From: a virus
IMG/VR virus record: IMGVR_UViG_3300036818_000107
Coordinates: 3,139 to 67,138 of that record
Length of the DNA: 64,000 bases
Strand: one strand, 5' to 3'
The position numbers were made by a program, and so were the translations under genes. Position 1 is the stretch's first letter. The number at the start of each line of letters is the position of its first letter. The notes below the pieces were generated by a model. The model searched no databases. It saw only the letters and a program-made list of their open reading frames with translations, and was not told where the DNA came from. Shown in pieces: positions 1 to 64,000 of this stretch.

Positions 1-74
1 AGACGGGTCATGAAATGCTTGTGCTCAGAGCAGGTCCCGATACAGTAGCCGCGATTTGGTGTTTTAGTTGCCAT
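1..74 (-). CDS. Partial small Cys/His protein (MATKTPNRGYCIGTCSEHKH...), running off the window edge
   Basis: ATG at 74 after AAGGAG. GTCSEH resembles GICSTH of 62472..62720 in the homologous module. Confidence 0.55.
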   Translation of the reverse strand, partial: MATKTPNRGYCIGTCSEHKHFMTR

Positions 75-80
75 GTGTGT

Positions 81-162
81 TAATATCTCCTTGATGTAAA
101 GACGAGGAACCCGGAGGTTCCGACTAGCCCGAGTGAAGTAGAGAGCCACTCGGGCTTTTTTT
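81..162. ncRNA. Double-hairpin leader or candidate antisense RNA, copy 1
   Basis: GGAACC/GGTTCC (106-121) and AGCCCGAGTG/CACTCGGGCT (126-156) followed by a T-tract. Same layout at 62722-62808. Confidence 0.5.
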
Positions 163-182
163 GTGCTTTTCAAGACACTCTT

Positions 183-309
183 ATTATGAAGCATATGCTT
201 CAATTTGTCAATGGTTTTTGCTATGAAATTGAAGCATATAATGGAAATTTGGGGAAATTGAAAATTGGTCTCTAAACCCCTTGACAAATTGAAGCATATG
301 CGGTATATT
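183..309. promoter_or_regulatory. Divergent sigma70 promoters with repeated operator TGAAGCATATGCTTCA
   Basis: Minus strand TTGACA(206-211)-17-CATAAT; plus strand TTGACA(281)-17-TATATT. Palindrome at 187-202, partial copies at 226-240 and 286-301. Confidence 0.8.
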
Positions 310-349
310 ATGAATGTGCAACGGCACACGAAACGTTTGACTAAGGAGT

Positions 350-628
350 ATGGCTATGCCAAGTGAGGAGCAACAGCCAAATAGTGAGGGAGATGACAAG
401 CTGAAAGAGTGGTATACCGCTGGGCAAGCTGCAAAAAAGCTAAGCGAAAACAGCGGGAAGCCAATCGATCCCGATTACGTTTTCAAGCTTGCTTATCTGG
501 GGAAAATAAGCACTATGAAGCTGGGTATACGGGTAACTCTCTACAGCAAAAAGGATGTGGATAGTTACAAAGTCGGAGGTAGAGGTAGAAGACCTGCCAA
601 GGACAGCAAGCAAGCAGACGCGGCATAG
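350..628 (+). CDS. Xis/MerR-like HTH regulator
   Basis: WYTAGQAAKKL HTH pattern. Paralog of 37728..37952. Ends in AA. Confidence 0.7.
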   Translation: MAMPSEEQQPNSEGDDKLKEWYTAGQAAKKLSENSGKPIDPDYVFKLAYLGKISTMKLGIRVTLYSKKDVDSYKVGGRGRRPAKDSKQADAA

Positions 629-766
629 CCTGGGCACGTGGCCTATCAACTGATGAGGCAGACAGAGCCACGAGCCAGTAACTATTGATGTAAGTATAGT
701 GAAGATTGCACCATTTGTGCAAGGTGCAAATGTTCTACTCCCGTTTGGGAGGAAAGGAGTGATTGA

Positions 767-937
767 ATGGCACAGCAGAACGGCTTTACCGACATTGCAC
801 TGAGAGAAGTGCATACAGGTGAGAAGACGATTGAGGATCTCGAGCGCAAAGTCAAGTTTCTCAGCAAGAGATCGGATGAGACATCTCATAAGATGCTTGA
901 AGGCATCCAAGCAGCTCTCGACATTCTGAAGAAGTAG
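767..937 (+). CDS. 56-aa hypothetical protein (MAQQNGFTDIALREVH...), absent from the ORF track
   Basis: AAGGAG RBS; near-identical copy starts at 63841. Confidence 0.75.
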   Translation: MAQQNGFTDIALREVHTGEKTIEDLERKVKFLSKRSDETSHKMLEGIQAALDILKK

Positions 938-993
938 CGCGTCGATAGTCGGTCTGGGTGCCGTAAAGCCCGTAGTGCAAGAGAGGAGTTGAA

Positions 994-1134
994 TTGAAGC
1001 TAATCCGATATCTAGTCGGTGCTTGGGTAGCTGCTGAGATGATCGCAAGCTTCTTGGAGAGGACTGAGCATCGCGGTTTTTGTAGAGGGTATGAGGAAGG
1101 GATGGAAGATTTCTATCCAGAGGAGGAAGCATGA
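994..1134 (+). CDS. 46-aa hypothetical protein (MKLIRYLVGAW...)
   Basis: GAGGAG RBS, TTG start, stop overlaps the next ATG (ATGA). Confidence 0.55.
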   Translation: MKLIRYLVGAWVAAEMIASFLERTEHRGFCRGYEEGMEDFYPEEEA

Positions 1135-1556
1135 ATCAACCCACTGAAGACCGCTTGAAGCATCTCGAAGCTGAGCAGAAGCAGCTCAAAGAGCAAGTGC
1201 AGCGTATTGAGCAAGCCACGGAGCCTATCAATGTCAGGATCGAGCGTGGGTTGCCAGTCCCAGAGGCACAACTGCTGCAAACGCTTGTCACCATGGCAGG
1301 GACCAATGCCACGGAAATGGCACTGCTCAAAGGCGAGATGCTAGAGGTGAGAGCTGATATCACAGCGATTAGAGAGAGTCAGGCCGACTTTCGAGACACG
1401 CTCGAAGAAGTCAGGTCAACTCTAGCAACAACAGTGGCGAGCAAAGGCAATATCGATGCCGTTGACACGCGAGTCCATGTCGTTGAGCAGATTCAGCAAG
1501 AGCATGGCGGGATGCTGAGAGAGATCTTGGCACGACTGCCAGAGAAAGATAAGTAG
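1131..1556 (+). CDS. Coiled-coil hypothetical protein
   Basis: GAGGAGG RBS and heptad pattern. Confidence 0.7.
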   Translation: MNQPTEDRLKHLEAEQKQLKEQVQRIEQATEPINVRIERGLPVPEAQLLQTLVTMAGTNATEMALLKGEMLEVRADITAIRESQADFRDTLEEVRSTLATTVASKGNIDAVDTRVHVVEQIQQEHGGMLREILARLPEKDK

Positions 1557-1564
1557 TGTGTAGC

Positions 1565-1670
1565 GATCTACTCTTGAGTAGCCGTAGGAAGCCTCAAGAG
1601 TAGATCTGACCCTAAAGCAAGAGTTAGCCTTGCCAGGACTGGTGTGAGTTTAAACCTCCTGGCTGGCAAG
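1565..1670 (+). promoter_or_regulatory. Double-hairpin leader before the membrane/ATPase operon
   Basis: GATCTACTCTTGAG..CTCAAGAGTAGATC and CTTGCCAG..CTGGCAAG, then AAGGAGG. Confidence 0.55.
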
Positions 1671-1687
1671 AGTCAAGGAGGTTTTTT

Positions 1688-1924
1688 ATGTCTACAGAGA
1701 AACAGGGACCATATCACATTGAAGAGCGTCCCAGCCCACATGGCAAGCTTGTGCGTGTCCAGGCGCATAAGACATTTACCCCAAGAATAAGCACATCGCT
1801 CCCGGTGAGTAGAAATGGCGCGATGTATGAGTTGCCTGCATTTAATTTAAGCAGTGGCGAAAAGCTTATATTGAGCATGGTAGAAGAGGACGATGTGGTG
1901 ATTGACGGTGGAGGTGCAGCATAA
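1688..1924 (+). CDS. Hypothetical protein, first gene of the transfer-like operon
   Basis: AAGGAGG RBS; coupled to the next ORF. Confidence 0.7.
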   Translation: MSTEKQGPYHIEERPSPHGKLVRVQAHKTFTPRISTSLPVSRNGAMYELPAFNLSSGEKLILSMVEEDDVVIDGGGAA

Positions 1925-2106
1925 TGGAGAATCGAAAGAGAGTTATGAAACCAATAAATATTGCCAAGATAGCTCTTACAGCATTAATGCTGTTTATGGC
2001 GATCCTTATGCTAATAGAGCATAAGCCATATGGGTATGTTGTGCTCGTACTTGCGTTTATGTGCTTCATGTCGATTTTTAGCAAATACCCAAGCAGGAAG
2101 AGGTGA
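1924..2106 (+). CDS. Small 2-TM membrane protein
   Basis: Two hydrophobic segments with basic termini. Confidence 0.65.
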   Translation: MENRKRVMKPINIAKIALTALMLFMAILMLIEHKPYGYVVLVLAFMCFMSIFSKYPSRKR

Positions 2107-2110
2107 TGGC

Positions 2111-2608
2111 ATGAAAGAGTCTCCACTTGTGCATTTTTGGCACACTCTGTGGTCTGGAATATTCTTCCTGCTCATATCCACATACAGCATCGGTAGTACA
2201 GAGAGTTGGATAAATGGTGGGACTGCTCAGAATGTCCGTCCGTCTTTTAGTGTATTCTGGCAAATCTACGATGTCTGGAACGGGGTCTATGCGGGAAGAG
2301 CAGCAGTAGCTATCTTGATAGCCTTCTTTCTGTGGTTCCTCTGGACAGGCATCGCATTCTACTTTGAAGCATATAAGATGCATCTAAATGCAATGCACAA
2401 AGGTGCTGGTGGAACGTTCATAACTGTCATATGGATTTTGACTGCTGTTGACTCCTATGCTAACTGGATAAGTGTCTCCACATGGAATATCGACTGGTAT
2501 TGGGAGGCGACTATCTCCATAGCCATTGGGGTGGCCCTCATGTACTTAGGGCATTTTGCCATAACCCACTTTCTCAAAGGATTGCAAGGTATGAAAGGAG
2601 GTGCTTGA
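2111..2608 (+). CDS. Multi-TM membrane protein (about 4 TM)
   Basis: GAGGTG RBS before ATG 2111; several hydrophobic helices. Confidence 0.75.
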   Translation: MKESPLVHFWHTLWSGIFFLLISTYSIGSTESWINGGTAQNVRPSFSVFWQIYDVWNGVYAGRAAVAILIAFFLWFLWTGIAFYFEAYKMHLNAMHKGAGGTFITVIWILTAVDSYANWISVSTWNIDWYWEATISIAIGVALMYLGHFAITHFLKGLQGMKGGA

Positions 2609-2610
2609 TC

Positions 2611-4059
2611 ATGGAAGATGATGGAGAGAAGCTGAAACCCAAAGCTACATTGACACCTAATGCCACAGGGGCGCTCGCAGCAGGCGGGGGAATTGTCGCT
2701 CTAGATGTGCTGACTCATGCAGGGCCCGCAGGGCTACTTGTAGCTGGTATCGGAACTTGGATCATGGCTCGCCACACGTCAGATTTCCTGTATATGAAGG
2801 ATAAATTGGTAAATCATTTTGTGCATTCTCCTGATACATCGGAGCAAGGTCCCAGCTTTGTTGATCGGTTGCTAAGTCGTAGCGCGGCAGAAGAGTCCGC
2901 ACCTGCAAGCTTGCCACAGGAGAGGAAAGCGTCTCTTCTCAAGAAGCTTGTAAGCACTCAGAATCAGAACGTCGTTGACCTGGGGCCAAATCTCCAGCTA
3001 GACATCAACGATATAGCGGGAAAAGCCACATTCATTTGTGGCATCCGCAGATCAGGGAAGACCACACTCGGTGTGAGGATGGCAGAAGAGATGGGTGGCA
3101 AGTTCAACATACCGATGCTTATCCCTGACCTCAAAGGGGACTGGCTGTCCTGTATCGACACACTGCCAAATGCTGTCATCCTGCGCCAGGGGGAGGCAAC
3201 AGAAAAGAATGCGGTCTCACATGGCTATGCGATCTGTGAAGAGGGGCTGCAGCTAATTCTTGACGTGGCCTCCTTCGATGATATGAGCGAAGCTGCTCTT
3301 GTCATAGCGGGAATGATAGCGGGACTATTCCTCTGGGAGAAAAAGCATCCAGACGCCCGGCGCTTGTGTGCAGTCTTTCTTGACGAGGCACAATCCTACT
3401 TGCCTCAAGATGTGAAGGACAGCATCATAAGCGACCCGGTAGCTAGAGACGCGATGATGAATGCCTACATGCAGGTGCTAGCCGTTGGTGGCTCTCTGGG
3501 CTTGTTCCCGGTCATTCTCACTCAGCGGATATCCCAAGTAGCTAAGAAAATTGTCGCTCAGTCAGAGCTGGCGTTCCTGCTGAAGCAGACAATGGACCTG
3601 GATATCAACAGGTACCAGAGCTTCACAACTGTGCAAAAAGAGAAGATCAGAGCACTGAAACAGGGACAAGGGATCTATGTGGATATCGAGGGTGCAAGCT
3701 CAGTCCACATGTTCCACAAGAGGACATCTTCGGACAGCATGTCACGGACTCCTAGCGTCAATGTGCCTCAAAAAGCTCCTGCTCCTGTGAGCAAGCAGCC
3801 GATTGAGGACTACGAGGATCTGCCTGATCTTTGGGAAGATGAAGACGAGGATGATTCGTTGCCAGTTGTCCCTGCCAGGAGAGAGTATCAATCAGTGAAA
3901 AGCGCGTCTGCTACGCCAGAGAGATTTAAGGCAGCATTAGCCGCTTATCAGGCCGGGAATACGTCCTCTCGCAAACTCGGGCAAGCTCTAGGGATCAATA
4001 AAGACAAAGCGGCTGGTCTGCTTCAGCAGATGAGAGCGGCACGGCTTATCGATGGATAG
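2611..4059 (+). CDS. Membrane-anchored FtsK/HerA-superfamily ATPase with C-terminal HTH (TraB-like architecture)
   Basis: N-terminal hydrophobic hairpin, Walker A GIRRSGKT, DLKGDW, Walker B VFLDEAQ, LTQR motif, and a C-terminal SSRKLGQALGINKDKA..RAARLID resembling the FtsK gamma domain. Confidence 0.8.
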   Translation: MEDDGEKLKPKATLTPNATGALAAGGGIVALDVLTHAGPAGLLVAGIGTWIMARHTSDFLYMKDKLVNHFVHSPDTSEQGPSFVDRLLSRSAAEESAPASLPQERKASLLKKLVSTQNQNVVDLGPNLQLDINDIAGKATFICGIRRSGKTTLGVRMAEEMGGKFNIPMLIPDLKGDWLSCIDTLPNAVILRQGEATEKNAVSHGYAICEEGLQLILDVASFDDMSEAALVIAGMIAGLFLWEKKHPDARRLCAVFLDEAQSYLPQDVKDSIISDPVARDAMMNAYMQVLAVGGSLGLFPVILTQRISQVAKKIVAQSELAFLLKQTMDLDINRYQSFTTVQKEKIRALKQGQGIYVDIEGASSVHMFHKRTSSDSMSRTPSVNVPQKAPAPVSKQPIEDYEDLPDLWEDEDEDDSLPVVPARREYQSVKSASATPERFKAALAAYQAGNTSSRKLGQALGINKDKAAGLLQQMRAARLIDG

Positions 4060-4143
4060 ACAGTCTAGACAGACACGTCTGATAGACGAATTTAAGCTCA
4101 GAATCACCCTGTCAGACACTTTTGTCTAGACGATTTAGACAGA
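4057..4143. repeat. Cluster of YAGAC short repeats (clt-like locus)
   Basis: Seven YAGAC copies (AGAC at 4058, 4067, 4071, 4084, 4114, 4128, 4137) plus three inverted GTCT within about 87 bp. Confidence 0.7.
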
Positions 4144-4160
4144 AAAAGGGACTTATAGCA

Positions 4161-5411
4161 ATGGACATATCCTATCTCTTCAATTCATACATCACATCGG
4201 CAGTCGCGGCCCTAGTCGGTAGTCTCGCTATCCTCTGGCTGGCCTGGTCGAGTCGATCAGCTCTAGCCAGTTGGGTGACGTGGCTCCAAAAGAAACTGTT
4301 CACTCGTTCTGGTTTCTTCTGGACTGTCAACATTATCTTCATGGCAGTCAGTGTCATCCATGCAGGTGTGTTTTTCGGCATCACTGGCAACGGTCATGAT
4401 ATCCCAGGAGTTGCACAGTATCTTGGTTTTGCAGTCTCGTTCTTTCTCGACTTGGTAACCATCATTTTGATGCAAGCTTTACTCGAAGCAAAGTACCGAT
4501 CTGATGAGTTGAGGGCACGGCAATTTTTGCTCTTTATCACCATCTGCTGTGCGACCAGCACCTTTGCAAATCTGGCAATATCATTGAACGATTTTGACGC
4601 TACAACCTTGCTTCCAAATGCGCCATTTTGGATCCAAATTGCGGCACCATATGTACTGGCATCATTCCCGTTATTCGTGATCCTTATGAGTATCGCTGCA
4701 GAGATGATTGTGAACGTCAGACCACTGGATAGTTTGAACGAGGAAGAGTACGAAGCTGATGAGAAAAAGCGCGTCAAGTTGATGCAGATCCGCAACGACT
4801 ATTTGCAACGTCAGGCGGATGAGGAATTGCGTGCTTTGCAGATCCGCAGCCAGATGCAAATGAACAAGCGGATGAGGGCTGGCAGACTGCCGAATTCGTT
4901 CCGTTGGTTCTGGGAAAAGCCGATCGATATTGACGCTGTTATAGCTGGTGTGAGTACGCAATTGAAAGCCGCGTATGAGCCACAAATTGACGCACTAAAA
5001 CAGCAGTTGGAGGAGGTCAAAAATCAGCAACCTATTATGCAATCTGAAGAGCAGATAGAGACCTTCCTGGACGACAATTTAGAGTCTCCAATTGTGCAGA
5101 CTGAAGACTCGCAGCCAGTGCAAAATAGTATTGCGCCGAGTGCAGATTCGAGCGTTCCTCCAGTGCAGAAAAAAGCACAACCTGCGGACGCAAAACAGCG
5201 TGTGCAAAAGCTCCTCAAAAAGGATCCAAAATTGACTGCAAAACAGATAGCCGATAGGGCAGAAATATCCGAGTCCTATGCGCAAAAATTGAAAGCTCTC
5301 ATTGCAAAAGAGGCTGCTCCAAAACCTCGCAATACTGACGAATTGCCAGTACAAAACGGACACCGAAAAGTGACCCAGCCTCTGGCGGATTATGTGCCAT
5401 TGGAGGTCTAG
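4161..5411 (+). CDS. Multi-TM + coiled-coil + C-terminal HTH protein (DUF2637/SpdB2-like architecture)
   Basis: About 5 TM helices, a charged coiled coil, a P/Q linker, and HTH LTAKQIADRAEISESYAQKL. Confidence 0.7.
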   Translation: MDISYLFNSYITSAVAALVGSLAILWLAWSSRSALASWVTWLQKKLFTRSGFFWTVNIIFMAVSVIHAGVFFGITGNGHDIPGVAQYLGFAVSFFLDLVTIILMQALLEAKYRSDELRARQFLLFITICCATSTFANLAISLNDFDATTLLPNAPFWIQIAAPYVLASFPLFVILMSIAAEMIVNVRPLDSLNEEEYEADEKKRVKLMQIRNDYLQRQADEELRALQIRSQMQMNKRMRAGRLPNSFRWFWEKPIDIDAVIAGVSTQLKAAYEPQIDALKQQLEEVKNQQPIMQSEEQIETFLDDNLESPIVQTEDSQPVQNSIAPSADSSVPPVQKKAQPADAKQRVQKLLKKDPKLTAKQIADRAEISESYAQKLKALIAKEAAPKPRNTDELPVQNGHRKVTQPLADYVPLEV

Positions 5412-5424
5412 GTGATCATCTGCA

Positions 5425-5462
5425 ATAGCTCTGTGTTGGGATGTCAACACAGAGCTATTTTT
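5425..5462 (+). terminator. Intrinsic terminator
   Basis: AATAGCTCTGTGTTG..CAACACAGAGCTATT plus T-tract. Confidence 0.8.
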
Positions 5463-5542
5463 ATGCTCTTTACCGGACATGACCGGGTGTGTGAGTAATG
5501 CTATAATTTTGTTACCGGGTATGTACGGATGAGGGAGGAACG

Positions 5543-6193
5543 ATGAAGTATTTAACAGCCATTGAAGCGTCAAAGCGCATAGGAGTAGCTGAGAAGACAA
5601 TACGGCTATGGGTCAAACAGGGAAAGCTAGAGGCTCATCACCCAGCCAAGAACCGTCTAGCCATTGCAGAGGCCGATGTAGAGCGGATGGCACAAGAACG
5701 TCAACTCTACTATGGCACTAGACCGGAAATGTCCTCATCTACCCACACGTTACCGGATGCTTCCGTACATGACGACATAGAGCAGAGGTTGGCATCCATG
5801 GCCCAGTCAATCGCCAACCTCAACGCCACTATAGATATCCAATCACGCAGGCTCAACGAGCTGACCAAACGTGTTGCAGAGCTAGAGGCTAGGAACGTCC
5901 CTACACAGCCCGTCCCACCGTCAACCACTGCTGATACCATCCCACAACCAAAGCCTCAGATTGCCACTACAGCCATAAATAGCCTACCTGACGGCTGCAT
6001 ATTGGCGCGTGATTTTGCACGGATGCATGGCGTGCCTGAGAGTAGCTTTCGTCGTCATATTGCTAGTGGTATTGGCGGTGACATGGTAGAAGCTGGGTCG
6101 TCTAAGCACGGGCGCTACCTGACTCCTGAGCAGCAGGAAGCAACTCTTGAGTTTTGGCAGAGGCACAATGTTAAATTTACACGGCTAGAATAA
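5543..6193 (+). CDS. Xis-like HTH protein with coiled coil and second HTH
   Basis: YLTAIEASKRIGVAEKTIRLWVKQGKL; TGCTATAAT extended -10 at about 5499. Confidence 0.8.
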   Translation: MKYLTAIEASKRIGVAEKTIRLWVKQGKLEAHHPAKNRLAIAEADVERMAQERQLYYGTRPEMSSSTHTLPDASVHDDIEQRLASMAQSIANLNATIDIQSRRLNELTKRVAELEARNVPTQPVPPSTTADTIPQPKPQIATTAINSLPDGCILARDFARMHGVPESSFRRHIASGIGGDMVEAGSSKHGRYLTPEQQEATLEFWQRHNVKFTRLE

Positions 6194-6273
6194 GAGTGGT
6201 ATTGACACCAATTGATATGATAGAGGCATTGACTGTACACCAACCATAAAAAGTAAAGGAGATTATACAAGAC

Positions 6274-6462
6274 ATGTCTGAATTGATGACAGTTTCAGAA
6301 GTTGCTGACGCTTTGCGTGTCGATGCGACAACTGTGCGCCGCTGGGTTAAAAACGGAGTGCTTGAGGCCGTCGTTTTACCCCACCAGAACAAGCGTCAAG
6401 CGTATCGTATCAAGCGATCGACACTGGAAACGCTGTTGAGCAACACGACTGCTGCAGCATAG
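6274..6462 (+). CDS. Excisionase-like HTH_17 protein
   Basis: LMTVSEVADALRVDATTVRRWVKNGVL. Confidence 0.85.
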   Translation: MSELMTVSEVADALRVDATTVRRWVKNGVLEAVVLPHQNKRQAYRIKRSTLETLLSNTTAAA

Positions 6463-6519
6463 CCAAGACGCAAAGGGAGCATTCTGAAAAATGAGTGCTC
6501 TTTCTTTTTGCCTATCTCT

Positions 6520-6604
6520 AGATGCATGACGGGTTTTACGGGATGTCAAAAAGTGACTTGAAAAGGTATTGACAATCATCTTGAATATATGTTATCATTC
6601 AAGA
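6520..6604 (+). promoter_or_regulatory. Cassette boundary motif, promoter and operator (cassette A)
   Basis: AGATGCATGACGGG at 6520; TTGACA(6569)-18-TATCAT with TG; inverted repeat TCTTGAAT/ATTCAAGA. Confidence 0.75.
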
Positions 6605-6642
6605 GTACCAAGTGAGGTGCGAGAAAACGAAGGAGCAAGCAG

Positions 6643-7242
6643 ATGAGAACCATCGAAACAGGGAAATACAAAGGCAAAACCCTAGCAAATTGTCCAGTAG
6701 AGTATCTGAAATGGGCAAGCAAGCATGAGCACGTTTATGCAAAGGGGAATCGGTGGGTCTCACAAGATGCGAAGTTCCTGCTCGAAAAGGAAGAGGTTGT
6801 TGTGATTGATCATGAAATTCCGTTCGGAAGATATCGCGGACAGAAGCTCAGTCAGCTTTCTCGTGATTATCTGGTCTGGATGCAAGATGCCGATTATAAT
6901 CCCAAGCCAATTATCCGCAATGGAGTGGATTGGACAGAGTTGGCAATCCAAGAGCTGGGCCGTCGCCGTCAGGCAGTCAGGCAAGAGATCGAAGAGTCTC
7001 TCAAAGTATTCTCCTATCTGCCTGATGAGAAGGGCGATAGGCTTACTGAGATCTTGGCAGATGAGTTGGTAAAATCAGGCGTTTCATTCAGCGGTTCCAA
7101 CGATGTTGAGAATATGCTGTTGAAAGCTGGATACAGAGGCATGGGAATACGTGTCGATCCTCTACAGATCTTTGTTCGTGCGTCTCTTATCAAAAAGGGG
7201 CAATTGCCTCAGTACAACGAGAAAGGCGATAGGGTAAATTAA
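6643..7242 (+). CDS. Protein with two DUF3820/QSregVF_b-like domains
   Basis: GKYKGKTL..CPVEYLKW and PFGRYRGQKL..LSRDYLVW. Confidence 0.7.
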   Translation: MRTIETGKYKGKTLANCPVEYLKWASKHEHVYAKGNRWVSQDAKFLLEKEEVVVIDHEIPFGRYRGQKLSQLSRDYLVWMQDADYNPKPIIRNGVDWTELAIQELGRRRQAVRQEIEESLKVFSYLPDEKGDRLTEILADELVKSGVSFSGSNDVENMLLKAGYRGMGIRVDPLQIFVRASLIKKGQLPQYNEKGDRVN

Positions 7243-7505
7243 TGGGCAAGAATTGGGGAGGCGCTCGTCCTGGTGCTGGGGCACCAAAGATGAAAGATCG
7301 CGTCAATCAAAAGCTGCATGAGAAGGGCTGGAATTGGATGTCCAGTGCGGAGAAGTACATTCGAGTTGGACATCAGTACCCACAAGAGCGCCGCTACTGG
7401 ATCGCTCCGTACGTCTCTCCTGATGATAATGCCGTCAGGGAAAGGGACGCGCAAGGTTTCCGCTCTCTCAAAGAAATTGAGGAGTTTCTAGACGAGAGAA
7501 TATAG
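7242..7505 (+). CDS. Small putative DNA-binding protein
   Basis: N-terminal WGGARPGAGAPK motif, typical of small regulators. Confidence 0.6.
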   Translation: MGKNWGGARPGAGAPKMKDRVNQKLHEKGWNWMSSAEKYIRVGHQYPQERRYWIAPYVSPDDNAVRERDAQGFRSLKEIEEFLDERI

Positions 7506-7553
7506 TCCTAAGCTGCTAGACATCACGCTAGCAGCCCTCTTTTTTTCACCACA

Positions 7554-7668
7554 AGATGCATGACGGGCATGAACGACTTTCTAGCGAACTCTGGAATTGG
7601 TCTCTGAAAGCCTTGACAAGATATCTCAGATATCTTATACTTAGGACATCAGATGAGTATCTGAGATA
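7554..7668 (+). promoter_or_regulatory. Cassette boundary motif, promoter and operator (cassette B)
   Basis: Follows a terminator at 7512-7546. AGATGCATGACGGG at 7554; TTGACA(7613)-17-TATACT; palindrome AAGATATCTcAGATATCTT and inverted repeat TATCTCAGATA/TATCTGAGATA. Confidence 0.8.
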
Positions 7669-7691
7669 GTTAAACGAAAGAGGTAAACCAA

Positions 7692-7883
7692 GTGGAAAAT
7701 ATTACAACGATTAGCAATGACCAGCTTTTTGAACAGTACCCCGGACTTCATGAGCAGGCAAGCGAGACTTTGACCGATGAAGTCAACTACCCAGCCGTTG
7801 AGAGTTGGCAGGTAGAAACGGACAGTCAAGGGAACGTTCAGGGTGTCTACAGTCCCAATTTTGCATCTTGGTACAGAGGATAA
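7692..7883 (+). CDS. Small acidic hypothetical protein
   Basis: GAGGT RBS, GTG start; D/E-rich with almost no basic residues. Confidence 0.7.
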   Translation: MENITTISNDQLFEQYPGLHEQASETLTDEVNYPAVESWQVETDSQGNVQGVYSPNFASWYRG

Positions 7884-7885
7884 TC

Positions 7886-8245
7886 ATGAAAGACATTCTT
7901 ATTCGTGATGTTCCTGATGAGGTAGTTGCTGCTCTATCTGAAAAGGCTAGAGCAGCCGACATGGATCGACAGGACTGGCTGCGGGAACATCTCAAAGAGC
8001 TAGCATCGCAGCCAGTCCTCAAAAAGCGCTATGTTCTCAAGGCATTTGGTCCTGAAGCGTCGTTTGCAACTATCCGCCGTCTTGAAGATAGCGCAGGTGG
8101 AGGCGCAAGCAACCTCGATCAAGAGCAAATGAGCGCTTACAATTTGGCTCAGGAGTTCGTCAAGCGCAATGCTCCCGGTGACAGGGAAGAAGCTATAGCT
8201 AAGCTCAAAGCTCATTTTGAGCAAGTTTTTGAAACAGTGATGTAA
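7886..8245 (+). CDS. Ribbon-helix-helix (FitA/Arc-like) regulator with C-terminal domain
   Basis: ILIRDVPDEVVAALSEKARAA..DWLREHL. Confidence 0.75.
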   Translation: MKDILIRDVPDEVVAALSEKARAADMDRQDWLREHLKELASQPVLKKRYVLKAFGPEASFATIRRLEDSAGGGASNLDQEQMSAYNLAQEFVKRNAPGDREEAIAKLKAHFEQVFETVM

Positions 8246-8279
8246 GGGCGAGAGCAATCGTCAGAAAGGAGCCAGTAAA

Positions 8280-8594
8280 ATGGCTTATCCGTTTCCAGAC
8301 AATCTCCAGGAGGGCTACACGCCCTCTTTGTATGCTTCAGGCAAAGCATACAAAGATAATTGCCTCCATCGTTTCCCCACGGAGGGGAACAATGTGACAG
8401 TCCCTCGTAGAGAGTGGCCTCATTGGGCAGTTGAGGCAGAGTGGAAATCAGGCGAGCTGGAGCAAATTGGCCCGGAAGAATATAAAGTAATCTCAGAGAG
8501 ATATTCTTATTGGGAGCGCACGTACGGATCCCCTTCCAGTGGGACCAACCACTTTAAAAAGGGAACCATCCTCAGAACGAAGAATTATAGGTAG
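8280..8594 (+). CDS. Hypothetical protein
   Basis: AAGGAG RBS. Confidence 0.65.
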   Translation: MAYPFPDNLQEGYTPSLYASGKAYKDNCLHRFPTEGNNVTVPRREWPHWAVEAEWKSGELEQIGPEEYKVISERYSYWERTYGSPSSGTNHFKKGTILRTKNYR

Positions 8595-8734
8595 TCCCAC
8601 AAAATAGCAAGAGGACCTCGAGCCATACACGCCCGAGTCCTCAAGCTTCACGGCTCAATGTGTGGGCTGTGGAGAGTTGATATAGCACAAAATCGTGAGG
8701 GCCACGGTCCTCTAGTCGAGAAAGGTTTAAAAAG

Positions 8735-9529
8735 ATGTTATTTTTGTTGGGAGCAAATGATCCAGAAATGAGAAGGATTGAAGAAATCCTTCGTGAAAAT
8801 GGACACGAAGTCCGATATGCAGAAAAGGATGGCAAGCGCTGTCATCCTGGAAATGCCTATCAGTGTGATCCTGTAGAAAGTGCAATCTTGGTAGAGTGCG
8901 CATCTGCGGGCGTAAAAAATGCGCAGATTGATCATCATCGTCCTGGTGATACCGGCTACGGGCTTCCTGCCAACGAATTCTGGGAAGCCTCAAGCCTGGG
9001 GCAGCTTTGGAGATTCCTCCAACTGGAGGGCATAGCAGTATCTCCATCTCAGGATGATCTCATCCTTGCAGCTATGGATCATAGTCCAGCAGGTGCAATC
9101 AGAGGCGAGTGTCCTGGTGTGAGCGCTCAGGAGGTCCTAGAGCGCAAAATACAAGAGATTGCGCAAGGGACCAAATATGATGCGTGGGAAGTGCGCAATA
9201 AAGTCGGATATTATTTGGTCCGACTCATGGACGCACCTCCAATACAAATTGGGCAATCAGTAATTTCTGATCTTCGTAGTGAGTATCTTGGAGAGGGATA
9301 CTCAATCAATCTGCTGTCTGCGCAAGTAGCAGCTCTAGCAGATGGCTACACGGTCCTGCTCAGGCATAGAGATGCTGCTGGCAAGCCTGAGAAGTGGTCT
9401 ATTTCAGGGCATGCCACCCCTGAGTTGATCGAGGCTTTCAAGAGTGAGTGGGCTCCTGCCCAAGGTCTTATAGGGATATATGGTGTCCCCAATCGTGGGT
9501 ATGCAGGCGGGTACCTTCCAGAGGAGTAG
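8735..9529 (+). CDS. DHH-superfamily phosphoesterase, NrN-like
   Basis: FLLGANDPEM, LVEC, IDHH, SSLGQ, LAAMD, AQG and C-terminal GYAGG motifs in DHH order. Confidence 0.65.
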   Translation: MLFLLGANDPEMRRIEEILRENGHEVRYAEKDGKRCHPGNAYQCDPVESAILVECASAGVKNAQIDHHRPGDTGYGLPANEFWEASSLGQLWRFLQLEGIAVSPSQDDLILAAMDHSPAGAIRGECPGVSAQEVLERKIQEIAQGTKYDAWEVRNKVGYYLVRLMDAPPIQIGQSVISDLRSEYLGEGYSINLLSAQVAALADGYTVLLRHRDAAGKPEKWSISGHATPELIEAFKSEWAPAQGLIGIYGVPNRGYAGGYLPEE

Positions 9530-9531
9530 AA

Positions 9532-9726
9532 ATGTCAGATCTCATCTTGTCAGCTCGTAATAAGGGATTCTTGCGAGGAAAGAATGGCGAATCCCCTGAT
9601 CTCATCGATTTGGATGAAGATGAGAGGTATCAAACTCTCCATCCTCAAGATCGAACACAATATGAATACGGTATGAGAGATGGATATAATTCTCATCAAT
9701 TGGAGCAAAAGCAGCAACAAAAGTAG
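9532..9726 (+). CDS. Small hypothetical protein
   Basis: GAGGAG RBS; KGFLRG..YEYGMRDGY pattern; followed by a terminator at about 9747-9776. Confidence 0.6.
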   Translation: MSDLILSARNKGFLRGKNGESPDLIDLDEDERYQTLHPQDRTQYEYGMRDGYNSHQLEQKQQQK

Positions 9727-9868
9727 CCCACCACAACAACAATCAAGCCGCTTCCACAACGGACAGCGGCTTTTTCATGTCCTCAACTAGCTCAACCTTT
9801 TTGTTGTTGCCGCTGTGCTATAATGACATACATCGACACATTATGATGAGTAGTACAAAGGAGCATGT

Positions 9869-10078
9869 ATGCTGCGATCTTTCAACCGTTTCAACCAGCC
9901 AATGATTCCGCCAATGATGGAAGCCTACATCCACAACCGAGTTGGCAAGAGAGCTGCATTCCTGTCTGGGCAAATGTCCTTACAGCTCGAGATAGCCAAG
10001 AGTGAGCAACTCATTGGAATTGAGGAAAGGTACAGGAACGATCTGATAAAGAGGGCACAGAGGAAAAGACGCACATAG
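9869..10078 (+). CDS. Hypothetical protein (monocistronic cassette)
   Basis: TGCTATAAT extended -10, AAGGAG RBS, terminator at about 10100-10128. Confidence 0.65.
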   Translation: MLRSFNRFNQPMIPPMMEAYIHNRVGKRAAFLSGQMSLQLEIAKSEQLIGIEERYRNDLIKRAQRKRRT

Positions 10079-10140
10079 AGGCATGTAGAGGAATGAGTGA
10101 GGAGACCGCTGTTTGGTCTTCTTTTTTATGTCTGCTTGCA

Positions 10141-10219
10141 AGATGCATTATGGGCTTTAGAAGCTAACTTGAAATTGCCTCTTGAAATCGTTGACATCAT
10201 ACTACCAATATGCTATACT
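10141..10219 (+). promoter_or_regulatory. Cassette boundary motif and promoter (cassette D)
   Basis: AGATGCATTATGGG at 10141; TTGACA(10191)-17-TATACT with TG. Confidence 0.75.
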
Positions 10220-10246
10220 TCTGCTATACAAATAAGGAGGTACGAA

Positions 10247-10654
10247 GTGAGCAGGCAGTTAAATGTTCGTCTTCCAGATTGGACAGACGAACAAATGCAA
10301 AAGATCATTAAAAGTACCGGAATGACGCAAGTGCAATTTTTAATCGTTGCGATTGATCATTTCTCGCAAAGTTACCAGAAAGAGGAATTCACTATGAAAA
10401 GGACAACCAATCCACAGGAAGCAGCACAGGCAGCACAAGAGGACAAAATAGTTAAAATGCCATTGACAGGTAGGAATTGGAGAGTCAACGGGCTTTCCGA
10501 AGGTGCTAATGGTTGGGTAGCGATGATCTCGCATCCTGACTATGTCGAGAGCAAGGTCGTTGACGTGCTAGAAAATCAAGAGTTCGTCATCTACAGCCAA
10601 GCTGAGTATAGAAGGATGGTAGATGATTTGGCAGGAAGATTAGTACAGCAATAA
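10247..10654 (+). CDS. RHH domain fused to an unknown domain
   Basis: AAGGAGG RBS, GTG start; RQLNVRLPDWTDEQMQKI..TGMTQVQF. Confidence 0.7.
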   Translation: MSRQLNVRLPDWTDEQMQKIIKSTGMTQVQFLIVAIDHFSQSYQKEEFTMKRTTNPQEAAQAAQEDKIVKMPLTGRNWRVNGLSEGANGWVAMISHPDYVESKVVDVLENQEFVIYSQAEYRRMVDDLAGRLVQQ

Positions 10655-10669
10655 AGCGAAAAAGCAAGC

Positions 10670-10704
10670 AATGCCCTGGGTGAAAGAAAGCTCAGGGCAT
10701 TTTT
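10670..10704. terminator. Terminator between convergent operons
   Basis: AATGCCCTG..CAGGGCATT plus T-tract. Confidence 0.75.
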
Positions 10705-11029
10705 ATTTGATCGTCACTGCCATCGAAAACTGAATGACCTTGGCTATGTAGATCGAGCCTAGGAAAAGCAGCGTGATGAAGCCTGCCACGATGAAAGTAC
10801 GCCCAATCAGCTTCTCAATGTCGAGCCCCTTCCACCACGGTTGTCTGTCCCAGGACGGTGGATAGTCAGATTTTGGGATCTGAGGGAGGGAATTCTGCCA
10901 TCCGTACGTGCCGCTATAGCTACTCTGCTTTGGCATAGCAGGCAACTCGCGTATAGTATCCAGACTGTGAAACTCACTCTCATATTGAGGATCGAGACGA
11001 GGCTGTCTGAATTGCGTAGTGTGCTGCAT
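10703..11029 (-). CDS. Protein with C-terminal TM anchor
   Basis: One hydrophobic helix near the C-terminus. Confidence 0.6.
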   Translation of the reverse strand: MQHTTQFRQPRLDPQYESEFHSLDTIRELPAMPKQSSYSGTYGWQNSLPQIPKSDYPPSWDRQPWWKGLDIEKLIGRTFIVAGFITLLFLGSIYIAKVIQFSMAVTIK

Positions 11030-11166
11030 GGTAGTGCTCACTTTATGAAGATGGACTGCCAATCCGCAATTAAATTATACGAGGCAATACGACCATGGTA
11101 TCAGGACGGCCGTACAGCGGATTGGCATATGCTCATTTTACAGGACAAAAGCAGGTATGGTCAAGC

Positions 11167-11511
11167 CTACTGCAAGCTTGCTCTCCTGATAGCAGGCTGT
11201 GTAGGTGGTGGTGTAGGTGGTAGAGCGTTGACAGCCGCTTCAATGAATGCTGAGAGCACATCATCAGGCGGTACAGGCAGGTTGAACGCCTTGAAGAAAC
11301 CGATGAGTTCACCCATAGCTATTTGTTTCTTTTCTTCGTTTGTCTTACCTGCGTACTGCTGCTCTACCATCGCGACTGCTATAGCTGCCCACTGCTCTAC
11401 ATACTTGCGCTTCTCAGCAGGTATGCGAGCTGAGACCTGATGATAAATGTACAGGATGAGTCCGCCCACCAAGGCGAAAATGGTTTGTGCGTTGTCGGTA
11501 AAGAACTTCAT
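11167..11511 (-). CDS. Holin (LL-H-like)
   Basis: N-terminal TM, AVAMVEQQY..EEKKQIA..IEAAV; lysis cassette position. Confidence 0.75.
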   Translation of the reverse strand: MKFFTDNAQTIFALVGGLILYIYHQVSARIPAEKRKYVEQWAAIAVAMVEQQYAGKTNEEKKQIAMGELIGFFKAFNLPVPPDDVLSAFIEAAVNALPPTPPPTQPAIRRASLQ

Positions 11512-11816
11512 GAATGCTCCTCCTCTTTCTTGTAAAAACCGACTCTCTCAAGCACAATCTTCCAATACATGCTTGATTGAGCAGTACTAAACACGACATG
11601 TGATATACCTATCAATGAGAACAGGCGTGAAAACATCATACTAAATGGCTGCTTGAAAGATGCCTGCATAATCCAAGCACCAATGAACGAGACGACAAAC
11701 ATACACAAAACAATCACGGCAGCCTTATACTTTGTGCTGTTGTATAGCTGTGGCACAAGTATCCCTGCCAAGCAGAATATGAGCGGGATAATATCTACTA
11801 CACTAAGCGTCAACAT
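11508..11816 (-). CDS. Membrane protein, holin-like
   Basis: About 3 TM; lysis cassette. Confidence 0.6.
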   Translation of the reverse strand: MLTLSVVDIIPLIFCLAGILVPQLYNSTKYKAAVIVLCMFVVSFIGAWIMQASFKQPFSMMFSRLFSLIGISHVVFSTAQSSMYWKIVLERVGFYKKEEEHS

Positions 11817-11825
11817 GTCACCTCC

Positions 11826-12119
11826 TCACTTTGGTAGAAAATGCTGAGCAAAATTCAAAAGAAGAGTGGTACCAATAATACCTGCACCCCACTTGATCAT
11901 GGTCATACTTTGCCCCATGGTTGCAAGCGTTTTTGTCAACTCAAGCTCCTTTGTGGCGTCATCTTTACCTTTCTCCTTTAGTGCCTCTTCTTGGATGTCA
12001 GCACGCCTTATCTGCACTTTCAATATCTCTTCAATTCTAACTTGCTGCTCTACAAGCTTTTCAAGGATCTGCTCATGCTTGTCCACTCTTGGATCTCTTC
12101 CACTGTTGTGCGCATCCAT
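11826..12119 (-). CDS. Coiled-coil protein with C-terminal TM (XhlA-like lysis accessory)
   Basis: Architecture and position next to the endolysin. Confidence 0.55.
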   Translation of the reverse strand: MDAHNSGRDPRVDKHEQILEKLVEQQVRIEEILKVQIRRADIQEEALKEKGKDDATKELELTKTLATMGQSMTMIKWGAGIIGTTLLLNFAQHFLPK

Positions 12120-12146
12120 ACATGTCTCAAGCCTCCTGCTATACGT

Positions 12147-13124
12147 TTACAATAAAACTTTGACAGCCTGGGCGATTTGTGCTTTCAGAGCTGCATTCTC
12201 AGCCACAAGAGCGTCGGGTTGCAGTTCTGCCAACTTCTCTTGCAGATCGGCTACCTGAGCAACTAAGAGATCGTACTGTTTTTGATACCAGTACAACTCT
12301 TGCCCTAGCCACGTCTTGTAAATGCCAAGCGATGCGCAGCCTGCTAGACGATCCCAGCGGAACTCTTGTGCAGGGCCCGCTCCGAGCGATGGGTGCGATT
12401 GCTCGACAGGATCAGCATGATATTCAGCTCGCATTGGCCAATTGGCAGGGTCCCAATTCGAGTTGAGTACTTTGTCTCGAAATCCCAACACGACTGGGAT
12501 CCCATTAGGTGCTTTGAGTGTATGTCCATCGTCAGACCAGCCCTGTGGTGTTGTGGGCATAGGTTTGTTTCCTCCATTTAGGTAGTTGTATAAACTAGTC
12601 CAATCGAAAGTACCCGGACAGCGAGCCCTGCTGATCGGGTCTATATCAGCATGCTTGATAATTCCCCCATTAACATCACCGGCTCGTTTAGGGATGTTAT
12701 AGGTGTTGCAAATGCATTCAATAACTTCACAGCCCTTTTGAAATTGAATGGCTGTAAGTGCATCTGAATTATCAGTTGATGCTTTCACAAATTCAATGGA
12801 AGCTGTGTACCAATTGGGGTTAATGCTCGGATCAGGCAACCATGCAGCATGTCCATTGGTAATTACTCCATTCCCAAAAGCCGCATCCTTCAAACTCACG
12901 CCCTGAACTACATCGCCTTGCTGATCAATGATGATGTGGCTGCTGACGGGATTAGAGCTGCCTATGGTGCCCTGAAAGAATTGACCGACGCCTTGAGCAG
13001 AAGTTCCCCCGGCGGTCCCGTGTAAACAGAGGTACTTGATGCCGTACCCTTGCCTAGACATAGAATTGGCAGAGTAGTCAACCTTTTGAGCTACGTCTAA
13101 CCAGCCATTAGCGTCAAATTTCAT
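12147..13124 (-). CDS. Endolysin, N-acetylmuramoyl-L-alanine amidase (Amidase_2)
   Basis: LHGT, SSHIII, SIEF, HADI..RARCPG motifs. Confidence 0.9.
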   Translation of the reverse strand: MKFDANGWLDVAQKVDYSANSMSRQGYGIKYLCLHGTAGGTSAQGVGQFFQGTIGSSNPVSSHIIIDQQGDVVQGVSLKDAAFGNGVITNGHAAWLPDPSINPNWYTASIEFVKASTDNSDALTAIQFQKGCEVIECICNTYNIPKRAGDVNGGIIKHADIDPISRARCPGTFDWTSLYNYLNGGNKPMPTTPQGWSDDGHTLKAPNGIPVVLGFRDKVLNSNWDPANWPMRAEYHADPVEQSHPSLGAGPAQEFRWDRLAGCASLGIYKTWLGQELYWYQKQYDLLVAQVADLQEKLAELQPDALVAENAALKAQIAQAVKVLL

Positions 13125-13172
13125 GAGTCCTCCTAGAACATTTGATATATTGCCTCAATTGTCGATGTTGCG

Positions 13173-14003
13173 CTACAAACCTAATACTGCATTGCGTGCA
13201 AGTCGGATGCCTCCATCTGTCTTGACAAGTGCATATGTATTTGGCTGTAGTCCATATCCGCCGTCACGATAACAGAAGAAGTATCCCGACGCAATACCTG
13301 TATTCTTCATATTCGAGATGCGAGCTACCACATCGTTGTACCAAAGAGTTTCGTCATTATAATCGCTGTATCCATTGGTGATACTGCAAAATTCTGAGAT
13401 GTAGCCTCTATTGCCAAATTCAGACACAATGGCGACATTGCGGTTATTGAAGTTAGAGAACACATCGTAGGAATTAAACCCGATGAGATCTAAATCTCCT
13501 ATGCCCTCGGTCGACCATGGCGTCCGGTATGTTCCAGGAGAGCCTGTTGAGTAGCTCAACTTGCCTGTGTAGCCATTAGCCTTGATGCTTGTTGCCAGTG
13601 CTCGTATGTCAGCTCGCATTGTAGTAGCCGTGATTGTTGTGCCATCCATCTGCATGTCGGATTCGTTCCCAAGTAGCAACTCAGAGAGTCCTGCGGATTG
13701 CGCCCATGGAACGAGCGTACCCGTGATATAGGCCTTCCATGCGGCCCACCGACTCGCTGTGATTGTCCCCGCTCCATATCCCGCGCCTACTCCCCACGTC
13801 GTGTAAAAGCCGTGTGCAAGAGCACGCTGTACCATATCATGACCATCAGTGAAAAAGTGCGACTGCGCATCATAGGTAGGCATGGCGATACGAAGCCGCG
13901 TCACACCTTGCGATTTGAGATAGGTAAAATCATTTTCTACTTGTGGCACATCGTACACTTGTTGATGCCCATAATTTAATCCTATCCCGCTCCAAATTGC
14001 CAA
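13173..14003 (-). CDS. Clan GH-A glycoside hydrolase (TIM barrel)
   Basis: GLNYG, LGNE (acid/base), GFNSY, ISEF (nucleophile). Confidence 0.75.
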   Translation of the reverse strand: MAIWSGIGLNYGHQQVYDVPQVENDFTYLKSQGVTRLRIAMPTYDAQSHFFTDGHDMVQRALAHGFYTTWGVGAGYGAGTITASRWAAWKAYITGTLVPWAQSAGLSELLLGNESDMQMDGTTITATTMRADIRALATSIKANGYTGKLSYSTGSPGTYRTPWSTEGIGDLDLIGFNSYDVFSNFNNRNVAIVSEFGNRGYISEFCSITNGYSDYNDETLWYNDVVARISNMKNTGIASGYFFCYRDGGYGLQPNTYALVKTDGGIRLARNAVLGL

Positions 14004-14015
14004 ATTCTCGTCCTT

Positions 14016-14534
14016 TCATGACCAACTATTCTGCAATAACGCTATTATGTCGATAATAGGCGCACCATTTGCAACTGTTCCAATCGAGGCAGGAAGGACA
14101 GTAAGATTTGTTGCCGTTGTGCGAAGTGCAGGCGCTAAACCTGTTGTATATCCAGTACGGCTAAAAAGCGCATCGGCAACTGTATCAAGAAATGCTATCC
14201 AATAATTTCCGGGCGAAAGTAACAGGTTGGCTGTTAAATTTTTCGTGAACAAACCCGTTGCTGCGACATTCGCTCCTGTACTCCCAAGACGGTTATTTGG
14301 CAATCCATTTGACCCTGATGAGTCGTAAATTCCCATATCAACGTTTCCAGTCGGACTACCTGAAAAACTTGCTCGTATTTGGGTTACTGTCACGGGGGCA
14401 AAAACAGTAATAGGAGACAAATACGCAGCTCCTGCTACAACCGCACCAGTGCCATTAGCATTTGCTGAGACAATTCCATCAGTTGCAAGATATGGAGGAG
14501 TTGGTATGAACGGCGTTTGTGATATATTCCCCAT
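14016..14534 (-). CDS. Beta-rich virion or tail-associated protein
   Basis: MGIYDS..PNNRLG..LSPGNYWIAF; tail region. Confidence 0.55.
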   Translation of the reverse strand: MGNISQTPFIPTPPYLATDGIVSANANGTGAVVAGAAYLSPITVFAPVTVTQIRASFSGSPTGNVDMGIYDSSGSNGLPNNRLGSTGANVAATGLFTKNLTANLLLSPGNYWIAFLDTVADALFSRTGYTTGLAPALRTTATNLTVLPASIGTVANGAPIIDIIALLQNSWS

Positions 14535-14535
14535 T

Positions 14536-14985
14536 TTATCCTTCCGTTACAAGCAGATTTGAACTTGCGCCCGTTGCAATCGCCTTGACAATTCCGTTAG
14601 GAATATACCTATCGTAAAGAACAGATCCACCCATTGGACTCAAGTATGTGCCTTGCCCTACTACCGCTGCTGCTCCTGAAAAGCTAAGATATATGCCATT
14701 GGGGCTAACATTCTGGAATTGACGCATCTTTGCATTAGCATTAGCAGCTAGGGCTGTACCACTTGTGACACCTACACTGACTGTTACTTCGGTAGGAATA
14801 CCTGAATTGATCGGAGAGGCACTAAAAGATGTATTGACATTCAGTACGCCATACCATTGTCCCGTTGTTGCATCTTGCTGAACGCTGACCGCCTCAAGTG
14901 GCACATACGCATGCTTGGTTGTGGCGTCGTAGCCGATACATGGCACTTCCTTACTGGGGCCTCTCTGGATAGATGGATCACTCAT
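14536..14985 (-). CDS. Beta-rich virion protein
   Basis: FQNVS..IYLSF..LLVTEG; tail region. Confidence 0.55.
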   Translation of the reverse strand: MSDPSIQRGPSKEVPCIGYDATTKHAYVPLEAVSVQQDATTGQWYGVLNVNTSFSASPINSGIPTEVTVSVGVTSGTALAANANAKMRQFQNVSPNGIYLSFSGAAAVVGQGTYLSPMGGSVLYDRYIPNGIVKAIATGASSNLLVTEG

Positions 14986-15547
14986 GAGTTACCTCGTTTT
15001 CTGCTAAAGCCTCTTCCTGTGGTGGATGCTTACCAATGGCTTTGAGTTGCTCTCCCAACGCCTGATGTCGAGCTACCATCGGATGTTGATGACTGCCAGT
15101 CACGCGATAGTTTTTCACCAGCATCACCTTTTGTGGCACATCAATTTTGAGCTGCTGCTTTAACGATGTCCTTATCAGCTCAAAATCCCTATCTGCGACT
15201 TGATCTACATATTCCTCTACCTCATTTATCATGGCATCGGCCAATTCCTCCTCAGTGAAGACAACTTTGACAAAGAGCTGACGTCGGCCAGGACAGTCAC
15301 AAGGTGGAAGGGCCACCATCGTGCCGCAGTCGCTCCATTGAATGCCCTCATCCTCAATAGAGATCGAGTGTGCCATGCCTGCAGGCCTATCCTCTTGAGG
15401 CAAATGATTATGATGCACACAATTTTGAAAGTCCTGATGCGAAGCCTCTTGATCAGAAATTGGATCAGCACAATTGTGATACTGACAATTAGGCGCATCG
15501 CAATGATAGGTAAAAGTCCCATCATCTCCTATTGATTTTAATCCCAT
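14978..15547 (-). CDS. Cys/His-rich hypothetical protein
   Basis: Coupled ORF in the late operon. Confidence 0.6.
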   Translation of the reverse strand: MGLKSIGDDGTFTYHCDAPNCQYHNCADPISDQEASHQDFQNCVHHNHLPQEDRPAGMAHSISIEDEGIQWSDCGTMVALPPCDCPGRRQLFVKVVFTEEELADAMINEVEEYVDQVADRDFELIRTSLKQQLKIDVPQKVMLVKNYRVTGSHQHPMVARHQALGEQLKAIGKHPPQEEALAENEVTHE

Positions 15548-15556
15548 GATATACCT

Positions 15557-15901
15557 CTAATATGTAACCGTCCAGTTGCCAGCCGCTCTTGCCGTATTTG
15601 AGAGTGCTGATACCGTAAACGTGATTTGGAAGCCACTTGCCGTCAGAAATAGAGCTGATGGTGAATTGGCGCTAGCGGCTGGTGCCTGATCAGCCGTATC
15701 TATCGATACTGAAACAGGTGTAGAGCCACGTGAGAGCGTCGGCATGTACATCGATACAGCCCAGCCTGACTGATAGCCGCCGCCTTGCAGATAATATTTT
15801 CCCGTCTCTGTTTGCCCTGACGCTTTTTGCAGCACATCACAGAATTGGTTGATGTGGCTTGCTTGGATTGTGCCACCTATACTCACTCTCGTTAATGACA
15901 T
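15557..15901 (-). CDS. Tail-associated protein
   Basis: IQASHINQ motif; position. Confidence 0.55.
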   Translation of the reverse strand: MSLTRVSIGGTIQASHINQFCDVLQKASGQTETGKYYLQGGGYQSGWAVSMYMPTLSRGSTPVSVSIDTADQAPAASANSPSALFLTASGFQITFTVSALSNTARAAGNWTVTY

Positions 15902-15913
15902 GTTGTGCTGCTC

Positions 15914-16528
15914 CTATTGAATGTTTAACAAATAATCGACCGTGTACGTCGGGCCGTTTGCTTTCACAAAGTTGGCTATAAGCGCATGTGTCATCATAGT
16001 ACCGCTATTTGCTGTTCCTGTAGCATTTACACCAAATAGTCCAGCATTGGTAAGCGTGCCCACTGCTTGAGCTGCACCAACCAAGACGGCAAGGTCAAGC
16101 TGAGTGCCTGTGATTGTCGCTGTACTTGGAGCAGCTCTGAATAGCTCGCCTTGCACTTGAGTGTCACCGGGCTCAACCTTGTTGATCGGAAAGTTACCCA
16201 GTCCGAACTCCTGAGCAAAGGCAGGCGTATTAGCCGCCGTACTCGCTAGATAGGTCAGGATTTCTTGTCTGCCTGATGTGGTGAGGATATTGTGGTATTC
16301 CTCAACCGTGTACCGATCCTTCTCCTTTGGCGTGATAATCGACTCTCGAATAATCTTTGTCCCGTCGCTATTCCACTCAGGCAACCATAAGCGTCTGTAC
16401 TCAGCTTCAGACCAATCATCTGGTATCCGTCTGAAACGAATAATCCCCTGGACAGCGAGATACTCAGGAGCAACACCCAAATGCTGTACAAGATGTCTCA
16501 ATATTCTTTGTATGATGTTTTGCTGCAT
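15914..16528 (-). CDS. Minor tail or baseplate protein
   Basis: HNILTTSGR..GELFR..LTNAGLF pattern. Confidence 0.65.
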   Translation of the reverse strand: MQQNIIQRILRHLVQHLGVAPEYLAVQGIIRFRRIPDDWSEAEYRRLWLPEWNSDGTKIIRESIITPKEKDRYTVEEYHNILTTSGRQEILTYLASTAANTPAFAQEFGLGNFPINKVEPGDTQVQGELFRAAPSTATITGTQLDLAVLVGAAQAVGTLTNAGLFGVNATGTANSGTMMTHALIANFVKANGPTYTVDYLLNIQ

Positions 16529-16535
16529 ATATACC

Positions 16536-18605
16536 TCACGCATACGTATTCGTTCCATAGACGCCAGTACCATAAGTACTTGTATTTGGTGGTGTAGATG
16601 TAAAGGTTGGTACTGAGTCAGAAAACCTCCCTGTTTCCGCAAAGACGAGATCTGTTTGTTGTGGATTGCTAATATTAAGCGTAGTTTTACTTCTATTGAC
16701 TGCTTTATGGTTATTGCGGATATGATCTATAAGTGTTGGGCGATATGCTCCAAGGGTATAGGAGTACTCTGCATTCCCATTGCCAAGATACACGAAGTCT
16801 ACTTGCTGCACGACAAATGGTTGATTAATGATATTATCATCACTTGATGTGAAAAAGACAATATAGCCAGCAGGAATGTATTGTGGACATTTCAGCGTCT
16901 TGATGGTTAGAGGCTTGCTCGATTTTGTGATCTCTGCCAACCCACGCTGTATCGCCGCTGCAATAGTCAGGATATTCGTGTCATTCACCTTTGCGCTATA
17001 AGTAGGCATGGTATAGTCGGGTGCGACTGGCATGTCTGACATGTCCTGATCCATGACACGGACAGAAACCGGAGCTTCATAGGTATAGTTGCAGGTCACG
17101 TTATTTGTTCCTGCACTTGGATTAAAGTTAAAGTGGATCGTCTTATTGACTTTATCGATTTCACAGGTATAACCACCTACTCCAAGCGTCGGGCCTGTCC
17201 CTTTGAAGAAGGCTTTTTGAGCATTCCCGTTAGATATAACACTTTTTACATCATAAGGCTGCTGAGTAAGATTAAACGTACTTGTCGATCCATTTGCGCT
17301 AAATGAATCAGTGATGGCAGGTGCTAGGAACTTGCCGCCTGTAACCTTAATGTCCCTCTTCCTCTGAGTGCCATCCTCTTCAGAGGCATATTCCTCATAA
17401 TTGAACGTGGTAACACCATCAGCTACCCCATCAGTGAGGCTAAAAGGTGAGGCCGAATAAAACGAGGGATTGTAGCGAAGCGTGTAGTACGGATCAACAT
17501 ATGGGATATATCCGCTCTCATCAGAAAGATGGTTCAATACCTCTCGAAAAGAGTTATCGCTGTAAGAAACAGAGTCAATAAGAGCACCACGGATAACAGG
17601 CAGAGCTGAGCTTGTATTAGGCGCTACCGAGGCATTTAATTGGCCTGGGAAGTAGTTGGTTATGACGCTCGCAATGATCTGATCGTCGTATTGGCTCTGA
17701 AAGGTCGCATTGATATTCCCGTCTTCTAGGATTTGACCAGGACCAGCTACCTCTAACTCCCATGTACGCCCCGGCCCGTCATAGCTCGGTATTTTGATGT
17801 CATCAATTGTCCCTGCAAACATGCGACATGCCCTAGAAGTCGTATTGTCAGGCATCACAGCACAGGCTACCTGAGCGTTATTGCAGTCAGGAGTGGGATA
17901 TGAGACGCCTTGAGTGGTCGCGAACCACATAGGCTCGAGCTGAGCGAAGCCATAGACCACACTTCCACTATTGCTTCCTCCAACTGTTGTCTGACCGCCA
18001 ATAAGGGCTTGGACAAACACGGTATCTGCAGGTGCTACAGCAGAGATTGAGACGCGCTGCTGAGCGTTACCTGTGGTGGATGTGAAGGTGAGGACATTGG
18101 TAGCGAGCGCGTTCCCAAAGGCGTCCAGGAATTGTAGCATGACCTGAGCCTGGGCGTTGACCAACGGGGTTGCTATCGTGGCATAGATCGAAAGCATGTA
18201 CTTTTGCCCAACATGCACGTATCCCCTAGGGCATTCCTGGACGTACAGTCCTTGGCCAAGCGCAGAATTACTAAAGGCCATCGTGAGATTCAGCCCGCCG
18301 CCTGTCACACTGATAATTCCGGTGAGCGATCCTATGGCAACCCAGTTCGTGGGATAGAGGCCATTCAGCAAGAAATTATGTGCTGGCACGGTAGGGATTG
18401 ACACGCCACTGAGGGTATTAGTAGGTGCTGCATTCTCATCAAAGATGATCACCTCATCTCCAATGGTAAAGTCGAGCGATGAGTCAGGATCAAGAAGCTC
18501 AAGAGTAGCCCTTGGCTGCTGATCTCCTATATGGCCCGAATGCGTCAATCCGCTTCCAGGTATTTTGAGCGTGCGATCAAAGCCCCCGATCACAGTGTAT
18601 GGCAT
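16536..18605 (-). CDS. Tail tip/hub protein with inserted CBM-like domain
   Basis: Follows the tape measure gene; GQKYMLSIYA..QRVSISAVAP..AQLE insert; MFAGTIDD hub motif. Confidence 0.7.
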   Translation of the reverse strand: MPYTVIGGFDRTLKIPGSGLTHSGHIGDQQPRATLELLDPDSSLDFTIGDEVIIFDENAAPTNTLSGVSIPTVPAHNFLLNGLYPTNWVAIGSLTGIISVTGGGLNLTMAFSNSALGQGLYVQECPRGYVHVGQKYMLSIYATIATPLVNAQAQVMLQFLDAFGNALATNVLTFTSTTGNAQQRVSISAVAPADTVFVQALIGGQTTVGGSNSGSVVYGFAQLEPMWFATTQGVSYPTPDCNNAQVACAVMPDNTTSRACRMFAGTIDDIKIPSYDGPGRTWELEVAGPGQILEDGNINATFQSQYDDQIIASVITNYFPGQLNASVAPNTSSALPVIRGALIDSVSYSDNSFREVLNHLSDESGYIPYVDPYYTLRYNPSFYSASPFSLTDGVADGVTTFNYEEYASEEDGTQRKRDIKVTGGKFLAPAITDSFSANGSTSTFNLTQQPYDVKSVISNGNAQKAFFKGTGPTLGVGGYTCEIDKVNKTIHFNFNPSAGTNNVTCNYTYEAPVSVRVMDQDMSDMPVAPDYTMPTYSAKVNDTNILTIAAAIQRGLAEITKSSKPLTIKTLKCPQYIPAGYIVFFTSSDDNIINQPFVVQQVDFVYLGNGNAEYSYTLGAYRPTLIDHIRNNHKAVNRSKTTLNISNPQQTDLVFAETGRFSDSVPTFTSTPPNTSTYGTGVYGTNTYA

Positions 18606-21600
18606 TATTGCGCACCTCCGCTTGTCTGAGTGGTTAGAATGCCTGATCCCCGTAGTTTCCTACTAAGCTTGTCTTCTACCTGTTTTGTCAAGTCGTCAAC
18701 CTGGGCACGGCTCCACCCACCTTGTGTGGTGACGTTGATGTTGAAGGTTTGATGGACAACTACCGGGCCACCTGCGCTACCTCCTGATGAGGATGAGGAT
18801 GAGGATGAGGACTTGCCCACAAAGCTATTCGAGACGCTGGTATTGCTACTTTTTAGTGCGCTAATGCCAATAGGAGTTGAGAGCTTATTCACAGCGCTTT
18901 GGATAAGAGGAAGGTTATCAGTAAGTCCTTTGGCGTACATCTTGACGAAATTTGGTGCCCACTGATCAGCTTCTGAGCCAGGGCCTTCTTTTGTTGGGCT
19001 ATGGAAGCCAAGGAAGCTCGCGATTTTCTTGGCTGTATCGGCTAAGGCGGTGCCCACTGCTGCTGCTTTCGCTATGATGCCATTAATAAAACTTTGAATG
19101 AGGTTCTTTCCCCAGTCGAGCGCTTTTGCTCCCCATCCGCCTACTGTGGTAGAAAGTTGGTTCCACAGATCGCTTATTGGCTTGGATACATAGTTGGTCC
19201 AAGCATTCCTAAAGAAGGTTGAGACATTCGTCCACAGAGCAGTTAGCGGGGCGACAATATAATTAGCCCAAACACCACTAAAGAAGCTAGATACAGTTCC
19301 CCATAGCGCAACGAGCGGACCCGCGATATAGCTGTTCCAAGCATTGACAAAGAAGGATGAGATGGCAGCCCACACGCCCGCTACGAAGCCAATAGCTGCG
19401 CTAAACCCAAACTGAATAGCTCCTGAGATTTGAGCCCATAGCGTCGTGGCAAACCCGACAACGGCAGTCCAGGCCATAACCAGCCATGCAATGGTTGCCG
19501 TCCAAGCACCTTGCAGCCAAACAAAGCAGCCTATGAAGAACCTTACTATTGCATCTACTAACGCTTTAAAGTAGTAGTTATGGTTGTACAGCCATATGAA
19601 CAATGCCGCTATAGCCGTAATTGGGAAGAATATAACAGCTAAAGCCAGCATGGCCCCTATTTTTATAATATTAACGATAGTATTCCAATTATTCTTTATG
19701 CCCGTGATAATCCCATTCCACAAGCCAACAAAAAAGCCAACGATCTTATTCCATATCCCCACGAAAAAGCCAGCTATGCCATTCCACACATTAGTGAAGA
19801 AACTCCCGGTGGCGCCCATAGCACTCATAAACCAAGCCGTGAAGCCAGCCCAGACACCTTGCAGGAACTTGGTGATATCTCCCCAATGCTGGACAGCAAG
19901 AATGATTCCGGCTACTACCAAGGCTATAGCAGCCCCTATCAGCAGAAGAGGCCATGTCGCAGCTATCACACCCGCTGCAGCACTCCAAGCGGCTATGCCC
20001 CAAGCAATAAAGCCCGCTATGAGAGCAGGTAAGGTTGCAAGGAACGCACCTATCTGGATGGCAGCAAAAGCTACGCCTATCCCTATGAGGAGGTCTTTGA
20101 TTATTTGGGCTTGGACGCTATTTTCATTGAAGAATTCAAGCATTTGACCGAGATCAAACACAAATGTGTCAATAGCGGGAATAACCGTACTTGTCAGAAT
20201 AGAACCAAGAGCACCAAGAACATCCTGAACGATCGGGCCTATACTCTGCAAAGTCGAGAGATCCATCCTTTGGATTTGATTGCCTAGTGTCTCGAAATCT
20301 GCGAGCAGGTTGCTAAATTGGACTGATGAAAGCCAGTTGACAATGTTCCCAAAAACTTGCCCAACAATAGCCCCAAACTGCTGAATGATCGGCATGGTAT
20401 TCTGAAAACTACGCATAAACCATTGACCGATATCTTGCACAATAGGCGCAAGTTTCACGAATGCAGGTACGATGCTCGTGCTTACAAATTGCGCTACGAC
20501 TTGCAGAGCCCCGCCGACCTTTTCACCCATGGTGATAGCGAACTGCTGAAAGGCAGGACCAGACACGATTGTCCCTAGAGCTGCAATTCCACCCTTTACC
20601 CGATCAATAATCCCGCCCGTCTGTATCATCCCGTCTTTGAGCCCAAGGAAGCTATTGAGCCCCGTCTTGAGGTAGCCACTGAGGGTGGAGAGGATACCAG
20701 ATAGTGAGGCCGACTGTTTCGCCATACCCCCTTTGTAGAGCGGGTTCATCTCTATGCCTTTGGTAAGGGCATCGATGGCTTCTTTTGCTGGTATGCCGCC
20801 ATGGCCTGCTAGATCTCTTAACGCTTCTTTCGTCTTGCCAGTTGCTAGAGACATCGCACCTAGTGCGTCAATACCATGTGTCTGCAATTGACTGATATCG
20901 CCCCATGTCGCCACACCTGCTACCTGTATTTTGCCTATCTGATCGACAACAGAAGCCATCTCAGCTTCAGTGCCATGGCCTATGCCGAACAAAGCATCAC
21001 CGAGCGATGTCATGATGGGTATGGTTTTTTTAGCATCAATGCCCATGCCGATCAACTGAGCTGCATATCCTTGGACAGGCCCCGGCTCAAATGGAGTAAT
21101 GTCGGCAAAATGATTGAGCGTCTTAATCAGCTCAGAGGCAGCCTTTTGAGACCCACCTAGCAAGGTTGTGAAGCTTATTCCTAGTTGCTCGGCACTAGCA
21201 ATAGGCTCGAGTAGCGCTTGGCCTGCACTTATCGCCCATCCAGCGATATTCTTGATACCCGTCGTGGCGTTACCAATCTTTGAGGCAAAGTTGAGAAAGC
21301 CGCCACTTGCACGTTGTATTGTTCCTTCGAGAGAGGCGAAATGCTGTCCGAGTCGCGAGACCTTGGTGCCACCATCTTGCATCTCAGCAGATGCCTTCTG
21401 GACAGCACTAGCCAGCCCATTCTCAGCTACCTTGACCTTCTCAGCAGCGAGAGCAGCCCGTGCCTGAGCCAGCGTGAGTTGCTCAGTAGAGGCTTTCCCC
21501 CCGGACGCTATATCATCAGCTTTTTTGAGAGCAACAGCCGCCGACGCCTGTGCAACTTCCAGCTTTTTACCAGCCACAGAGGCATCTAGTTGAACCTTGG

Positions 21601-21769
21601 AGAGCTTGGAGATGTCAGTACCAGCCACAGCCGCCGCTTTACTGACGTTACCTAGACCAGCTTTTGCAACAGTGCCAAGCGCTTCCATATTGCCACCAAG
21701 TGCTTTTACTGCCTGTGAAGCGGCATCCTGGACTTGCAGACGAATACGCAAAAAGAGATCATCAGCCAC
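18605..21769 (-). CDS. Tape measure protein
   Basis: 1054 aa, Ala/Gly-rich, FADITPFE motif, Trp-periodic repeats. Confidence 0.93.
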   Translation of the reverse strand: MADDLFLRIRLQVQDAASQAVKALGGNMEALGTVAKAGLGNVSKAAAVAGTDISKLSKVQLDASVAGKKLEVAQASAAVALKKADDIASGGKASTEQLTLAQARAALAAEKVKVAENGLASAVQKASAEMQDGGTKVSRLGQHFASLEGTIQRASGGFLNFASKIGNATTGIKNIAGWAISAGQALLEPIASAEQLGISFTTLLGGSQKAASELIKTLNHFADITPFEPGPVQGYAAQLIGMGIDAKKTIPIMTSLGDALFGIGHGTEAEMASVVDQIGKIQVAGVATWGDISQLQTHGIDALGAMSLATGKTKEALRDLAGHGGIPAKEAIDALTKGIEMNPLYKGGMAKQSASLSGILSTLSGYLKTGLNSFLGLKDGMIQTGGIIDRVKGGIAALGTIVSGPAFQQFAITMGEKVGGALQVVAQFVSTSIVPAFVKLAPIVQDIGQWFMRSFQNTMPIIQQFGAIVGQVFGNIVNWLSSVQFSNLLADFETLGNQIQRMDLSTLQSIGPIVQDVLGALGSILTSTVIPAIDTFVFDLGQMLEFFNENSVQAQIIKDLLIGIGVAFAAIQIGAFLATLPALIAGFIAWGIAAWSAAAGVIAATWPLLLIGAAIALVVAGIILAVQHWGDITKFLQGVWAGFTAWFMSAMGATGSFFTNVWNGIAGFFVGIWNKIVGFFVGLWNGIITGIKNNWNTIVNIIKIGAMLALAVIFFPITAIAALFIWLYNHNYYFKALVDAIVRFFIGCFVWLQGAWTATIAWLVMAWTAVVGFATTLWAQISGAIQFGFSAAIGFVAGVWAAISSFFVNAWNSYIAGPLVALWGTVSSFFSGVWANYIVAPLTALWTNVSTFFRNAWTNYVSKPISDLWNQLSTTVGGWGAKALDWGKNLIQSFINGIIAKAAAVGTALADTAKKIASFLGFHSPTKEGPGSEADQWAPNFVKMYAKGLTDNLPLIQSAVNKLSTPIGISALKSSNTSVSNSFVGKSSSSSSSSSGGSAGGPVVVHQTFNINVTTQGGWSRAQVDDLTKQVEDKLSRKLRGSGILTTQTSGGAQ

Positions 21770-21976
21770 GTTCGATCTCCTTTCTTTGCGTCTCTTCTTT
21801 TTCTTTGTCTACTTGCACTTCAGCTTGGGAACGTATCCACTGCTTTTGAGCTTCTAGCCGTGGCGCTTTGAGATAGTCGCTTTTGCAGCCATACACGCGC
21901 CACATGATCGCATCTTTTATTTCAGGGATTAGATCTGATTCGCCTCGATAACATTGGAGGCAGGTGGCAAAAAATC
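21762..21976 (-). CDS. -1 frameshift extension of the tail assembly chaperone (gpGT-like)
   Basis: Slippery GATTTTTT at 21976-21969; the -1 frame stays open to TGA at 21762, overlapping the tape measure start. Confidence 0.75.
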
Positions 21977-22411
21977 TTGTTCCTCCTGCTCGCTCATGTC
22001 AGGATTGCGGTTAGAGATTTCATTTGCAATAAAGTCGTAGTAGGGCTTGGGAAGCCTATCAACGTTCTCAGGAGAGAAGATTAAAGGCACTTCAACCACA
22101 GATCCATCTTGCTGCTTGACAGTCCTCAAGATGTTCCAACCCTTGACCATGCGCTTCAGAGTGGCAAGCTTGACCGATCCCACCTGGATCTTGACATTCA
22201 TGCCCTGCTTTTTGAGCTCTTTGCCGACCTCCGTGCGAACGAGCTGATCTTGTATCCATGCGTCATCACCGGCAGTCATTTCGCTCTGAATGATGACGTA
22301 CTCCGATGGCTTAAACCATGGAGCCCGTATACTCTCTACTTCGCTCGCATTAAATCCGTTGTTCATAGGTCCTCTTTTCAATTTCTTAAACAGTTTGCGC
22401 AGTTTCTTCAT
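21929..22411 (-). CDS. Tail assembly chaperone (gpG-like)
   Basis: VKGWNI..ENVDRLP motif; lies between tail tube and tape measure. True start may be the second Met. Confidence 0.8.
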   Translation of the reverse strand: MKKLRKLFKKLKRGPMNNGFNASEVESIRAPWFKPSEYVIIQSEMTAGDDAWIQDQLVRTEVGKELKKQGMNVKIQVGSVKLATLKRMVKGWNILRTVKQQDGSVVEVPLIFSPENVDRLPKPYYDFIANEISNRNPDMSEQEEQDFLPPASNVIEANQI

Positions 22412-22412
22412 G

Positions 22413-24119
22413 TCAGGCCGAGTAATTAGGTGCGAGTTGGTTCTGGGTTACTAACTTGAATTCGTAGCCTAGAGTATCCGTGTACTCAGTACTAAACTTG
22501 ATCTTTGCTTCTACTCTATCCATCTTCGTTGCATCTCGTTTTGCTTCTATGATCCTTGCAGCAAAGGTAAACGTCCAGTTCTTGAAGTAGATAATACTTG
22601 CTGTAGTACCCATATAGACGTTTGACAGGAATTGCACTTGAAGAAGCTGCTTGACGTTCTGTCTGTACTTTTCGTACTGGATAAGGTCAATGAAGTCGAT
22701 GGTAAGCTCAATCTCGACTTCACGCTGTTTGCGATAGAGAGCCTGATAGCGTTGGGAATTGACTGCTGGGTAGCTTCTAGTACGTGGATTTTTGAAGTTG
22801 ATCTTCCAGTCCAGAACTTGGTTGTAGGCTGTGGTACCGGGTGTACCTGCCAACGCATCAATGAACCATGCCGTTTGCCAGCCGCCGAGTCCTACATCTT
22901 GCGGTTGCCAGAGTGAAGAGAGAGCCCCGATAGAGCCAAATGGAACGTTACCCGTGCTGTTTTCAAGTGGGGTAACTGTTCTATCCCCTATCGCTAGCTG
23001 ATCCTGAGCACCGCCCTTGCAAGAGACCTTGTTCTCTTTCTCAGTACTCCCCTCAATGCTCACCTCTTCAAAGAATGCGAAGGGATGAACGAGAGCATCC
23101 ACACCTGTGTACTGCTCGACCACAATTGGACGCAGCGTATCACCAGCTCCCTGGCCAGCCAATCCGACTTGGTAGGTCTCTTGCAGCCCGATAAGGCCAT
23201 TGAACGCAACAGAACCGCCTGTGAGGCCCGTAGCAGTGATAGAGCCAGTAGAAGCAAAGACCTGCTCAGTGTAGAATGACCCATTGCCATTAGCAGCAGC
23301 AGGCATACCGCATACCACGGTTTCAGTTATGGCCTGTCCAAGGGTGTTTGTACCCGGGACTGTTACTGTTCCAACCGCCGATGATCCGGTAACAACAAGC
23401 TCTAAGATGCTTCCAGGCCCTAAAGTGTTGGGTTGCGTAGTGAGAGTGACCGGAAAAGAAGCGATGGCCGTAGTAGTCTTGAGAGCTGTAGCAGCCGCTG
23501 GTATCGTGACCTGAGTTGGGCTATTGCCTACGACTGCTCGACCGAACCATTGTGCGCAGTTGTCGAGATAGAAATCTTGCTCAAATTTGCCGATGTCCAC
23601 TACCTTGTTGAGGTTCTTAAAGTTGGTATTCCTGGAAAGCGTTCCCCTTTGTTCCTCTGGGCTATGCTTCTCTATTTTCTCTTCAGATTCGAGCATAGCA
23701 GGTACTAGCGTGCTAGCCGCTACAATACCCCAGATCCTCACGATACCGCCTGTAAGGCCTGTAACACTTACACCACTGGCATCAATGGTGTTGTATACCC
23801 CCGGTGTCACATATTCGTATGGCTGCGGATTAGACGCTGTGGATGCAACGGGTACAGTAGGTGTGGTATTCACTAATGCGCCCTGGGCCTGAGTGAAGTC
23901 CTTGCCAGTGATCGTGATCGTCCCGGTGGCAAGGTTGCCTCTCACATCAATCAGGAGACGCATGCCACTAAAGACAGATCGGCCTGACACAGCGTTGGGC
24001 TGTAGGGTTAAACTTGCTGGAAGGCTCGACACGGCAGTCGGCCCCAACAAAGGTACCAGACCAGGATTGGCAACACTTTCCAAAGCTATTCCCACCCGGC
24101 CAAGGCTCGAGTTCCCCAT
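22413..24119 (-). CDS. Major tail (tube) protein with two inserted beta domains
   Basis: Position; tube-like C-terminus (INFKN..REVEIELTIDF). Confidence 0.75.
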   Translation of the reverse strand: MGNSSLGRVGIALESVANPGLVPLLGPTAVSSLPASLTLQPNAVSGRSVFSGMRLLIDVRGNLATGTITITGKDFTQAQGALVNTTPTVPVASTASNPQPYEYVTPGVYNTIDASGVSVTGLTGGIVRIWGIVAASTLVPAMLESEEKIEKHSPEEQRGTLSRNTNFKNLNKVVDIGKFEQDFYLDNCAQWFGRAVVGNSPTQVTIPAAATALKTTTAIASFPVTLTTQPNTLGPGSILELVVTGSSAVGTVTVPGTNTLGQAITETVVCGMPAAANGNGSFYTEQVFASTGSITATGLTGGSVAFNGLIGLQETYQVGLAGQGAGDTLRPIVVEQYTGVDALVHPFAFFEEVSIEGSTEKENKVSCKGGAQDQLAIGDRTVTPLENSTGNVPFGSIGALSSLWQPQDVGLGGWQTAWFIDALAGTPGTTAYNQVLDWKINFKNPRTRSYPAVNSQRYQALYRKQREVEIELTIDFIDLIQYEKYRQNVKQLLQVQFLSNVYMGTTASIIYFKNWTFTFAARIIEAKRDATKMDRVEAKIKFSTEYTDTLGYEFKLVTQNQLAPNYSA

Positions 24120-24141
24120 GTCTCACCTTCTTTCTTTTAAA

Positions 24142-24330
24142 CTATTCTTTACTCTCTATTTGCTTCTTTTGCGCTTTGACTGCCTTTTCTTCTTCTTGAG
24201 GTTTCTCTTCTGGTGTCTCATGTCCCGCGTACGTCCCGTTCTGGAAGAAGACTTTTGTACCCGGTGGATACGTCGCCTCATGTCCCGGAACATCAACGCG
24301 CCCATTCTCATCTGCGATCTGTGTTTCCAT
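24142..24330 (-). CDS. Small hypothetical protein
   Basis: GGAGG RBS. Confidence 0.6.
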   Translation of the reverse strand: METQIADENGRVDVPGHEATYPPGTKVFFQNGTYAGHETPEEKPQEEEKAVKAQKKQIESKE

Positions 24331-24339
24331 ACATTCCTC

Positions 24340-24837
24340 CTATGGTGTCATAACAACGCTATATTCATACGTGACATGCAAAACATTGCGATATACGCGG
24401 TATACCTCACTACCTCTCACTACATACAAATACTCACCATTGTCCCCTACAATCCTATTGCTCTGGACTTGACCAGGAAGCCCAAGGTTAGCCGATGCAT
24501 GAAACATCTTTGTGAGAGCGTCCCTGATGCTTGGTAGAGTAATGCTCTCAACTTCTTCGCTGTCAGCATCGCTATAGGGAAGCGTGACCTCGAATGTGAA
24601 GTCCTGGACATCATCGATCCTTCCCCCGACAACAGGAGCGCCACCTGCAGTACGTCGCTTGGTCTCATCCTTTGGACCTAAGACAACCTCGAATGCTGGT
24701 AGGTTATCCCTGATGTCCTTGAACCTGCCGACCTTGACGTTGCCTGCTGCAAAGAAGTTAGAACCCGATACCTGCACACCTTGTGCCATGGTCTTGATCC
24801 GGTCTAATACTGCAGGGGTATTAGGACTTGATGGCAC
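24340..24837 (-). CDS. Tail terminator-like protein
   Basis: Size and position. Confidence 0.6.
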   Translation of the reverse strand: MPSSPNTPAVLDRIKTMAQGVQVSGSNFFAAGNVKVGRFKDIRDNLPAFEVVLGPKDETKRRTAGGAPVVGGRIDDVQDFTFEVTLPYSDADSEEVESITLPSIRDALTKMFHASANLGLPGQVQSNRIVGDNGEYLYVVRGSEVYRVYRNVLHVTYEYSVVMTP

Positions 24838-24839
24838 GG

Positions 24840-25265
24840 CTAACCTCCTGACAATCTTGCAAGTGCAGCCTCTACAGCTTCAGTAAATATATCGTCAATA
24901 TGCGATTTCTCTTGCTTTAGTGCTTTATCCATATAGAATGCTCCCGGATCATGTGCGTAGTATCTGCCTAGACTATCTACCCTCCCCGAGAACCCGGCTT
25001 CCCTGCGCCATGCATAAGGCAGATCGGTACCCATCCAAGACGCATAAGGGTTTTCTACTTTTTTATCCAGACTCCCTTCCAACTTGCCTGATGGATTCTT
25101 CCAATGCATATTGGCCCGTGCAGCGTCTTGTAAGCCCTCATCACTCTTCTTGTGCGCTTTCAGCAACTCATCCTCAAGAACTGACTGCCATCCTGAGAAC
25201 CGCTTTATCTTGGCAATAGCGCTAGGATCGATTGTGTAGGTAAATGAGAGCAGATCAGGCATCAT
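24840..25265 (-). CDS. HK97 gp10-like neck protein
   Basis: SGKLEGS..TDLPYAWRREAG..FYMDKAL. Confidence 0.7.
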   Translation of the reverse strand: MMPDLLSFTYTIDPSAIAKIKRFSGWQSVLEDELLKAHKKSDEGLQDAARANMHWKNPSGKLEGSLDKKVENPYASWMGTDLPYAWRREAGFSGRVDSLGRYYAHDPGAFYMDKALKQEKSHIDDIFTEAVEAALARLSGG

Positions 25266-25564
25266 GTACCCCCTGCTAGATTGGCGGGTATCTCTGAATG
25301 ATCTTGATCAAAGTGCTCTGGTCTACCAGCCACTCTATAAGAATTGATTTGACCTGAGATGTCCGCACTCTGATCTACTAGAAGGTCTCCAATCCTTGCG
25401 TCTAGCACACCTCCAATGGTGTATATCCAGTGTGAGAATGACGGTTGAGCACCTCCTATCTCGCTCTTTATCCTCATATCCTCATTTGAATCAATTTGTA
25501 CAGAGATATTCGTTTTGATAGTATTGTTAGCTCGTTTTTGAGTGACGTATCTTAGAGTGCTCAT
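25262..25564 (-). CDS. Head closure protein
   Basis: Size, position, IGDLL..YRV motif. Confidence 0.55.
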   Translation of the reverse strand: MSTLRYVTQKRANNTIKTNISVQIDSNEDMRIKSEIGGAQPSFSHWIYTIGGVLDARIGDLLVDQSADISGQINSYRVAGRPEHFDQDHSEIPANLAGGT

Positions 25565-25572
25565 ACCGTCCT

Positions 25573-25755
25573 CTAATGCACTAGTTTTATAACAATGAAG
25601 ACGATATCAGCTAACACAGCGATAACGGTAAGGACAAGAATGATGACCCCTAGAGCATTGCGGCGATCCCCCACATAGGGAGTACTCGCAGGCCAGAGGA
25701 GCAAAACAAACAAATTAAGAATAGTCAAGAAACTGAAATCTAGTAAAATGCTCAT
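25573..25755 (-). CDS. Small 2-TM protein inserted in the neck module
   Basis: Two hydrophobic helices; flanked by 16-bp near-duplicates. Confidence 0.65.
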   Translation of the reverse strand: MSILLDFSFLTILNLFVLLLWPASTPYVGDRRNALGVIILVLTVIAVLADIVFIVIKLVH

Positions 25756-26675
25756 ACCGACCTCCTGTACTTCTTTAGCTTGCGACACGCTTCCTCTACC
25801 AATGGATCTTTGTCACCACCGCTTGCAGCCCACCTCGTTTTGCGCTTGCCCAAAAGTTGCTCGATCGCCCCGTAAGGATTAGCTAGTAGCCTCATCTGTA
25901 CTGCAAAGAAGAGCGATGTTGCTTCTTTGATGTCATCAGGGATACTCTGATAGCCTCCTGTGTACGTTGTCCTCACTAGGCCCTCTCGCAGGATCATGGT
26001 CCCAGGGCTAAATCTGTACAATCCTTCGCTAGGGACTGGTATCTGTGCAGTTACATCAACTGCATTAAATTGTGTTGCAAACGAAAATGCATGTTCTATA
26101 GCTAATATATTTATGATTGGATATGCTTTCAAAAAAATGACGCGTGTGAGTCCACCTTGCGACATAGATGGCATGTGAGCATAGGCTATCTCAGCTTCTT
26201 GTGTGAGCATGATCTGTGCATAGGGATCTGAGCTAGATGATCCCCCGGCTTCTGTTGTCTCTTTGTAGAGAAAGGTCACAGCATCACCTGAGTTGTGAGA
26301 GATCTGTGTAGCACTCGCGAGATTGATAGTGCCTGGGTAAGGGCTTGCCCAGCTGGTGACGGTGACGCCACCCGGTTTAATAAGAATGGTCTCCTGACTC
26401 GACCCGGTACCGATCTGTACCGCCTGTTCGTCGAGCTGATCTAAAGTAAGCGTGCTGGCTACCGAGATCTGTGTAGCGCCTGGACTAGCGTTCTGGTTGA
26501 GAGTAGTGCTTCCAGGTGCTTGCAACCGTCTACGGCACTCAGAGTCACAACTCTGTGATGCTCTTGCCAAAAGCTTGTCAATGACGTTTGGAGCAAGAGC
26601 AGAGATAGAGGAAGACAAACCGATGCCTAGAGGAGTCTCACTGAGTTCCGTAGGAGTCAGATAAAGTCTAGGCAT
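25752..26675 (-). CDS. Head-tail adaptor with inserted beta domain
   Basis: LLARASQSCDSEC..R, YTGGYQSIPDDIKEA, LKKYRR. Confidence 0.8.
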   Translation of the reverse strand: MPRLYLTPTELSETPLGIGLSSSISALAPNVIDKLLARASQSCDSECRRRLQAPGSTTLNQNASPGATQISVASTLTLDQLDEQAVQIGTGSSQETILIKPGGVTVTSWASPYPGTINLASATQISHNSGDAVTFLYKETTEAGGSSSSDPYAQIMLTQEAEIAYAHMPSMSQGGLTRVIFLKAYPIINILAIEHAFSFATQFNAVDVTAQIPVPSEGLYRFSPGTMILREGLVRTTYTGGYQSIPDDIKEATSLFFAVQMRLLANPYGAIEQLLGKRKTRWAASGGDKDPLVEEACRKLKKYRRSV

Positions 26676-26694
26676 GTACTTCCTCTTATGCTCT

Positions 26695-27243
26695 TCATAC
26701 GTCTTCGGTATATTCAACTGAGATATCGAATGCTCCACCGCCAACGGTTACCCCATTCAAGTTGACTGCAAGCGTTTCAGTACCTCGTAGTACCACAGCT
26801 TTTGCAGGTCGGTCACCAAAGCGATGATCTAAAATGCCTGTTTGTGCCGTTGCCAGGCCAACGAATACGCTATCCACTGTCAAGGTACCGATAGCCGTAC
26901 CAAGACCAGTAGGATTGACAGTATAAGCAGCGATGGCCGCTGTAGAGGCCGTGTCAGCACTGTCATATGCCACCTTGGTAGGTGCTGTTGATGTGCCGCC
27001 CGTATCGGCTGCTGATCGCTTGATCAATTGGATATCAACATCAGCACCAGCCGTGGTTTTTGTGCCAGAAATGCGCAAGCGTGTTATGCGTACAGGTGCG
27101 CTACCAGGGGTGACGGTGAATATATCCGTTGCAGAAGCAGCAACGACTAATCCAGTAATTGACGCTATATATGTGGGCTTCTGTCCATCAGATGGACCAG
27201 CTATGGGCCGGTAATTGCTATCAAGCGGCTGTTGAAATGGCAT
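26695..27243 (-). CDS. Beta-rich structural or decoration protein
   Basis: T/A/V-rich; head region. Confidence 0.55.
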   Translation of the reverse strand: MPFQQPLDSNYRPIAGPSDGQKPTYIASITGLVVAASATDIFTVTPGSAPVRITRLRISGTKTTAGADVDIQLIKRSAADTGGTSTAPTKVAYDSADTASTAAIAAYTVNPTGLGTAIGTLTVDSVFVGLATAQTGILDHRFGDRPAKAVVLRGTETLAVNLNGVTVGGGAFDISVEYTEDV

Positions 27244-27264
27244 TTATTCCTCCAATGACCCGGC

Positions 27265-27594
27265 TCATTTCTTTTTCGTATGATCCGATGTGTGATCCGG
27301 TGGCCTTGCCTGCTCATCCTGCTTAGCGATGGCAGGCAGGCTAACTTCCGTTATGCTTCCTGCTCGCTTCTGCTGTTTCGCATAGGCGTTCTGCTCTTCA
27401 AATGTCGCCTGACGCCAGCCAAGCTTCCCAAGCTCTCCAACATCATGCTCGCGAGCATTAGCAGGTGGGTCAATCTCTAGGAAGTGGCCTTTCCCCTGAT
27501 AGTGCCTCTCTGGTGTGCGCTGTCCTCCAATGATGCCCTCAGATAGAGCAACACGAGCATCTTCATCTATTTCGTGGTATAGAAGTATTGACAT
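27265..27594 (-). CDS. Hypothetical protein
   Basis: Coupled ORF with RBS. Confidence 0.6.
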   Translation of the reverse strand: MSILLYHEIDEDARVALSEGIIGGQRTPERHYQGKGHFLEIDPPANAREHDVGELGKLGWRQATFEEQNAYAKQQKRAGSITEVSLPAIAKQDEQARPPDHTSDHTKKK

Positions 27595-27851
27595 TAAATG
27601 ACCTCCACAGGTACGTATACAGCCTCAAACACATCAGGCTTGCAGATAGACTTTCTCCCCTTTTCTGTGACAATCCAATCACCCGCTACAACTGATGTTC
27701 TGCCTTCAGACGTGTCTATGTACCCAAAGCTCATATCCCTTGGACGAGGTTGATTATCCCTCCAAGGTTTGACCCCGTCAGGCCATGGCTTTTGAGCAGG
27801 ATCGAATTGCACAGCGTCTACAATGACTGGCTTTGCCTGATACTTTGCCAT
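27594..27851 (-). CDS. Conserved phage protein (KPV..AVQF / GDWIV / CKPDVF family)
   Basis: Recognisable widespread motif set. Confidence 0.7.
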   Translation of the reverse strand: MAKYQAKPVIVDAVQFDPAQKPWPDGVKPWRDNQPRPRDMSFGYIDTSEGRTSVVAGDWIVTEKGRKSICKPDVFEAVYVPVEVI

Positions 27852-29296
27852 CAGGCAGACCTCACTCGACCGATTTTGGCAGCATAGGCAGGTGCTCTCA
27901 GAGCTAGCGTCTTATCAGAAGTAAGCGCAAACTGGCGAGTCCTGGCGTTCACTACAGCTAGAAGTGTCGTTTTGATCGGGTTGACCTCTGGACAGAGCAG
28001 AATGTCAGGATCGCGCGGGATAAGGTAGATGTCCTCAGTATTCTGAGTGCCAGTCTGGACTCGGGGGAAAGTGACACCATCACTTATAGCGTTGGTGCTG
28101 CTACTAGCAACAGTAGCCCAGTACAGGGTATTGGTGGTCGCTGGATTCTGAATGAGCCCGGTATCCGTGAAGGAAACTACAGCCGCGTCTGATGTGATGT
28201 CATAAGCTGCGCACACGGCATATAAGCTTGCAGTACCGCTAGAGGTACCACGGAATATCCTATATCCGATGATATCGATCACATTGCCGTCTGCATCGGT
28301 AGGAGCTGGGGTTGTCCAGGTGAGGACAACGTTCTTGGCATCGGCTGAAGGTGTCTGTGAAGCCTCTGCACTAGCAGCAGTGAGACCATAGCGGGTTACT
28401 GCTTCCATGCGGTAGTAGTAGGTAGTAGCAGCTAAGAGACTAGAGCCAGAGCCAGTATTGCCAGTTGTGCTAACGGTTCCCATGGTACCCTGGTTGGTCA
28501 TGAAGCTAGAAATGACGATAGGGATGTTGCGATACGACTCAACTTCAACACCACCATCGATAGCATTGTCGCCTACAGGGGCGCTCGGGTCCCCGTAGTC
28601 GTCTCGCAAGAACATGCGTTTCATCTGCTGAACGTATCGAGCATTCTGGACATGCAACCCATTGGCATATGACTGCATTTTAGGACTCATCATCCAAAAG
28701 TAGTCCATGCCAAGCTCTTGAGCATAGCGACCTCGCACTGCATCAATGGCATTGTCCATCATCTGGAATGCAAGCAGCTGACTGCCCGCATCAATCTTGT
28801 TGGCATTGGCTACCATGAGGTCTATACCATCCCATTGCGGCCTCTTGGTATTGAGGGTAGCAGATGCAGAACCGTAGATGTGAGTCGTCTCCTCGAGCCA
28901 CTCCATAGCCTTCGCATGAGCTCCAAGCTCCAAGTCGAACAGGTTGCCATTGGCGCGTGCGACCTGGACCATAAAGTTACCCAGGTCCCCTACGGACTCT
29001 GTGTGTTTGATCGGGAATTGACCTTGTGTGTAGGTAGAGTTAGAAGCTGCTACTGATCCCGTGCCACTTGTGGGAGGTGCCTCTGTTGTGTGCTGTGGCT
29101 GTGGGAGTGCTGTCCGCTTATTGAAGAAGAAAGTATCCGTCTCCCATGTCTGATGTGGAATGGCTCTTCCTAATGGCCCCCACTTCCGCTGCAGCTCAGT
29201 AAGCACGGTATCGATCCTTTTGAGGATAAGATTGAGAGAGCCTCCCGTTGAGCTTAACGAAAATGTCTCCCGAATCTCTCTAAGACTAGCTGGCAT
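27851..29296 (-). CDS. Major capsid protein with inserted FN3-like domain
   Basis: Follows protease/scaffold; WDGI, VESYRNIPIV; insert TYYYRMEAV..VLTW..GYRIFRG. Confidence 0.85.
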   Translation of the reverse strand: MPASLREIRETFSLSSTGGSLNLILKRIDTVLTELQRKWGPLGRAIPHQTWETDTFFFNKRTALPQPQHTTEAPPTSGTGSVAASNSTYTQGQFPIKHTESVGDLGNFMVQVARANGNLFDLELGAHAKAMEWLEETTHIYGSASATLNTKRPQWDGIDLMVANANKIDAGSQLLAFQMMDNAIDAVRGRYAQELGMDYFWMMSPKMQSYANGLHVQNARYVQQMKRMFLRDDYGDPSAPVGDNAIDGGVEVESYRNIPIVISSFMTNQGTMGTVSTTGNTGSGSSLLAATTYYYRMEAVTRYGLTAASAEASQTPSADAKNVVLTWTTPAPTDADGNVIDIIGYRIFRGTSSGTASLYAVCAAYDITSDAAVVSFTDTGLIQNPATTNTLYWATVASSSTNAISDGVTFPRVQTGTQNTEDIYLIPRDPDILLCPEVNPIKTTLLAVVNARTRQFALTSDKTLALRAPAYAAKIGRVRSA

Positions 29297-30663
29297 TAAA
29301 GTTCTCCTATCTGTACGTTGCCATCGAAGCTATGCTGAGCATCCATCCATCCCATCAACTGGACTTCAAGCTCTTTGAGATCTCGCTCAGCGTTGTACCA
29401 TTCTGGCTTCGGTCTTGACCGATCAAGCAACTGAAGATGAGTATTGTAGTCTCGTAGCTGCTCTTTCATGTAGTCCCCATTCCTGTAATAAGGCTTCTTA
29501 ACGGGCTTGTCTTCAGCATTCGAGCCTTCCACCATACTCTTCCTCTGTGGGGCATAGCGCGGGTTTAGCTTTTGCTGCATTTCAGTGAGCTTCGTCTCAA
29601 AGGAGGTTTGCATCTCAGTGAATTTTGCATCAAGCGTTTCTTGCATGAGTTGCTCTTGCGTCTTAGGGGCTGCGACGGTATAGCCAGCCTCTTGCAAAAG
29701 CTTCAATGCATCCTCTGCAGTCGGCTTGGCCTGAACAGGAATAGTGGCATCGCCTCCCTGTGGTGGATGCTTCTCAGCTTCCTTCTGCTGATTGAGGGCC
29801 TGTTGTTGGGTGAAAGCCTCTTGCAACTCCTTTAGGAGCTGGGCTCTTTCCTCTGGTGTCATAGGTTGCTCCGTTTCTGGAGGTGCAGACTTATCGCCCG
29901 TACTCTCCTTGCATTCTTTTCCGAGATAAGCGGCTAATCCGCTATGCGCGTTTGCTAGGTATTCTAAGGTCTTAGCTGAAAACTTGGCTCCAACCTCAGT
30001 AATACCTAAGAACTTTAGTGCATCTGCACGTTCCATTTTGTCAGGTGCGCATTCTAACCCTATTGCGCATGCGAGATAGTCATGAGTAGTATTGAGTGAT
30101 TGTGGGTAGAGAGCTTCATTAGAGCCTTTTATTTCTTCTATGAGTGCAGTATCTTTAAATGCGAATACTTCACGAACATCTTGTGGTTCCTTGGACTCTG
30201 AGACATATTCAACGCGCGCATTAGGAATACCAGGGGATGAGGTAAAGTCGATGCCAGTCAAGCGTATGTTCTCACCACCAACCATGGGATAGGGCTCGTT
30301 GTTGTCTATGTACATCTCAGCATTGATAGCCCGTAGAGATTGAGACTTGATGTAGCCACCTTTGACCAGATTGACAACCTCTCGGCCTGCTTGTGTGTCC
30401 GGTACATCTATGAGAGCAAAGGCTTGTGTACCTTCCTTGCCTATGGCTGCAATCTTGCCGACAATCTCATTAGTAGCATCCATGTATGCAGAGTCATGTG
30501 AGAGGTAGACAGTGAGAGGAAGCGCATTAGGATCTGCTAGTTGTTCAGAGGCAGCTTGCACAAGACGGTTCACAGTCTTAGCAGGGTATTGCCTGCCATT
30601 AAGGGACGTGGCGTCATCTTCTAGGAAGATCGATTTGATACGAGCTATGCGGTTTTCAGTCAT
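29296..30663 (-). CDS. Prohead protease-scaffold fusion
   Basis: SLNGRQYP, LSH, SLRA, IDFTSSPG, then a coiled-coil tail. Confidence 0.85.
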   Translation of the reverse strand: MTENRIARIKSIFLEDDATSLNGRQYPAKTVNRLVQAASEQLADPNALPLTVYLSHDSAYMDATNEIVGKIAAIGKEGTQAFALIDVPDTQAGREVVNLVKGGYIKSQSLRAINAEMYIDNNEPYPMVGGENIRLTGIDFTSSPGIPNARVEYVSESKEPQDVREVFAFKDTALIEEIKGSNEALYPQSLNTTHDYLACAIGLECAPDKMERADALKFLGITEVGAKFSAKTLEYLANAHSGLAAYLGKECKESTGDKSAPPETEQPMTPEERAQLLKELQEAFTQQQALNQQKEAEKHPPQGGDATIPVQAKPTAEDALKLLQEAGYTVAAPKTQEQLMQETLDAKFTEMQTSFETKLTEMQQKLNPRYAPQRKSMVEGSNAEDKPVKKPYYRNGDYMKEQLRDYNTHLQLLDRSRPKPEWYNAERDLKELEVQLMGWMDAQHSFDGNVQIGEL

Positions 30664-30668
30664 AAAAA

Positions 30669-30768
30669 TAGGCCCCTACCTTATCGGTATGGCCTACGTC
30701 TCTGTGGACTAAAGCTCTTGTGGATGTTCTGTTGTCTACAGTATAGCGACTTTCGATTAGGAATGCAA
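30669..30768 (-). promoter_or_regulatory. Internal promoter and RBS-occluding hairpin
   Basis: TTGCAT-17-TATACT (30768-30740); stem TAGGCC..GGCCTA at 30669-30696 covers the purine-rich RBS. Confidence 0.6.
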
Positions 30769-30954
30769 GGCGCGGGTGCTACTTGCTAGTGTCACTTGGC
30801 AGAAGTCGTGATACATCTGCAAAACCTCTGGCCATGTTTTTGTCTCAACTGTCTTGCAATGCCTACACCGTAAGTGTATCCCTTGTGCATCATAATGCAG
30901 AATAGTGTGATTATTTCTGCAACGTACTTTACGATGCTCATCGGGGTTGTTCAT
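30757..30954 (-). CDS. Mu Com-like zinc finger protein
   Basis: VRCRNNH..IHLRCRHCKT. Confidence 0.6.
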   Translation of the reverse strand: MNNPDEHRKVRCRNNHTILHYDAQGIHLRCRHCKTVETKTWPEVLQMYHDFCQVTLASSTRALHS

Positions 30955-31153
30955 TCGTTTGCTCCATTCTTGCTATCTTCTCTCTTGCTTCTAGAAGCTC
31001 ATTGATCACATCACCTAGCACCATATCAGCATCTTCTTCGTAGGGAGGGATGCGCAACTCATGCTTTCCATCTATAAATTGCTGCAAGGCCGTATGCATC
31101 TCTTCTTCAGTTCGATATCTATATATCTTCTTTAGCTCGGTTATTCTTGCCAT
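30938..31153 (-). CDS. Hypothetical protein
   Basis: Coupled ORF. Confidence 0.6.
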   Translation of the reverse strand: MARITELKKIYRYRTEEEMHTALQQFIDGKHELRIPPYEEDADMVLGDVINELLEAREKIARMEQTNEQPR

Positions 31154-31758
31154 TGTCGATTCCCTTTCGCAACCATCAGAAAGTCATAGACGCTTTTGTT
31201 CCATCTCGCATCTGCAAGCGCGTTATGCTCAGTTCCCTCTTGCTTAGGTAGCTCAGGATTACCTAGGTCATCGCACCATTGTTTCAGATCGCGAGTGTAC
31301 ATGGGGTAGCCCTTGGGCAGGTCTGCCATCGTTCCAAAGAGCTGACAAAATGCTACGTGGTCATAAGCACTGTAATATCCATATAGCTCTATCCCGTCGT
31401 TTGGATTTGTGGACATATGGGCAAAAAAGAAGAGCTTGATCTCATCTCGTATCTGGGCACGTGTACGCCATGGACACAGGCTCAAATTAGGACGGTATCC
31501 AGGTATTGAGACACACTGTCCAGTATCAGCATGAATACTCAAGTCATACTCCAAAGTCCGCCTCTCATGCCCAAAACCGTTCTGACAAGTGGCTAGATGT
31601 GGTAAGACATTCTCTTTCACCCATTCATTCGCTTCTCTTGCATTGAAATCACAATGCTGCAAATACAACTCCCTTCCATCCTCACACGCAATTCCTATGC
31701 TGATTAAATCTATAGTCTTTCCATCCTCTATAAACTCTGTATCAAGAAAATACTTCAT
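31141..31758 (-). CDS. DEDD 3'-5' exonuclease (Rv2179c/DUF5051-like)
   Basis: FLDTEF, AYDHV, HNALADARW. Confidence 0.88.
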   Translation of the reverse strand: MKYFLDTEFIEDGKTIDLISIGIACEDGRELYLQHCDFNAREANEWVKENVLPHLATCQNGFGHERRTLEYDLSIHADTGQCVSIPGYRPNLSLCPWRTRAQIRDEIKLFFFAHMSTNPNDGIELYGYYSAYDHVAFCQLFGTMADLPKGYPMYTRDLKQWCDDLGNPELPKQEGTEHNALADARWNKSVYDFLMVAKGNRQWQE

Positions 31759-31761
31759 GCT

Positions 31762-33312
31762 CTATCCTTTCGGCTTCTCATCCTTCTGCTCAGGAGGCTG
31801 CTTATCCTGTGGTGGTTGCTTCCCATCTTGGTTATCGTCTGGATTCTGATTATCCCCTTGCTGCATACGTTGCATGGCTTGCTGAGCGCCTTGCAGTGAG
31901 AGCTGAGCTTGTTGTGTCTGCTCTTCTTCCATAGTCTCTAGTCGAGCTACAGGCGTGATGATATTGCCTGTGATGATAGCGTTCGTATCGCCACCTTTCA
32001 CAGCTAAGCGACCTCTACCCTCACGTGCCTCATTGATCGTGAGAGAGCCATTGCGGATGCCCTTGTCCTCAACATCTGCTATCTCATTATCGTCTCGATA
32101 GTCTGCTGTATGTACGTCTACTGCCCAATCCTCAATACCCTTCCCTACTTTTATAGCTCTATAATTGAATTTCTCGAGTATTGTCCTCTTATGCGGCGCT
32201 ACTGTGTTATAATCGAAAGACTTCTCTTGACTGTCACCTGTACCACCTCCCAAATTGCCTGACTCTATGATGTTGAGCTGAGCAGGTGGCACGCCATACA
32301 CGACTAGGACTCTATCGCGCTGCTTATTCTGGCTTTTGTCAAAGTCAAGCTCTATAGAGCCTTTACCGTACTCATTGATCTTGCTTCCCCCGTACATGAC
32401 AGGTGGCCTGTGCGCATTCTCTATGCCTGTGTAGTTTTCCTCATACCACTTGAGGTAGCGGCTCCCATCGCTCTCATCAGAGTCAGGCCCCATCTCAACC
32501 CAGTAAGATGGCTTGCCACCTTGGCGAAAGAACTTCTCTCCCCACGTGACCATGCTCCGATCCAAGAATACCGGGTCCTTTAGCCTCTCAATTGGTGAGA
32601 GTGCTTTCTTCTTTGCTTTCGGGTCAGGCAACCACCATCTGACAATCTCATGCGGCTCAAATCGTACTATGTCCGTACTCTTCTCTAGCATCTGAGTATA
32701 TCCTGTGATAGTCCCGTGCTTATCGAAATAGGGCGTCATGGTGAGGCTGTCAATCGGATACAGTGCTGCCACTTCATCCCCTAAATACCCTAATTCACAA
32801 AAGGCTTCTCCAAATATGAGCTCATCTGTTACTATTGAGCGTAAGAATTGCAAGAAATCCTCTTCCAGACTTTCAAATGACAGCAGATCTTTTATTCTTC
32901 CTGCATTCTTTTCGCTCCCCTTGCCCTTCTCAACTTCAACACTTTCCCATCCACCTGATGTCATACGAGAGGCTATCCTATCCACACAGCCTGATACCCA
33001 CTGATCACCAAGATAGACCTGGTAATAAATGTCTTTCTTTTGCCTGTCATCTAGCAGCCCGTCGCGTGTCACGACACTGCCTAGACCGAGTGAGGTGTCA
33101 TCCCATGCCATGCTGAGATTTTTAGGCCCTCTCGACTGTGGAGCCTTCGCACTCCGCTTCGATGCTGCTTCTAGGTTGATGATACCCACATTGCGCTCGT
33201 ACATTTCTGAGGTGTGAGAATTGGAAGGGTACTTAGGAACATCATACGGGCGTTCTATCACACGTGAGCGCCGTTTTCGTGTGCGTAGCCAGTTAGGGAA
33301 GCTTATCGCCAT
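31762..33312 (-). CDS. Portal protein (HK97-like)
   Basis: IFGEAF, LSPIE, FFRQGGKP, YGVPP, TINEAR. Confidence 0.92.
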   Translation of the reverse strand: MAISFPNWLRTRKRRSRVIERPYDVPKYPSNSHTSEMYERNVGIINLEAASKRSAKAPQSRGPKNLSMAWDDTSLGLGSVVTRDGLLDDRQKKDIYYQVYLGDQWVSGCVDRIASRMTSGGWESVEVEKGKGSEKNAGRIKDLLSFESLEEDFLQFLRSIVTDELIFGEAFCELGYLGDEVAALYPIDSLTMTPYFDKHGTITGYTQMLEKSTDIVRFEPHEIVRWWLPDPKAKKKALSPIERLKDPVFLDRSMVTWGEKFFRQGGKPSYWVEMGPDSDESDGSRYLKWYEENYTGIENAHRPPVMYGGSKINEYGKGSIELDFDKSQNKQRDRVLVVYGVPPAQLNIIESGNLGGGTGDSQEKSFDYNTVAPHKRTILEKFNYRAIKVGKGIEDWAVDVHTADYRDDNEIADVEDKGIRNGSLTINEAREGRGRLAVKGGDTNAIITGNIITPVARLETMEEEQTQQAQLSLQGAQQAMQRMQQGDNQNPDDNQDGKQPPQDKQPPEQKDEKPKG

Positions 33313-33324
33313 GGCCTAGTCCTC

Positions 33325-33552
33325 CTAATGGACAACAAGAATTATCTGACCATCCAAGAAACAAGGAGTGAACCCGAGCGCAAAAAGATCTTGCTCAATT
33401 CTATTCCTCTCATGAAAGGCTTTCTTTCTCTCATCTTTATTTATCTGCTTTAGTTGTGCGTTGTGTAGTCTTTCCCACTCATTGACTTTTGAACGCAGTT
33501 GATCAACATTGATAGATTGTTCTACTGTTACCGGCTCTTCATTTATCGCCAT
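33325..33552 (-). CDS. Small hypothetical protein between terminase and portal
   Basis: Shares its first codons with the portal gene. Confidence 0.6.
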   Translation of the reverse strand: MAINEEPVTVEQSINVDQLRSKVNEWERLHNAQLKQINKDERKKAFHERNRIEQDLFALGFTPCFLDGQIILVVH

Positions 33553-34973
33553 GCTAATTCGTCCTCCTCTTCATACAGTTCTCTCTCTTTCTCTTCTTCA
33601 GTTGGCTTGTGTACGACCATACCGCCTACTGCATTCTTGCCACCCATTAGTTCGGTAAACGCCCATACATGCCCATCCAGACGGTCTGGAGATCGCTCGC
33701 CGGGAACCCAGTTACACATCTGATCTTCGGTATCTGAGAATACCCCCACGTGGTGGATAAGAGCACGCTGGTAAAGATCAGAGATAGGTTCAGCTCGTAG
33801 TTGCTTCCCACGTGAGGCTCTTACTGCCTTGAACTTGATACTCCCCATATTCCTCTCTTTTGCAATATTGCGGATAATTGTACCAACCATCTCACCTCCA
33901 AAGTTGATCTCACCAACAATACAATCAGCTTGAAATATGTCATAGGCCTTAACCGCTGCTGTAGCCCACTCATTTGGCGTCCCTACCATACTGTAATCTG
34001 CCAACATGTAGCCGTGATTATCGACTCCCAGACCTGCTACAATGATGCCAGCTTCAGCAGGGTCCTCACTTGTCTCTAAGCTCGTAGCAGGTGGGTCTAC
34101 TGCGACCACAATGCGCTTTAGCTCAGGACATTCCCGTACACGGTTATCATCAATCCATTTCCTCTTCCACAGCGCCCCGTCAATATCATCTACTACATCC
34201 CCATCTATTTCTTGCTTGCCAAGTCTAGTCCCTTTATATTTACGGTCTATTTCATGTATAAATCGTTTTGATAGGTTTTCTCTATTATCATAAGTTGAGC
34301 CATTGGTAACAACAGTGCTGGGATCAGCAAGTAAAGCCTTTATTTCTTTGGTATTGCGCGGAGTTGTAGTAAAAATAGCTTGTGGCTCAACACCAGGCGC
34401 AGGGTAAATACGCAAGCCGAATGAAAGTTGGTCAAATGCGTCCCAATACTGCCATGACGCTAATTCATCTCCCCAAGCAAATGAGTGCTGCGGGCCTCGC
34501 ATCTGGTCGGGCTCTTCGGCGCTGTAAGTTGTGGCATACGAGCCATTAGGCCATATCAAGAGCCGCTTCGATGGGTAGTATGTGGGCGTAAACCAAGGTG
34601 GCGATATCGGAATGATACCGGATCGGCCCTTGATCATCACATCCCTGACATCGGCTACTGTTCTACCGACTAAGGCTATGTGACACCCGGGGTATTCCTG
34701 AGCTTTTTCTATGATCCACTCAGCACCGGATCTGGTCTTGCCAAAGCCTCTACCAGCCTTGATAACCCAGGTAGACCAGTTACCCTCGGGTGCTATCTGC
34801 TTGTCACGCGCCCACGCTCGCCATGTATATTTAAGCCTTAATGCTTGTTCCTTTGGAACCTTTTTAATGTACTCATACTTTCGTTTTTTGCTCCATGAAG
34901 CAAATTCACGAAAGAGCCTGATCTCTTGATCAAGCGTGATGTTACCTTTTGTTAGCCTAGTCTTTATCTTCAT
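33543..34973 (-). CDS. terL: Terminase large subunit
   Basis: AGRGFGKTR, WGDE, TTTP, VAVDP, SPDRLD. Confidence 0.95.
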   Translation of the reverse strand: MKIKTRLTKGNITLDQEIRLFREFASWSKKRKYEYIKKVPKEQALRLKYTWRAWARDKQIAPEGNWSTWVIKAGRGFGKTRSGAEWIIEKAQEYPGCHIALVGRTVADVRDVMIKGRSGIIPISPPWFTPTYYPSKRLLIWPNGSYATTYSAEEPDQMRGPQHSFAWGDELASWQYWDAFDQLSFGLRIYPAPGVEPQAIFTTTPRNTKEIKALLADPSTVVTNGSTYDNRENLSKRFIHEIDRKYKGTRLGKQEIDGDVVDDIDGALWKRKWIDDNRVRECPELKRIVVAVDPPATSLETSEDPAEAGIIVAGLGVDNHGYMLADYSMVGTPNEWATAAVKAYDIFQADCIVGEINFGGEMVGTIIRNIAKERNMGSIKFKAVRASRGKQLRAEPISDLYQRALIHHVGVFSDTEDQMCNWVPGERSPDRLDGHVWAFTELMGGKNAVGGMVVHKPTEEEKERELYEEEDELAWR

Positions 34974-35448
34974 TGTCTATAGCCGCTGAGAGCCCCATGA
35001 GCAGTTCATTCTTGGCCTGCTCTGCCATCGTATTGATTTCTGTATGAATGTTAACCTCTGGCTGCTTATCCCTATACTCTGGCATGCGTGCCTTAGCCAT
35101 GAACTCAAGAAGCCGGTCACTGGGCTCAATCACCAGAGGTAACCTGCCCTCTACATCAATAGTCTTCCCTTTCATGGCACGTGTCCATATCTCAGCACGG
35201 ATCATATCGTTGGCATCTTCTTTCGCCTCGTTGTATCGAAATGAGAAGGTCTCATCATGCTCTTCCCACTGCCTGATTGTCGATCTGTCTATATTCGCCG
35301 TCATACATGCCGCTCTTACATTAGCTGTCATTGAAAAAGCTTTAAGAAACTTCTCTTGCGTTTCTAGCCTCTGTTGTTTTGTTAGCCTGTTTCCTGGGCT
35401 TCTTGCACTCGTTCGTACGTGATGTGATGGTTTGCGGGTATCAGGCAT
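34957..35448 (-). CDS. terS: Terminase small subunit
   Basis: HTH FLKAF..NVRAAC, SDRLLEF..PEYRD; directly upstream of terL. Confidence 0.85.
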   Translation of the reverse strand: MPDTRKPSHHVRTSARSPGNRLTKQQRLETQEKFLKAFSMTANVRAACMTANIDRSTIRQWEEHDETFSFRYNEAKEDANDMIRAEIWTRAMKGKTIDVEGRLPLVIEPSDRLLEFMAKARMPEYRDKQPEVNIHTEINTMAEQAKNELLMGLSAAIDNEDKD

Positions 35449-36820
35449 GGGTAGCCTCCTCTACACGGTCTAGGAGTGTGGCTTGTTGGTTGGTGAGTTG
35501 TTCCCACCTCGTGATACATACGTCAATGTAGGCAGGCGATAGCTCGCAACCGATGACTTTGCGCTCCCCTGATAGGTTCTCAGCAGCTATCACAGAGATA
35601 CCGGAGCCCAGGAAAGGATCAAAGATGATATCTTGCTCGGAGCCATATTTCTCAAATGCCCACTCTGCTAGCTTTATGGGCTTCTGCGATGGATGTACGC
35701 GTCTTTGCCCTTGTTCGCTTTCCTTCATTAAACCATTCCACATGTGTTTGAAGATGCGCACCGCGCTATCATCACTACACCACGCTAGCTCAGCATCGGC
35801 AAAGTTCCCTGTGTTCTCTTTATCCCATACAATCCAACAAGAGGAGTGAGGAAGAGCCTGCGCATAGTAGTTAGCGCCCCACCATATTTGTACAGCCTTT
35901 GGGAAAGACTCGAGGCATAGAGCAGAGGAAGCTATAGCCGTGTCTATGCTATCATCACCAACTATGGGAGCATACTTGCCAGCTTTTATCTTAGGAGCGA
36001 TCCTAAGATTATTTTTACTTCCTGGTGGATTTGCGCCTCCGATACTGCCTCTATCTGATTTGCTCCCAAAGGGCTTGGAACCACCGACGGTTCCAAGCCC
36101 TTTTCTATTCTTCACACCGCCAAAGGGGATATCATATGCCTCACCTCCACCAACGTATCCGTTGGTGGCAACGATATCAATGCCATATGGTGGATCACTC
36201 CAGACAAAATTTACATCAACATTCTTCAGAAGCTTTTCATACGTCTCTTTGTCAGTAGCATTCATACAAGCTATAGTGTGACGTCCCAGCTGCCATACAT
36301 CCCCCAGCTTTACCCGCGTCTGCTCTTCATCTGGCTCAGCTTCAAAATCGTCCTCTTCATCCTCACCTTCATTCCCGAGATACTCATCTCCCAAGCCCTC
36401 TAGCAGTTGCCTCAAATACTCATCATCCGTTCCAAGGCTTGCTAGATCAAACCCCGCGTCTTGTTGTTCTTGTAACAGCTCGGCCAGTGCCCTATCATCA
36501 TCTTGTGCTTCTTGACTATGCATGTTGTCTGCAATTAAGTAGCCAGAAATTTGCTCCTCAGTCCAATCAGCAGGGAGAATATCGGCTCTCAGCTCTGTGT
36601 AGCCTAGCTTTGTAGCGGCTTGCACAATCCCATGCCCTGCTACAATCAAATAGCCCTGTGGCCCATCCTGTACAACAATAGAGCGACCCTGGCCGAACCT
36701 CACAAGGCTGCTCACCAGCTTGGATACTTGCGCCTCTGGATGCTGACGGTAGTTTCTCGGGTGAGCATTCAGTTTATCCAATGGCACTATTCGATTTTGC
36801 TTCAGAGGGCTCTCACTCAT
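35441..36820 (-). CDS. ParB-like domain + N4/N6 DNA methyltransferase
   Basis: HPRNYRQH, IVAGHG, SDPPY, HPSQKP, DPFLGSG. Confidence 0.9.
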   Translation of the reverse strand: MSESPLKQNRIVPLDKLNAHPRNYRQHPEAQVSKLVSSLVRFGQGRSIVVQDGPQGYLIVAGHGIVQAATKLGYTELRADILPADWTEEQISGYLIADNMHSQEAQDDDRALAELLQEQQDAGFDLASLGTDDEYLRQLLEGLGDEYLGNEGEDEEDDFEAEPDEEQTRVKLGDVWQLGRHTIACMNATDKETYEKLLKNVDVNFVWSDPPYGIDIVATNGYVGGGEAYDIPFGGVKNRKGLGTVGGSKPFGSKSDRGSIGGANPPGSKNNLRIAPKIKAGKYAPIVGDDSIDTAIASSALCLESFPKAVQIWWGANYYAQALPHSSCWIVWDKENTGNFADAELAWCSDDSAVRIFKHMWNGLMKESEQGQRRVHPSQKPIKLAEWAFEKYGSEQDIIFDPFLGSGISVIAAENLSGERKVIGCELSPAYIDVCITRWEQLTNQQATLLDRVEEATHA

Positions 36821-36929
36821 ATCTCACCGTGGCATTCTTCTCGACTCAGCATACAGCGCCAACCCATAGCCCACTATCACACCAGCTATCACACCTACGA
36901 GACATACTATCAGTTCATTCATGCATTCA

Positions 36930-37144
36930 CACGTATTCCCTGGTTGGAGTGGATAGACATGAAAACGTTTTCCCTGAATGCCATGCCTATCCTGAAAGAT
37001 CATGTACGATGGGCCAGCTATGACTCTGAAACAAACAAAAAGTTGAAATGGGGCTGACCGATGTGAGCAGCCATTGCTACTCATCCACATTGTAACATGT
37101 GCACAAGTGAAGTCAAGATGTTTAGTGCAACATGCACTAAACAT
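36930..37144 (-). promoter_or_regulatory. Late-operon promoter, upstream inverted repeat and structured leader
   Basis: TTGACT-16-TACAAT with TG (37116-37089); ATGTTTAGTGCA-aca-TGCACTAAACAT at 37118-37144; three leader hairpins. Confidence 0.6.
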
Positions 37145-37171
37145 GGATATTTGTTCTACATGAAAGGCACA

Positions 37172-37206
37172 TAAAAAAGCTCTCTTCAGTTTCCCAAAGA
37201 GAGGCT
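37172..37206 (-). terminator. Intrinsic terminator ending the middle operon
   Basis: Hairpin preceded by A6 on the plus strand. Confidence 0.55.
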
Positions 37207-37378
37207 AGTTGGCTGGTTTGAGGCCCTAGCATACCTATACGTCTTTTAACGAAATGACATATTTTCGGGCTGATTTTCAGGTGGCAACCACACCCACAAA
37301 AGCGTGCGATTCACACCACACGGCACTCTGTTGAAAGAATAGCATCCTCAGTGTAGCAGGTGCGTCAATCTTTGCGAT

Positions 37379-37570
37379 CTACCCATATTTATCTGTCAGT
37401 TTACCTGTGAGATGATGGTATTTCCATATAGTACGCTCTATCTCTTTGATCTTGGTTTGCTGCTCATTGTAGAAGGGAAGGCATGTTTCGCAGATACTCA
37501 GCTCCATTTTCTGATGAGGGACCTGTATATCATGCGCTAGGGCTCCACAGATAGTACAGAAAAGTTTCAA
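37379..37570 (-). CDS. Small zinc-finger protein
   Basis: CTIC..CETC; GGGGAA RBS. Confidence 0.55.
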   Translation of the reverse strand: MKLFCTICGALAHDIQVPHQKMELSICETCLPFYNEQQTKIKEIERTIWKYHHLTGKLTDKYG

Positions 37571-37727
37571 CTTATTCCCCCTTTCTTTCGCTCATTCTCT
37601 AAATCCACAAACATCCCCTTAATCTCTTTCATCCTCTGCTTGTGCTCTAGGTGTCTTGTCACCATCCTGTATGTGAACAGGATAGCTGTGAGGGCTCCAA
37701 GCAACCAGAGGACTCCATTAGGCCACA

Positions 37728-37952
37728 TCAGCTATTCCTCCTTCCTTTCTGTCTTATCACACACGCCTCTATATCCTCACGATTATACATAAGACGATTA
37801 TTTAGCCATTCTGTCCGTATTGGCTGTTTTTTGCTTTTTGACAAGAGTCGAACGTAATCCACAGATATCGGGCGACCCATTTTCTGACTAAGCATTTGAG
37901 ATGCATCCCGTGCAGATATATAGTCTGCAAGAGGAACTATTTTTTTAGGCAT
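37728..37952 (-). CDS. Xis/MerR-like HTH regulator
   Basis: YISARDASQML; paralog of 350..628. Confidence 0.7.
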   Translation of the reverse strand: MPKKIVPLADYISARDASQMLSQKMGRPISVDYVRLLSKSKKQPIRTEWLNNRLMYNREDIEACVIRQKGRRNS

Positions 37953-38002
37953 ACACAGGCCTCCAGAGCTATAGTTGTGCGTATCTAGTATATCACAACG
38001 GA

Positions 38003-38140
38003 GTTATCGTCTAGACGATAACAAGGGCCTGATGATATATCGTCTAGACGATAAAAATAGGGAAATAGCTACCGATACTTAAAACATGTCAGTATTTATC
38101 TATAGTGTAGTGATTTGTACTAATACTATAATCACTACAC
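38003..38140. promoter_or_regulatory. Palindromic operators
   Basis: GTTATCGTCTAGACGATAAC at 38003-38022, TATCGTCTAGACGATA at 38038-38053, inverted repeat at 38105-38140. Confidence 0.75.
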
Positions 38141-38333
38141 AGTTGACTAATCCATTAATCGAAGCATTCAAGTCGATGCATCTCTTGCATCCCTTCACTC
38201 ATTCTTGTCCCATTCCCTTAGTAGCATTTCCCGCAACCGATGCGTCCAATACGCAAAGTAGATAGTGCTACCCATGAACAGAAGAATAAGCAGAGATGAT
38301 CCAATAGCTAAAACTACAAAGTCATGTTCACAA

Positions 38334-40620
38334 TCACTCATTCATTCCCTCTTCATCACATAAAATCACGCATTCAATATAGTAGAAGATCTCATCAGCA
38401 TATTGAGGGAAACGACATATCCATCTCACAATCGTGTCATACACCGGATTGTCCTCAAAGTCTGCCATGCTCTCGTTGAGCACGTCTTCTAGATCTTCGT
38501 TAAGCCTGAAGCGTTCTACACGTCTTTGAGCTTGGATTAAGCTATCATTCATTCTTTCCTTCTTCCTCTTTCATGCGTTTTAGCCACTTATCATAACACG
38601 TTTTGTGCCTGTTCTTCTTATTAAAGGCATCACGCATGATGTACGTATTAGCAGGGAACCACTGTTTGCAATCAGTACACCAGCCTGGATAGGCACTTAC
38701 TATCAGCATTTCATACGCCATTATATCTAACCCCTTCTATTTGCGTTGAGAGCCAGATTTGAGCCCTCAATAGTTGAGTAAGTAGTTTATCTGTTTGAGC
38801 CGCTGCAAGTCGTCTCTTGCGTTCTACAGCGGCTCAGGATAGTCTTTCTTGGATGCATCGATAATCTCATCCTCACCTTCCTCTTTGACCGTTGCGAGAT
38901 ACTCGAGGTATTCAGGCGACTCGAAGCTATGGCAGACGGTATAGCTCTCGATAGGCCCAAACTTTGCTTGAATAGCTTCCATCAGTTGCTTGAAAGCCTC
39001 GCTCTGGTAGAAATCTTTGCTCATCTCATCTCCTAATGCGCCGGATAGTTGATACCCACCACGTCGGCAACTTCCTGCTCTACTCTCACTCTCACCTCAC
39101 CTTTATCCTTGTGTGCTATATCCCCCTGTTGCGTCTGGGAAGCCTTGAATAGACGCGTCTTGGCATCCTTAATAGCCGCTTGTACCTCTTCAGTCGTAGC
39201 GGCTTCTAGTGCCTCCTGAGTGACAAAGGTGATGACTGCCGTCTGCCTCCTCATCCCGTACCGAGTCGGAACATGTAGCGAGACGATAAAGCGCGGTGCC
39301 CAGCGGCTGAGCAGATTGAGCCCAGCCGACTGGACGAGATCTTCGAACTCTTGCTTCTTCAAAATTCGTCCTCATCATCCTCATAGCTACTCTGCGTCTC
39401 AGAAGAGCCCCCATAGAACTCCCTGGAATTACAGATGTGCTCATACGCGGCGACCACCTGCCCATCAACGATACCCGTGCACACAATCTGGTACACCTCT
39501 TTCACCTTGCTGTCTGACCTGTCAAACATCGAGATGTCCCCTAGAATGACATGCGAGAGTCTCACCAGCTGGTCAGGGTCTTCATCGCCGTCCGCCCAAT
39601 GGTGAGGCAAGTAGACCACCTCCGGTATCCCCTGTACCTGCACGTCTTCTGTAGGTGCCTCATCCCATAATGAGAGTTGTATCATCCTGCTCATTCTTCT
39701 ATCCCTTTAAACAGCATCTCTGCACACGGTAGCGTCTCTTGCTCTATCGTTACAAGAGCGCCTAGTATCTCAGCGTACTCTTCATCGCACCTATCCCCAT
39801 ACACACCTTCAAACAGCTCTTTCAGCTTCTCAGCAAGTGGGCCATTGAGGATTGCCACTATCTCTTTCGTGAGTTGCCTGATGCGCGGCTCTTCTTCCCA
39901 GGTCAGGTCATTCATCCTACTTTGTCTCCTCTCTTCATCGCCCGTTCAATCTCCCCTATCCTTCCTTCTGTTGCCAGCACCGCGTATGCATGCCACCCTT
40001 CCGGGCCACTTCCTATCATCAACGCGCCGTTTACCTGCAATGGCCGATAGTGGTGCTGGTTGCCAAGCTGCATCACTTCTTCAGCATGCACGCTTACCTG
40101 CTCTTGGAGTGCTTTCTTTTTCATGATGCCTCTCCTTTCGCCCAGCTATCCCTGGCTTGAGACTTTGGTTCTATGAAACTCCATATGCACTTGCATCCTA
40201 TCGCCTTTCGTTTGCCGCAAGCAGGACACGCCTCTAGTCCACACCCTTTTCCGTGCAGCCGAAACTCTTCTTGTGCACATGCAGAGCATCTTCCTCTTTT
40301 GAGAATATCGTACGTCTCTTTTCCGACCATAATACGTGCATTTGGGATATTATTGATCCAAACATCCCAATCTGTAAAACTGCTCATCCCACCACCTGCT
40401 CTCTTTCCACCAGCCTCTGCCAGTGCTCTATCCTACTCACCAACTTCTCACGTTGTCCCTCACTCAGCTCTAGCAGGCCTCGTTCCCACCTCACACGGCC
40501 ATAGCGCATATGACACGATGAATCAACAACGAGATGGGCATAGTTCATACTCTGGGCAAACTCAAGGATCTGTTCGTTGGTCATGATGCCACCTTCTTTA
40601 ATATGCATATGCATCTTCAT
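38334..40620 (-). CDS. Run of small coupled hypothetical genes (38334, 38824, 39033, 39359, 39691, 39912, 40121, 40384)
   Basis: Overlapping stop/start codons and GGAG RBSs; nin-like region. Confidence 0.6.
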
Positions 40621-41059
40621 CTGTATGCCCTAGGACAAAGAACGTTATTGTCTCTTTATATCCATCCGTCGCTGTATATTGCTCCATCGCTATTATACGC
40701 CATCCATAACTAAGCAATTGATTTACTCTATAAACTTCACTCTCCTTTGTTACCTTTCTAACGCGTTCTATGAATTCTCTTCTTTGATACCTTTGTTCTA
40801 TTCTAGGCTCTGCTTGATTTGTTTTACAGTGAAAGCGCCCATGGCACTCCTCGCAAAGCGTCGTCAAATCGTTGAGATCTTCATTCCCGCGTCTCTCATA
40901 GGTCCGGTGGTGAACATGCAATTTCCCATCACTGTTACAAGCCCTGCAGTGATAATCATCACGCTCTAGGGCTTGATCTCGCTTTGCTCTCCACTCTGGC
41001 GTCTGTAAGTACTGCTCATATGGCATGGTCCTTAATGCTTGAACACGTTCCTCGTTCAT
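40598..41059 (-). CDS. HNH endonuclease
   Basis: YLQTPEW..RD..CRAC..LHVHH..LCEECH. Confidence 0.88.
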   Translation of the reverse strand: MNEERVQALRTMPYEQYLQTPEWRAKRDQALERDDYHCRACNSDGKLHVHHRTYERRGNEDLNDLTTLCEECHGRFHCKTNQAEPRIEQRYQRREFIERVRKVTKESEVYRVNQLLSYGWRIIAMEQYTATDGYKETITFFVLGHTDEDAYAY

Positions 41060-41073
41060 CGTAAAATCTCCCT

Positions 41074-42399
41074 TCATTCATTTACTATTTCAAGATTGCC
41101 AAACTTTGTCTGCTCAGCAAACCATTTGAGTGTTACTTCTCCTAAAGGTCCGTTACGGTGCTTGGCTATAATCAGATCTGCTAGTCCTTTGCGCTCGGTC
41201 TCAGGATTGTAAGCATCATCTCGGTAGATAAACATCACACAGTCCGCATCATTCTCTATCGAGCCGCTCTCTCTCAAATCTGACAATTGCGGTATCTTGA
41301 TCTGACGGTTCTCTACCTGACGGGATAATTGCGCTCCGGCTAGGACTGGGACATCTAGCTCTTTCGCTAGGTTCTTGAGATCGCGACTAATCTCTCCCAG
41401 CTCTAGCACACGGTTCTCTATCCGCTTGCCCTGCTTGTTGGCAGTGAGCAGTTGCAGGTAGTCGACTACGATGAAGTCAAGACCTTCCTTGGCTTTCATC
41501 TGGCGTGCTCGACTGCGGATCTGAGCTATTGAGAGACCCCCGGTATCATCAATGATGAGTCCACTTTGAGAGATGTCCTCCATAACCTGCATCACTTTCT
41601 CCCAGTCATCCTTCTCAATCCATCCGGTCTGAAGCGCCGTATTGTTCACACCAGACTCACTGGAAATGAGCCTGTACCCCAACTCCTCTTCACTCATCTC
41701 AAGGCTAAAGAAACCGACCTTCTTATCCTGTTTCGCGGCATAATAGGCCATATTGAGCATGGCAGATGTCTTACCCATTCCAGGTCTGCCAGCGATAATG
41801 TAGAGCGCACCCCGACGAAAACCCTTGGTGAGTTTGTCGAGATCGTGAAAGCCACTGGGTACACCCACGATTGACGTTTTGTTCTGGGATACCTCATCGA
41901 GCCGGGTCATACACTTGGACATCACATCAGAGATCAGGCTGTAACTCGAGCGGTTGCGCTTCTGACTGATAGCAAAGACCAGTTCTTCAGCAGTCGCTAG
42001 CGCGTCGTCTGCCGGGTCATTTTGAGCAGAGGCGGCCATGTTACCAGCTGCTAGGATAATGCGCCGTCTGACCGAGGTATCTTCAATGATTTGAGCATAG
42101 CTCTCAGCATTGTTAGTGGTCGGCACCTCGTTGATGAGGGAGGTGAGATAGCTAGCACCGCCTACCTCGTCTAGCTTGTTCTTGCGCTCTAACTCATCAC
42201 AGATGGTGAGATAGTCAGCAGACTCACCGCGACTAACGAGATACTCTATCGCCTCATAGATCGTTCTGTGTGCATCACGGTAAAAGTCACCTGAGTGAAG
42301 GATATCCCCCACTTGGGTATAGACACTGGCGTCAATCACAATACTCCCAAGCAAGGCTTTTTCAGCATCAATATTGTTTGGTATCATGGCGCTTTTCAT
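41074..42399 (-). CDS. dnaB: Replicative DNA helicase
   Basis: AGRPGMGKT, FSLEMS, VDYLQL, LSDLRESGSIE, AKHRNGP. Confidence 0.96.
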   Translation of the reverse strand: MKSAMIPNNIDAEKALLGSIVIDASVYTQVGDILHSGDFYRDAHRTIYEAIEYLVSRGESADYLTICDELERKNKLDEVGGASYLTSLINEVPTTNNAESYAQIIEDTSVRRRIILAAGNMAASAQNDPADDALATAEELVFAISQKRNRSSYSLISDVMSKCMTRLDEVSQNKTSIVGVPSGFHDLDKLTKGFRRGALYIIAGRPGMGKTSAMLNMAYYAAKQDKKVGFFSLEMSEEELGYRLISSESGVNNTALQTGWIEKDDWEKVMQVMEDISQSGLIIDDTGGLSIAQIRSRARQMKAKEGLDFIVVDYLQLLTANKQGKRIENRVLELGEISRDLKNLAKELDVPVLAGAQLSRQVENRQIKIPQLSDLRESGSIENDADCVMFIYRDDAYNPETERKGLADLIIAKHRNGPLGEVTLKWFAEQTKFGNLEIVNE

Positions 42400-43610
42400 A
42401 CATTCGCTCTCTCTTTCCTCAATTTTTCACGCATTGCTTTCAGGCTAAATCCAGGGACGGCTACCAATTCGCCCGACGGCGGTTCTTGAGTGGTCGGTTG
42501 TGGCTCCGGGTCAAAGGTATAGTTGCGCATGCCACTGCCTGAAGATGACTTGGAAGAGTCTTTGGGTTGCTCAGCTTTGCGCTTCTTCTTCTTCCACCCA
42601 TTCAGGTTGTCTGCATTAGCAAGGTTCCCGGGTTTGACCGTTTTGTCATCGAGTCCGGGGTCTTTATCGATCTGCTGCTCTGTGAAGTCGTACAGGCTCT
42701 TCATGTCCTCAAAGCTCTGCACGTGCTCAGAGAGTGTGGCCCAGTGCCCTTTGTTGGTGAGGTTGACCTTGACTGCCATGCCAAGCTGACACCACCATTG
42801 ATGTTGCTGCTTCTCTTGCTCGTCATAGATACCCAAAGGGGCAAGCTTCTCTGTATGACGTTCAATTGATGCGTTTCCTGTAGTCACTGTGGCTATAGGC
42901 AATTGGGTCTCAGGTGGGTTATCCACATCAGAGACGGGTTTATCCACAATAGGTGTGGATAAGTATTTCTCCTGAGCAAAAGAGGATTGAAGGGATGAAT
43001 GCGTGAGGGAATCCGGTTCGATTTTTGTAGAGTCGTTGGCATTCGTACTCTCTTTCGATTCTATGTTAGGTTTCTTAGTAGATTCTATGTTGTGTCTACT
43101 TTTAGACGGGTCCTCGTCTACTTTTAGACGGGTATCGCGTTTACTTTTAGACGGGTCCTCTGAATTATCCCGTCTATTAATAGACGCGTCTACTTTTGGA
43201 CGCGTATGTTTAGGGTCTCTTTCAGGCAGAAGTTTTACTCTACGGTTAAGTTCTTGGCAGTTGAGTCGATACTTATAAGTATCTTTGCCGTACATGCGGT
43301 GCTTTTCGCGGGATAGAAGACTTTCACCTATCAGTTCTTCTAGGCTGTCAATAATGACACATCTGCCAAACATGCCATACATAGCCTCTATCCACTGAGG
43401 ATAGGTCATGTAGATAGCCAGGTCCTCACCTTTGCCGCGTTTGTCATTCGTCCAGCTTTCCATGATGGCTAAGATGAAAGCTTTGCAGTGAGAGGAAGCC
43501 TTGCTCTTATTCTTCTTGTATGAGCAGTTCTGGCAGATATGCAGATACTCTTCTCGAAGCTCGATAAAGTAATAGTTTGCCCTGTGCTCAATGATGCTAT
43601 TGTTGCTCAT
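42396..43610 (-). CDS. Replication initiator 1
   Basis: wHTH-like N-terminus, internal iterons, coupled to dnaB. Confidence 0.8.
   Translation of the reverse strand: MSNNSIIEHRANYYFIELREEYLHICQNCSYKKNKSKASSHCKAFILAIMESWTNDKRGKGEDLAIYMTYPQWIEAMYGMFGRCVIIDSLEELIGESLLSREKHRMYGKDTYKYRLNCQELNRRVKLLPERDPKHTRPKVDASINRRDNSEDPSKSKRDTRLKVDEDPSKSRHNIESTKKPNIESKESTNANDSTKIEPDSLTHSSLQSSFAQEKYLSTPIVDKPVSDVDNPPETQLPIATVTTGNASIERHTEKLAPLGIYDEQEKQQHQWWCQLGMAVKVNLTNKGHWATLSEHVQSFEDMKSLYDFTEQQIDKDPGLDDKTVKPGNLANADNLNGWKKKKRKAEQPKDSSKSSSGSGMRNYTFDPEPQPTTQEPPSGELVAVPGFSLKAMREKLRKERANV
43094..43204. repeat. Iterons (origin 1), GTCTA-N4-TAGACG
   Basis: Copies at 43094, 43116, 43139, about 43172 and 43188. Confidence 0.85.
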
Positions 43611-43799
43611 AGACGCGCTCCATTTCTACTTATCGCTATCCAGCACGTCTATGTACTGCCTTGACCTTTTTGGGAGACAAGGCTATACTAAAAAAGGATA
43701 GCGAGTTCCTAGGGTTGTCCCTCGCGTTCGCCAAAACTCTTAGGGGCAACCTGAATGTCATTAAATCTTTAATTGTCCACTGCCACCCAACGGTGGCTT

Positions 43800-43997
43800 T
43801 TATTTTGCCAGTATCGCCAGTATCCTGTCTTCTGTTAGACTTTCCACCTTCGACACAGGCGCGATATAGCGCCACTCTATCCGGTTGCTCTCTTCTGCTT
43901 TGCGCCGAGCTGCATAGAGATAGAGCTTGCCTTTCCTTCTGGGTTTCTCCTGGGGCGTCCACCCCTGGTCTAGAATGAACTGTTTGACTTGATCCAT
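43800..43997 (-). CDS. Small basic protein
   Basis: Own promoter TTGACA..TAAAAT with TGTTAGGCAACA/TGTTGTCTAACA operator at about 44010-44052. Start codon uncertain. Confidence 0.55.
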   Translation of the reverse strand: MDQVKQFILDQGWTPQEKPRRKGKLYLYAARRKAEESNRIEWRYIAPVSKVESLTEDRILAILAK

Positions 43998-44252
43998 TGT
44001 CATACGTCTCCTTGTTAGACAACATTTTACCATGTTGCCTAACAGGTGTCAAGCGATTTTGTTGAGTGCTCGTAAATCCGTTCATGCTCTATCTCCTGTA
44101 TGCTTCAAAGTAATTGCGTGCTGCAGAACTGATAAACGCTAGGATGTACACCATCTCGATATGTGGATATTCTTCAAGAATGTCGTCAATGGTTTTATTC
44201 ATGCATGCTATGCCAATCATAAGCTGAAGTGTCATTCGGCTGTATTTTCTCT

Positions 44253-44480
44253 TCATGCCATCTCTTCCTTTTGCGCCTTGTACTCAAGATAGAGTTGCTT
44301 TACCTCTGTATACACCTTGCGCTTCTCTTCTTCATCTGTGATATTGTTGTCTTGTATGCGCGTGTGTGCTTCATACCACACTTTGGCACGGTCAACGCCT
44401 TGCAAGTCGTCTATACCGTAACGCTTGTCGCGTTCGGTTATCTCACGGTCTCGTTTGGCGAAGGGGTTTTCTTCTGTCAT
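44253..44480 (-). CDS. Hypothetical protein
   Basis: Coupled ORF. Confidence 0.6.
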   Translation of the reverse strand: MTEENPFAKRDREITERDKRYGIDDLQGVDRAKVWYEAHTRIQDNNITDEEEKRKVYTEVKQLYLEYKAQKEEMA

Positions 44481-44890
44481 GCTGGTTCCTCCTCACGTTG
44501 TGGGATAAAGTGCTGTACCCTCTCAGCACTCAGGTAGATACGTACACGGTCTTCAGCCTCTTCATAGCCGTCAGAGCGTCGTCTGTGGCACGCACGGCAA
44601 CAAGGCACCACGTTGTCATAGGTAAGGCCACCACCGGGACGCACCATCTCTATCACAGAGCACTGATACTCTCTGCAGAAGGCGCATAGCCCTGCATGGT
44701 CGGACAATGTGGACAACCAATGGACAAGAGTGAGTGTGATGGGTACAATGCCTTGACGATGTGCTTGACGGCATGCGCTTTCTACCCTATCGTGCTCTCT
44801 AAGCCTGTCTTTCGAGTAACATTTCTCGCATATCCCGTAGGAGTGTCTAGCTGAGAAGGTGAGGCCACATATGGTACAGGTGGAAGTCAT
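44477..44890 (-). CDS. Zn-finger + degenerate HNH protein
   Basis: CAFC..GG..NVVPCCRAC; lacks the DH dyad. Confidence 0.7.
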   Translation of the reverse strand: MTSTCTICGLTFSARHSYGICEKCYSKDRLREHDRVESACRQAHRQGIVPITLTLVHWLSTLSDHAGLCAFCREYQCSVIEMVRPGGGLTYDNVVPCCRACHRRRSDGYEEAEDRVRIYLSAERVQHFIPQREEEPA

Positions 44891-45330
44891 GCTCCAAGCT
44901 CCTCTATGGGCAAGGTGTCGTTTAACACAGGTAGAAGGCTTTTTGTAAGCGTTAAGCTTCTTATACGATAAAGCCGTGATACATATTCTTTCTCTGTAAG
45001 CTCTTCATTTTCGTAAAAATGTTTATGGGCCTCTTCATTAACGGGAATAACGCGAAAAGCCCAAATATTAGGCCAGTAGATGGGGATGATGAATGGGAGC
45101 GGCCCCTCACTATATCCGTCTGCTAGTAAGGTTATGGCCTTGTATGATGGGTGTCTTAGATCAGGTTTTTGAGCCGTAAACCGTTTGTAGTCTGCAAGCA
45201 GCACGGGTTTCCCTGTGTTGTACTCAACGGCCAGAAAATCAAGATCTACCATTGGGCAATTAAATCCCCAGAGCCTATGACGTTCACTCAGCTCTTTGTC
45301 TCTCCATCCGGTTCGTTCGTTTGCGCTCAT
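44887..45330 (-). CDS. PD-(D/E)XK-like protein
   Basis: VDLDFL..LLADYK; coupled to the methyltransferase. Confidence 0.5.
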   Translation of the reverse strand: MSANERTGWRDKELSERHRLWGFNCPMVDLDFLAVEYNTGKPVLLADYKRFTAQKPDLRHPSYKAITLLADGYSEGPLPFIIPIYWPNIWAFRVIPVNEEAHKHFYENEELTEKEYVSRLYRIRSLTLTKSLLPVLNDTLPIEELGA

Positions 45331-46643
45331 GCTGTCACCCCACTCACCAAAGAGGCTTTTATTTCTTCTATAGTCACAATGCAGGTTTTGTCGATATCGC
45401 ATCCAACAAACTGGCGTTCCATCTCCATAGCAACAATTGCCGTTGTCCCACCACCAACGAATGGGTCACAGATGAGTTGACCAGTCTCGGTAAAGCGTTC
45501 AATGATATCTGCCATTCCGCTTTCAGACTGACCCCACTTGTGAAAGCGTTTATCATTTTGATTGACATCGCTCTTGCAGACATCACCAATCCACTGGCCT
45601 GTATATTCGCCCTTCACATACCACAAAAGTGGTTTCCAGAATGTATTGACATTTCTTTGCCAGAGCTGAGGGGATTGACCTCCTGGTGTGAGATAGCTCA
45701 GCATCCATTGGTAGCTCATCCGTTTACCTAGTTTCTCCATGATTTCAGGTAAGTAGGATTGCCCAACCATCGCAATAAGAGATCCGCCGGGCTTCAATGC
45801 GTAGGCAGCAAACGCGGCTAGATCGTCATAGACAGATAAAAATTCTCGAGGGTATGGTGGATCGGTGATAATATAATCAATGCTCTCTGGCTGTACATAC
45901 TGTGAAAGTTCGGAAACGCTACAATGATAGAGTTGACAGTGCTCTGCTCTGCTCACTGCTTCAAGGTAACGCTGGTGTCTCAATTCCTGCTGTCTTACTG
46001 CTTCCTCTTCTTCTTCCTTTTGCTTACGACGTGCATCTTTATCTTTTTGTTCGTATTTCTTCAGTAGTTTATGTGCTGCGTTAATGCTCTCATCATTCAG
46101 TGTCATTTTTAGGATGTCGCTACGTTCACTAAGTGCCTCATCCATGTACTGGACAATTTCTTTGCCCTTTTCGTAAGTCTTGCCGGAACCTAAACCGACA
46201 CGACGGGCTATAACGTCGCGAACGTCACTATCTGCAACTTCCCGGAAAATTTTCCGGGAAGTTGCATCTTTTTGCTTCCCCTGTCTCTTTTTTGCCTTTT
46301 CCTCTTCTATCGGTTCCCACGTCATTCCCTCTCTAATCTGCTGTTCTGGAGTTTTGCCCCTATTCTCGTTTTCCCGTAAAAGGCGTTCCATCTCAGCTTC
46401 TTCAGAGGCAAACTTCTCTATCACAACGGGAAGCTCTGTATAGCCTAGCCTCTTAGCTGCTTGATAGCGTCTATGACCACTAATAACCATGTACTCAGGA
46501 TTGACGGTAAGCGGCTTAATCCATCCAGACTCTTGAATGCTTTGCTGTAGAGCCGTGATATCCTCATCACCGTAGATCTCGACATTGCGAGGGTGTGGCT
46601 GTAAGAGTGAGATATCAATTTCTTGTGCTAATTCGACTGCCAT
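45327..46643 (-). CDS. ParB-like + HTH + DNA methyltransferase
   Basis: LQPHPRN, ISGHRR, ITDPPY, DPFVGGGT. Confidence 0.9.
   Translation of the reverse strand: MAVELAQEIDISLLQPHPRNVEIYGDEDITALQQSIQESGWIKPLTVNPEYMVISGHRRYQAAKRLGYTELPVVIEKFASEEAEMERLLRENENRGKTPEQQIREGMTWEPIEEEKAKKRQGKQKDATSRKIFREVADSDVRDVIARRVGLGSGKTYEKGKEIVQYMDEALSERSDILKMTLNDESINAAHKLLKKYEQKDKDARRKQKEEEEEAVRQQELRHQRYLEAVSRAEHCQLYHCSVSELSQYVQPESIDYIITDPPYPREFLSVYDDLAAFAAYALKPGGSLIAMVGQSYLPEIMEKLGKRMSYQWMLSYLTPGGQSPQLWQRNVNTFWKPLLWYVKGEYTGQWIGDVCKSDVNQNDKRFHKWGQSESGMADIIERFTETGQLICDPFVGGGTTAIVAMEMERQFVGCDIDKTCIVTIEEIKASLVSGVTA
46233..46266. repeat. Perfect 34-bp palindrome (parS-like)
   Basis: TGCAACTTCCCGGAAAATTTTCCGGGAAGTTGCA. 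Confidence 0.9.
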
Positions 46644-46644
46644 G

Positions 46645-49096
46645 CTAATTTCCTTCTTTCGTGTCTTCTGTTTTACTGCTGTCAATAACCTGTTTTATCT
46701 TGTCCGCTTCCACCACCTTGGGTACACCCAGACTCTTTCTCAGCTCTTGCAAGCTCAGCTCGAAGAGTTGGTCGAGCGTCAAGTGTTGTACCTCTTTTGC
46801 TTCTAATGGTTCATGGATAGTAGCATGTGCCCTCTTCTGTGCATCTTGCTCCTGTATGTTCGATTGGTCGGTCATTTGTCTTCCATCTCCTTTTCAGCTC
46901 TAGATAGGCGAGAAACGCTCTAGCTTCTTGTGTGTAGTTCATGCTTGTCTTACCCATTCGATAAGGTATGCTGCATACAGCGGGTGATATATGCAAAGAT
47001 GCCTAAACCATACTTTATCTGAAACATATACTATTGTTAGGTCTGTGCCTGTTGTGTAGTTCATACTGTTATCTCCTCATCCAAACGGGACAAATGACAG
47101 TGCGTAGCTAAATGCTATAATTGACACAACAAATACGATGATGTGTGCTAGTGCATATATGTCGTGTTTAGTTCTCATGATGTTGCCTCCTGTATTGTTT
47201 GTGGTATCTCAAAATGCAGGTTCATGAAAGTTACTCCGCCTGGCAGGAAGGCCATGATTGCAAGCACACGTGTAAGCCGATTGATCATCTCTTTTGAGTT
47301 GCCTCTGTCCTTCTTCCGATCTGGCGCGTACATCAGGTCCTCACATGGTGGGCCTGCGAGCATATCTCCGTACTGCTTTGCGTAGTCGAGATGTTCCTGG
47401 CTGATGCCACCAATTTTCTTGATGTCATGGATGCGCAGTGGGACGAGTGTCTCGACAAAAAGAGGCATCATCATAAATGCGGTCTCTTCACTCATTTGCA
47501 TCTCCTGGCATCAAATCTTGCATACACAGCTCTCGCTGGTTGCCTATCCTTATCGTGAAAAGAGCCCAGAGTGCCATAGTGCATATCACGCATATAGGCC
47601 AGTATGTGAGCATTGCGCTCACAATGTCGAGTAACCATGCTACTACAACATAATCCGGTATCATAGCATCCACCTGTTCTCATCCTTGTCACGCAGCTCT
47701 CGTTCCTGCTCGACTTGTAGGATGTATGGGAGTAGAGGGATTGCTAGCTTCTGCAATACCAAGAACTCTATGTCTGCTGCTGTTGTGTGGATTGAGGCAA
47801 GCTGTACCATGCGTGCATCTATGGCACGGGCTAGAGCTAGGGACGCTTCTGGACTACAGCACTCTAGTGTAGTGGTGATGTCTGTGGTGTTCATGGCCGC
47901 CAACCCTTCATAGTCTCGCTAGCGCGTCTGTCGTACTGGATGCCGATGTCTGTAGCCTTCATGCCGGGGAACTTGCCCTCGTAGTCCTTAGAGAGTTGCT
48001 CAGCCTCATCAATTAATGCCTGCTGAAACTCTTCCAGTGTGAATACGCCTCTCTCTATGAGCAATCTTGTGAGGACAGAGGAGCCAGCTCGCAAGAGGAC
48101 AGTCGTCGCCCGATGGTCGCATATAGCCTGATAGGTGGGATCATCAGGGGAGAGCACAGAAACGTCATTCATTGGCAATGAAGGGACTTCTTTTTGCTCT
48201 GCTTGGACTCTTTGTTCGAACTCTTCTAGGGTAAAGACGTGCTTATTGAGCAGCAATTGTATGAATGCAGAGTTCTCTGCTGTAAGGAGAATGGTAACCT
48301 CTCTGTGGTCTCGTATGGCATCCCCCTCAGGATTGCCTTTTACACGTGTGCCTAGCTGCCAAGAAGCAAATACACTTCTCCATTTAGTAAGCTTGTTGAG
48401 TGCGTTATAGCATCGCTGTGCTAAGTCGTTTGTGTTATTTTGCATGTCTATCCACCTCTATCAATGTATACTGTTCCCACTTCTCTAGTGTGTCTCGCAT
48501 GAGAAGGCCGTCAACACACATCAAATCTTGCTCTTTCAGCATTTGGCACCACTTGCACGATGCGAAGTGCTTGCTGATCTCGATCTTGATGAGGCTGCAG
48601 AGTCGGGTAGCCTCACCGGGCGTGATACGGTCGTGCTCTGCTGTGGGCTCTGTAGCCTTTGGAGCAGGCAGAGCAGTCGCTTGGAAGGTGACCGTGTAGG
48701 GGGTTGGCTTGCAGTCGTGATAAGAGTCGAGTCGTGATCCGTACACGGGACGGCCACAGTGACGACAATCATGCAGATATTTCATACGGCTACCTCCCGT
48801 GGCGCTAGCTCTACAAAGACAATCCTGTGTCGATTGTGTGTGACCTGCTCGAGTTTGATCAGCTTTGCCTCTTGCAGCTTGGTGAGGTCGGACATCGCGA
48901 CGGGAAAGGCCACCACATCGGCTACGTGCTGCAAGAGGTCGCCTGTGACGATAGAGCAACCGTATCGGATGTATGAGTCACACCATAGGCACTCAGAGGC
49001 TTTGTGGTGCGATTTCAAAGCGTAGTAGAGCTTGCGAGGCTTGAGATTGCTTGGCCCTGGCAGGTGATTGTGCGCAAATCTGGACGATTCACTCAT
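46645..49096 (-). CDS. Run of small hypothetical genes (46645, 47175, 47488, 47661, 47891, 48435, 48782)
   Basis: Coupled ORFs with RBSs. 47891..48445 has an internal duplication (DHRE/AT..LL.A.xS..LL..VFTLEEF twice). Confidence 0.6.
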
Positions 49097-49302
49097 GAGG
49101 CAACCTTCCTTCTATCTTGTGCATACTTTATCAGCAGTTCCTTCTTGTGGATGTCAGTTTTGATCATGAGGCTCTGAATGTGCCAGTACAGTGTGTGTAT
49201 GCTAATATGCAGTGTCGTGCTTATGTCGTCATATGTGCAGCATTCTGCTAACAGACTGAGGACTTGCTCTTCTTTCGGTGTTATCGGGCCTACGCCTTTC
49301 AT
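49093..49302 (-). CDS. LuxR-type HTH regulator
   Basis: ITPKEEQVLSLLA..DIS..LHISIHTL..H. Confidence 0.8.
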   Translation of the reverse strand: MKGVGPITPKEEQVLSLLAECCTYDDISTTLHISIHTLYWHIQSLMIKTDIHKKELLIKYAQDRRKVAS

Positions 49303-49789
49303 GATGGACTCCCTTCTATCATTGGACAAAATTAGGGATTGTACACCTAATTTTAATTGGTAAATCTGATTCTGTCTTTCCTTAAAATTAAGTGTTTTGT
49401 AGCTATCAAAATGGCTAGATCGGCTTGAGAGGCGGATTTCTACTATATATGCGATACATGATAACCGTACATCCACAAAACCCGTCAGTGCGATAGATAC
49501 ATGTATGCTCGTTTTAATTCAGAGTAGAGAAAGAGGCTGTGCTCAAAAGTCCTAGTGATGAGTCTTTGTTCCGGCTTTTGCGATGAAAGTGGTATATCAT
49601 GCAGGTACCACTTCCGTGGCATGACAGCGTATGGACAAATGGTGTACAATAGATAACAGGTTAACAAATGTTTTGATAATAACAATTGCTTTACATTTGG
49701 TATAGAAATGGCAAGTGTAAAGATGAAACAGGCAATAAGGTCCTGGTCCCGTATCCTGTGGGGCATTAGAAGCATCTATGTATGTGAAG

Positions 49790-50233
49790 CTACTTGTAGA
49801 CGCAGACCACCGTATTTACATCTAGGCGCTCATCGATCATATGATCGAGCCCTAGGACCATCTCATGAATGCCACCATTCCAGTCAGGAAAGGGGTATTT
49901 GCCCGTGAAGCCGTCTACTGAGAGGGAACAAATATCCGCTACGAGCAAGCGAGCAAGCTCCAAGCAAACAAATATCTTGGTGGGGAGCGCTTTGTCGGGT
50001 CGTTGGCGGATATGGCTGCAGATAGCAGCATTCACACGCTCTATGGGTGTCCTGTCTTTCCTGTCAATGAACTTGGTGCGCAAAGGGCCGTCGCCTATGT
50101 CTTGGTAGTCGTCCCGTTTTTCCATGGTGGCGATAAGGTTTTGCAGGTACGCCTCTCTCTCAAGTCGGTCAGTATGGCGCTCGATACCCGGTAGTGGTGT
50201 GACTGGACTCTTTTTGTTTCTGAATTGACTCAT
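49790..50233 (-). CDS. Hypothetical protein
   Basis: ORF with RBS; minus-strand TTGACA promoter at about 50392. Confidence 0.6.
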   Translation of the reverse strand: MSQFRNKKSPVTPLPGIERHTDRLEREAYLQNLIATMEKRDDYQDIGDGPLRTKFIDRKDRTPIERVNAAICSHIRQRPDKALPTKIFVCLELARLLVADICSLSVDGFTGKYPFPDWNGGIHEMVLGLDHMIDERLDVNTVVCVYK

Positions 50234-50434
50234 TTCGATAATCCCTTGCTACATAGACGCAATAAGAGAAACAACAGCGAAAATATGCACCGTTAGGGAG
50301 ATTGTGTTATATAATGGATACCGAATGCAAGTTTTACAAGGCTGGCATGTACTAAGACTTGCACTATATCCCGAAAGCAAACCGCCTGTCAAGAGTTTTC
50401 AAGCCAATTTCCAGAACTGGGAAGGAACATGTAA

Positions 50435-51010
50435 ATGATACCTGAAGACGATATAGACCTGATGCATGATGCGTTACAGCTCTTTGGACAATTGTTCAAG
50501 GACCTATTGCTTGCCTCTCTCCTTTCTCAGAAAAAATTATCTGAAGAGGCAACGTCGCGACGTGATGCCCTCGTAGCAAAACGCAAGATCGTAGCAGGCG
50601 ATCCGCTCGTTGGTTCAATGGCCCAGCAGACAATTAGTAAAGTAATCTCTGGCCAACGACCGACCCCCGGCCAGCTTCGCATCTGGCTTGATTTCGTCAA
50701 AGAGTGGTTACAGAATCCCGAGATACAGGCCGAGCTGAGAAAAAATAATCTGCCTATCCCAGACCTGAACGAAGATTTTAGAAAAGCGCTCTATCGCCTT
50801 GCGCTCTACGGCACACCTGACGAGATTGAAAAAGCATATAAAGATTGGAAAGACGTTGATCTGCTAGAAGGCCATCAGCCCCTACAACACCACAGCACCT
50901 ACAATCTACCACTTATGAAGCAAAGAATGGAACAAGAGACGGATACCAATTTACGCCGCATCACTGAAGGCCATATCCGTCAGGTGCGCAAAGCTGAACT
51001 GCAGCACTGA
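50435..51010 (+). CDS. XRE-like HTH protein
   Basis: LSQKKLSE..QQTISKVISGQRPT. Confidence 0.6.
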   Translation: MIPEDDIDLMHDALQLFGQLFKDLLLASLLSQKKLSEEATSRRDALVAKRKIVAGDPLVGSMAQQTISKVISGQRPTPGQLRIWLDFVKEWLQNPEIQAELRKNNLPIPDLNEDFRKALYRLALYGTPDEIEKAYKDWKDVDLLEGHQPLQHHSTYNLPLMKQRMEQETDTNLRRITEGHIRQVRKAELQH

Positions 51011-51124
51011 GTTATGGCCTTCTCCTCTCTGAGAACTAAGTATACCTGAGAATTCGACTTTGGGTCGGTACCCCTTTGGGTATTTTTGCACTATGCTGTC
51101 ACGAAAAAGTGAAAGCCTTGTGCT

Positions 51125-51367
51125 ATGTCGCTCAAAGGTCCGTTCGGTGCTCATCTCAGAGATTTACGCAAGGGTGCCGAACTCACCCAGGCCCAACTAG
51201 CCGAGCTGACAGGCTACTCACACGATCAGATCTCGATGATAGAGCTAGGCAATCGCGCCCCATCATTCGAGCTGCTAGAAGCTCTTGCGGTAGCTCTTCA
51301 CTGTCATCCGCAAGAGCTGTTCAATTTCCCTTGGCCAGAGAGCACTAGCGATGTAGCAGACCTCTAG
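51125..51367 (+). CDS. XRE-family HTH regulator
   Basis: LTQAQLAELTGYSHDQISMIELG. Confidence 0.9.
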   Translation: MSLKGPFGAHLRDLRKGAELTQAQLAELTGYSHDQISMIELGNRAPSFELLEALAVALHCHPQELFNFPWPESTSDVADL

Positions 51368-51370
51368 TGC

Positions 51371-51580
51371 TCACAGCCTCTTCAAAAACGCTTTGCATGC
51401 CTCCTTCCCTGCTATCCTCTCTAGCTTTTCCACATCATCCCACATGCGCTCCATGCTCGCAGTAGCAGCAGCATGGCTAGCGACTGGTGTAAAACCGTGC
51501 AGTGCTCTCTTGCCTGACTCACACTCAAGCTCAATTTGCTGCTTTAAACGCGCTACTTCGCTTACATGTTGATTTTGCAT
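51371..51580 (-). CDS. Conserved hypothetical protein (SEVARLKQQI family)
   Basis: Resembles a family I recall from Ktedonobacteria; unverified. Confidence 0.55.
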   Translation of the reverse strand: MQNQHVSEVARLKQQIELECESGKRALHGFTPVASHAAATASMERMWDDVEKLERIAGKEACKAFLKRL

Positions 51581-51939
51581 CCTATGCCCTTTCAAATAAC
51601 CCGCCTCTGAGCAGGTAATCATATTCGTGAAAATCTCCTTTCTTGTGTAATCTTCTTCGCGTTGTGCTCAAAACGCACTTTCTGAGCATACATCACAATG
51701 TTACAACAATGCCTGCCAACTTAGTGGCGTTTTGGTGTGAATTTGTTAACACATGGGACTAATGTCTTAACAAAATCTTAACCTTGGTTTAACCTCATCT
51801 GTACGATATTGTGATATTCGTGCCTAGTAGAATTCGGCAGAGAAATGAGTGGATTTCGCTAGCAAGAATATCGAAAATGCTGTATGATACATGCGTGTAG
51901 AAAGTTCATAAAAATTCATGAAATGTAAAAAGAGATGTA

Positions 51940-52161
51940 ATGTCATCATTACGATTGCAATTTGGGCGACGCCTCGCACTTCTCCGCAGGCAGAGCGGCT
52001 TCTCTCAAACCGAGTTGGCATTTGAGACGGGACTATCTAGAGATCAGATAAGCCTGATGGAGACGGGCAAATCTGGTGCGAGCTTCGATTCCATGGAAGC
52101 ACTAGCTGAAGCGCTGAGTGTGGAAGTCTGGGAGTTGTTGTACTTCAGAGATCTGGCATAG
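51940..52161 (+). CDS. XRE-family HTH regulator
   Basis: FSQTELAFETGLSRDQISLMETG; paralog of 51125. Confidence 0.9.
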   Translation: MSSLRLQFGRRLALLRRQSGFSQTELAFETGLSRDQISLMETGKSGASFDSMEALAEALSVEVWELLYFRDLA

Positions 52162-52214
52162 AGCACAAAAAAGACGGCACCCCGAAAGATGCCGTATAGT
52201 GTGAGGTCTGCCTG

Positions 52215-52952
52215 CTAGATCTTGTTCAGATCTGCCTGTAACGATGCCCAATCTATCGCATTAGGTGCTTTACCACCATTGATGAAATCTTGCGAGAGGA
52301 TAGCATAACTCTCATCTGTGTAGCGGTCAAAGAATCCCCAGGTCATCTTTTTTAGTTCACCCCAGGTCACGACCGTGAGATCATGCGCAGAAAAAGATAT
52401 TACGGGTACGGCGTGTCCGCCCCAACTTCCTGGCTGCGCATCCGGTCCGCGTGTCACTGACCAAATGCCCTGATTTTGCGCTGAGAGAGGCAAGGCAAGG
52501 CCGATATAGCATCCACCGAATAAGTAGACGCTCGCTTTGATATGGCTGTGATTTCGTGGCTCACACGCAGCATAGGCCCAAATCTTGCGTTGAGCGATGC
52601 CAGTCTTCCTCCAATAATTCAACACGTCTAGTTCGACTGCTCCATCATCGTTTGCGCCTGTAGCAGGATCGTAGCCGCTCACAGCAGCGTAGGCACTGAT
52701 GATATCGCTATCAGCAGGCACAATCTCAGTGCTAGCATTAGCTGACCATTCTTCAATCAAGTGCCCTGCTCCCGAAATTGTGCAACAGCCCAAATTATCG
52801 TTACACATCATGCCCCATTCTCGTACCTTGCCACTCCAGTCTTTTTGTGCTGGGATAGGTGGCAATTTGCCTGTGTTGAGGTAGTTTGCCAAGTGTAGCG
52901 TCCTTGGGTCGTGTCGAGGTGCTAATTTACCAAGTTTCAAAGTATCCTCCAT
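52215..52952 (-). CDS. Papain-like (C1-type) cysteine peptidase
   Basis: NDNLGCCT, GGHAV, VTWG; bounded by terminators at about 52166-52197 and 53009-53040. Confidence 0.75.
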   Translation of the reverse strand: MEDTLKLGKLAPRHDPRTLHLANYLNTGKLPPIPAQKDWSGKVREWGMMCNDNLGCCTISGAGHLIEEWSANASTEIVPADSDIISAYAAVSGYDPATGANDDGAVELDVLNYWRKTGIAQRKIWAYAACEPRNHSHIKASVYLFGGCYIGLALPLSAQNQGIWSVTRGPDAQPGSWGGHAVPVISFSAHDLTVVTWGELKKMTWGFFDRYTDESYAILSQDFINGGKAPNAIDWASLQADLNKI

Positions 52953-53124
52953 GAATTTATGTTCATTCTACCACACTTGAGTATGACAGCTTGTTCATGG
53001 AAGCGGACAAAAAGAAGAGCCAGACTGTGTAATCTGGCTCGTGTGCCCTTCTTAGGGGCCTCGCATATCGTCCTCGCTTTCCCTTTGTACGATGGATATG
53101 GGGACATTTTACCATGTGCTCATC

Positions 53125-53439
53125 CTATTTCACGATAGGCATTCTCCACACCTTTACACGCCACTTCAGCTCTTGCCACATACGCCTTACAGACCTGACG
53201 GGATGTTGCCATTCCCACCAGAACGTGTATAGCCTAATTACCCGTGATATCTTCACTCTTGCCCTCTTCTTTCTTCTTGAGCAGTTCTTTGCGCCTCTCA
53301 ACGATATCCTCCTGAGAGCGAAATTTGAACTGCTTATCACTGCTGTAGTTGGCTCCTTTTCGTCCTGGAGCCACTTTCGATGTCTTGAACTTTCCCATGA
53401 TAAATCCTTTCTATGCTGTTTCGCGGCTATGTCCAGCAA
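53125..53439 (-). CDS. Basic hypothetical protein
   Basis: Coupled to the upstream gene. Confidence 0.45.
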   Translation of the reverse strand: MLDIAAKQHRKDLSWESSRHRKWLQDEKEPTTAVISSSNFALRRISLRGAKNCSRRKKRARVKISRVIRLYTFWWEWQHPVRSVRRMWQELKWRVKVWRMPIVK

Positions 53440-54179
53440 TAGCCGCTATCACATGCTTCTAGCAAATCACCTTCTGAGTTCTTGCCCTTGGGGGCAAATT
53501 GTACTTCTTCTAGAGGCAATCCGCTTTTGTGCAACCGGACCTGATGAGAAGCGAATATCTGCTTATCAATCCGCACAGCCTCGTTCCATTCCTCTGGCTC
53601 TTGCTTGACTTCTATCCATTCGTCGTCTGGCTGGTGTGGGCACATCTTGCAGCGAGACTTGATAGGTTCAGGTAGCCCGTAGCTGGTGATGAGGTCCCTG
53701 CATTCTCCTCTGGTCATCTTCACATCAAAGCAAAGAGGCCAATGGTTCTCTACCCAGTCGACTGTTGAATGCTTCAGGCGGTGGATCTCGTCTAGGGACA
53801 TGCCTAGCCACATCGTTACCCCGTCTGGATTAGCTTTAAATCCACCGATGTACCGGCGCACCACTAGCGTTTTCCACTCCGAAGAACAAAACGTTGGAAG
53901 CTTTGCATTTTGCGTAAAAGCAGGAATAAGCACCTCTCCCTTATGAGAATACAAATCTACCTTTGCAAGAGAATGAGGCGCTATCTCAATCTCCAGTCCC
54001 ACTTCCGCTAGCATAGGCTTGACATACTGCTCTGTGTACTCCCAAGTCTTTTTGAATTCGAACCCGGTGTCTGCCATGACAACTCTATCTGGCTTTGGCA
54101 GACGACCTTGATGGATGAGGACAGCAATCGCAATCGACTGCGTGCCCCCACCATTGCTCCATATAATTGGCTTACTCAT
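53427..54179 (-). CDS. PAPS reductase-like / PP-loop protein
   Basis: SNGGGTQS, ADTG.E, C..EWK, KSRCKMCP. Confidence 0.8.
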   Translation of the reverse strand: MSKPIIWSNGGGTQSIAIAVLIHQGRLPKPDRVVMADTGFEFKKTWEYTEQYVKPMLAEVGLEIEIAPHSLAKVDLYSHKGEVLIPAFTQNAKLPTFCSSEWKTLVVRRYIGGFKANPDGVTMWLGMSLDEIHRLKHSTVDWVENHWPLCFDVKMTRGECRDLITSYGLPEPIKSRCKMCPHQPDDEWIEVKQEPEEWNEAVRIDKQIFASHQVRLHKSGLPLEEVQFAPKGKNSEGDLLEACDSGYCWT

Positions 54180-54943
54180 TTATGCTGTCTTTTCCTCTAG
54201 TGCTACTATCTGATCGAGCAGCACTAAAATCTCATCCGTCTCCCTAGTCCTCTTGATCTTCCCCTTGGCTATCGCCTCTCGAATAGCCCTTGCTCGCTTC
54301 TCAGGATTTAGAGGCGGCAATTTGGGGAATAGTGGTTTGTCTAGTTGCATGGTACCTTCCCGGCTAGTCCTGCTAGCAGCCTCTTCGTTTCGCACGTTGG
54401 GCAATAAATCTCTTCTCCCTCTCCTGATGAGCAATCCTCACATACATATTTATTGCATCTCTCACACACATATAGCTCATCTACTGGAAAGAACTCTTGA
54501 CACGTCTCGCATGGCTCCATATCGAACTCACTTTCTTGGGCCATCTCACTTGAGACGACCCATTGCTTGCTAGGCAACTAAGCATGTACCCACCCGCGCG
54601 ATGTTTCCTTTTGCCATTGCCCATTCTTCCACCTGATCGGAAACTTTTTTCCACGCTGCTTAGGCTCAGGTATAGGTGCTGTTTCTGTATGGTCAGGTTT
54701 AGTCTCACCTCCATTAGGCATCCTGTATGTCCATCCTCGCTCGTCTTGGTAGCTGGTATTGCTTATGGGCGTTACCGGCTTCCCTAGTGCTTCACGGGCC
54801 TTCTCTGGACTTGCAAACCAAGAATCAAAGGTGGCATAGCGCATTCCAGTCGGCCAATAATGGATAATTTCGATCGGCTCACAAAAGGATATGCTTGTCC
54901 CTTTTATGCATATCCACCCGTTTCTTTCTACTAATGTATCCAC
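54180..54943 (-). CDS. Three small hypothetical genes, including a Cys-rich zinc finger
   Basis: Coupled ORFs ending at 54180, 54341 and 54578. Confidence 0.55.
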
Positions 54944-54992
54944 AAAATCTCACTTTCTGAGGGCCACCCTCACCGAAGATGGCCCGTGCTTG

Positions 54993-55733
54993 CTATGCGC
55001 TTTTTTGCTTCTGTGCCTCAATTTTCGAGAATAGCTCTACTTTGTGCTCTGCTGTGAGATTTGAGACTTGCGCCTGTAAAGCATAAATCTTGAACTTGCT
55101 CCACCGTGTCTCTATCTCGTTGTCAGGTATTCGGTAGACTTTCGCCCAGTCGGTCTTCAGCCCCTCTTCAGTAAGAGTGTCACCGTCTATCATGGCTATG
55201 CGCCCGTTGCCATACAGACCGTTACCAAACTGCTCTCCAAACGTTCTGAGGGCTCGCTTGACCGCATCAGTGACAGCGCCTTTCTCAGCTTGCTCATGGG
55301 ACTCCATAATTATGGTCCTGGCCAGGGATACCTCGAAAGGATTGAAGGGCGAGTCATCAATCTCTGTATTTTTCTCACTTGCCTCTTTCCTCCGCTTACC
55401 CATGACATGATCTTCAATGCTAGCTGTGGCGACGGGTTGACTGCCAACTTCAAACACTGGAATACAGCCCCGGACGTCGAGTCTCACCTTGGCTTTGTAG
55501 CAAGCGCCCACAGCCTCGCCGGTTAATATGTCCCTGATGATCGTCTGCTCGCAAGAGAGGGTCTCATATCCCCAACAACCGTATCCAAACAACCTGTCTG
55601 CTTGGTCTATCGCATCGTGACCCTCTAGGTAGCGAAGCTTGCGACCGCTTGCTCCTTTGCGGTCACTGATAAATCGTTTGTCGAGAGCCTTGTCTAGCTC
55701 TTTGAGCTGCTTCTCACTGAATGGACTTTCCAT
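54993..55733 (-). CDS. Rad52/Sak-like single-strand annealing protein
   Basis: YLEGH..A..LFGYGCW, AEKGAVTDAVKRALRTFG..FGN.LY. Confidence 0.92.
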   Translation of the reverse strand: MESPFSEKQLKELDKALDKRFISDRKGASGRKLRYLEGHDAIDQADRLFGYGCWGYETLSCEQTIIRDILTGEAVGACYKAKVRLDVRGCIPVFEVGSQPVATASIEDHVMGKRRKEASEKNTEIDDSPFNPFEVSLARTIIMESHEQAEKGAVTDAVKRALRTFGEQFGNGLYGNGRIAMIDGDTLTEEGLKTDWAKVYRIPDNEIETRWSKFKIYALQAQVSNLTAEHKVELFSKIEAQKQKSA

Positions 55734-55852
55734 GATGATAATCTCCAATTCTTGCAATACTATGTTACTATTCTCTGGGACTGACCTCTTAACACCAGTC
55801 CCAACTATCTCAACAGGGAAGGCTTCTCACCATGCTGCCTTCCCATCCACAT

Positions 55853-56200
55853 CTAGAATTCCTCCCATCCACAGTACGCCAACCTCACTTGATCGTTGAG
55901 CCTTTCGCGTTCTTCCCAAGTCGGCTCAAATGCCTGCTCTCGCTGAAATGCGTTCCAAGCCTGCTGACCTTGTGCATCCAGGCCGTCTGGATCGACATCC
56001 TCTATCGGGAATTGCTGTGTCTGATGCTCGATAACGACTAATTTTCTTAACCTGTTGTATGGCAATGTGTGCCAATCGGCTAACTCACTGTTACCTGATT
56101 TAAAGGTAACAGTTCTTTCGAGGTGATTTACTGCCATCACCTCTCCACCATATGCGGCACCGTTTGGGATTGCAACATCCCCTACTTTCACATTTAACAT
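55853..56200 (-). CDS. Hypothetical protein (variable cassette Y)
   Basis: AAGGAG RBS inside the 36-bp repeat. Confidence 0.7.
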   Translation of the reverse strand: MLNVKVGDVAIPNGAAYGGEVMAVNHLERTVTFKSGNSELADWHTLPYNRLRKLVVIEHQTQQFPIEDVDPDGLDAQGQQAWNAFQREQAFEPTWEERERLNDQVRLAYCGWEEF

Positions 56201-56228
56201 TTGATAATGCTCCTTCCCTTTCGGGCTG

Positions 56229-56391
56229 CTAAAATTCTACTAAAAACTCTTCACTGTCACCATCTACAGGAATAATGTCCTTATCAGCATAGGTATAGCT
56301 ATCTCGACGCATCTTGTCTAATTTGCGCATCAGCTCCATTTTAACCTTTGCCTAGCTCTTTGAGCTGCTTCTCACTGAATGGACTTTCCAT
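56229..56391 (-). pseudogene. Out-of-frame fusion of the Rad52 start and a 3' half of a 56881-gene homolog
   Basis: MESPFSEKQLKELGKG* followed, in another frame, by AKVKMELMRKLDKMRRDSYTYADKDIIPVDGDSEEFLVEF*. Confidence 0.8.
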
Positions 56392-56516
56392 GATGATAAT
56401 CTCCAATTCTTGCAATACTATGTTACTATTCTCTGGGACTGACCTCTTACACCAGTCCCATACATCTCAACAGGGAAGGCTTCTCACCATGCTGCCTTCC
56501 CATCCACATCTAGAAC

Positions 56517-56855
56517 TCATCCAAGACACAACGGACAAACACAATTGCAAGTGTGGTCGCAATCATCCTCGTCCTCTGAGACACACCTATGAGCATGCAG
56601 CATCCCAGCCGCTACGAACTCACCACACTTGCATACACCCGCATCATACGGAGTGGGCTCTAGCAGGCTCAATCTTTCAGCTTCAGAGGGCACTAGGGCC
56701 GTGTCGAGCTGCTGCATTCCTTGCTCGCTCGACCAGGGCAGAGATATACGACCTGCTACATCCCGCTCAGCATGGAACTCTGCATTTGTTGGACAACCAT
56801 GACACCATGGATCACGGCATTGTGGGCAAAGATCTGAATGATAGCTATTTAACAT
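56517..56855 (-). CDS. Cys/His-rich protein (variable cassette X)
   Basis: Same RBS and MLN start as cassette Y. Confidence 0.7.
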   Translation of the reverse strand: MLNSYHSDLCPQCRDPWCHGCPTNAEFHAERDVAGRISLPWSSEQGMQQLDTALVPSEAERLSLLEPTPYDAGVCKCGEFVAAGMLHAHRCVSEDEDDCDHTCNCVCPLCLG

Positions 56856-56880
56856 TTGATAATGCTCCTTCCCTTTCGGG

Positions 56881-57084
56881 CTAAAATTCCTTGCTGAACT
56901 CTTCACTGTCCCCGCTCAGAGGAATAATATCTTTGTCAGCATAGGTGTAACTGTTTTGACGCATCTTGTTCAGTTTGTGTAGCAGCCCCATTTTTGCTTT
57001 TGCTGCTCTCGGATTGCTATCATGTGCATCTATCTCGACAATAGACTGCAGATAGAGCAAATCGTCAACGGTAAGTGTGTTCAT
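56881..57084 (-). CDS. Hypothetical protein
   Basis: RBS; diverged partial copy at 56229-56350. Confidence 0.7.
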   Translation of the reverse strand: MNTLTVDDLLYLQSIVEIDAHDSNPRAAKAKMGLLHKLNKMRQNSYTYADKDIIPLSGDSEEFSKEF

Positions 57085-57109
57085 TGAATTGTCCCCTTTC
57101 CCTTTCGGG

Positions 57110-57598
57110 CTATCCGACTTTTAATAAATTGAAAGGCTTACTTCCGAAGTTGCCTTTATTCGTGAGGTCCGTTGAGACTGCCGTCTTCCGGTACCCGCGT
57201 AACTCAACGGATAGATCCATTGCAATCGGTGGCACAATCTCCTGTGCAGGCATCTCAACAAGAGACTCTGCAACCTGCTCTACAATCTCAACGGTCATGT
57301 ACTGCTGAGCAAGCTTCTTTGCGAGCTCTGCGCGATACTCAGACCACTCACGGGCTTCCTTTTGCTCAGGAGTCTCTGCTCTCGCAACTTCTAGTGCTTG
57401 GAGCTGATGTTTGTGGTAGCAGCCCTTCTTAGAGCGACTAGGACAACTGCACCCGGAAGCCTCACCATTGACGATTGTGGTGCAATAAGTGCTCTTGCCG
57501 TCAGAGCTTTTCACCAGATAGGTTACCGTGCCATTCAACTTACCGTTGGTTTTGTGTGCGTACCGTGCGATGATGGTTACTTGCTTCGTGGTTTTCAT
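57110..57598 (-). CDS. SWIM zinc-finger protein
   Basis: Y.V.S..Y..GCSCPS....CYH. Confidence 0.75.
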   Translation of the reverse strand: MKTTKQVTIIARYAHKTNGKLNGTVTYLVKSSDGKSTYCTTIVNGEASGCSCPSRSKKGCYHKHQLQALEVARAETPEQKEAREWSEYRAELAKKLAQQYMTVEIVEQVAESLVEMPAQEIVPPIAMDLSVELRGYRKTAVSTDLTNKGNFGSKPFNLLKVG

Positions 57599-57641
57599 TG
57601 TCCTTACTCCTTAGTGTTTTCGTTTCGCTTGGTATGTACAG

Positions 57642-57737
57642 ATTATGCCATAACATCGTGGCATTGTCAAGCACTTTTTAGTCAATTTTAGACCAATTTT
57701 TTAGATCCTTGATATTTCCATGATTTCGTGGTATCCT
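57642..57737. promoter_or_regulatory. Divergent promoter switch with CCA-N8-TGG operators
   Basis: Minus strand TTGACA(57670)-17-CATAAT; plus strand TTGATA(57709)-17-TATCCT; related inverted repeats in both spacers. Confidence 0.75.
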
Positions 57738-57768
57738 ACTCATATCGAAAGAAAGAAAGGAGGGAAGG

Positions 57769-58071
57769 ATGGAGGAAAAAGACAGGACTGTACAAAAGGC
57801 CGTCAAGCTTCTAAGAAAGCATGAAAAACCGCTTATAAGGGAGCTGGGAGCATCGGCTTTTGATCTACTCACTCCTACACAAGCAGCAAATGAGCTGAGT
57901 GTAGGAGTACCACGTCTAGGAGATCTTGTCAGGCAATGCTGGTTAGCAGCTGCTCCTGATAAAGACGTTGGGCATGCTCATCAGTACTACCGATGGAGGG
58001 TAGAGTTTGTGAAGCGGTATCGGACAACTTATAAGAAAGCAGCACAATCTGAAGAGACGAATGCTGCATAG
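57769..58071 (+). CDS. HTH regulator (candidate repressor)
   Basis: LLTPTQAANELSVGVPRLGDLV; divergent from the early operon. Confidence 0.7.
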   Translation: MEEKDRTVQKAVKLLRKHEKPLIRELGASAFDLLTPTQAANELSVGVPRLGDLVRQCWLAAAPDKDVGHAHQYYRWRVEFVKRYRTTYKKAAQSEETNAA

Positions 58072-58180
58072 ACCAGACATAGAGGCGCTCCGACCAAGAA
58101 TAACCTCTATGTCTGACTATTAGTGAGTGTTCCCAGAGCAGTCAACTCATAGGAGCACTCGAGAATAAGGATATCATACG

Positions 58181-59200
58181 ATGAAAGACAATTTATCACA
58201 GCCAGAATTGGTGATTTTTACTCTTGGTGCATCTCCCGCCGCATTATTAGGATTAGGATATACAGGGAGTCATGAATTGCCAAATGATAAAGAGAAAAGA
58301 CTTGAGTTAGAATTTGGCAAGTCTCTCTCTGGTCAAGGAATTCCTGTTCAACATCAAGTTCGATGTGAGCATGGTATTGCAGATATTGTAACACCAGATG
58401 CCATCTATGAGGTAAAAGCATCACTCTCTAGAGGTAATATCTATAGAGCAGCATCCCAAGTGCTACTTTACCGGAATTGCATCAACCCATCCGCCAAAGC
58501 TGTCATAGTTGGATATCCAGACAGTAAAGAACCTGTAAATGCAGGGATAGCCAACGCTTTAGGGATTGAGATGATTGTCTGCAAGGATGCAGTTGCAGTA
58601 AAAGAGCAAAAGGTAAAAAGGGAAAACGAACAAAAAATCAGACACATTGACCTTGATTATGCAACATCACATCTAATATGTATTCACACCGCAAAGTTTA
58701 GCGGAGTAGATACATTCATTCAAGGTTATATTGAGGGATATGCTCAACCTGTCACTATCATTCGTAGAGATGACAAACAAAGCACCCAGGAACTTATGGA
58801 TCAAATTAAGGATCAGCCTTGGTGCAATGTAAATCTCTTACGAGACGGAAGGTTTTACGAAAGTCTTAATGTTACAGACACGTGCCCTTGTTCAACTGCT
58901 TTAGGAAAAGGATGTTCTTGCCCTAGACATAAGCCCAATATAGACTTTCCCGATTTCCCACAAATGCCCTTGCATCAAGAAATGATTGAGTTCTTTAAAA
59001 ATTCTCAGGCTAGGGCAAACGAGGAAACAAAGGAACTCATAAAGCCGTTTTCTGTAGAAAATTTAAGAAGCTACAGAGAGAGCAAGCTTCAAGATATTAG
59101 ATGGGCTAAAGAAGAGGATGATGCATTAGCGCTATTCGGATTCACAGAAGATTTAAAGATATGTGAAGATGAATTGCGAAGAAAACTGAACTTGCAATAG
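58181..59200 (+). CDS. PD-(D/E)XK nuclease-domain protein
   Basis: G.ADIVT.DAIYEVK..QVLLY; AT-richer than its flanks. Confidence 0.7.
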   Translation: MKDNLSQPELVIFTLGASPAALLGLGYTGSHELPNDKEKRLELEFGKSLSGQGIPVQHQVRCEHGIADIVTPDAIYEVKASLSRGNIYRAASQVLLYRNCINPSAKAVIVGYPDSKEPVNAGIANALGIEMIVCKDAVAVKEQKVKRENEQKIRHIDLDYATSHLICIHTAKFSGVDTFIQGYIEGYAQPVTIIRRDDKQSTQELMDQIKDQPWCNVNLLRDGRFYESLNVTDTCPCSTALGKGCSCPRHKPNIDFPDFPQMPLHQEMIEFFKNSQARANEETKELIKPFSVENLRSYRESKLQDIRWAKEEDDALALFGFTEDLKICEDELRRKLNLQ

Positions 59201-59367
59201 CTCATACGATAAGCACATAGGTGGTGATGTTGCGCAATTTCAAATTATCGTACACAATGGGGAGCTTGTCGCACAATTGCAATTCCCACTTGTAGAAGAG
59301 GCGAAGTAGTATAGTGCTGGTGTGAAGGGACCCACTTCCTTCGCACCAGCTAAGAAAGGATACATAC

Positions 59368-59631
59368 ATGAAAGAGAACATCAACGATATCGTCAATCAT
59401 GTTGCGCAAGAGCTAGAGAAGGACAGAAGGCGCGTGATGATTGAGAATTATATCAATAGGGCTGTGTCAAGAATACAGCTCAGTGCTACTGTAGATATGG
59501 CTATGTTTGAACCTGATGCTCAAGTTGCAGGTGAAATAAAAGCATGGAGAGAAGCTAATGGAATGATTGCTGCCTACAAAGTGTCTGAAGCAGCTCGCAT
59601 TATCTTGAGACAAGAGCTGTTAGGAGAGTAG
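59368..59631 (+). CDS. Hypothetical protein
   Basis: AAGGA RBS after a GC hairpin. Confidence 0.65.
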   Translation: MKENINDIVNHVAQELEKDRRRVMIENYINRAVSRIQLSATVDMAMFEPDAQVAGEIKAWREANGMIAAYKVSEAARIILRQELLGE

Positions 59632-59766
59632 CACGTGGCTAGAGCAGAGCTGAGATGTCCAGGTCAAGAACAAACGATAAAAGATCGTCATGATGTAGAT
59701 TTGCCTCTAGAGCAGGTAGCAGGCAACATGCAGATTGTGTATGATTGCGAGAGGAAGGATTGAGCC

Positions 59767-60018
59767 ATGAACGAGAACATTCTTAGTGCTGCTATAGCTC
59801 TGTCTGCTGGCAACAAAGCCAAGACGACAAACGTAAGAGGTGAGACAATCGTGGTACAGCAACAATTTCCTGAGGGCCACGATTGGAATTTGCACGTCTG
59901 GGTTATTGCGCCAGACAGAGGCCATGTACGAGAGTCGGATTTCCAATTCAGGCAAGGGTATAAGCTCAAAGAGATCTACGAGGTTGACCCAGGTGAGAAG
60001 ATTTGGGCTGCAGTGTAG
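59767..60018 (+). CDS. Hypothetical protein
   Basis: RBS; terminator at about 60043-60083. Confidence 0.65.
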   Translation: MNENILSAAIALSAGNKAKTTNVRGETIVVQQQFPEGHDWNLHVWVIAPDRGHVRESDFQFRQGYKLKEIYEVDPGEKIWAAV

Positions 60019-60198
60019 TGGGCTTGAGCAGAGCTGGCAAACAAAAACCGCCTCTGGGTAGCTACTCCCTTTGGCGGTTTCTTGCTCCGTAGTCCTATCG
60101 CGCTAGGCCACCTGTCACGTTCACAGATGTTCTCTACAGCATTCTCAATTTTGGTGATGGCTTGCATTGTACCAACAATCCGCACTCCTGACAAGGGG

Positions 60199-60704
60199 CT
60201 ATACCGTCACCTCATACGAATTGCACATATCAAATCCCTCTCTACACACATCACACCTGTCATCCTCTGATACCTCGCCTTGCGACACACGTACCACTAA
60301 TCGCCCGTTCTTGCCATGGTAACTGAAGCCCTTCAGCACGTCGTCTACAAATTCGGCTCCGTACGCTCTCTTAGCGCACCGGATGCCAAGTAACTGACTG
60401 TCCGTCCAGAGTGCTATCGTGATCATGTGCCCTCCTCTTGCTCAAACTTGCTACACGCCTCAAAGCTTACTTTGTGATCTGTAGCCCTACCGTGTGTAAT
60501 GCCTCGTTTATCACATTTGATATACGTCTTATTATGGTAATATAGCCTAACGAGATACTTACAATCCTTGCACATCTTGCCCTCAGTCTTGCCAAATCGC
60601 CTCACCATGGGATTGTCAGACACAGGCAGCTCGTTGCCTTGCCAGTCGGTAGGTGGCTTCTGCTCTTGTGGCTGCTCTTCAAAGTCAAATAGGGTATCCA
60701 TCAA
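60199..60704 (-). CDS. Two small Cys-rich proteins (60199..60426, 60423..60704)
   Basis: Coupled ORFs; CKDCKY..C..AC motif. Confidence 0.6.
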
Positions 60705-60832
60705 TCTCTCCTTTTGTCAATCTGTCATACTCTTCTCATTAACGCGCTACACAGACAGTGGAAATTGTGTTCTACATCACATCAAGCAACCGACCTGTGT
60801 TACCTTTCTGCTTCCACTCGTTCTACCTGATT

Positions 60833-61252
60833 ATGACAAACTCTCGTATCTGCAAGAACTGCAATGCACAAGAAGCAAATGGCGTTCCATTCCCAATTCG
60901 AGGCTTGCTATGCAGAAAGTGTGCATCAGCAAAGGAAAAGCAACGCTACCATGACAAGAAAGAGAGCATTCTTGCAGACAAGAAACAATACTACAATGAT
61001 AATAAGACTCAAGTATCAGTAAGGCATGCACGCTATCATGCCGAGCACAGAGACCACATCAATGCCCAAGACCGCCTGGAATACGCTGAGAAGGTCAAGA
61101 GAGCCCCTTCAAGACCGTGCATTGATTGTGCTGCTCCCATGCCTAGACGAGCCAGGAAATACTGCTCTGAGTGCAAAGAGAAGCACGATAGAGAGGCGGC
61201 ACGGCTTGGCATGCAGAAACTCAGGATGAAAGCAGAGCAGGCTGATGGCTAG
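60833..61252 (+). CDS. Zinc-finger, basic helical protein
   Basis: CKNC, CRKC, CIDC, YCSEC motifs. Start uncertain. Confidence 0.6.
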   Translation: MTNSRICKNCNAQEANGVPFPIRGLLCRKCASAKEKQRYHDKKESILADKKQYYNDNKTQVSVRHARYHAEHRDHINAQDRLEYAEKVKRAPSRPCIDCAAPMPRRARKYCSECKEKHDREAARLGMQKLRMKAEQADG

Positions 61253-61257
61253 GTGGC

Positions 61258-62403
61258 TCACTGCTGCTCTCCCTTCTTTTGTGCCTCTAGCCTTGCCTGT
61301 AAGCTTCTAGGGCCTCTAGGCTTGTCAATCTTTAGCCGTGTATACCCAACTGGCAACGAGGGCTCTTTAGGCTTCTCAGTCGCTTTTGGAGCACTCGGCA
61401 CGGCACCCACCGTCTTGTCCTCTGTCCAGTTGGTAAAGCCGCTCGCTGTCTGACGTTTGGGAGCTGGTGTTGTCATCTTCCAAACTCGAGCAGTAAACTG
61501 ACTGGCAACGGTTGATGGCTTCCCTCTGTGCTGTTGCCAGAACGGGTCCTTGTCATCCCAAATGTCATTGAAGACAAAATCTACCTGCTCAGGAGTAGCC
61601 GACTGGCTACGTAGGTCCTGGATAGCTGCATTGTTTTTCTCGTTACGAGGGACTTTGAAGTCGGCAGCGTAACCTTTCCCTTGGCACAAGCGGTCAAAGA
61701 GCGGGTAGTCCACTTCAGTCGGCTTCGTCTCTTCAGAAGATTTTTGAGAAGAGAGAGAGGAAGAAGCGTCCGGTTGAGACGAGTTCGAAGTTTCTGCTGA
61801 CGGCGCGGGCTTTCCCTCTTTGCTCTCTCTCTTTGGTTTAACAGTCTTTGTAGTTATCTTTGTTAACGCTTGCCCGGATTCGGGTTTTGCTAATCCTAGA
61901 TTTGGGTAATGCTCGTGCTTGGGGCATGTAAAACAAATCACGGATTCGGGTTTTGCATTACCCAAATTTGGGTTTTGCTTGACGGTTTTTATGAGATGCT
62001 CAATATCGCCATCCAAGCCAAGGCAAGCTAAACAGATCCCATGTTTCTGGCATAGCTCAAACAGCTTCCTACACTGCTCTTCCCCAAAATAAAAGTGTTT
62101 GGTCCGGTCAGCCCCGTGTTTGAGGTTCTTACCACGCCCGATCAGTCCCATTTCTACAAGGTTGTTTGTTTCTACTCTGATCTTTTCACGCCCCCAGGCA
62201 CCTGCTAAGCATTCAATAAGTTCCTCAGTGGTAGCATAGTAAGTTATTTCCCCTGATTGCATCTTTTCTGCTGACTCTCCCTTGGCTTTCTTGGCAATCC
62301 AGTACAGGAGATGATTAAATAAAGCGGCTCTACAGCCATCTTCACAGAACTTCATAAAACTAGGACGAATAATAACAACTATCTCACTCATAACGGCTTC
62401 CAT
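61258..62403 (-). CDS. Replication initiator 2
   Basis: N-terminus resembles initiator 1; internal iterons. Confidence 0.75.
   Translation of the reverse strand: MEAVMSEIVVIIRPSFMKFCEDGCRAALFNHLLYWIAKKAKGESAEKMQSGEITYYATTEELIECLAGAWGREKIRVETNNLVEMGLIGRGKNLKHGADRTKHFYFGEEQCRKLFELCQKHGICLACLGLDGDIEHLIKTVKQNPNLGNAKPESVICFTCPKHEHYPNLGLAKPESGQALTKITTKTVKPKRESKEGKPAPSAETSNSSQPDASSSLSSQKSSEETKPTEVDYPLFDRLCQGKGYAADFKVPRNEKNNAAIQDLRSQSATPEQVDFVFNDIWDDKDPFWQQHRGKPSTVASQFTARVWKMTTPAPKRQTASGFTNWTEDKTVGAVPSAPKATEKPKEPSLPVGYTRLKIDKPRGPRSLQARLEAQKKGEQQ
61875..61978. repeat. Iterons (origin 2), ATTYGGGTWWTGC
   Basis: 16-mers at 61875, 61897, 61941 and 61963. Confidence 0.85.
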
Positions 62404-62428
62404 TCCACAATATAAATAATAGGAGAAT

Positions 62429-62464
62429 AAAAAAAAGGGATGACCAACCTCCGTCAGCCATCCC
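62429..62464 (-). terminator. Intrinsic terminator or attenuator just upstream of initiator 2
   Basis: GGGATGGC..GTCATCCC plus T8 on the minus strand. Confidence 0.7.
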
Positions 62465-62471
62465 AGGGAAC

Positions 62472-62720
62472 CTACCAGCTATACTGGCTGCAGCGTGGCG
62501 ACCCACAGGAGTATTGAGGGCTCTTAGCTAGATGCCCACATGTCCCATAGACGGGTTGTATAGCTGGCAGGGCACGTGTGTGCACAACCCGCGATGCCTG
62601 ATACTTCTCATACTCAACTCGAGCATGAGTGGAACAAATACCGTGGGTTCCCTCTCCCTGTGGCTTGCCCTGCTCAGCATTGCACCACGCGCAGACTGTT
62701 GCAACTTGTGTGATAATCAT
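62472..62720 (-). CDS. Small zinc-binding protein
   Basis: VCAWC..THGICSTH; AAGGAG RBS. Confidence 0.7.
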   Translation of the reverse strand: MIITQVATVCAWCNAEQGKPQGEGTHGICSTHARVEYEKYQASRVVHTRALPAIQPVYGTCGHLAKSPQYSCGSPRCSQYSW

Positions 62721-62721
62721 G

Positions 62722-62808
62722 TAATATCTCCTTATGTAAAGGTCTAGGAACCGGATGGTTCCGAACTGTCCCCTCGGGTGAGTTAAAGAGACACCCGAGG
62801 GGCTTTTT
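62722..62808. ncRNA. Double-hairpin leader or candidate antisense RNA, copy 2
   Basis: GGAACC/GGTTCC and CCCCTCGGGTG/CACCCGAGGGG plus T-tract; plus-strand TTGCAA(62699)-17-TAATAT. Confidence 0.55.
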
Positions 62809-62837
62809 ATTGAAAGGTCTTGTAAACCTTTGTAAAG

Positions 62838-62905
62838 ATATTGTACTCTACAAAATTGGTCTTGTCAATCCTTGACAAGCTAAGTAAAGTTATGGTAAGA
62901 TACTT
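62838..62905. promoter_or_regulatory. Back-to-back divergent promoters
   Basis: CTTGTCAAtccTTGACAAG; minus strand TTGACA-17-TACAAT, plus strand TTGACA-18-TAAGAT. Confidence 0.8.
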
Positions 62906-62929
62906 GCAGATGAGAAAAGGAGGTGCAAA

Positions 62930-63148
62930 TTGCCAATCATTGAGGACGGTGAAACGTATCTCTCTGTAAAAGAGACACACGAACGATTAGGCATATCGCG
63001 CCAAGCGTTGAACGGATACGTTCAAAGGGGGTTACTAAAAAAGTATTCCAGGACGTTGGCTAGAAGGGTCTTTTTCAAAGAGGCTGAGGTTGATGCCTTG
63101 ACGAGGATTAAGCAACCGAATGCAGACGAGGGAGACCGAGCGGCCTAG
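62930..63148 (+). CDS. Xis-like HTH_17 regulator
   Basis: YLSVKETHERLGISRQAL; AGGAGG RBS. Confidence 0.85.
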   Translation: MPIIEDGETYLSVKETHERLGISRQALNGYVQRGLLKKYSRTLARRVFFKEAEVDALTRIKQPNADEGDRAA

Positions 63149-63231
63149 CGCCACTAGGATAGCGACCTTGAGAACCACTATCCTAGTAGTAACTATTGTT
63201 CAAAGTATAATCAAGTTGCAGGAATACTGCA

Positions 63232-63735
63232 ATGATACAGGTGTTCAAGAAGGCTGGATTTATGCGTAGCAAAATTGGAGAGCGTAGACCTATAGATGGT
63301 AGTAGAGATCGCTTTTGTGTCGTCTGCGAGAAAATGTACCTTGCGTACAGCAGAGTAGAAATTTCTTTTCTCTGTCCCGATTGCTGCACACCTAAGCTTC
63401 GCAAAGAGCAAAATAGGTATATTGCTGAGATGAAACGTGCTAGACAGCATAACTTGCCTACTACCCTAGTGTTTAAGCAATGGTTGAGGGTACTTGAGTA
63501 CTTCAATTGGTCTTGCGCCTACTGCAAAGAGGGCAATCTGGACGTTATGGATCATGTTATCTCCATTAAGGATAATGGAGGGACAGAAGCTCTAAATGTT
63601 GTCCCATGCTGCTATAGCTGCAATAACAAAGACAATGGGATGATATCAAAAGAGAAGCGCGTCTCACTAGATGTAATCAATGCGGTGCGTGAAGAGTTGG
63701 CAAGGCTCTTTGCAGGGCATGCGTCGCCTTGCTGA
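63232..63735 (+). CDS. HNH endonuclease
   Basis: CAYC..MDHVI..GG..NVVPCCYSCN. Confidence 0.88.
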   Translation: MIQVFKKAGFMRSKIGERRPIDGSRDRFCVVCEKMYLAYSRVEISFLCPDCCTPKLRKEQNRYIAEMKRARQHNLPTTLVFKQWLRVLEYFNWSCAYCKEGNLDVMDHVISIKDNGGTEALNVVPCCYSCNNKDNGMISKEKRVSLDVINAVREELARLFAGHASPC

Positions 63736-63840
63736 TAACTCAACGGCGCATGCACAAACTACTTAAGTCAAAGTATAGTCGAAAATTGTCTACAATGACA
63801 AGAAACGAATGTTCTACTCCCTTGTGGAAGGAGTGATTGA

Positions 63841-64000
63841 ATGTCAAACAGTAACGGCTTTACCGACATTGCGCTGAGAGAAGTGCATACAGGTGAGAAG
63901 ACGATTGAGGATCTCGAGCGCAAAGTCAAGTTTCTCAGCAAGAGATCGGATGAGACATCTCATAAGATGCTTGAAGGCATCCAAGCAGCTCTCGACATTC
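63841..64000 (+). CDS. Copy of the 56-aa gene at 767 (truncated by the window end)
   Basis: One mismatch over 63853-64000 versus 779-926. Confidence 0.8.
   Translation, partial: MSNSNGFTDIALREVHTGEKTIEDLERKVKFLSKRSDETSHKMLEGIQAALDI

What the first reader, a model, noticed from the sequence alone, without database searches (positions are those of the whole stretch)
1688..5462. Phage-linked TraB/SpdB-like module: possible virion-independent dsDNA transfer or spreading along filaments
Seen: one coupled operon of two small membrane proteins, a TM-anchored FtsK/HerA ATPase ending in a gamma-like HTH, a short-repeat locus, and a multi-TM/coiled-coil/HTH protein. I see no relaxase or T4SS genes. 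Established: Streptomyces plasmids and AICEs move dsDNA with this architecture (TraB, the clt repeats, SpdB2/DUF2637 proteins). Inference: a tailed phage of a probably mycelial Ktedonobacteria host may pump its genome through septa or between hyphae, using a HerA/DUF87-type motor rather than a classical FtsK one.
Basis: partly seen in the sequence, partly recalled or inferred. Interest (0 to 1): 0.88.

Follow-up and report, generated by a model that had tools for sequence, protein, structure and literature searches.

The report
Phage membrane DNA motor with loading site
A soil phage of filamentous Chloroflexota carries a membrane-anchored ring ATPase with a DNA-reading tail, membrane partner proteins and its own repeat-rich docking site, a layout that resembles the machinery Streptomyces plasmids use to pump double-stranded DNA between cells.

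Summary
The operon is real, and I read it as a sequence-targeted membrane DNA pump. Its role is untested.

**Gene order** (1688-5459, + strand):
- a 78-aa protein without TM helices
- a 60-aa protein with 2 TM helices
- a 165-aa multi-TM protein (o3)
- a 482-aa ATPase
- a 101-nt repeat locus
- a protein of 5 TM helices, a coiled coil and an HTH (o5)
- a terminator

**The ATPase.** It belongs to the HerA clade, not the FtsK clade (VIA Z 26.7 to HerA, 17.3 to FtsK). It lacks HerA's N-terminal barrel. It has two weakly hydrophobic N-terminal helices and a small C-terminal HTH.

**Not supported.** Homology of that HTH to FtsK gamma, and of o5 to SpdB2/DUF2637, was not shown.

**New here:**
- o3 sits directly upstream of the ATPase in 19 of 22 related loci.
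- Every one of 26 non-redundant loci carries an array of short inverted repeats at the ATPase 3' end. The array lies just after the stop, or inside the coding linker before the HTH. Many arrays share a centre motif.
- HTH type and repeat motif change together, independently of ATPase-core identity.
- In three loci the partner ATPase scores as FtsK/SpoIIIE instead.

This matches the TraB-clt logic of Streptomyces plasmids. Transfer itself is untested, and a genome-entry motor is a live rival.

The parts
1565..1606 (+). 14-bp perfect inverted repeat after the upstream gene (1131-1556); probable upstream boundary of the unit
   Evidence: I10; sequence read. The terminator scan did not list it.
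1688..1924 (+). o1, 78 aa, no hydrophobic segment. Not found in related loci, so its membership of the module is doubtful.
   Evidence: AGGAGG before the ATG; no relatives among the loci
1924..2106 (+). o2, 60 aa, two TM helices; its start overlaps the o1 stop
   Evidence: Small 2-TM ORFs stand at the same place in several loci, but no sequence relatives were found.
2111..2608 (+). o3, 165 aa (192 aa if read from 2030), about four TM helices. Conserved partner directly upstream of the ATPase; no known family.
   Evidence: 19 of 22 loci; no Pfam family
2611..4059 (+). ATPase, 482 aa. Order of parts: two weakly hydrophobic N-terminal helices, a linker, a HerA-clade P-loop core (about 114-385), a disordered acidic linker (394-434), and a 3-helix HTH (437-476).
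4057..4143 (.). Repeat array (candidate loading site). Ten YAGAC copies, two GTCTAGAC palindromes (4063, 4124), imperfect 23-nt inverted arms (4063-4085 and 4109-4131), and a centre that holds the shared motif at about 4091-4103.
   Evidence: (I4, D9)
4161..5411 (+). o5, 416 aa: five TM helices (to about residue 185), long helices 194-239 and 257-289, a disordered stretch, and a C-terminal HTH at 341-385.
5424..5459 (+). Terminator-like hairpin (16 pairs, then a T run) that closes the unit
   Evidence: (I8)

Best explanation
The unit is a sequence-targeted, membrane-anchored dsDNA translocation module.

**Inferred mechanism.**
- The HerA-clade ATPase forms a ring at the membrane, held by its N-terminal helical hairpin and probably by the polytopic protein o3.
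- Its flexible-linker-tethered C-terminal HTH domains read the short repeats of the array at the 3' end of its own gene. This loads the ring, in a defined orientation, on the element's own DNA.
- ATP hydrolysis then pumps that DNA through a membrane passage. o3 and, where present, o5 (polytopic, coiled coil, HTH) would help to form or dock that passage.

**Most likely role.** By analogy with TraB, clt and the Spd proteins of Streptomyces plasmids, it moves replicated phage or element genomes across septa or cell boundaries of a filamentous host without a capsid.

**Shown here:** the fold class, the domain order, the conserved o3-ATPase pairing, the conserved array, and the joint change of HTH type and repeat type.

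**Inferred:** ring formation, HTH-array binding, pumping, direction and biological role.
For: 1. **Fold and active-site residues.**
 - The core aligns best to HerA hexameric translocases: VIA Z 26.7 to 4d2i (rmsd 3.5, 252 residues) and Z 25.8 to 9c1m.
 - Conjugation motors score lower: VirB4 21.2, TrwB 19.2, TcpA 18.7, FtsK 17.3.
 - The profile of 65 relatives hits HerA chains at E 5e-17. 33 of 65 relatives hit DUF87.
 - The Walker A lysine, the Walker B D-E and a Q-R pair are invariant or nearly so.

2. **Architecture.** A membrane segment, then the motor, a disordered linker and an HTH. This is the domain order described for TraB/TraA: two TM domains, a translocase and C-terminal clt recognition (PMC3583192 passages; PMC4447253 passages).

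3. **o3 pairing.** o3 relatives lie directly upstream of the ATPase in 19 of 22 non-redundant loci with at least 500 nt of upstream sequence. 15 pass the strict positional rule. Four more overlap the longest ATPase ORF.

4. **The array travels with the ATPase.**
 - By eye, all 26 non-redundant loci carry an array of short inverted repeats tied to the ATPase 3' end: 14 just after the stop, 10 inside the coding linker before the HTH segment, 1 after an intervening small ORF, and 1 truncated copy that keeps only one arm.
 - Against 213 other gene ends of the same loci, the top 5-mer count in the 140 nt after the stop reaches the control 95th percentile in 12 of 26 loci (Mann-Whitney p 1.5e-7). 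The inverted-repeat score does so in 7 of 26 (p 7e-4).
 - The locus-wide best inverted 5-mer array lies within -550 to +450 nt of the stop in 12 of 26 loci, where that span is mostly 6-25% of a locus and up to 53%.

5. **DNA-level selection.** Arrays inside coding sequence force low-complexity peptides. Fold energies show no consistent strand preference: the plus strand is lower in 9 of 14 and the minus strand in 5 of 14. This points to a DNA-level, protein-bound element rather than an RNA.

6. **Shared centre.** The part-palindromic centre pattern T[GA]AGCT[CT][AG] is enriched 8.5-fold on the gene strand and 14.2-fold on the opposite strand near the stop. It occurs in 10 of 26 loci (the pattern was defined post hoc).

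7. **HTH type and repeat type change together, apart from the core**.
 - The window's core is closest to L015 (62%). Yet it shares its HTH type and AGAC-type repeats with L008 (core 27%) and L018 (49%).
 - L015 shares its HTH type and purine-rich repeats with L006, L005 and L067 (core 26-36%).
 - L019 (core 63% to L018) shares its HTH type and TG/CA arms with L009 (26%).

8. **Arrays belong to the ATPase, not to o5.** Five stand-alone o5 relatives of the 440-aa group have a conserved promoter-like upstream region and no such array.

9. **Motor exchange.** In L031, L032 and L037 the same o3-ATPase-array-o5 order holds, but the ATPase passes Pfam FtsK_SpoIIIE (E 7.6e-7, 29.2 bits, cut-off 24).

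10. **Precedents in print.**
 - clt loci are arrays of 5-9-bp direct repeats plus imperfect inverted repeats. They overlap or adjoin the tra 3' end and differ between plasmids (PMC3583192).
 - A HerA-like hexameric, membrane-associated ATPase (TdtA) is needed for DNA donation in Thermus (PMC5365140 passages).

11. **Mobile distribution.** The ATPase family was found in 19 of 151 sampled genomes of the class (18 of 150 without the unpublished G068) and o5 in 7 of 151. Neighbours are phage or element replication and methylase genes.
Against: - No binding, ring formation, pumping or transfer was tested.
- In the window's own protein the membrane anchor is weak. No 19-residue segment passes 1.6.
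- The HTH and the array are physically adjacent. Recombination would move them together whether or not they interact, so point 7 is suggestive, not proof. L068 is an exception: TG/CA arms with a different HTH.
- The loci are related to one another. The array calls for all 26 are by eye, and the centre pattern is post hoc.
- In the window the same half-site also builds the iterons at 43094-43192 and the two palindromes at 38009 and 38042 upstream of a - strand gene. The 4057-4143 sites could therefore be bound by another protein, such as the replication initiator or a regulator.
- o5 is not an obligate partner. An o5-family gene lies within 2.5 kb downstream in 9 of 22 loci, and many o5 relatives stand alone beside histidine kinase or PNPase genes.
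- The nearest structural relatives include defence HerA proteins. PADLOC gives weak hits: mad8 E 7.5e-7, HerA E 1e-5.
- No cultured phage in INPHARED has a relative, so no phenotype is known.
Confidence: 0.4

Rival explanations
1. Genome-entry (second-step) motor. The operon lies on the first DNA to enter and is expressed early. The membrane motor loads at its array on the partly injected genome and pulls the rest into the cell.
For: - The unit lies in an early-looking region next to divergent promoter-like sites (11 of 12 matches each, at 183-211 and 281-309) and far from the late genes.
- The family is phage-linked: 12 IMG/VR contigs carry it.
- A cis site next to the motor gene, membrane partners and a motor that loads in a set orientation all fit this role.
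- Energy-dependent, early-protein-dependent completion of DNA entry is known for other phages (phi29, T5). This is recalled knowledge and comes from no call.
Against: - No known entry system uses a HerA- or FtsK-type pump (recalled).
- Which genome end enters first is unknown. The record's left 4 kb is a diverged copy of its right end, so the physical ends are undefined.
- The module also occurs beside primase-polymerase genes and in large MAG contigs whose phage nature I did not verify.
Confidence: 0.2
2. Segregation or anchoring device of a plasmid-like prophage. The array is a centromere, the HTH-bearing ATPase is both its binding protein and its motor, and the membrane anchor places copies in hyphal compartments or spores.
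For: - No integrase of either class was found in the 91%-complete record.
- Arrays of short direct and inverted repeats next to the motor operon are typical of plasmid centromeres (recalled).
- The next gene (5543-6193) is an HTH plus coiled-coil protein with a weak RacA-type hit (NCBIfam E 2e-4).
Against: - Known partition motors are ParA, ParM or TubZ types, not HerA types (recalled).
- Polytopic partners are not expected for partition.
- A lytic lifestyle is not excluded.
- This reading overlaps the best explanation if segregation works by pumping.
Confidence: 0.12
3. Defence or superinfection exclusion. A prophage-borne HerA-type membrane ATPase senses or expels foreign DNA, and the array marks self or regulates the operon.
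For: - The best Foldseek and several VIA matches are HerA subunits of Sir2-HerA, DUF4297-HerA and Tdp/Dnd systems.
- PADLOC gives weak hits: mad8 E 7.5e-7 and HerA E 1e-5, plus mad1 for the next gene (E 8.3e-8 over a short HTH).
- The family is sporadic in genomes.
Against: - No effector partner (nuclease, Sir2) lies in the operon. o1, o2, o3 and o5 have no Pfam or PADLOC family, apart from one marginal PADLOC match for o2 (RTasSLATT, E 0.0077).
- The HerA N-terminal barrel is missing.
- A conserved self-array that changes together with the HTH is not a feature of described HerA defence systems, to my knowledge.
- The scores are low (27 and 22.6 bits).
Confidence: 0.1
4. The repeats are only transcriptional operators or promoter elements for the downstream gene, bound by some phage regulator. 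The ATPase has an unrelated membrane function.
For: - In the window the GTCTAGAC palindrome occurs exactly four times, as two pairs. The other pair (38009, 38042) lies 57-97 nt upstream of a - strand HTH-like gene.
- Streptomyces spd operons have regulator-bound repeats upstream (TraR; PMC4447253).
- The array lies just upstream of o5.
Against: - In 10 of 26 loci the array lies inside the ATPase coding sequence, before the HTH segment and not before a gene start.
- Stand-alone o5 genes lack it.
- No sigma-70-like promoter was called in 4057-4160.
- Its position follows the ATPase, not the downstream gene.
Confidence: 0.08

Closest known systems
TraB/TraA - clt - Spd system of Streptomyces conjugative plasmids and AICEs (pSVH1, pIJ101, pWTY27)
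   Same: - A single membrane-anchored ring translocase of the FtsK-HerA superfamily with a C-terminal HTH.
- A cis site of short direct and inverted repeats that overlaps or adjoins the 3' end of the motor gene and differs between elements.
- Translationally coupled small and polytopic membrane proteins.
- No relaxase and no T4SS.
- A filamentous host.
(PMC3583192; PMC4447253; PMC3429521.)
   Different: - The motor is HerA-clade, not FtsK/SpoIIIE. Only L031, L032 and L037 carry an FtsK-scoring motor.
- o3 and o5 have no detectable homology to Spd proteins.
- o5 has its TM domain first and its coiled coil after. SpdB2 has an N-terminal coiled coil.
- The carrier is a tailed phage of Chloroflexota.
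- The arrays are inverted blocks around a shared centre.
TdtA of Thermus thermophilus ICETh1 (transjugation)
   Same: A HerA-like hexameric ATPase on a mobile element, membrane-associated and required for DNA donation. It shows that HerA-clade motors can serve DNA export (PMC5365140 passages).
   Different: TdtA was sought by its HAS-barrel motif and sits in an operon with a NurA-like nuclease, a restriction enzyme and a methylase. The passages read describe no TM helices, no C-terminal HTH and no cis array.
FtsK / SpoIIIE with KOPS/SRS and the gamma domain
   Same: A membrane-anchored dsDNA pump whose small C-terminal HTH reads short oriented motifs. Those motifs are arranged in opposite polarity on the two sides of a target site.
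   Different: - FtsK is a different clade (Z 17.3 against 26.7).
- Homology of the HTH to gamma is not demonstrable: hhalign probability 1.6%, and PF09397 hits 2 of 65 relatives.
- Here the motifs are concentrated in one roughly 100-nt array rather than spread over a chromosome.
HerA of NurA-HerA repair and of defence systems (Sir2-HerA, DUF4297-HerA, Tdp, DndH)
   Same: The best sequence-profile and fold matches of the ATPase core.
   Different: No HAS barrel, no nuclease or Sir2 partner, added membrane helices and HTH, membrane-protein neighbours.
Type IV coupling proteins (TrwB, TcpA, VirD4)
   Same: An N-terminal membrane anchor plus a motor of the FtsK-HerA superfamily. 4 of 65 relatives hit TrwB_AAD_bind. 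VIA Z 19.2 and 18.7.
   Different: No relaxase and no VirB4 in the record. The fold match is lower than to HerA.

Membership tests
FtsK/SpoIIIE-type conjugative translocase (TraB/Tra) | Motor domain of the FtsK_SpoIIIE family (PF01580) | tested here: not met
   No PF01580 hit at E up to 0.1 for the window's ATPase. DUF87 is the commonest family among 65 relatives, at 33. VIA Z 17.3 to FtsK against 26.7 to HerA. A related locus (L031) does pass PF01580.
FtsK/SpoIIIE-type conjugative translocase (TraB/Tra) | N-terminal transmembrane anchor | tested here: inconclusive
   Two 15-residue segments score 1.76 and 1.58, and none passes the 19-residue 1.6 threshold. The model shows helices over residues 19-68, with block pLDDT 69-84 over residues 31-60. 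15 of 20 homologues have a called segment. The hydropathy scan is crude.
FtsK/SpoIIIE-type conjugative translocase (TraB/Tra) | C-terminal winged HTH that binds repeats of a clt next to the gene | tested here: inconclusive
   An HTH is present (HTH_psq E 0.0042). The array is present and conserved in position. HTH type and repeat type change together. Binding itself cannot be tested with these tools.
HerA / DUF87 clade of the FtsK-HerA superfamily | P-loop core with HerA-type motifs and fold | tested here: met
   Profile E 5e-17 to 8wiv and E 2.3e-14 to 4d2i. VIA Z 26.7. Foldseek E 2e-11. 33 of 65 relatives hit DUF87.
HerA / DUF87 clade of the FtsK-HerA superfamily | N-terminal HAS barrel domain | tested here: not met
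   In the model, residues 1-113 are helices and low-confidence coil with no strands. Matches to HerA chains begin at about residue 74-118.
HerA defence or repair systems | Adjacent effector or nuclease partner (NurA, Sir2, DUF4297 and the like) | tested here: not met
   No Pfam, NCBIfam or PADLOC family of that kind in o1, o2, o3, o5 or the flanking genes.
FtsK gamma domain (PF09397) | Sequence membership of the C-terminal HTH | tested here: not met
   No PF09397 hit for the window. 2 of 65 relatives hit at E up to 0.01. The profile matches 2j5p at E 0.27. hhalign against six Ktedonobacteria FtsK gamma domains gives probability 1.6%, E 0.031. In five genomes that carry the ATPase, PF09397 gave six matches over its cut-off, all in long open frames of 659-1044 aa, plus one weak sub-cut-off match in a 34-aa frame interrupted by 3 TAG stops, too short to be an ATPase gene.
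DUF2637 (PF10935) | HMM match of the o5 membrane domain | tested here: not met
   0 of 48 o5 relatives at E up to 0.05. No match in the record at E up to 1. The Atlas structure lead is weak: TM 0.45/0.41 over 132 residues.
SpdB2 / SpdB_N (PF27080) | HMM match; four TM helices with an N-terminal coiled coil; pore formation | not testable with these tools
   PF27080 is not in the Pfam copy. The Atlas feature score of 0.76 is only a lead. No phiC31 protein matches the o5 profiles (best E 0.53; hhalign to gp25 gives probability 0.4%). The domain order differs from SpdB2 as described in PMC4447253.

The most novel reading that the evidence does not exclude
Tailed phages and related elements of mycelial Chloroflexota carry a conjugation-like second route of spread. 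A HerA-clade membrane pump loads at its own inverted-repeat array and drives naked, replicated phage genomes through septa, into neighbouring hyphae or into spores. This would be convergent with Streptomyces TraB-clt-Spd, built from non-homologous membrane parts and an exchangeable HTH-plus-array specificity cassette.
Probability: 0.25. Interest if true: 0.92.

Novelty: new variant of a known kind. Interest (0 to 1): 0.75.

Why it matters
If the reading holds:
- TraB-type dsDNA translocation would no longer be an actinomycete speciality. It would have arisen again in another filamentous phylum, with a motor from a different clade of the same superfamily. The two motor clades would be interchangeable within one gene order.
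- It would give a concrete, testable case of a virus with a capsid-independent way of moving its genome. That idea has been voiced only in passing for actinophages.
- It would provide a compact, specificity-swappable pair of HTH and repeat array for studying how ring translocases are loaded on dsDNA.

Independent of function, two results stand as sequence-level findings:
- An undescribed conserved pair, o3 plus a membrane HerA-type ATPase.
- A cis array that persists even inside coding sequence.

Tried and rejected
**Searches and tests that gave nothing**
- Single-sequence searches of the ATPase against Pfam, PHROGs, NCBIfam and PDB sequences gave nothing usable. Only the profile and the fold worked.
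- o5 fold searches gave no match above noise. The best VIA Z was 8.7, to designed helical bundles. BFVD gave no match at E up to 0.001. The PDB profile search gave none.
- o3 has no Pfam family in any of 18 members. It is unrelated to o5 by hhalign (probability 0.65%).
- Complex prediction of o3 with the ATPase N-terminus (residues 1-118) gave no verdict.
- Rfam found no match in 1-7000.
- The look-up of sequencing runs listed no RNA holder and only small-share soil DNA runs of one study.
- The listing of cluster members gave no informative names for 10 relatives.

**Where relatives were sought**
- INPHARED phages: no tblastn match.
- PLSDB plasmids: only distant HerA-like genes.
- The Clavibacter pCSL1 gene matches the family profile (E 3e-34). 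It has no TM segment, no o3 relative and no array, so I set it aside as a different branch.
- IMG/VR holds no o5 relative.

**Ideas tested and dropped**
- The idea that stand-alone o5 genes would carry the array was rejected.
- The RNA-structure reading of the array was weakened by the lack of strand bias.

**Literature**
- Searches found no paper joining Ktedonobacter with conjugation, TraB or FtsK (none among the listed rows) and no description of a membrane HerA with an HTH on prophages.
- One search listed Ktedonobacteria-phage papers. I saw titles and abstract starts only.
- Supplements are closed, and PMC148434 (the phiC31 genome paper) is not held. I therefore could not see which phiC31 or VWB gene is the published SpdB2 homologue.

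I went on with the search for related loci and the genome search, as the message advised.
- the alignment had no conserved stretch. I repeated the scan with the closer alignment A2.
- accession not in the collection.
- family not in the library.
- the script stopped on a wrong frame for o3. This was corrected.

Full report
**Setting.**
- The window is bases 3139-67138 of a 67,138-nt IMG/VR virus record (linear; CheckV 91% complete).
- It is a tailed phage, with these PHROG matches: tape measure 18605-21769 (E 8.6e-41), major head protein, protease, portal (E 1.8e-44), large terminase (E 6.1e-30) and amidase.
- Pfam finds DnaB (E 7.2e-98), Rad52 and one of the two ParB-N/methyltransferase fusions; the other fusion, 35441-36820, was matched by PHROGs.
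- No tRNA was found. No tyrosine or serine recombinase, no relaxase (PF03432) and no VirB4 (PF03135) was found in the record.
- The record's left 4 kb is a diverged copy (78-94% identity) of its right end, so the physical ends are not defined.
- Close relatives of the two large proteins bear names of Ktedonobacteraceae, Ktedonobacterales or Chloroflexi MAG records. That Ktedonobacteria are mycelial spore-formers is recalled knowledge and comes from no call.

**The operon.**
- On the + strand, after an inverted repeat at 1565-1606, lie:
 - o1 (1688-1924, 78 aa)
 - o2 (1924-2106, 60 aa)
 - o3 (2111-2608, 165 aa; a longer frame opens at 2030)
 - the ATPase (2611-4059, 482 aa)
 - a 101-nt gap
 - o5 (4161-5411, 416 aa)
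 - a terminator-like hairpin (5424-5459)
.
- Stops and starts overlap or are a few bases apart up to the ATPase.
- The starts at 2611 and 4161 agree with the N-termini of relatives.
- o1 has no hydrophobic segment and no relatives among the loci. o2 has two TM helices. o3 has about four. o5 has five.

**The ATPase.**
- Alone it matches no family convincingly.
- The library of representatives holds 566 relatives at E up to 0.001, 274 at up to 1e-10 and 58 at up to 1e-30.
- Of 65 aligned relatives, 33 hit DUF87 (HerA central domain), 5 HerA_C, 5 Zot, 4 TrwB_AAD_bind and 2 FtsK_gamma.
- Their profile hits solved HerA chains: 8wiv E 5.2e-17, 9c1m, 8xau, 4d2i E 2.3e-14. It also hits the STIV B204 packaging ATPase at E 1.6e-5.
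- The AlphaFold model has mean pLDDT 81, with a core of about 97-98. Its parts in order are:
 - helices over residues 19-68
 - a low-confidence linker
 - an alpha/beta core at about 114-385
 - a disordered acidic stretch at 394-434
 - a three-helix domain at 437-476
- VIA-align ranks the core as follows: HerA first (4d2i Z 26.7; 9c1m 25.8), then DndH-C 23.5, TdpA 23.2, VirB4 21.2, B204 19.3, TrwB 19.2, EccC 19.0, TcpA 18.7 and FtsK 17.3. Foldseek agrees.
- The Walker A lysine, the Walker B D-E and a Q-R pair are invariant or nearly so.
- There is no HerA-type N-terminal barrel.
- The N-terminal helices are only weakly hydrophobic in the window's protein. They are called as TM segments in 15 of 20 homologues.
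- The C-terminal domain is an HTH (HTH_psq E 0.0042). Its likeness to FtsK gamma is one of position and size only:
 - hhalign against six Ktedonobacteria gamma domains gives probability 1.6%.
 - the profile of 16 C-termini finds nothing in the PDB.
 - across the family the C-termini fall into several HTH types.

**o3 and o5.**
- An iterated profile started from o3 finds relatives in 21 of the 36 related loci then held (L003-L021 and L023-L044, duplicates among them), always at the 5' side of the ATPase.
- Among 22 non-redundant loci with at least 500 nt upstream, 15 pass a strict positional rule. Four more (L005, L010, L011, L019) overlap the longest ATPase ORF. That gives 19 of 22.
- Profiles of membrane proteins can drift on composition. 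The constant position argues against drift here.
- o3 has no Pfam family.
- o5 has 95 relatives at E up to 0.001. They share a highly conserved membrane domain with invariant charged residues and a variable C-terminus.
- None of 48 o5 relatives hits DUF2637. The record has no PF10935 match. PF27080 (SpdB_N) is not in the library.
- The ESM Atlas gives only leads: SpdB_N at feature score 0.76, and a DUF2637 cluster at TM 0.45.
- No phiC31 protein matches the o5 profiles.
- o5-family genes follow the ATPase within 2.5 kb in 9 of 22 loci.
- Many o5 relatives stand alone, next to histidine kinase, PNPase, NACHT or caspase genes.
- In a sample of 151 genomes of the class, o5 was found in 7 and the ATPase family in 19 (18 of 150 without the unpublished G068). 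Both are sporadic, as expected of mobile genes.
- Neighbours of the module in MAG contigs are a primase-polymerase, DUF3987, DUF5131, a methylase and an Xre regulator.

**The repeat locus in the window.**
- Region 4057-4143 holds seven YAGAC on the + strand, three on the - strand, two GTCTAGAC palindromes, and 23-nt imperfect inverted arms.
- TAGAC is not enriched in the window as a whole (107 found against 108 expected).
- It clusters at three places: here; at 38009-38049 (the only other two exact GTCTAGAC, upstream of a - strand HTH-like ORF); and at 43094-43192 (iteron-like units inside the ORF upstream of dnaB).
- From the window alone, the site could therefore belong to another DNA-binding protein.

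**The repeat locus across loci.**
- I collected 26 non-redundant loci with the ATPase 3' end, from IMG/VR, GTDB genomes and metagenomes.
- Reading them, each has an array of short repeats arranged as two inverted blocks:
 - 14 directly after the stop
 - 10 inside the coding sequence of the disordered linker. For the seven of these centred (L004, L010, L011, L014, L016, L066, L071), the centres lie about 215-330 nt before the stop.
 - 1 after an intervening small ORF (L009)
 - 1 in a truncated gene that keeps one arm only (L021)
- The unit differs from locus to locus. Types include AGAC-type, purine-rich GAGAG/GGGAG-type, TG/CA runs, an 8-nt unit repeated seven times, and others.
- Controls:
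 - Against 213 other gene ends in the same loci, the top 5-mer count in the 140 nt after the stop reaches the control 95th percentile in 12 of 26 (p 1.5e-7). The inverted-repeat score does so in 7 of 26 (p 7e-4).
 - The best inverted 5-mer array of the whole locus lies near the ATPase stop in 12 of 26.
- Many arrays share a part-palindromic centre, T[GA]AGCT[CT][AG]. It is enriched 8.5- and 14.2-fold near the stop and occurs in 10 of 26 loci (post hoc).
- Fold energies do not favour one strand, and Rfam has no match.
- Arrays inside genes impose odd low-complexity peptides. This points to selection on the DNA.
- Five stand-alone o5 genes lack the array. It therefore goes with the ATPase.

**Co-variation.**
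- C-terminal HTH types and repeat types go together, while ATPase-core identity says otherwise:
 - The window's core is 62% identical to L015. Yet it shares HTH type and AGAC-type repeats with L008 (27%) and L018 (49%).
 - L015 groups by HTH and purine-rich repeats with L006, L005 and L067 (26-36%).
 - L019 (63% to L018) groups with L009 (26%) by HTH and TG/CA arms.
 - L068 is an exception.
- Because the HTH segment and the array are adjacent, recombination would move them together in any case. The result fits recognition but does not prove it.

**Motor exchange.** L031, L032 and L037 keep the order small 2-TM ORF, o3 relative, ATPase, array, o5. Their ATPase matches the family profile only at E 1e-17 and passes Pfam FtsK_SpoIIIE (E 7.6e-7). 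L040 carries a further divergent, DUF87-scoring ATPase.

**Comparison with what is known.**
- From passages of PMC3583192: Streptomyces transfer needs one tra gene and a clt. The pWTY27 clt covers 16 bp within traA and the adjacent 159 bp. TraA has two TM domains. clt loci of different plasmids hold different 5-9-bp direct repeats plus imperfect inverted repeats. The C-terminal winged HTH of TraB reads 8-bp repeats.
- From passages of PMC4447253: spd genes are translationally coupled. SpdB2 is an oligomeric four-TM pore-forming protein that binds DNA. [quoted passage not shown]
- From passages of PMC5365140: TdtA, a HerA-like hexameric membrane-associated ATPase of an ICE, is needed for DNA donation.
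- From passages of PMC3429521: clt is the conceptual equivalent of oriT.
- The present module works like this scheme in its anatomy. It is not a member of the TraB, SpdB2 or gamma families by any test I could run.

**Verdict.**
- The anatomy is best explained by a cis-site-loaded membrane dsDNA pump.
- Its role, whether spread between compartments or cells, genome entry, segregation or exclusion, is open.
- I put the TraB-like reading first (0.4) and the entry motor second (0.2).
- Novelty: a new variant of a known kind.

Noticed in passing
window 38009-38049: Two copies of a 13-17-nt palindrome built on GTCTAGAC, 33 nt apart, lie 57-97 nt upstream of a - strand 74-aa HTH-like ORF (37728-37952). 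They are the only other exact GTCTAGAC in the window and look like an operator pair.
   Followed up: partly
window 43094-43192: Iteron-like units (a half-site pair separated by four T) are repeated four to five times inside the 404-aa ORF 42396-43610 (- strand), directly upstream of dnaB. This is probably the replication origin inside the initiator gene. It shares the TAGAC half-site with the array at 4057-4143.
   Followed up: partly
record 1-4065 (L002 and window 1-926) versus window 59725-64000: The left end of the record is a diverged copy of the right end, at 92%, 79% and 94% identity in three blocks. This may be two variants assembled as one, or a terminal redundancy with divergence.
   Followed up: partly
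L021 (GTDB contig), ATPase 3' end: The ATPase ORF breaks off inside the core and runs straight into what looks like one arm of an array. This appears to be a deletion derivative.
   Followed up: no
L020 / L062, ATPase gene: One in-frame TAA interrupts the ATPase before the linker. The array and an HTH-like segment follow in the same region. This is either a broken copy or a sequencing error.
   Followed up: no
L024-L029, L038, L039, L046, L048: Stand-alone o5 relatives (about 440 aa, 73-78% identical to the window's membrane domain) lie beside histidine kinase or PNPase genes in L026, L028 and L039. L024, L028, L029, L046 and L048 share a conserved promoter-like upstream sequence.
   Followed up: partly
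window 5543-6193: The next gene encodes an HTH_17/MerR-type HTH, a coiled coil and a second HTH-like end. It has weak hits to the chromosome-anchoring protein RacA (E 2e-4) and to PADLOC mad1 (E 8.3e-8).
   Followed up: no
L022 (Clavibacter sepedonicus plasmid pCSL1) 8974-10839: A 621-aa HerA-like protein matches the family profile (E 3e-34). It is cytosolic, ends in two tandem HTH-like repeats, and lies 4 kb from an FtsK/SpoIIIE-domain gene.
   Followed up: partly
window 6643-7242: A 199-aa protein carries two QSregVF_b repeats (Pfam E 1e-13) in the early region.
   Followed up: no

What the first reader, a model, noticed from the sequence alone, without database searches (positions are those of the whole stretch)
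8735..9529. Phage-encoded NrN-like DHH phosphodiesterase: candidate eraser of immune second messengers
The motif order FLLGxxDxEM / VE / IDHH / SSLxQ / LxAAxD / AQG / terminal G-rich motif matches my recollection of NrN. NrN is the DHH enzyme that degrades SAM-AMP in CorA-associated type III CRISPR systems. Here it is far from any cas gene, inside an RHH-regulated early cassette. Inference: an anti-CRISPR or anti-CBASS enzyme captured from the host off-switch. The similarity is from memory, not from an alignment.
Basis: partly seen in the sequence, partly recalled or inferred. Interest (0 to 1): 0.82.

Follow-up and report, generated by a model that had tools for sequence, protein, structure and literature searches.

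The report
Phage-borne sister family of NrN phosphodiesterase
A phage gene encodes an apparently active enzyme that is a distant but genuine relative of NrN, the bacterial enzyme that destroys the CRISPR alarm molecule SAM-AMP, so it may help phages silence an immune signal, though its real substrate is unknown.

Summary
No Pfam, PHROG or NCBIfam model names it. A profile of 38 homologues has crystallised NrN as its best PDB hit (E 9.5e-4). The AlphaFold model (pLDDT 96.3) has the four NrN entries as its top Foldseek hits (E 1e-6 to 1e-5). hhalign against 34 true NrN proteins gives 98% probability, E 1.5e-13, over residues 1-237. The catalytic residues are invariant.

It is not a member of the NrN family proper. 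It belongs to a large unnamed sister family of 1553 clusters at 50% identity. That family is separated from NrN by a long branch and lacks most NrN-only invariant residues. It is never next to CorA or Cas10. It occurs on 31 viral contigs and sporadically in bacterial MAGs.

The window is a 67-kb tailed-phage record. The gene sits in a cassette with its own promoter and terminator, together with a ribbon-helix-helix gene.

A role in erasing an immune signal is plausible but untested, and SAM-AMP specificity is doubtful. The idea of recent capture from a host off-switch is not supported. The scan had not noted this family on other DNA.

The parts
8735..9529 (+). NrN-like DHH/DHHA1 phosphodiesterase gene (264 aa). 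The DHH domain covers about residues 1-125 and the DHHA1-like domain about 143-264.
7512..7535 (+). Terminator-like hairpin that closes the preceding cassette
7554..7567 (+). Boundary motif AGATGCATGACGGG. It has three copies in the window (6520, 7554, 10141); 0.11 are expected by chance.
7613..7641 (+). Sigma-70-like promoter TTGACA-17-TATACT (11 of 12 matches). The palindrome GATATCTCAGATATC lies in its spacer.
   Evidence: sequence read
7692..7883 (+). First gene of the cassette, 63 aa, unknown. It was not scanned against family libraries.
7887..8245 (+). Putative ribbon-helix-helix DNA-binding protein (about 119 aa from the ATG at 7887). The call is weak.
   Evidence: FitA-like_RHH E 3.4e-4, below the cut-off; start read
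8280..8594 (+). 104-aa gene of unknown function directly upstream
   Evidence: no family
9532..9726 (+). 64-aa gene. Its ATG lies two bases after the NrN-like stop codon and its GGAGGAG ribosome site lies inside the end of the NrN-like gene, so the two are probably co-translated.
   Evidence: no family
9748..9776 (+). GC-rich hairpin (GCCGCT ... AGCGGC) followed by TTTTT. It is a possible internal terminator; its 12-nt loop is outside the scanner's rule.
   Evidence: Read from the sequence (inference)
9869..10078 (+). 69-aa gene of unknown function, the last before the cassette terminator
10099..10123 (+). Terminator-like hairpin that closes the cassette. The next boundary motif is at 10141 and the next promoter at 10191.

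Best explanation
The gene encodes a catalytically intact, compact two-domain DHH/DHHA1 phosphodiesterase. It belongs to a large, unnamed, mobile sister family of the CRISPR-associated SAM-AMP phosphodiesterase NrN. The phage expresses it from a self-contained cassette with a strong promoter and a terminator, together with a small putative ribbon-helix-helix regulator and three to four tiny unknown genes. The most likely role is hydrolysis of a small nucleotide-containing phosphodiester made by the host during infection. That could be SAM-AMP or another adenylate conjugate or short oligonucleotide messenger, and removing it would blunt signal-dependent immunity. What is shown: the fold, full-length homology to NrN, conservation of the metal and catalytic residues, the phage location, the cassette anatomy, and the absence of any link to CRISPR or CorA. 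What is inferred: that the enzyme is active, what its substrate is, and that the benefit to the phage is counter-defence.
For: Fold and homology. The AF2 model has pLDDT 96.3 and pTM 0.89. The four top Foldseek PDB hits are NrN crystal entries (TM 0.49-0.57), followed by family II pyrophosphatases, PPX1, PggH and RecJ2. hhalign of A1 against A2 gives 98.0% probability and E 1.5e-13. The only PADLOC models that family members match are DHH_CorA and C3a116 (P0089 at 1.4e-5 and 7.7e-6). Atlas structure rows match residues 130/143-264 to DHHA1-domain clusters at low TM (0.27-0.35, a lead only).

Active site. D9, E11, E54, D66, H67, H68 and D115 are invariant in 38 of 38 family members. They align with NrN D13, E15, E61, D76-H77-H78 and D110. 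The PDB variants E21A and D119A and the published dead variant D85A/H86A/H87A (PMC10600005, passages read) fall on these columns.

Mobility. The family is on 31 IMG/VR loci, including records of 148-327 kb. Only 1 of 301 genomes in the class of G002 has it, and that one is the centre genome itself. There is no conserved neighbour. Virus and cell labels interleave on the tree, with 10 changes.

Cassette. It runs terminator, motif, 11-of-12 promoter, genes, terminator.

Precedent. A phage SAM-AMP lyase has been proposed as AcrIIIB4 (PMC12255297, passages read).
Against: No activity or substrate has been tested. Most residues that are invariant only in NrN are not kept: W37, N79, N109, Y113-I114-P115, R131, D134-R135, Q138-G139, E145, F171, D176-R177. 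The family instead has its own invariant positions (C55, H116, C126-P127, G188-Y189, P252, R254) and a roughly 16-residue insertion, so the substrate may differ.

The host is unknown, so it is unknown whether it signals with SAM-AMP. In E. coli, NrN activity is required for CorA immunity rather than only switching it off, so a phage PDE need not abolish that immunity.

In three Patescibacteria genomes the gene lies among housekeeping genes (IF-2, ClpB, class V aminotransferase), and 0 of 5 carrier genomes has Cmr2. That fits a role unrelated to CRISPR.

Of 117 neighbouring ORFs from the 25 viral loci whose family ORF my caller recovered (of 31), none gave a recognised anti-defence family among the 25 of 64 matched families that were shown.
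Confidence: 0.4

Rival explanations
1. Nucleotide salvage. The enzyme is a nanoRNase, pAp phosphatase or dinucleotidase of the NrnA type. It would finish the breakdown of host RNA or DNA fragments to mononucleotides for phage replication.
For: The generic DHH/DHHA1 fold matches PggH, RecJ2 and family II pyrophosphatases. Other phages and giant viruses carry canonical DHH phosphohydrolases. Viral neighbours include replication and recombination genes such as DnaB, AAA_24, DUF669 and UvrD. Copies in Patescibacteria lie among housekeeping genes.
Against: The closest relative, NrN, does not cut pApA or cA2-6 (PMC10600005). The family is sporadic rather than core: 1 of 301 genomes in one class. In the window the gene is in a moron-like cassette next to a regulator, not in the replication module around 41-56 kb.
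Confidence: 0.28
2. Manipulation of host signalling rather than of immunity. The enzyme would degrade a housekeeping messenger or its linear product (c-di-AMP or c-di-GMP, pApA or pGpG), or act as a lysogenic-conversion moron that changes host physiology.
For: GdpP and PggH, which are DHH/DHHA1 enzymes of those pathways, are named in the literature as structural matches of NrN, and PggH appears. The gene has its own promoter and terminator, the classical moron layout.
Against: No integrase or repressor was identified in the ORFs scanned, so lysogeny is unproven. NrN itself is inactive on these substrates.
Confidence: 0.15
3. Strict functional orthologue of NrN. The enzyme would be a SAM-AMP-specific phosphodiesterase used as an anti-CRISPR against CorA-type III systems.
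For: NrN is the best hit by sequence profile and by structure. The two share the unusual D-x-E and E variants of DHH motifs I and II and the Gly-rich C-terminal motif. There is precedent in a phage SAM-AMP lyase.
Against: NrN-only invariant residues are largely replaced. The clade is deep and separate. The host is unknown. NrN is needed for immunity in the only system tested.
Confidence: 0.17

Closest known systems
NrN, the CorA-associated DHH phosphodiesterase of type III-B CRISPR (Bacteroides fragilis; PDB 9lq9, 9lqa, 9lqb, 9lqc; PADLOC DHH_CorA PDLC01149)
   Same: Compact DHH plus DHHA1-like protein of about 250-265 aa. Homology extends over almost the full length (hhalign 98%). Twenty-two conserved positions are shared, including D-x-E-M, Y, E, DHH, Q, AA-x-D and the G-rich C-terminus. 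It is the best structural match.
   Different: Identity is about 16-18% in the structural alignments and 23% in the profile alignment. The family forms a separate clade. NrN-only invariant residues are lost, family-specific Cys and His positions are gained, and there is a 16-residue insertion. The family is never adjacent to CorA or Cmr2: 0 of 5 carrier genomes have Cmr2, against 3 of 3 true-NrN genomes with Cmr2 within 5 kb. It is found on viral contigs, where true NrN was not found.
[quoted passage not shown]
   Same: A phage-encoded relative of a CRISPR-locus enzyme that removes SAM-AMP. It is the conceptual precedent for erasing this messenger.
   Different: It has an unrelated fold (trimeric PII-like lyase) and different chemistry (lyase, not hydrolase). 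Its activity on SAM-AMP has been shown in vitro; here no activity has been shown.
NrnA, GdpP and PggH, the DHH/DHHA1 phosphodiesterases (for example PDB 7d62)
   Same: Same superfamily and two-domain logic, with a DHH metal centre.
   Different: They are larger (about 300-320 aa) and have canonical DxD and GGGH motifs. Structural similarity is much weaker (E about 1e-3, TM 0.40). Pfam DHH matches 1 of 38 family members, at E 0.03.
Viral signal-degrading enzymes in general (AcrIII-1 ring nuclease, Acb1 2H phosphodiesterase). These names are recalled; only the review passages were seen.
   Same: The proposed logic is the same: a virus hydrolyses the host's immune messenger.
   Different: Their folds are unrelated, and their substrates and in vivo effects have been demonstrated.

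Membership tests
DHH/DHHA1 phosphoesterase superfamily | Two-domain DHH plus DHHA1 fold | tested here: met
   The AF2 model (pLDDT 96.3) matches NrN, family II PPases, PPX1, PggH and RecJ2. Atlas rows match residues 130/143-264 to DHHA1-domain clusters at TM 0.27-0.35, and RecJ at TM 0.61 by query.
DHH/DHHA1 phosphoesterase superfamily | Metal-binding motifs I-IV, including DHH | tested here: met
   D9, E11, E54, D66-H67-H68 and D115 are invariant in 38 of 38 sequences. Motifs I and II are the D-x-E and E variants, as in NrN.
DHH/DHHA1 phosphoesterase superfamily | Recognition by the Pfam DHH (PF01368) or DHHA1 (PF02272) models | tested here: not met
   The window protein has no match. One of 38 family members matches DHH, at E 0.03.
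NrN (CorA-associated DHH PDE) | Significant match to the family model or the crystallised protein | tested here: inconclusive
   At profile level the answer is yes (E 9.5e-4 against PDB NrN; hhalign E 1.5e-13). The window protein alone is not listed for DHH_CorA up to E 1 in the library scan and matches only 27 positions at E 0.00365, 12.4 bits. Pairwise BLASTP against L080 NrN gives E 0.001 over 75 residues.
NrN (CorA-associated DHH PDE) | Gene adjacent to or fused with corA inside a type III CRISPR locus | tested here: not met
   No CorA match in the phage record. No conserved neighbour across the fetched family loci. Cmr2 is found in 0 of 5 carrier genomes, against 3 of 3 true-NrN genomes. 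One true NrN is fused to CorA.
NrN (CorA-associated DHH PDE) | Family-specific invariant residues outside the catalytic core (W37, N79, N109, Y113-I-P115, R131, D134-R135, Q138-G139, E145, F171, D176-R177 in L080 numbering) | tested here: not met
   In the merged alignment of 38 plus 34 sequences these columns hold other residues or are variable in the phage family.
NrN (CorA-associated DHH PDE) | Placement inside the NrN clade on a tree | tested here: not met
   On a FastTree of 55 rows, the 6 NrN rows and the 49 family rows lie on opposite sides of a branch with support 100. This is a quick tree with a small outgroup.
NrN (CorA-associated DHH PDE) | [quoted passage not shown] | not testable with these tools
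   This is a biochemical assay. The paper describing the NrN structures and their ligand contacts is not in the library.
Anti-CRISPR / anti-defence protein | Demonstrated inhibition of a defence system, or adjacency to known acr or aca genes | tested here: inconclusive
   The cassette holds a weak RHH candidate and has a strong promoter, which resembles acr-aca layouts. No known anti-defence family appeared among the shown Pfam families of 117 viral neighbours. No function has been tested.

The most novel reading that the evidence does not exclude
This family is a large, unnamed sister family of NrN (1553 clusters at 50% identity). It is carried by phages, including jumbo phages, and scattered by transfer through Patescibacteria and other bacteria. 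Under the most novel reading it is a class of viral phosphodiesterases that erase SAM-AMP or a still undiscovered nucleotide-conjugate immune messenger. That would make it the first hydrolase-type anti-CRISPR against CorA-type signalling, and a probe for finding where such messengers are used outside known CRISPR loci.
Probability: 0.22. Interest if true: 0.82.

Novelty: new variant of a known kind. Interest (0 to 1): 0.6.

Why it matters
SAM-AMP signalling was described only in 2023. Its turnover enzymes are still puzzling, because NrN is needed for immunity and is not just an off-switch. The only proposed viral counter-measure so far is a lyase. A well-conserved, apparently active, mobile and virus-enriched sister family of NrN gives a directly testable candidate for a second counter-measure based on a phosphodiesterase. 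If its substrate is not SAM-AMP, it points instead to another small phosphodiester signal. The family has no Pfam, PHROG or NCBIfam model and about 1,300 clusters at E <= 1e-10, so defining it would also annotate many hypothetical proteins in phage and candidate-phyla genomes.

Tried and rejected
Single-sequence searches of Pfam, PHROGs, NCBIfam and the PDB gave nothing useful. tblastn found no member of the family in 50,697 GenBank phage records.

Fusion partners. The 'longer' search found only two long forms (476 and 544 aa). Nine long or extended forms had no Pfam domain, so there is no Rosetta-stone clue.

Conserved neighbours. All-against-all BLASTP of 1,182 ORFs from the loci found no neighbour family shared widely. 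The top cluster apart from the family itself was an artefact. In GC-rich loci my crude ORF caller picked antisense frames over the gene, so L003, L004, L017, L019, L022 and L030 had no called family ORF and were left out of the neighbour set. I also removed the 12 ORFs of L032 (identical family ORF to L016) and the last 4 of L028 (duplicates of L027) from the printed list of 129, leaving 117.

Tree rows. Matches covering fewer than 200 query residues were dropped before the tree. Loci whose family ORF my caller missed were absent as well.

A trio of loci (L033, L035, L040) shares three neighbour families. The three L035 neighbours I tested, two of them from those shared families, have no PDB homologue.

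Host inference failed. There are no tRNAs. The portal protein is only 20-28% identical to those of isolated phages with varied hosts. The major head protein was not found in 301 genomes of the class of G002. The endolysin has no relative in IMG/VR.

Using the alignment would have been the better choice.

I rejected recent capture of NrN by the phage because of the deep divergence and because the A2 patterns found no NrN on viral contigs (only two peptide patterns were used, so this is weak negative evidence).

The paper behind PDB 9lq9-9lqc was not found in the library, so the SAM-AMP contact residues are unknown to me. No paper in the library describes a phage NrN-like phosphodiesterase (listings and abstracts only, except for the passages read). 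Supplementary files were not opened. The supplements of PMC10600005 and PMC12255297 may hold NrN alignments that bear on specificity.

Full report
**1. The observation**

The ORF listing shows an ATG-started ORF at 8735..9529 on the + strand, 264 aa. On its own the sequence matches nothing meaningful in Pfam, PHROGs, NCBIfam or PDB sequences.

**2. Is it NrN-like?**

A word-indexed search found 353 proteins at E <= 1e-3. All lack Pfam domains, and those that carry a name are called 'hypothetical'. I aligned 38 of them as A1. The invariant residues include G6, D9, E11, Y42, E54, D66, H67, H68, Q90, A112, A113, D115, H116, P252, R254 and G259.

Several independent lines then point to NrN:
- The A1 profile against all PDB sequences gives three NrN sequences (entries 9lq9, 9lqc and 9lqa/9lqb) as its best hits, the best at E 9.5e-4. 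The next hit is at E 1.3.
- The AlphaFold2 model built on A1 is very confident (pLDDT 96.3, pTM 0.89).
- Foldseek against the PDB ranks the four NrN crystal entries first (E 1.3e-6 to 1.4e-5, TM 0.49-0.57). Other DHH-superfamily proteins follow at E >= 6.7e-4: family II pyrophosphatases, PPX1, PggH, RecJ2 and Cdc45.
- In PADLOC the only models matched by five family members are DHH_CorA and C3a116. P0089 reaches 1.4e-5 and 7.7e-6; the window protein reaches only 0.048, to C3a116.
- The ESM Atlas structure search matches residues 130/143-264 to DHHA1-domain clusters at low TM (0.27-0.35, a lead only), and the whole model matches RecJ at TM 0.61 by query.

To compare with true NrN, I searched 401 genomes of one phylum with the PADLOC DHH_CorA model. 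Three had a match. One of them, L080 (251 aa), matches crystallised NrN at E 3.9e-55 over its full length. Another is in the same 763-aa frame as a CorA match, so it is an NrN-CorA fusion.

I aligned L080 and 33 of its homologues as A2. hhalign of A1 against A2 gives probability 98.0%, E 1.5e-13, 204 aligned columns, covering residues 1-237.

A merged alignment shows 22 positions conserved at >= 85% in both families. They are F3, L5, G6, D9, E11, M12, L19, Y42, E54, D66, H67, H68, Q90, L95, A112, A113, D115, G128, G225, G250, G255 and G258. So the similarity runs through both domains, including the Gly-rich C-terminal motif.

The PDB variants E21A and D119A, and the published inactive D85A/H86A/H87A variant (PMC10600005, passages read), map to our E11, D115 and D66-H68. 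The observation and the 'NrN-like DHH' part of the interpretation are therefore confirmed.

**3. It is not a member of the NrN family proper**

On a FastTree of 55 rows, the 49 family rows and the 6 NrN rows sit on either side of a long branch with support 100.

Positions that are invariant only in NrN are not kept: W37, N79, N109, Y113-I114-P115, R131, D134-R135, Q138-G139, E145, F171, D176-R177. The phage family has its own near-invariant positions (P10, C55, D72, G74, S86-S87, G89, H116, C126-P127, G186/G188-Y189-S190, Q197, P252, R254) and a roughly 16-residue insertion that NrN lacks. These differences lie outside the metal centre, where substrate recognition would be expected. That last point is my inference, because the structural paper was not in the library.

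The genomic context also differs:
- All 3 genomes with true NrN have a Cmr2/Cas10 match within 5 kb of it.
- None of 5 genomes that carry the new family has any Cmr2 match.
- The phage record has no CorA match.
- No neighbour family is shared widely among the loci.

**4. The family**

An exhaustive profile search of 1.84 billion representatives finds 1553 clusters at E <= 1e-3, 1313 at <= 1e-10 and 967 at <= 1e-30. Almost all are stand-alone proteins of about 260-330 aa. The word-indexed search of longer proteins found only two long forms, without Pfam domains.

Pattern scans found the family on 31 IMG/VR contigs, including records of 327, 243, 191, 185, 170 and 149 kb. They also found it on 43 contigs of GTDB species genomes. 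Many of these are Patescibacteria (Saccharibacteria, Parcubacteria, Kaiserbacteria). Others are labelled Bdellovibrionales, Pseudomonadota, Myxococcota, Actinomycetota and so on, and one is an Azorhizophilus paspali isolate.

The family is sporadic. In the class of one Saccharibacteria carrier, only that genome among 301 has it. In three Patescibacteria genomes the neighbours are ordinary chromosomal genes such as IF-2, class V aminotransferase, ClpB and an AMP-binding enzyme. Some 'cellular' loci share neighbours with viral loci, and L073 shares many neighbour families with the viral locus L026 on a contig of the same length.

Virus and cell labels interleave on the tree, with 10 changes. No member was found in 50,697 GenBank phage records. 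BFVD holds only distant canonical DHH proteins. True NrN was not found on viral contigs with the two patterns used.

**5. The window context**

The window is bases 3139-67138 of a 67,138-bp IMG/VR virus record, estimated 91% complete. It encodes:
- large terminase, portal, protease, major head protein, tape measure protein and an amidase endolysin;
- DnaB, a Rad52-type annealase and one ParB_N-methyltransferase fusion, plus a second such fusion.

The gene lies in a + strand block of small genes. I checked this. AGATGCATKAYGGG occurs three times, at 6520, 7554 and 10141, where 0.11 copies are expected by chance. Each copy follows a terminator-like hairpin and precedes an 11-of-12 sigma-70-like promoter.

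The cassette that holds the gene runs as follows:
- promoter at 7613-7641, with the palindrome GATATCTCAGATATC in its spacer;
- a 63-aa gene;
- a putative ribbon-helix-helix gene at 7887-8245, which is only a weak match (E 3.4e-4, below Pfam's cut-off);
- a 104-aa gene;
- the NrN-like gene;
- a 64-aa gene whose ATG lies two bases after the NrN-like stop codon;
- possibly an internal hairpin terminator near 9748-9776;
- a 69-aa gene;
- the terminator at 10099-10123.

This is the layout of a phage moron or accessory cassette, and it resembles acr-aca operons. That resemblance is only suggestive.

**6. Mechanism**

The intact metal and catalytic set makes an active phosphodiesterase very likely; I put this at about 0.9. 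What it cuts is not known.

Points in favour of a counter-defence role:
- its nearest characterised relative is a messenger-specific enzyme that ignores pApA and cA2-6;
- the family is mobile and virus-enriched;
- it sits in an accessory cassette;
- a phage SAM-AMP lyase provides a precedent.

Points against, or cautions:
- the likely specificity residues have diverged;
- the host is unknown;
- some copies lie in chromosomal housekeeping contexts in Patescibacteria;
- no recognised anti-defence genes appeared among the 25 of 64 Pfam families shown for the viral neighbours;
- in the only system tested, NrN activity is required for CorA immunity.

My estimates are about 0.4 for 'erases some immune nucleotide messenger', of which SAM-AMP specifically is about 0.17-0.22. 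Nucleotide salvage is about 0.28 and manipulation of housekeeping signalling about 0.15.

**7. Novelty and verdict**

In the papers I could search, none describes a phage NrN-like phosphodiesterase. The idea of erasing immune messengers is established, and the fold is known. I therefore rate this a new variant of a known kind: an unnamed, large, mobile sister family of NrN. Interest is 0.6. It is a sound and directly testable lead, but its substrate and its benefit to the phage are still inferred.

Noticed in passing
window 6520-6533, 7554-7567, 10141-10154, with promoters at 6569-6598, 7613-7641 and 10191-10219: There are three copies of AGATGCATKAYGGG (0.11 expected by chance). Each follows a terminator-like hairpin and precedes an 11-of-12 sigma-70-like promoter, which marks three independent accessory cassettes.
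   Followed up: partly
window 7619-7634 and about 7648-7662: A perfect palindrome, GATATCTCAGATATC, lies in the promoter spacer, and a related inverted copy (TATCTGAGATA) lies just downstream. These are candidate operators for the cassette's RHH protein.
   Followed up: no
window 35441-36820 (-) and 45327-46685 (-): Two separate fusions of a ParB N-terminal domain to a DNA methyltransferase occur in one phage genome.
   Followed up: no
window 6643-7242 (+): A 199-aa protein carries two QSregVF_b repeats (Pfam E 1e-13) in the neighbouring cassette. Its function is unknown.
   Followed up: no
L041, L044, L034 (Patescibacteria genome contigs): Family members sit as single genes among housekeeping genes (IF-2, ClpB, class V aminotransferase). 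Yet only 1 of 301 genomes of one such class carries the gene. This looks like single-gene transfer into tiny genomes.
   Followed up: partly
L033, L035, L040: Three loci labelled Bdellovibrionales or Rhodospirillaceae share the family gene plus three neighbour families. The three L035 neighbours I tested (445, 307 and 699 aa), two of them from those shared families, have no PDB sequence homologue. This may be a small conserved mobile module.
   Followed up: partly
L057:8001-8777: A 32%-identical family member lies in the genome of a cultured strain, Azorhizophilus paspali (record title). It could serve as an experimental handle. Its neighbourhood was not resolved.
   Followed up: partly
L079 (G282:C1:1074905-1077109): A true NrN is fused to CorA in one 763-aa frame, with Cmr2 about 1.5 kb downstream. 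This fusion type is already known from the literature.
   Followed up: yes
window 1-64000: There are no tRNA genes, and no close relative among isolated phages: portal identity is at most 28%. The phage is a singleton with an unknown host.
   Followed up: partly
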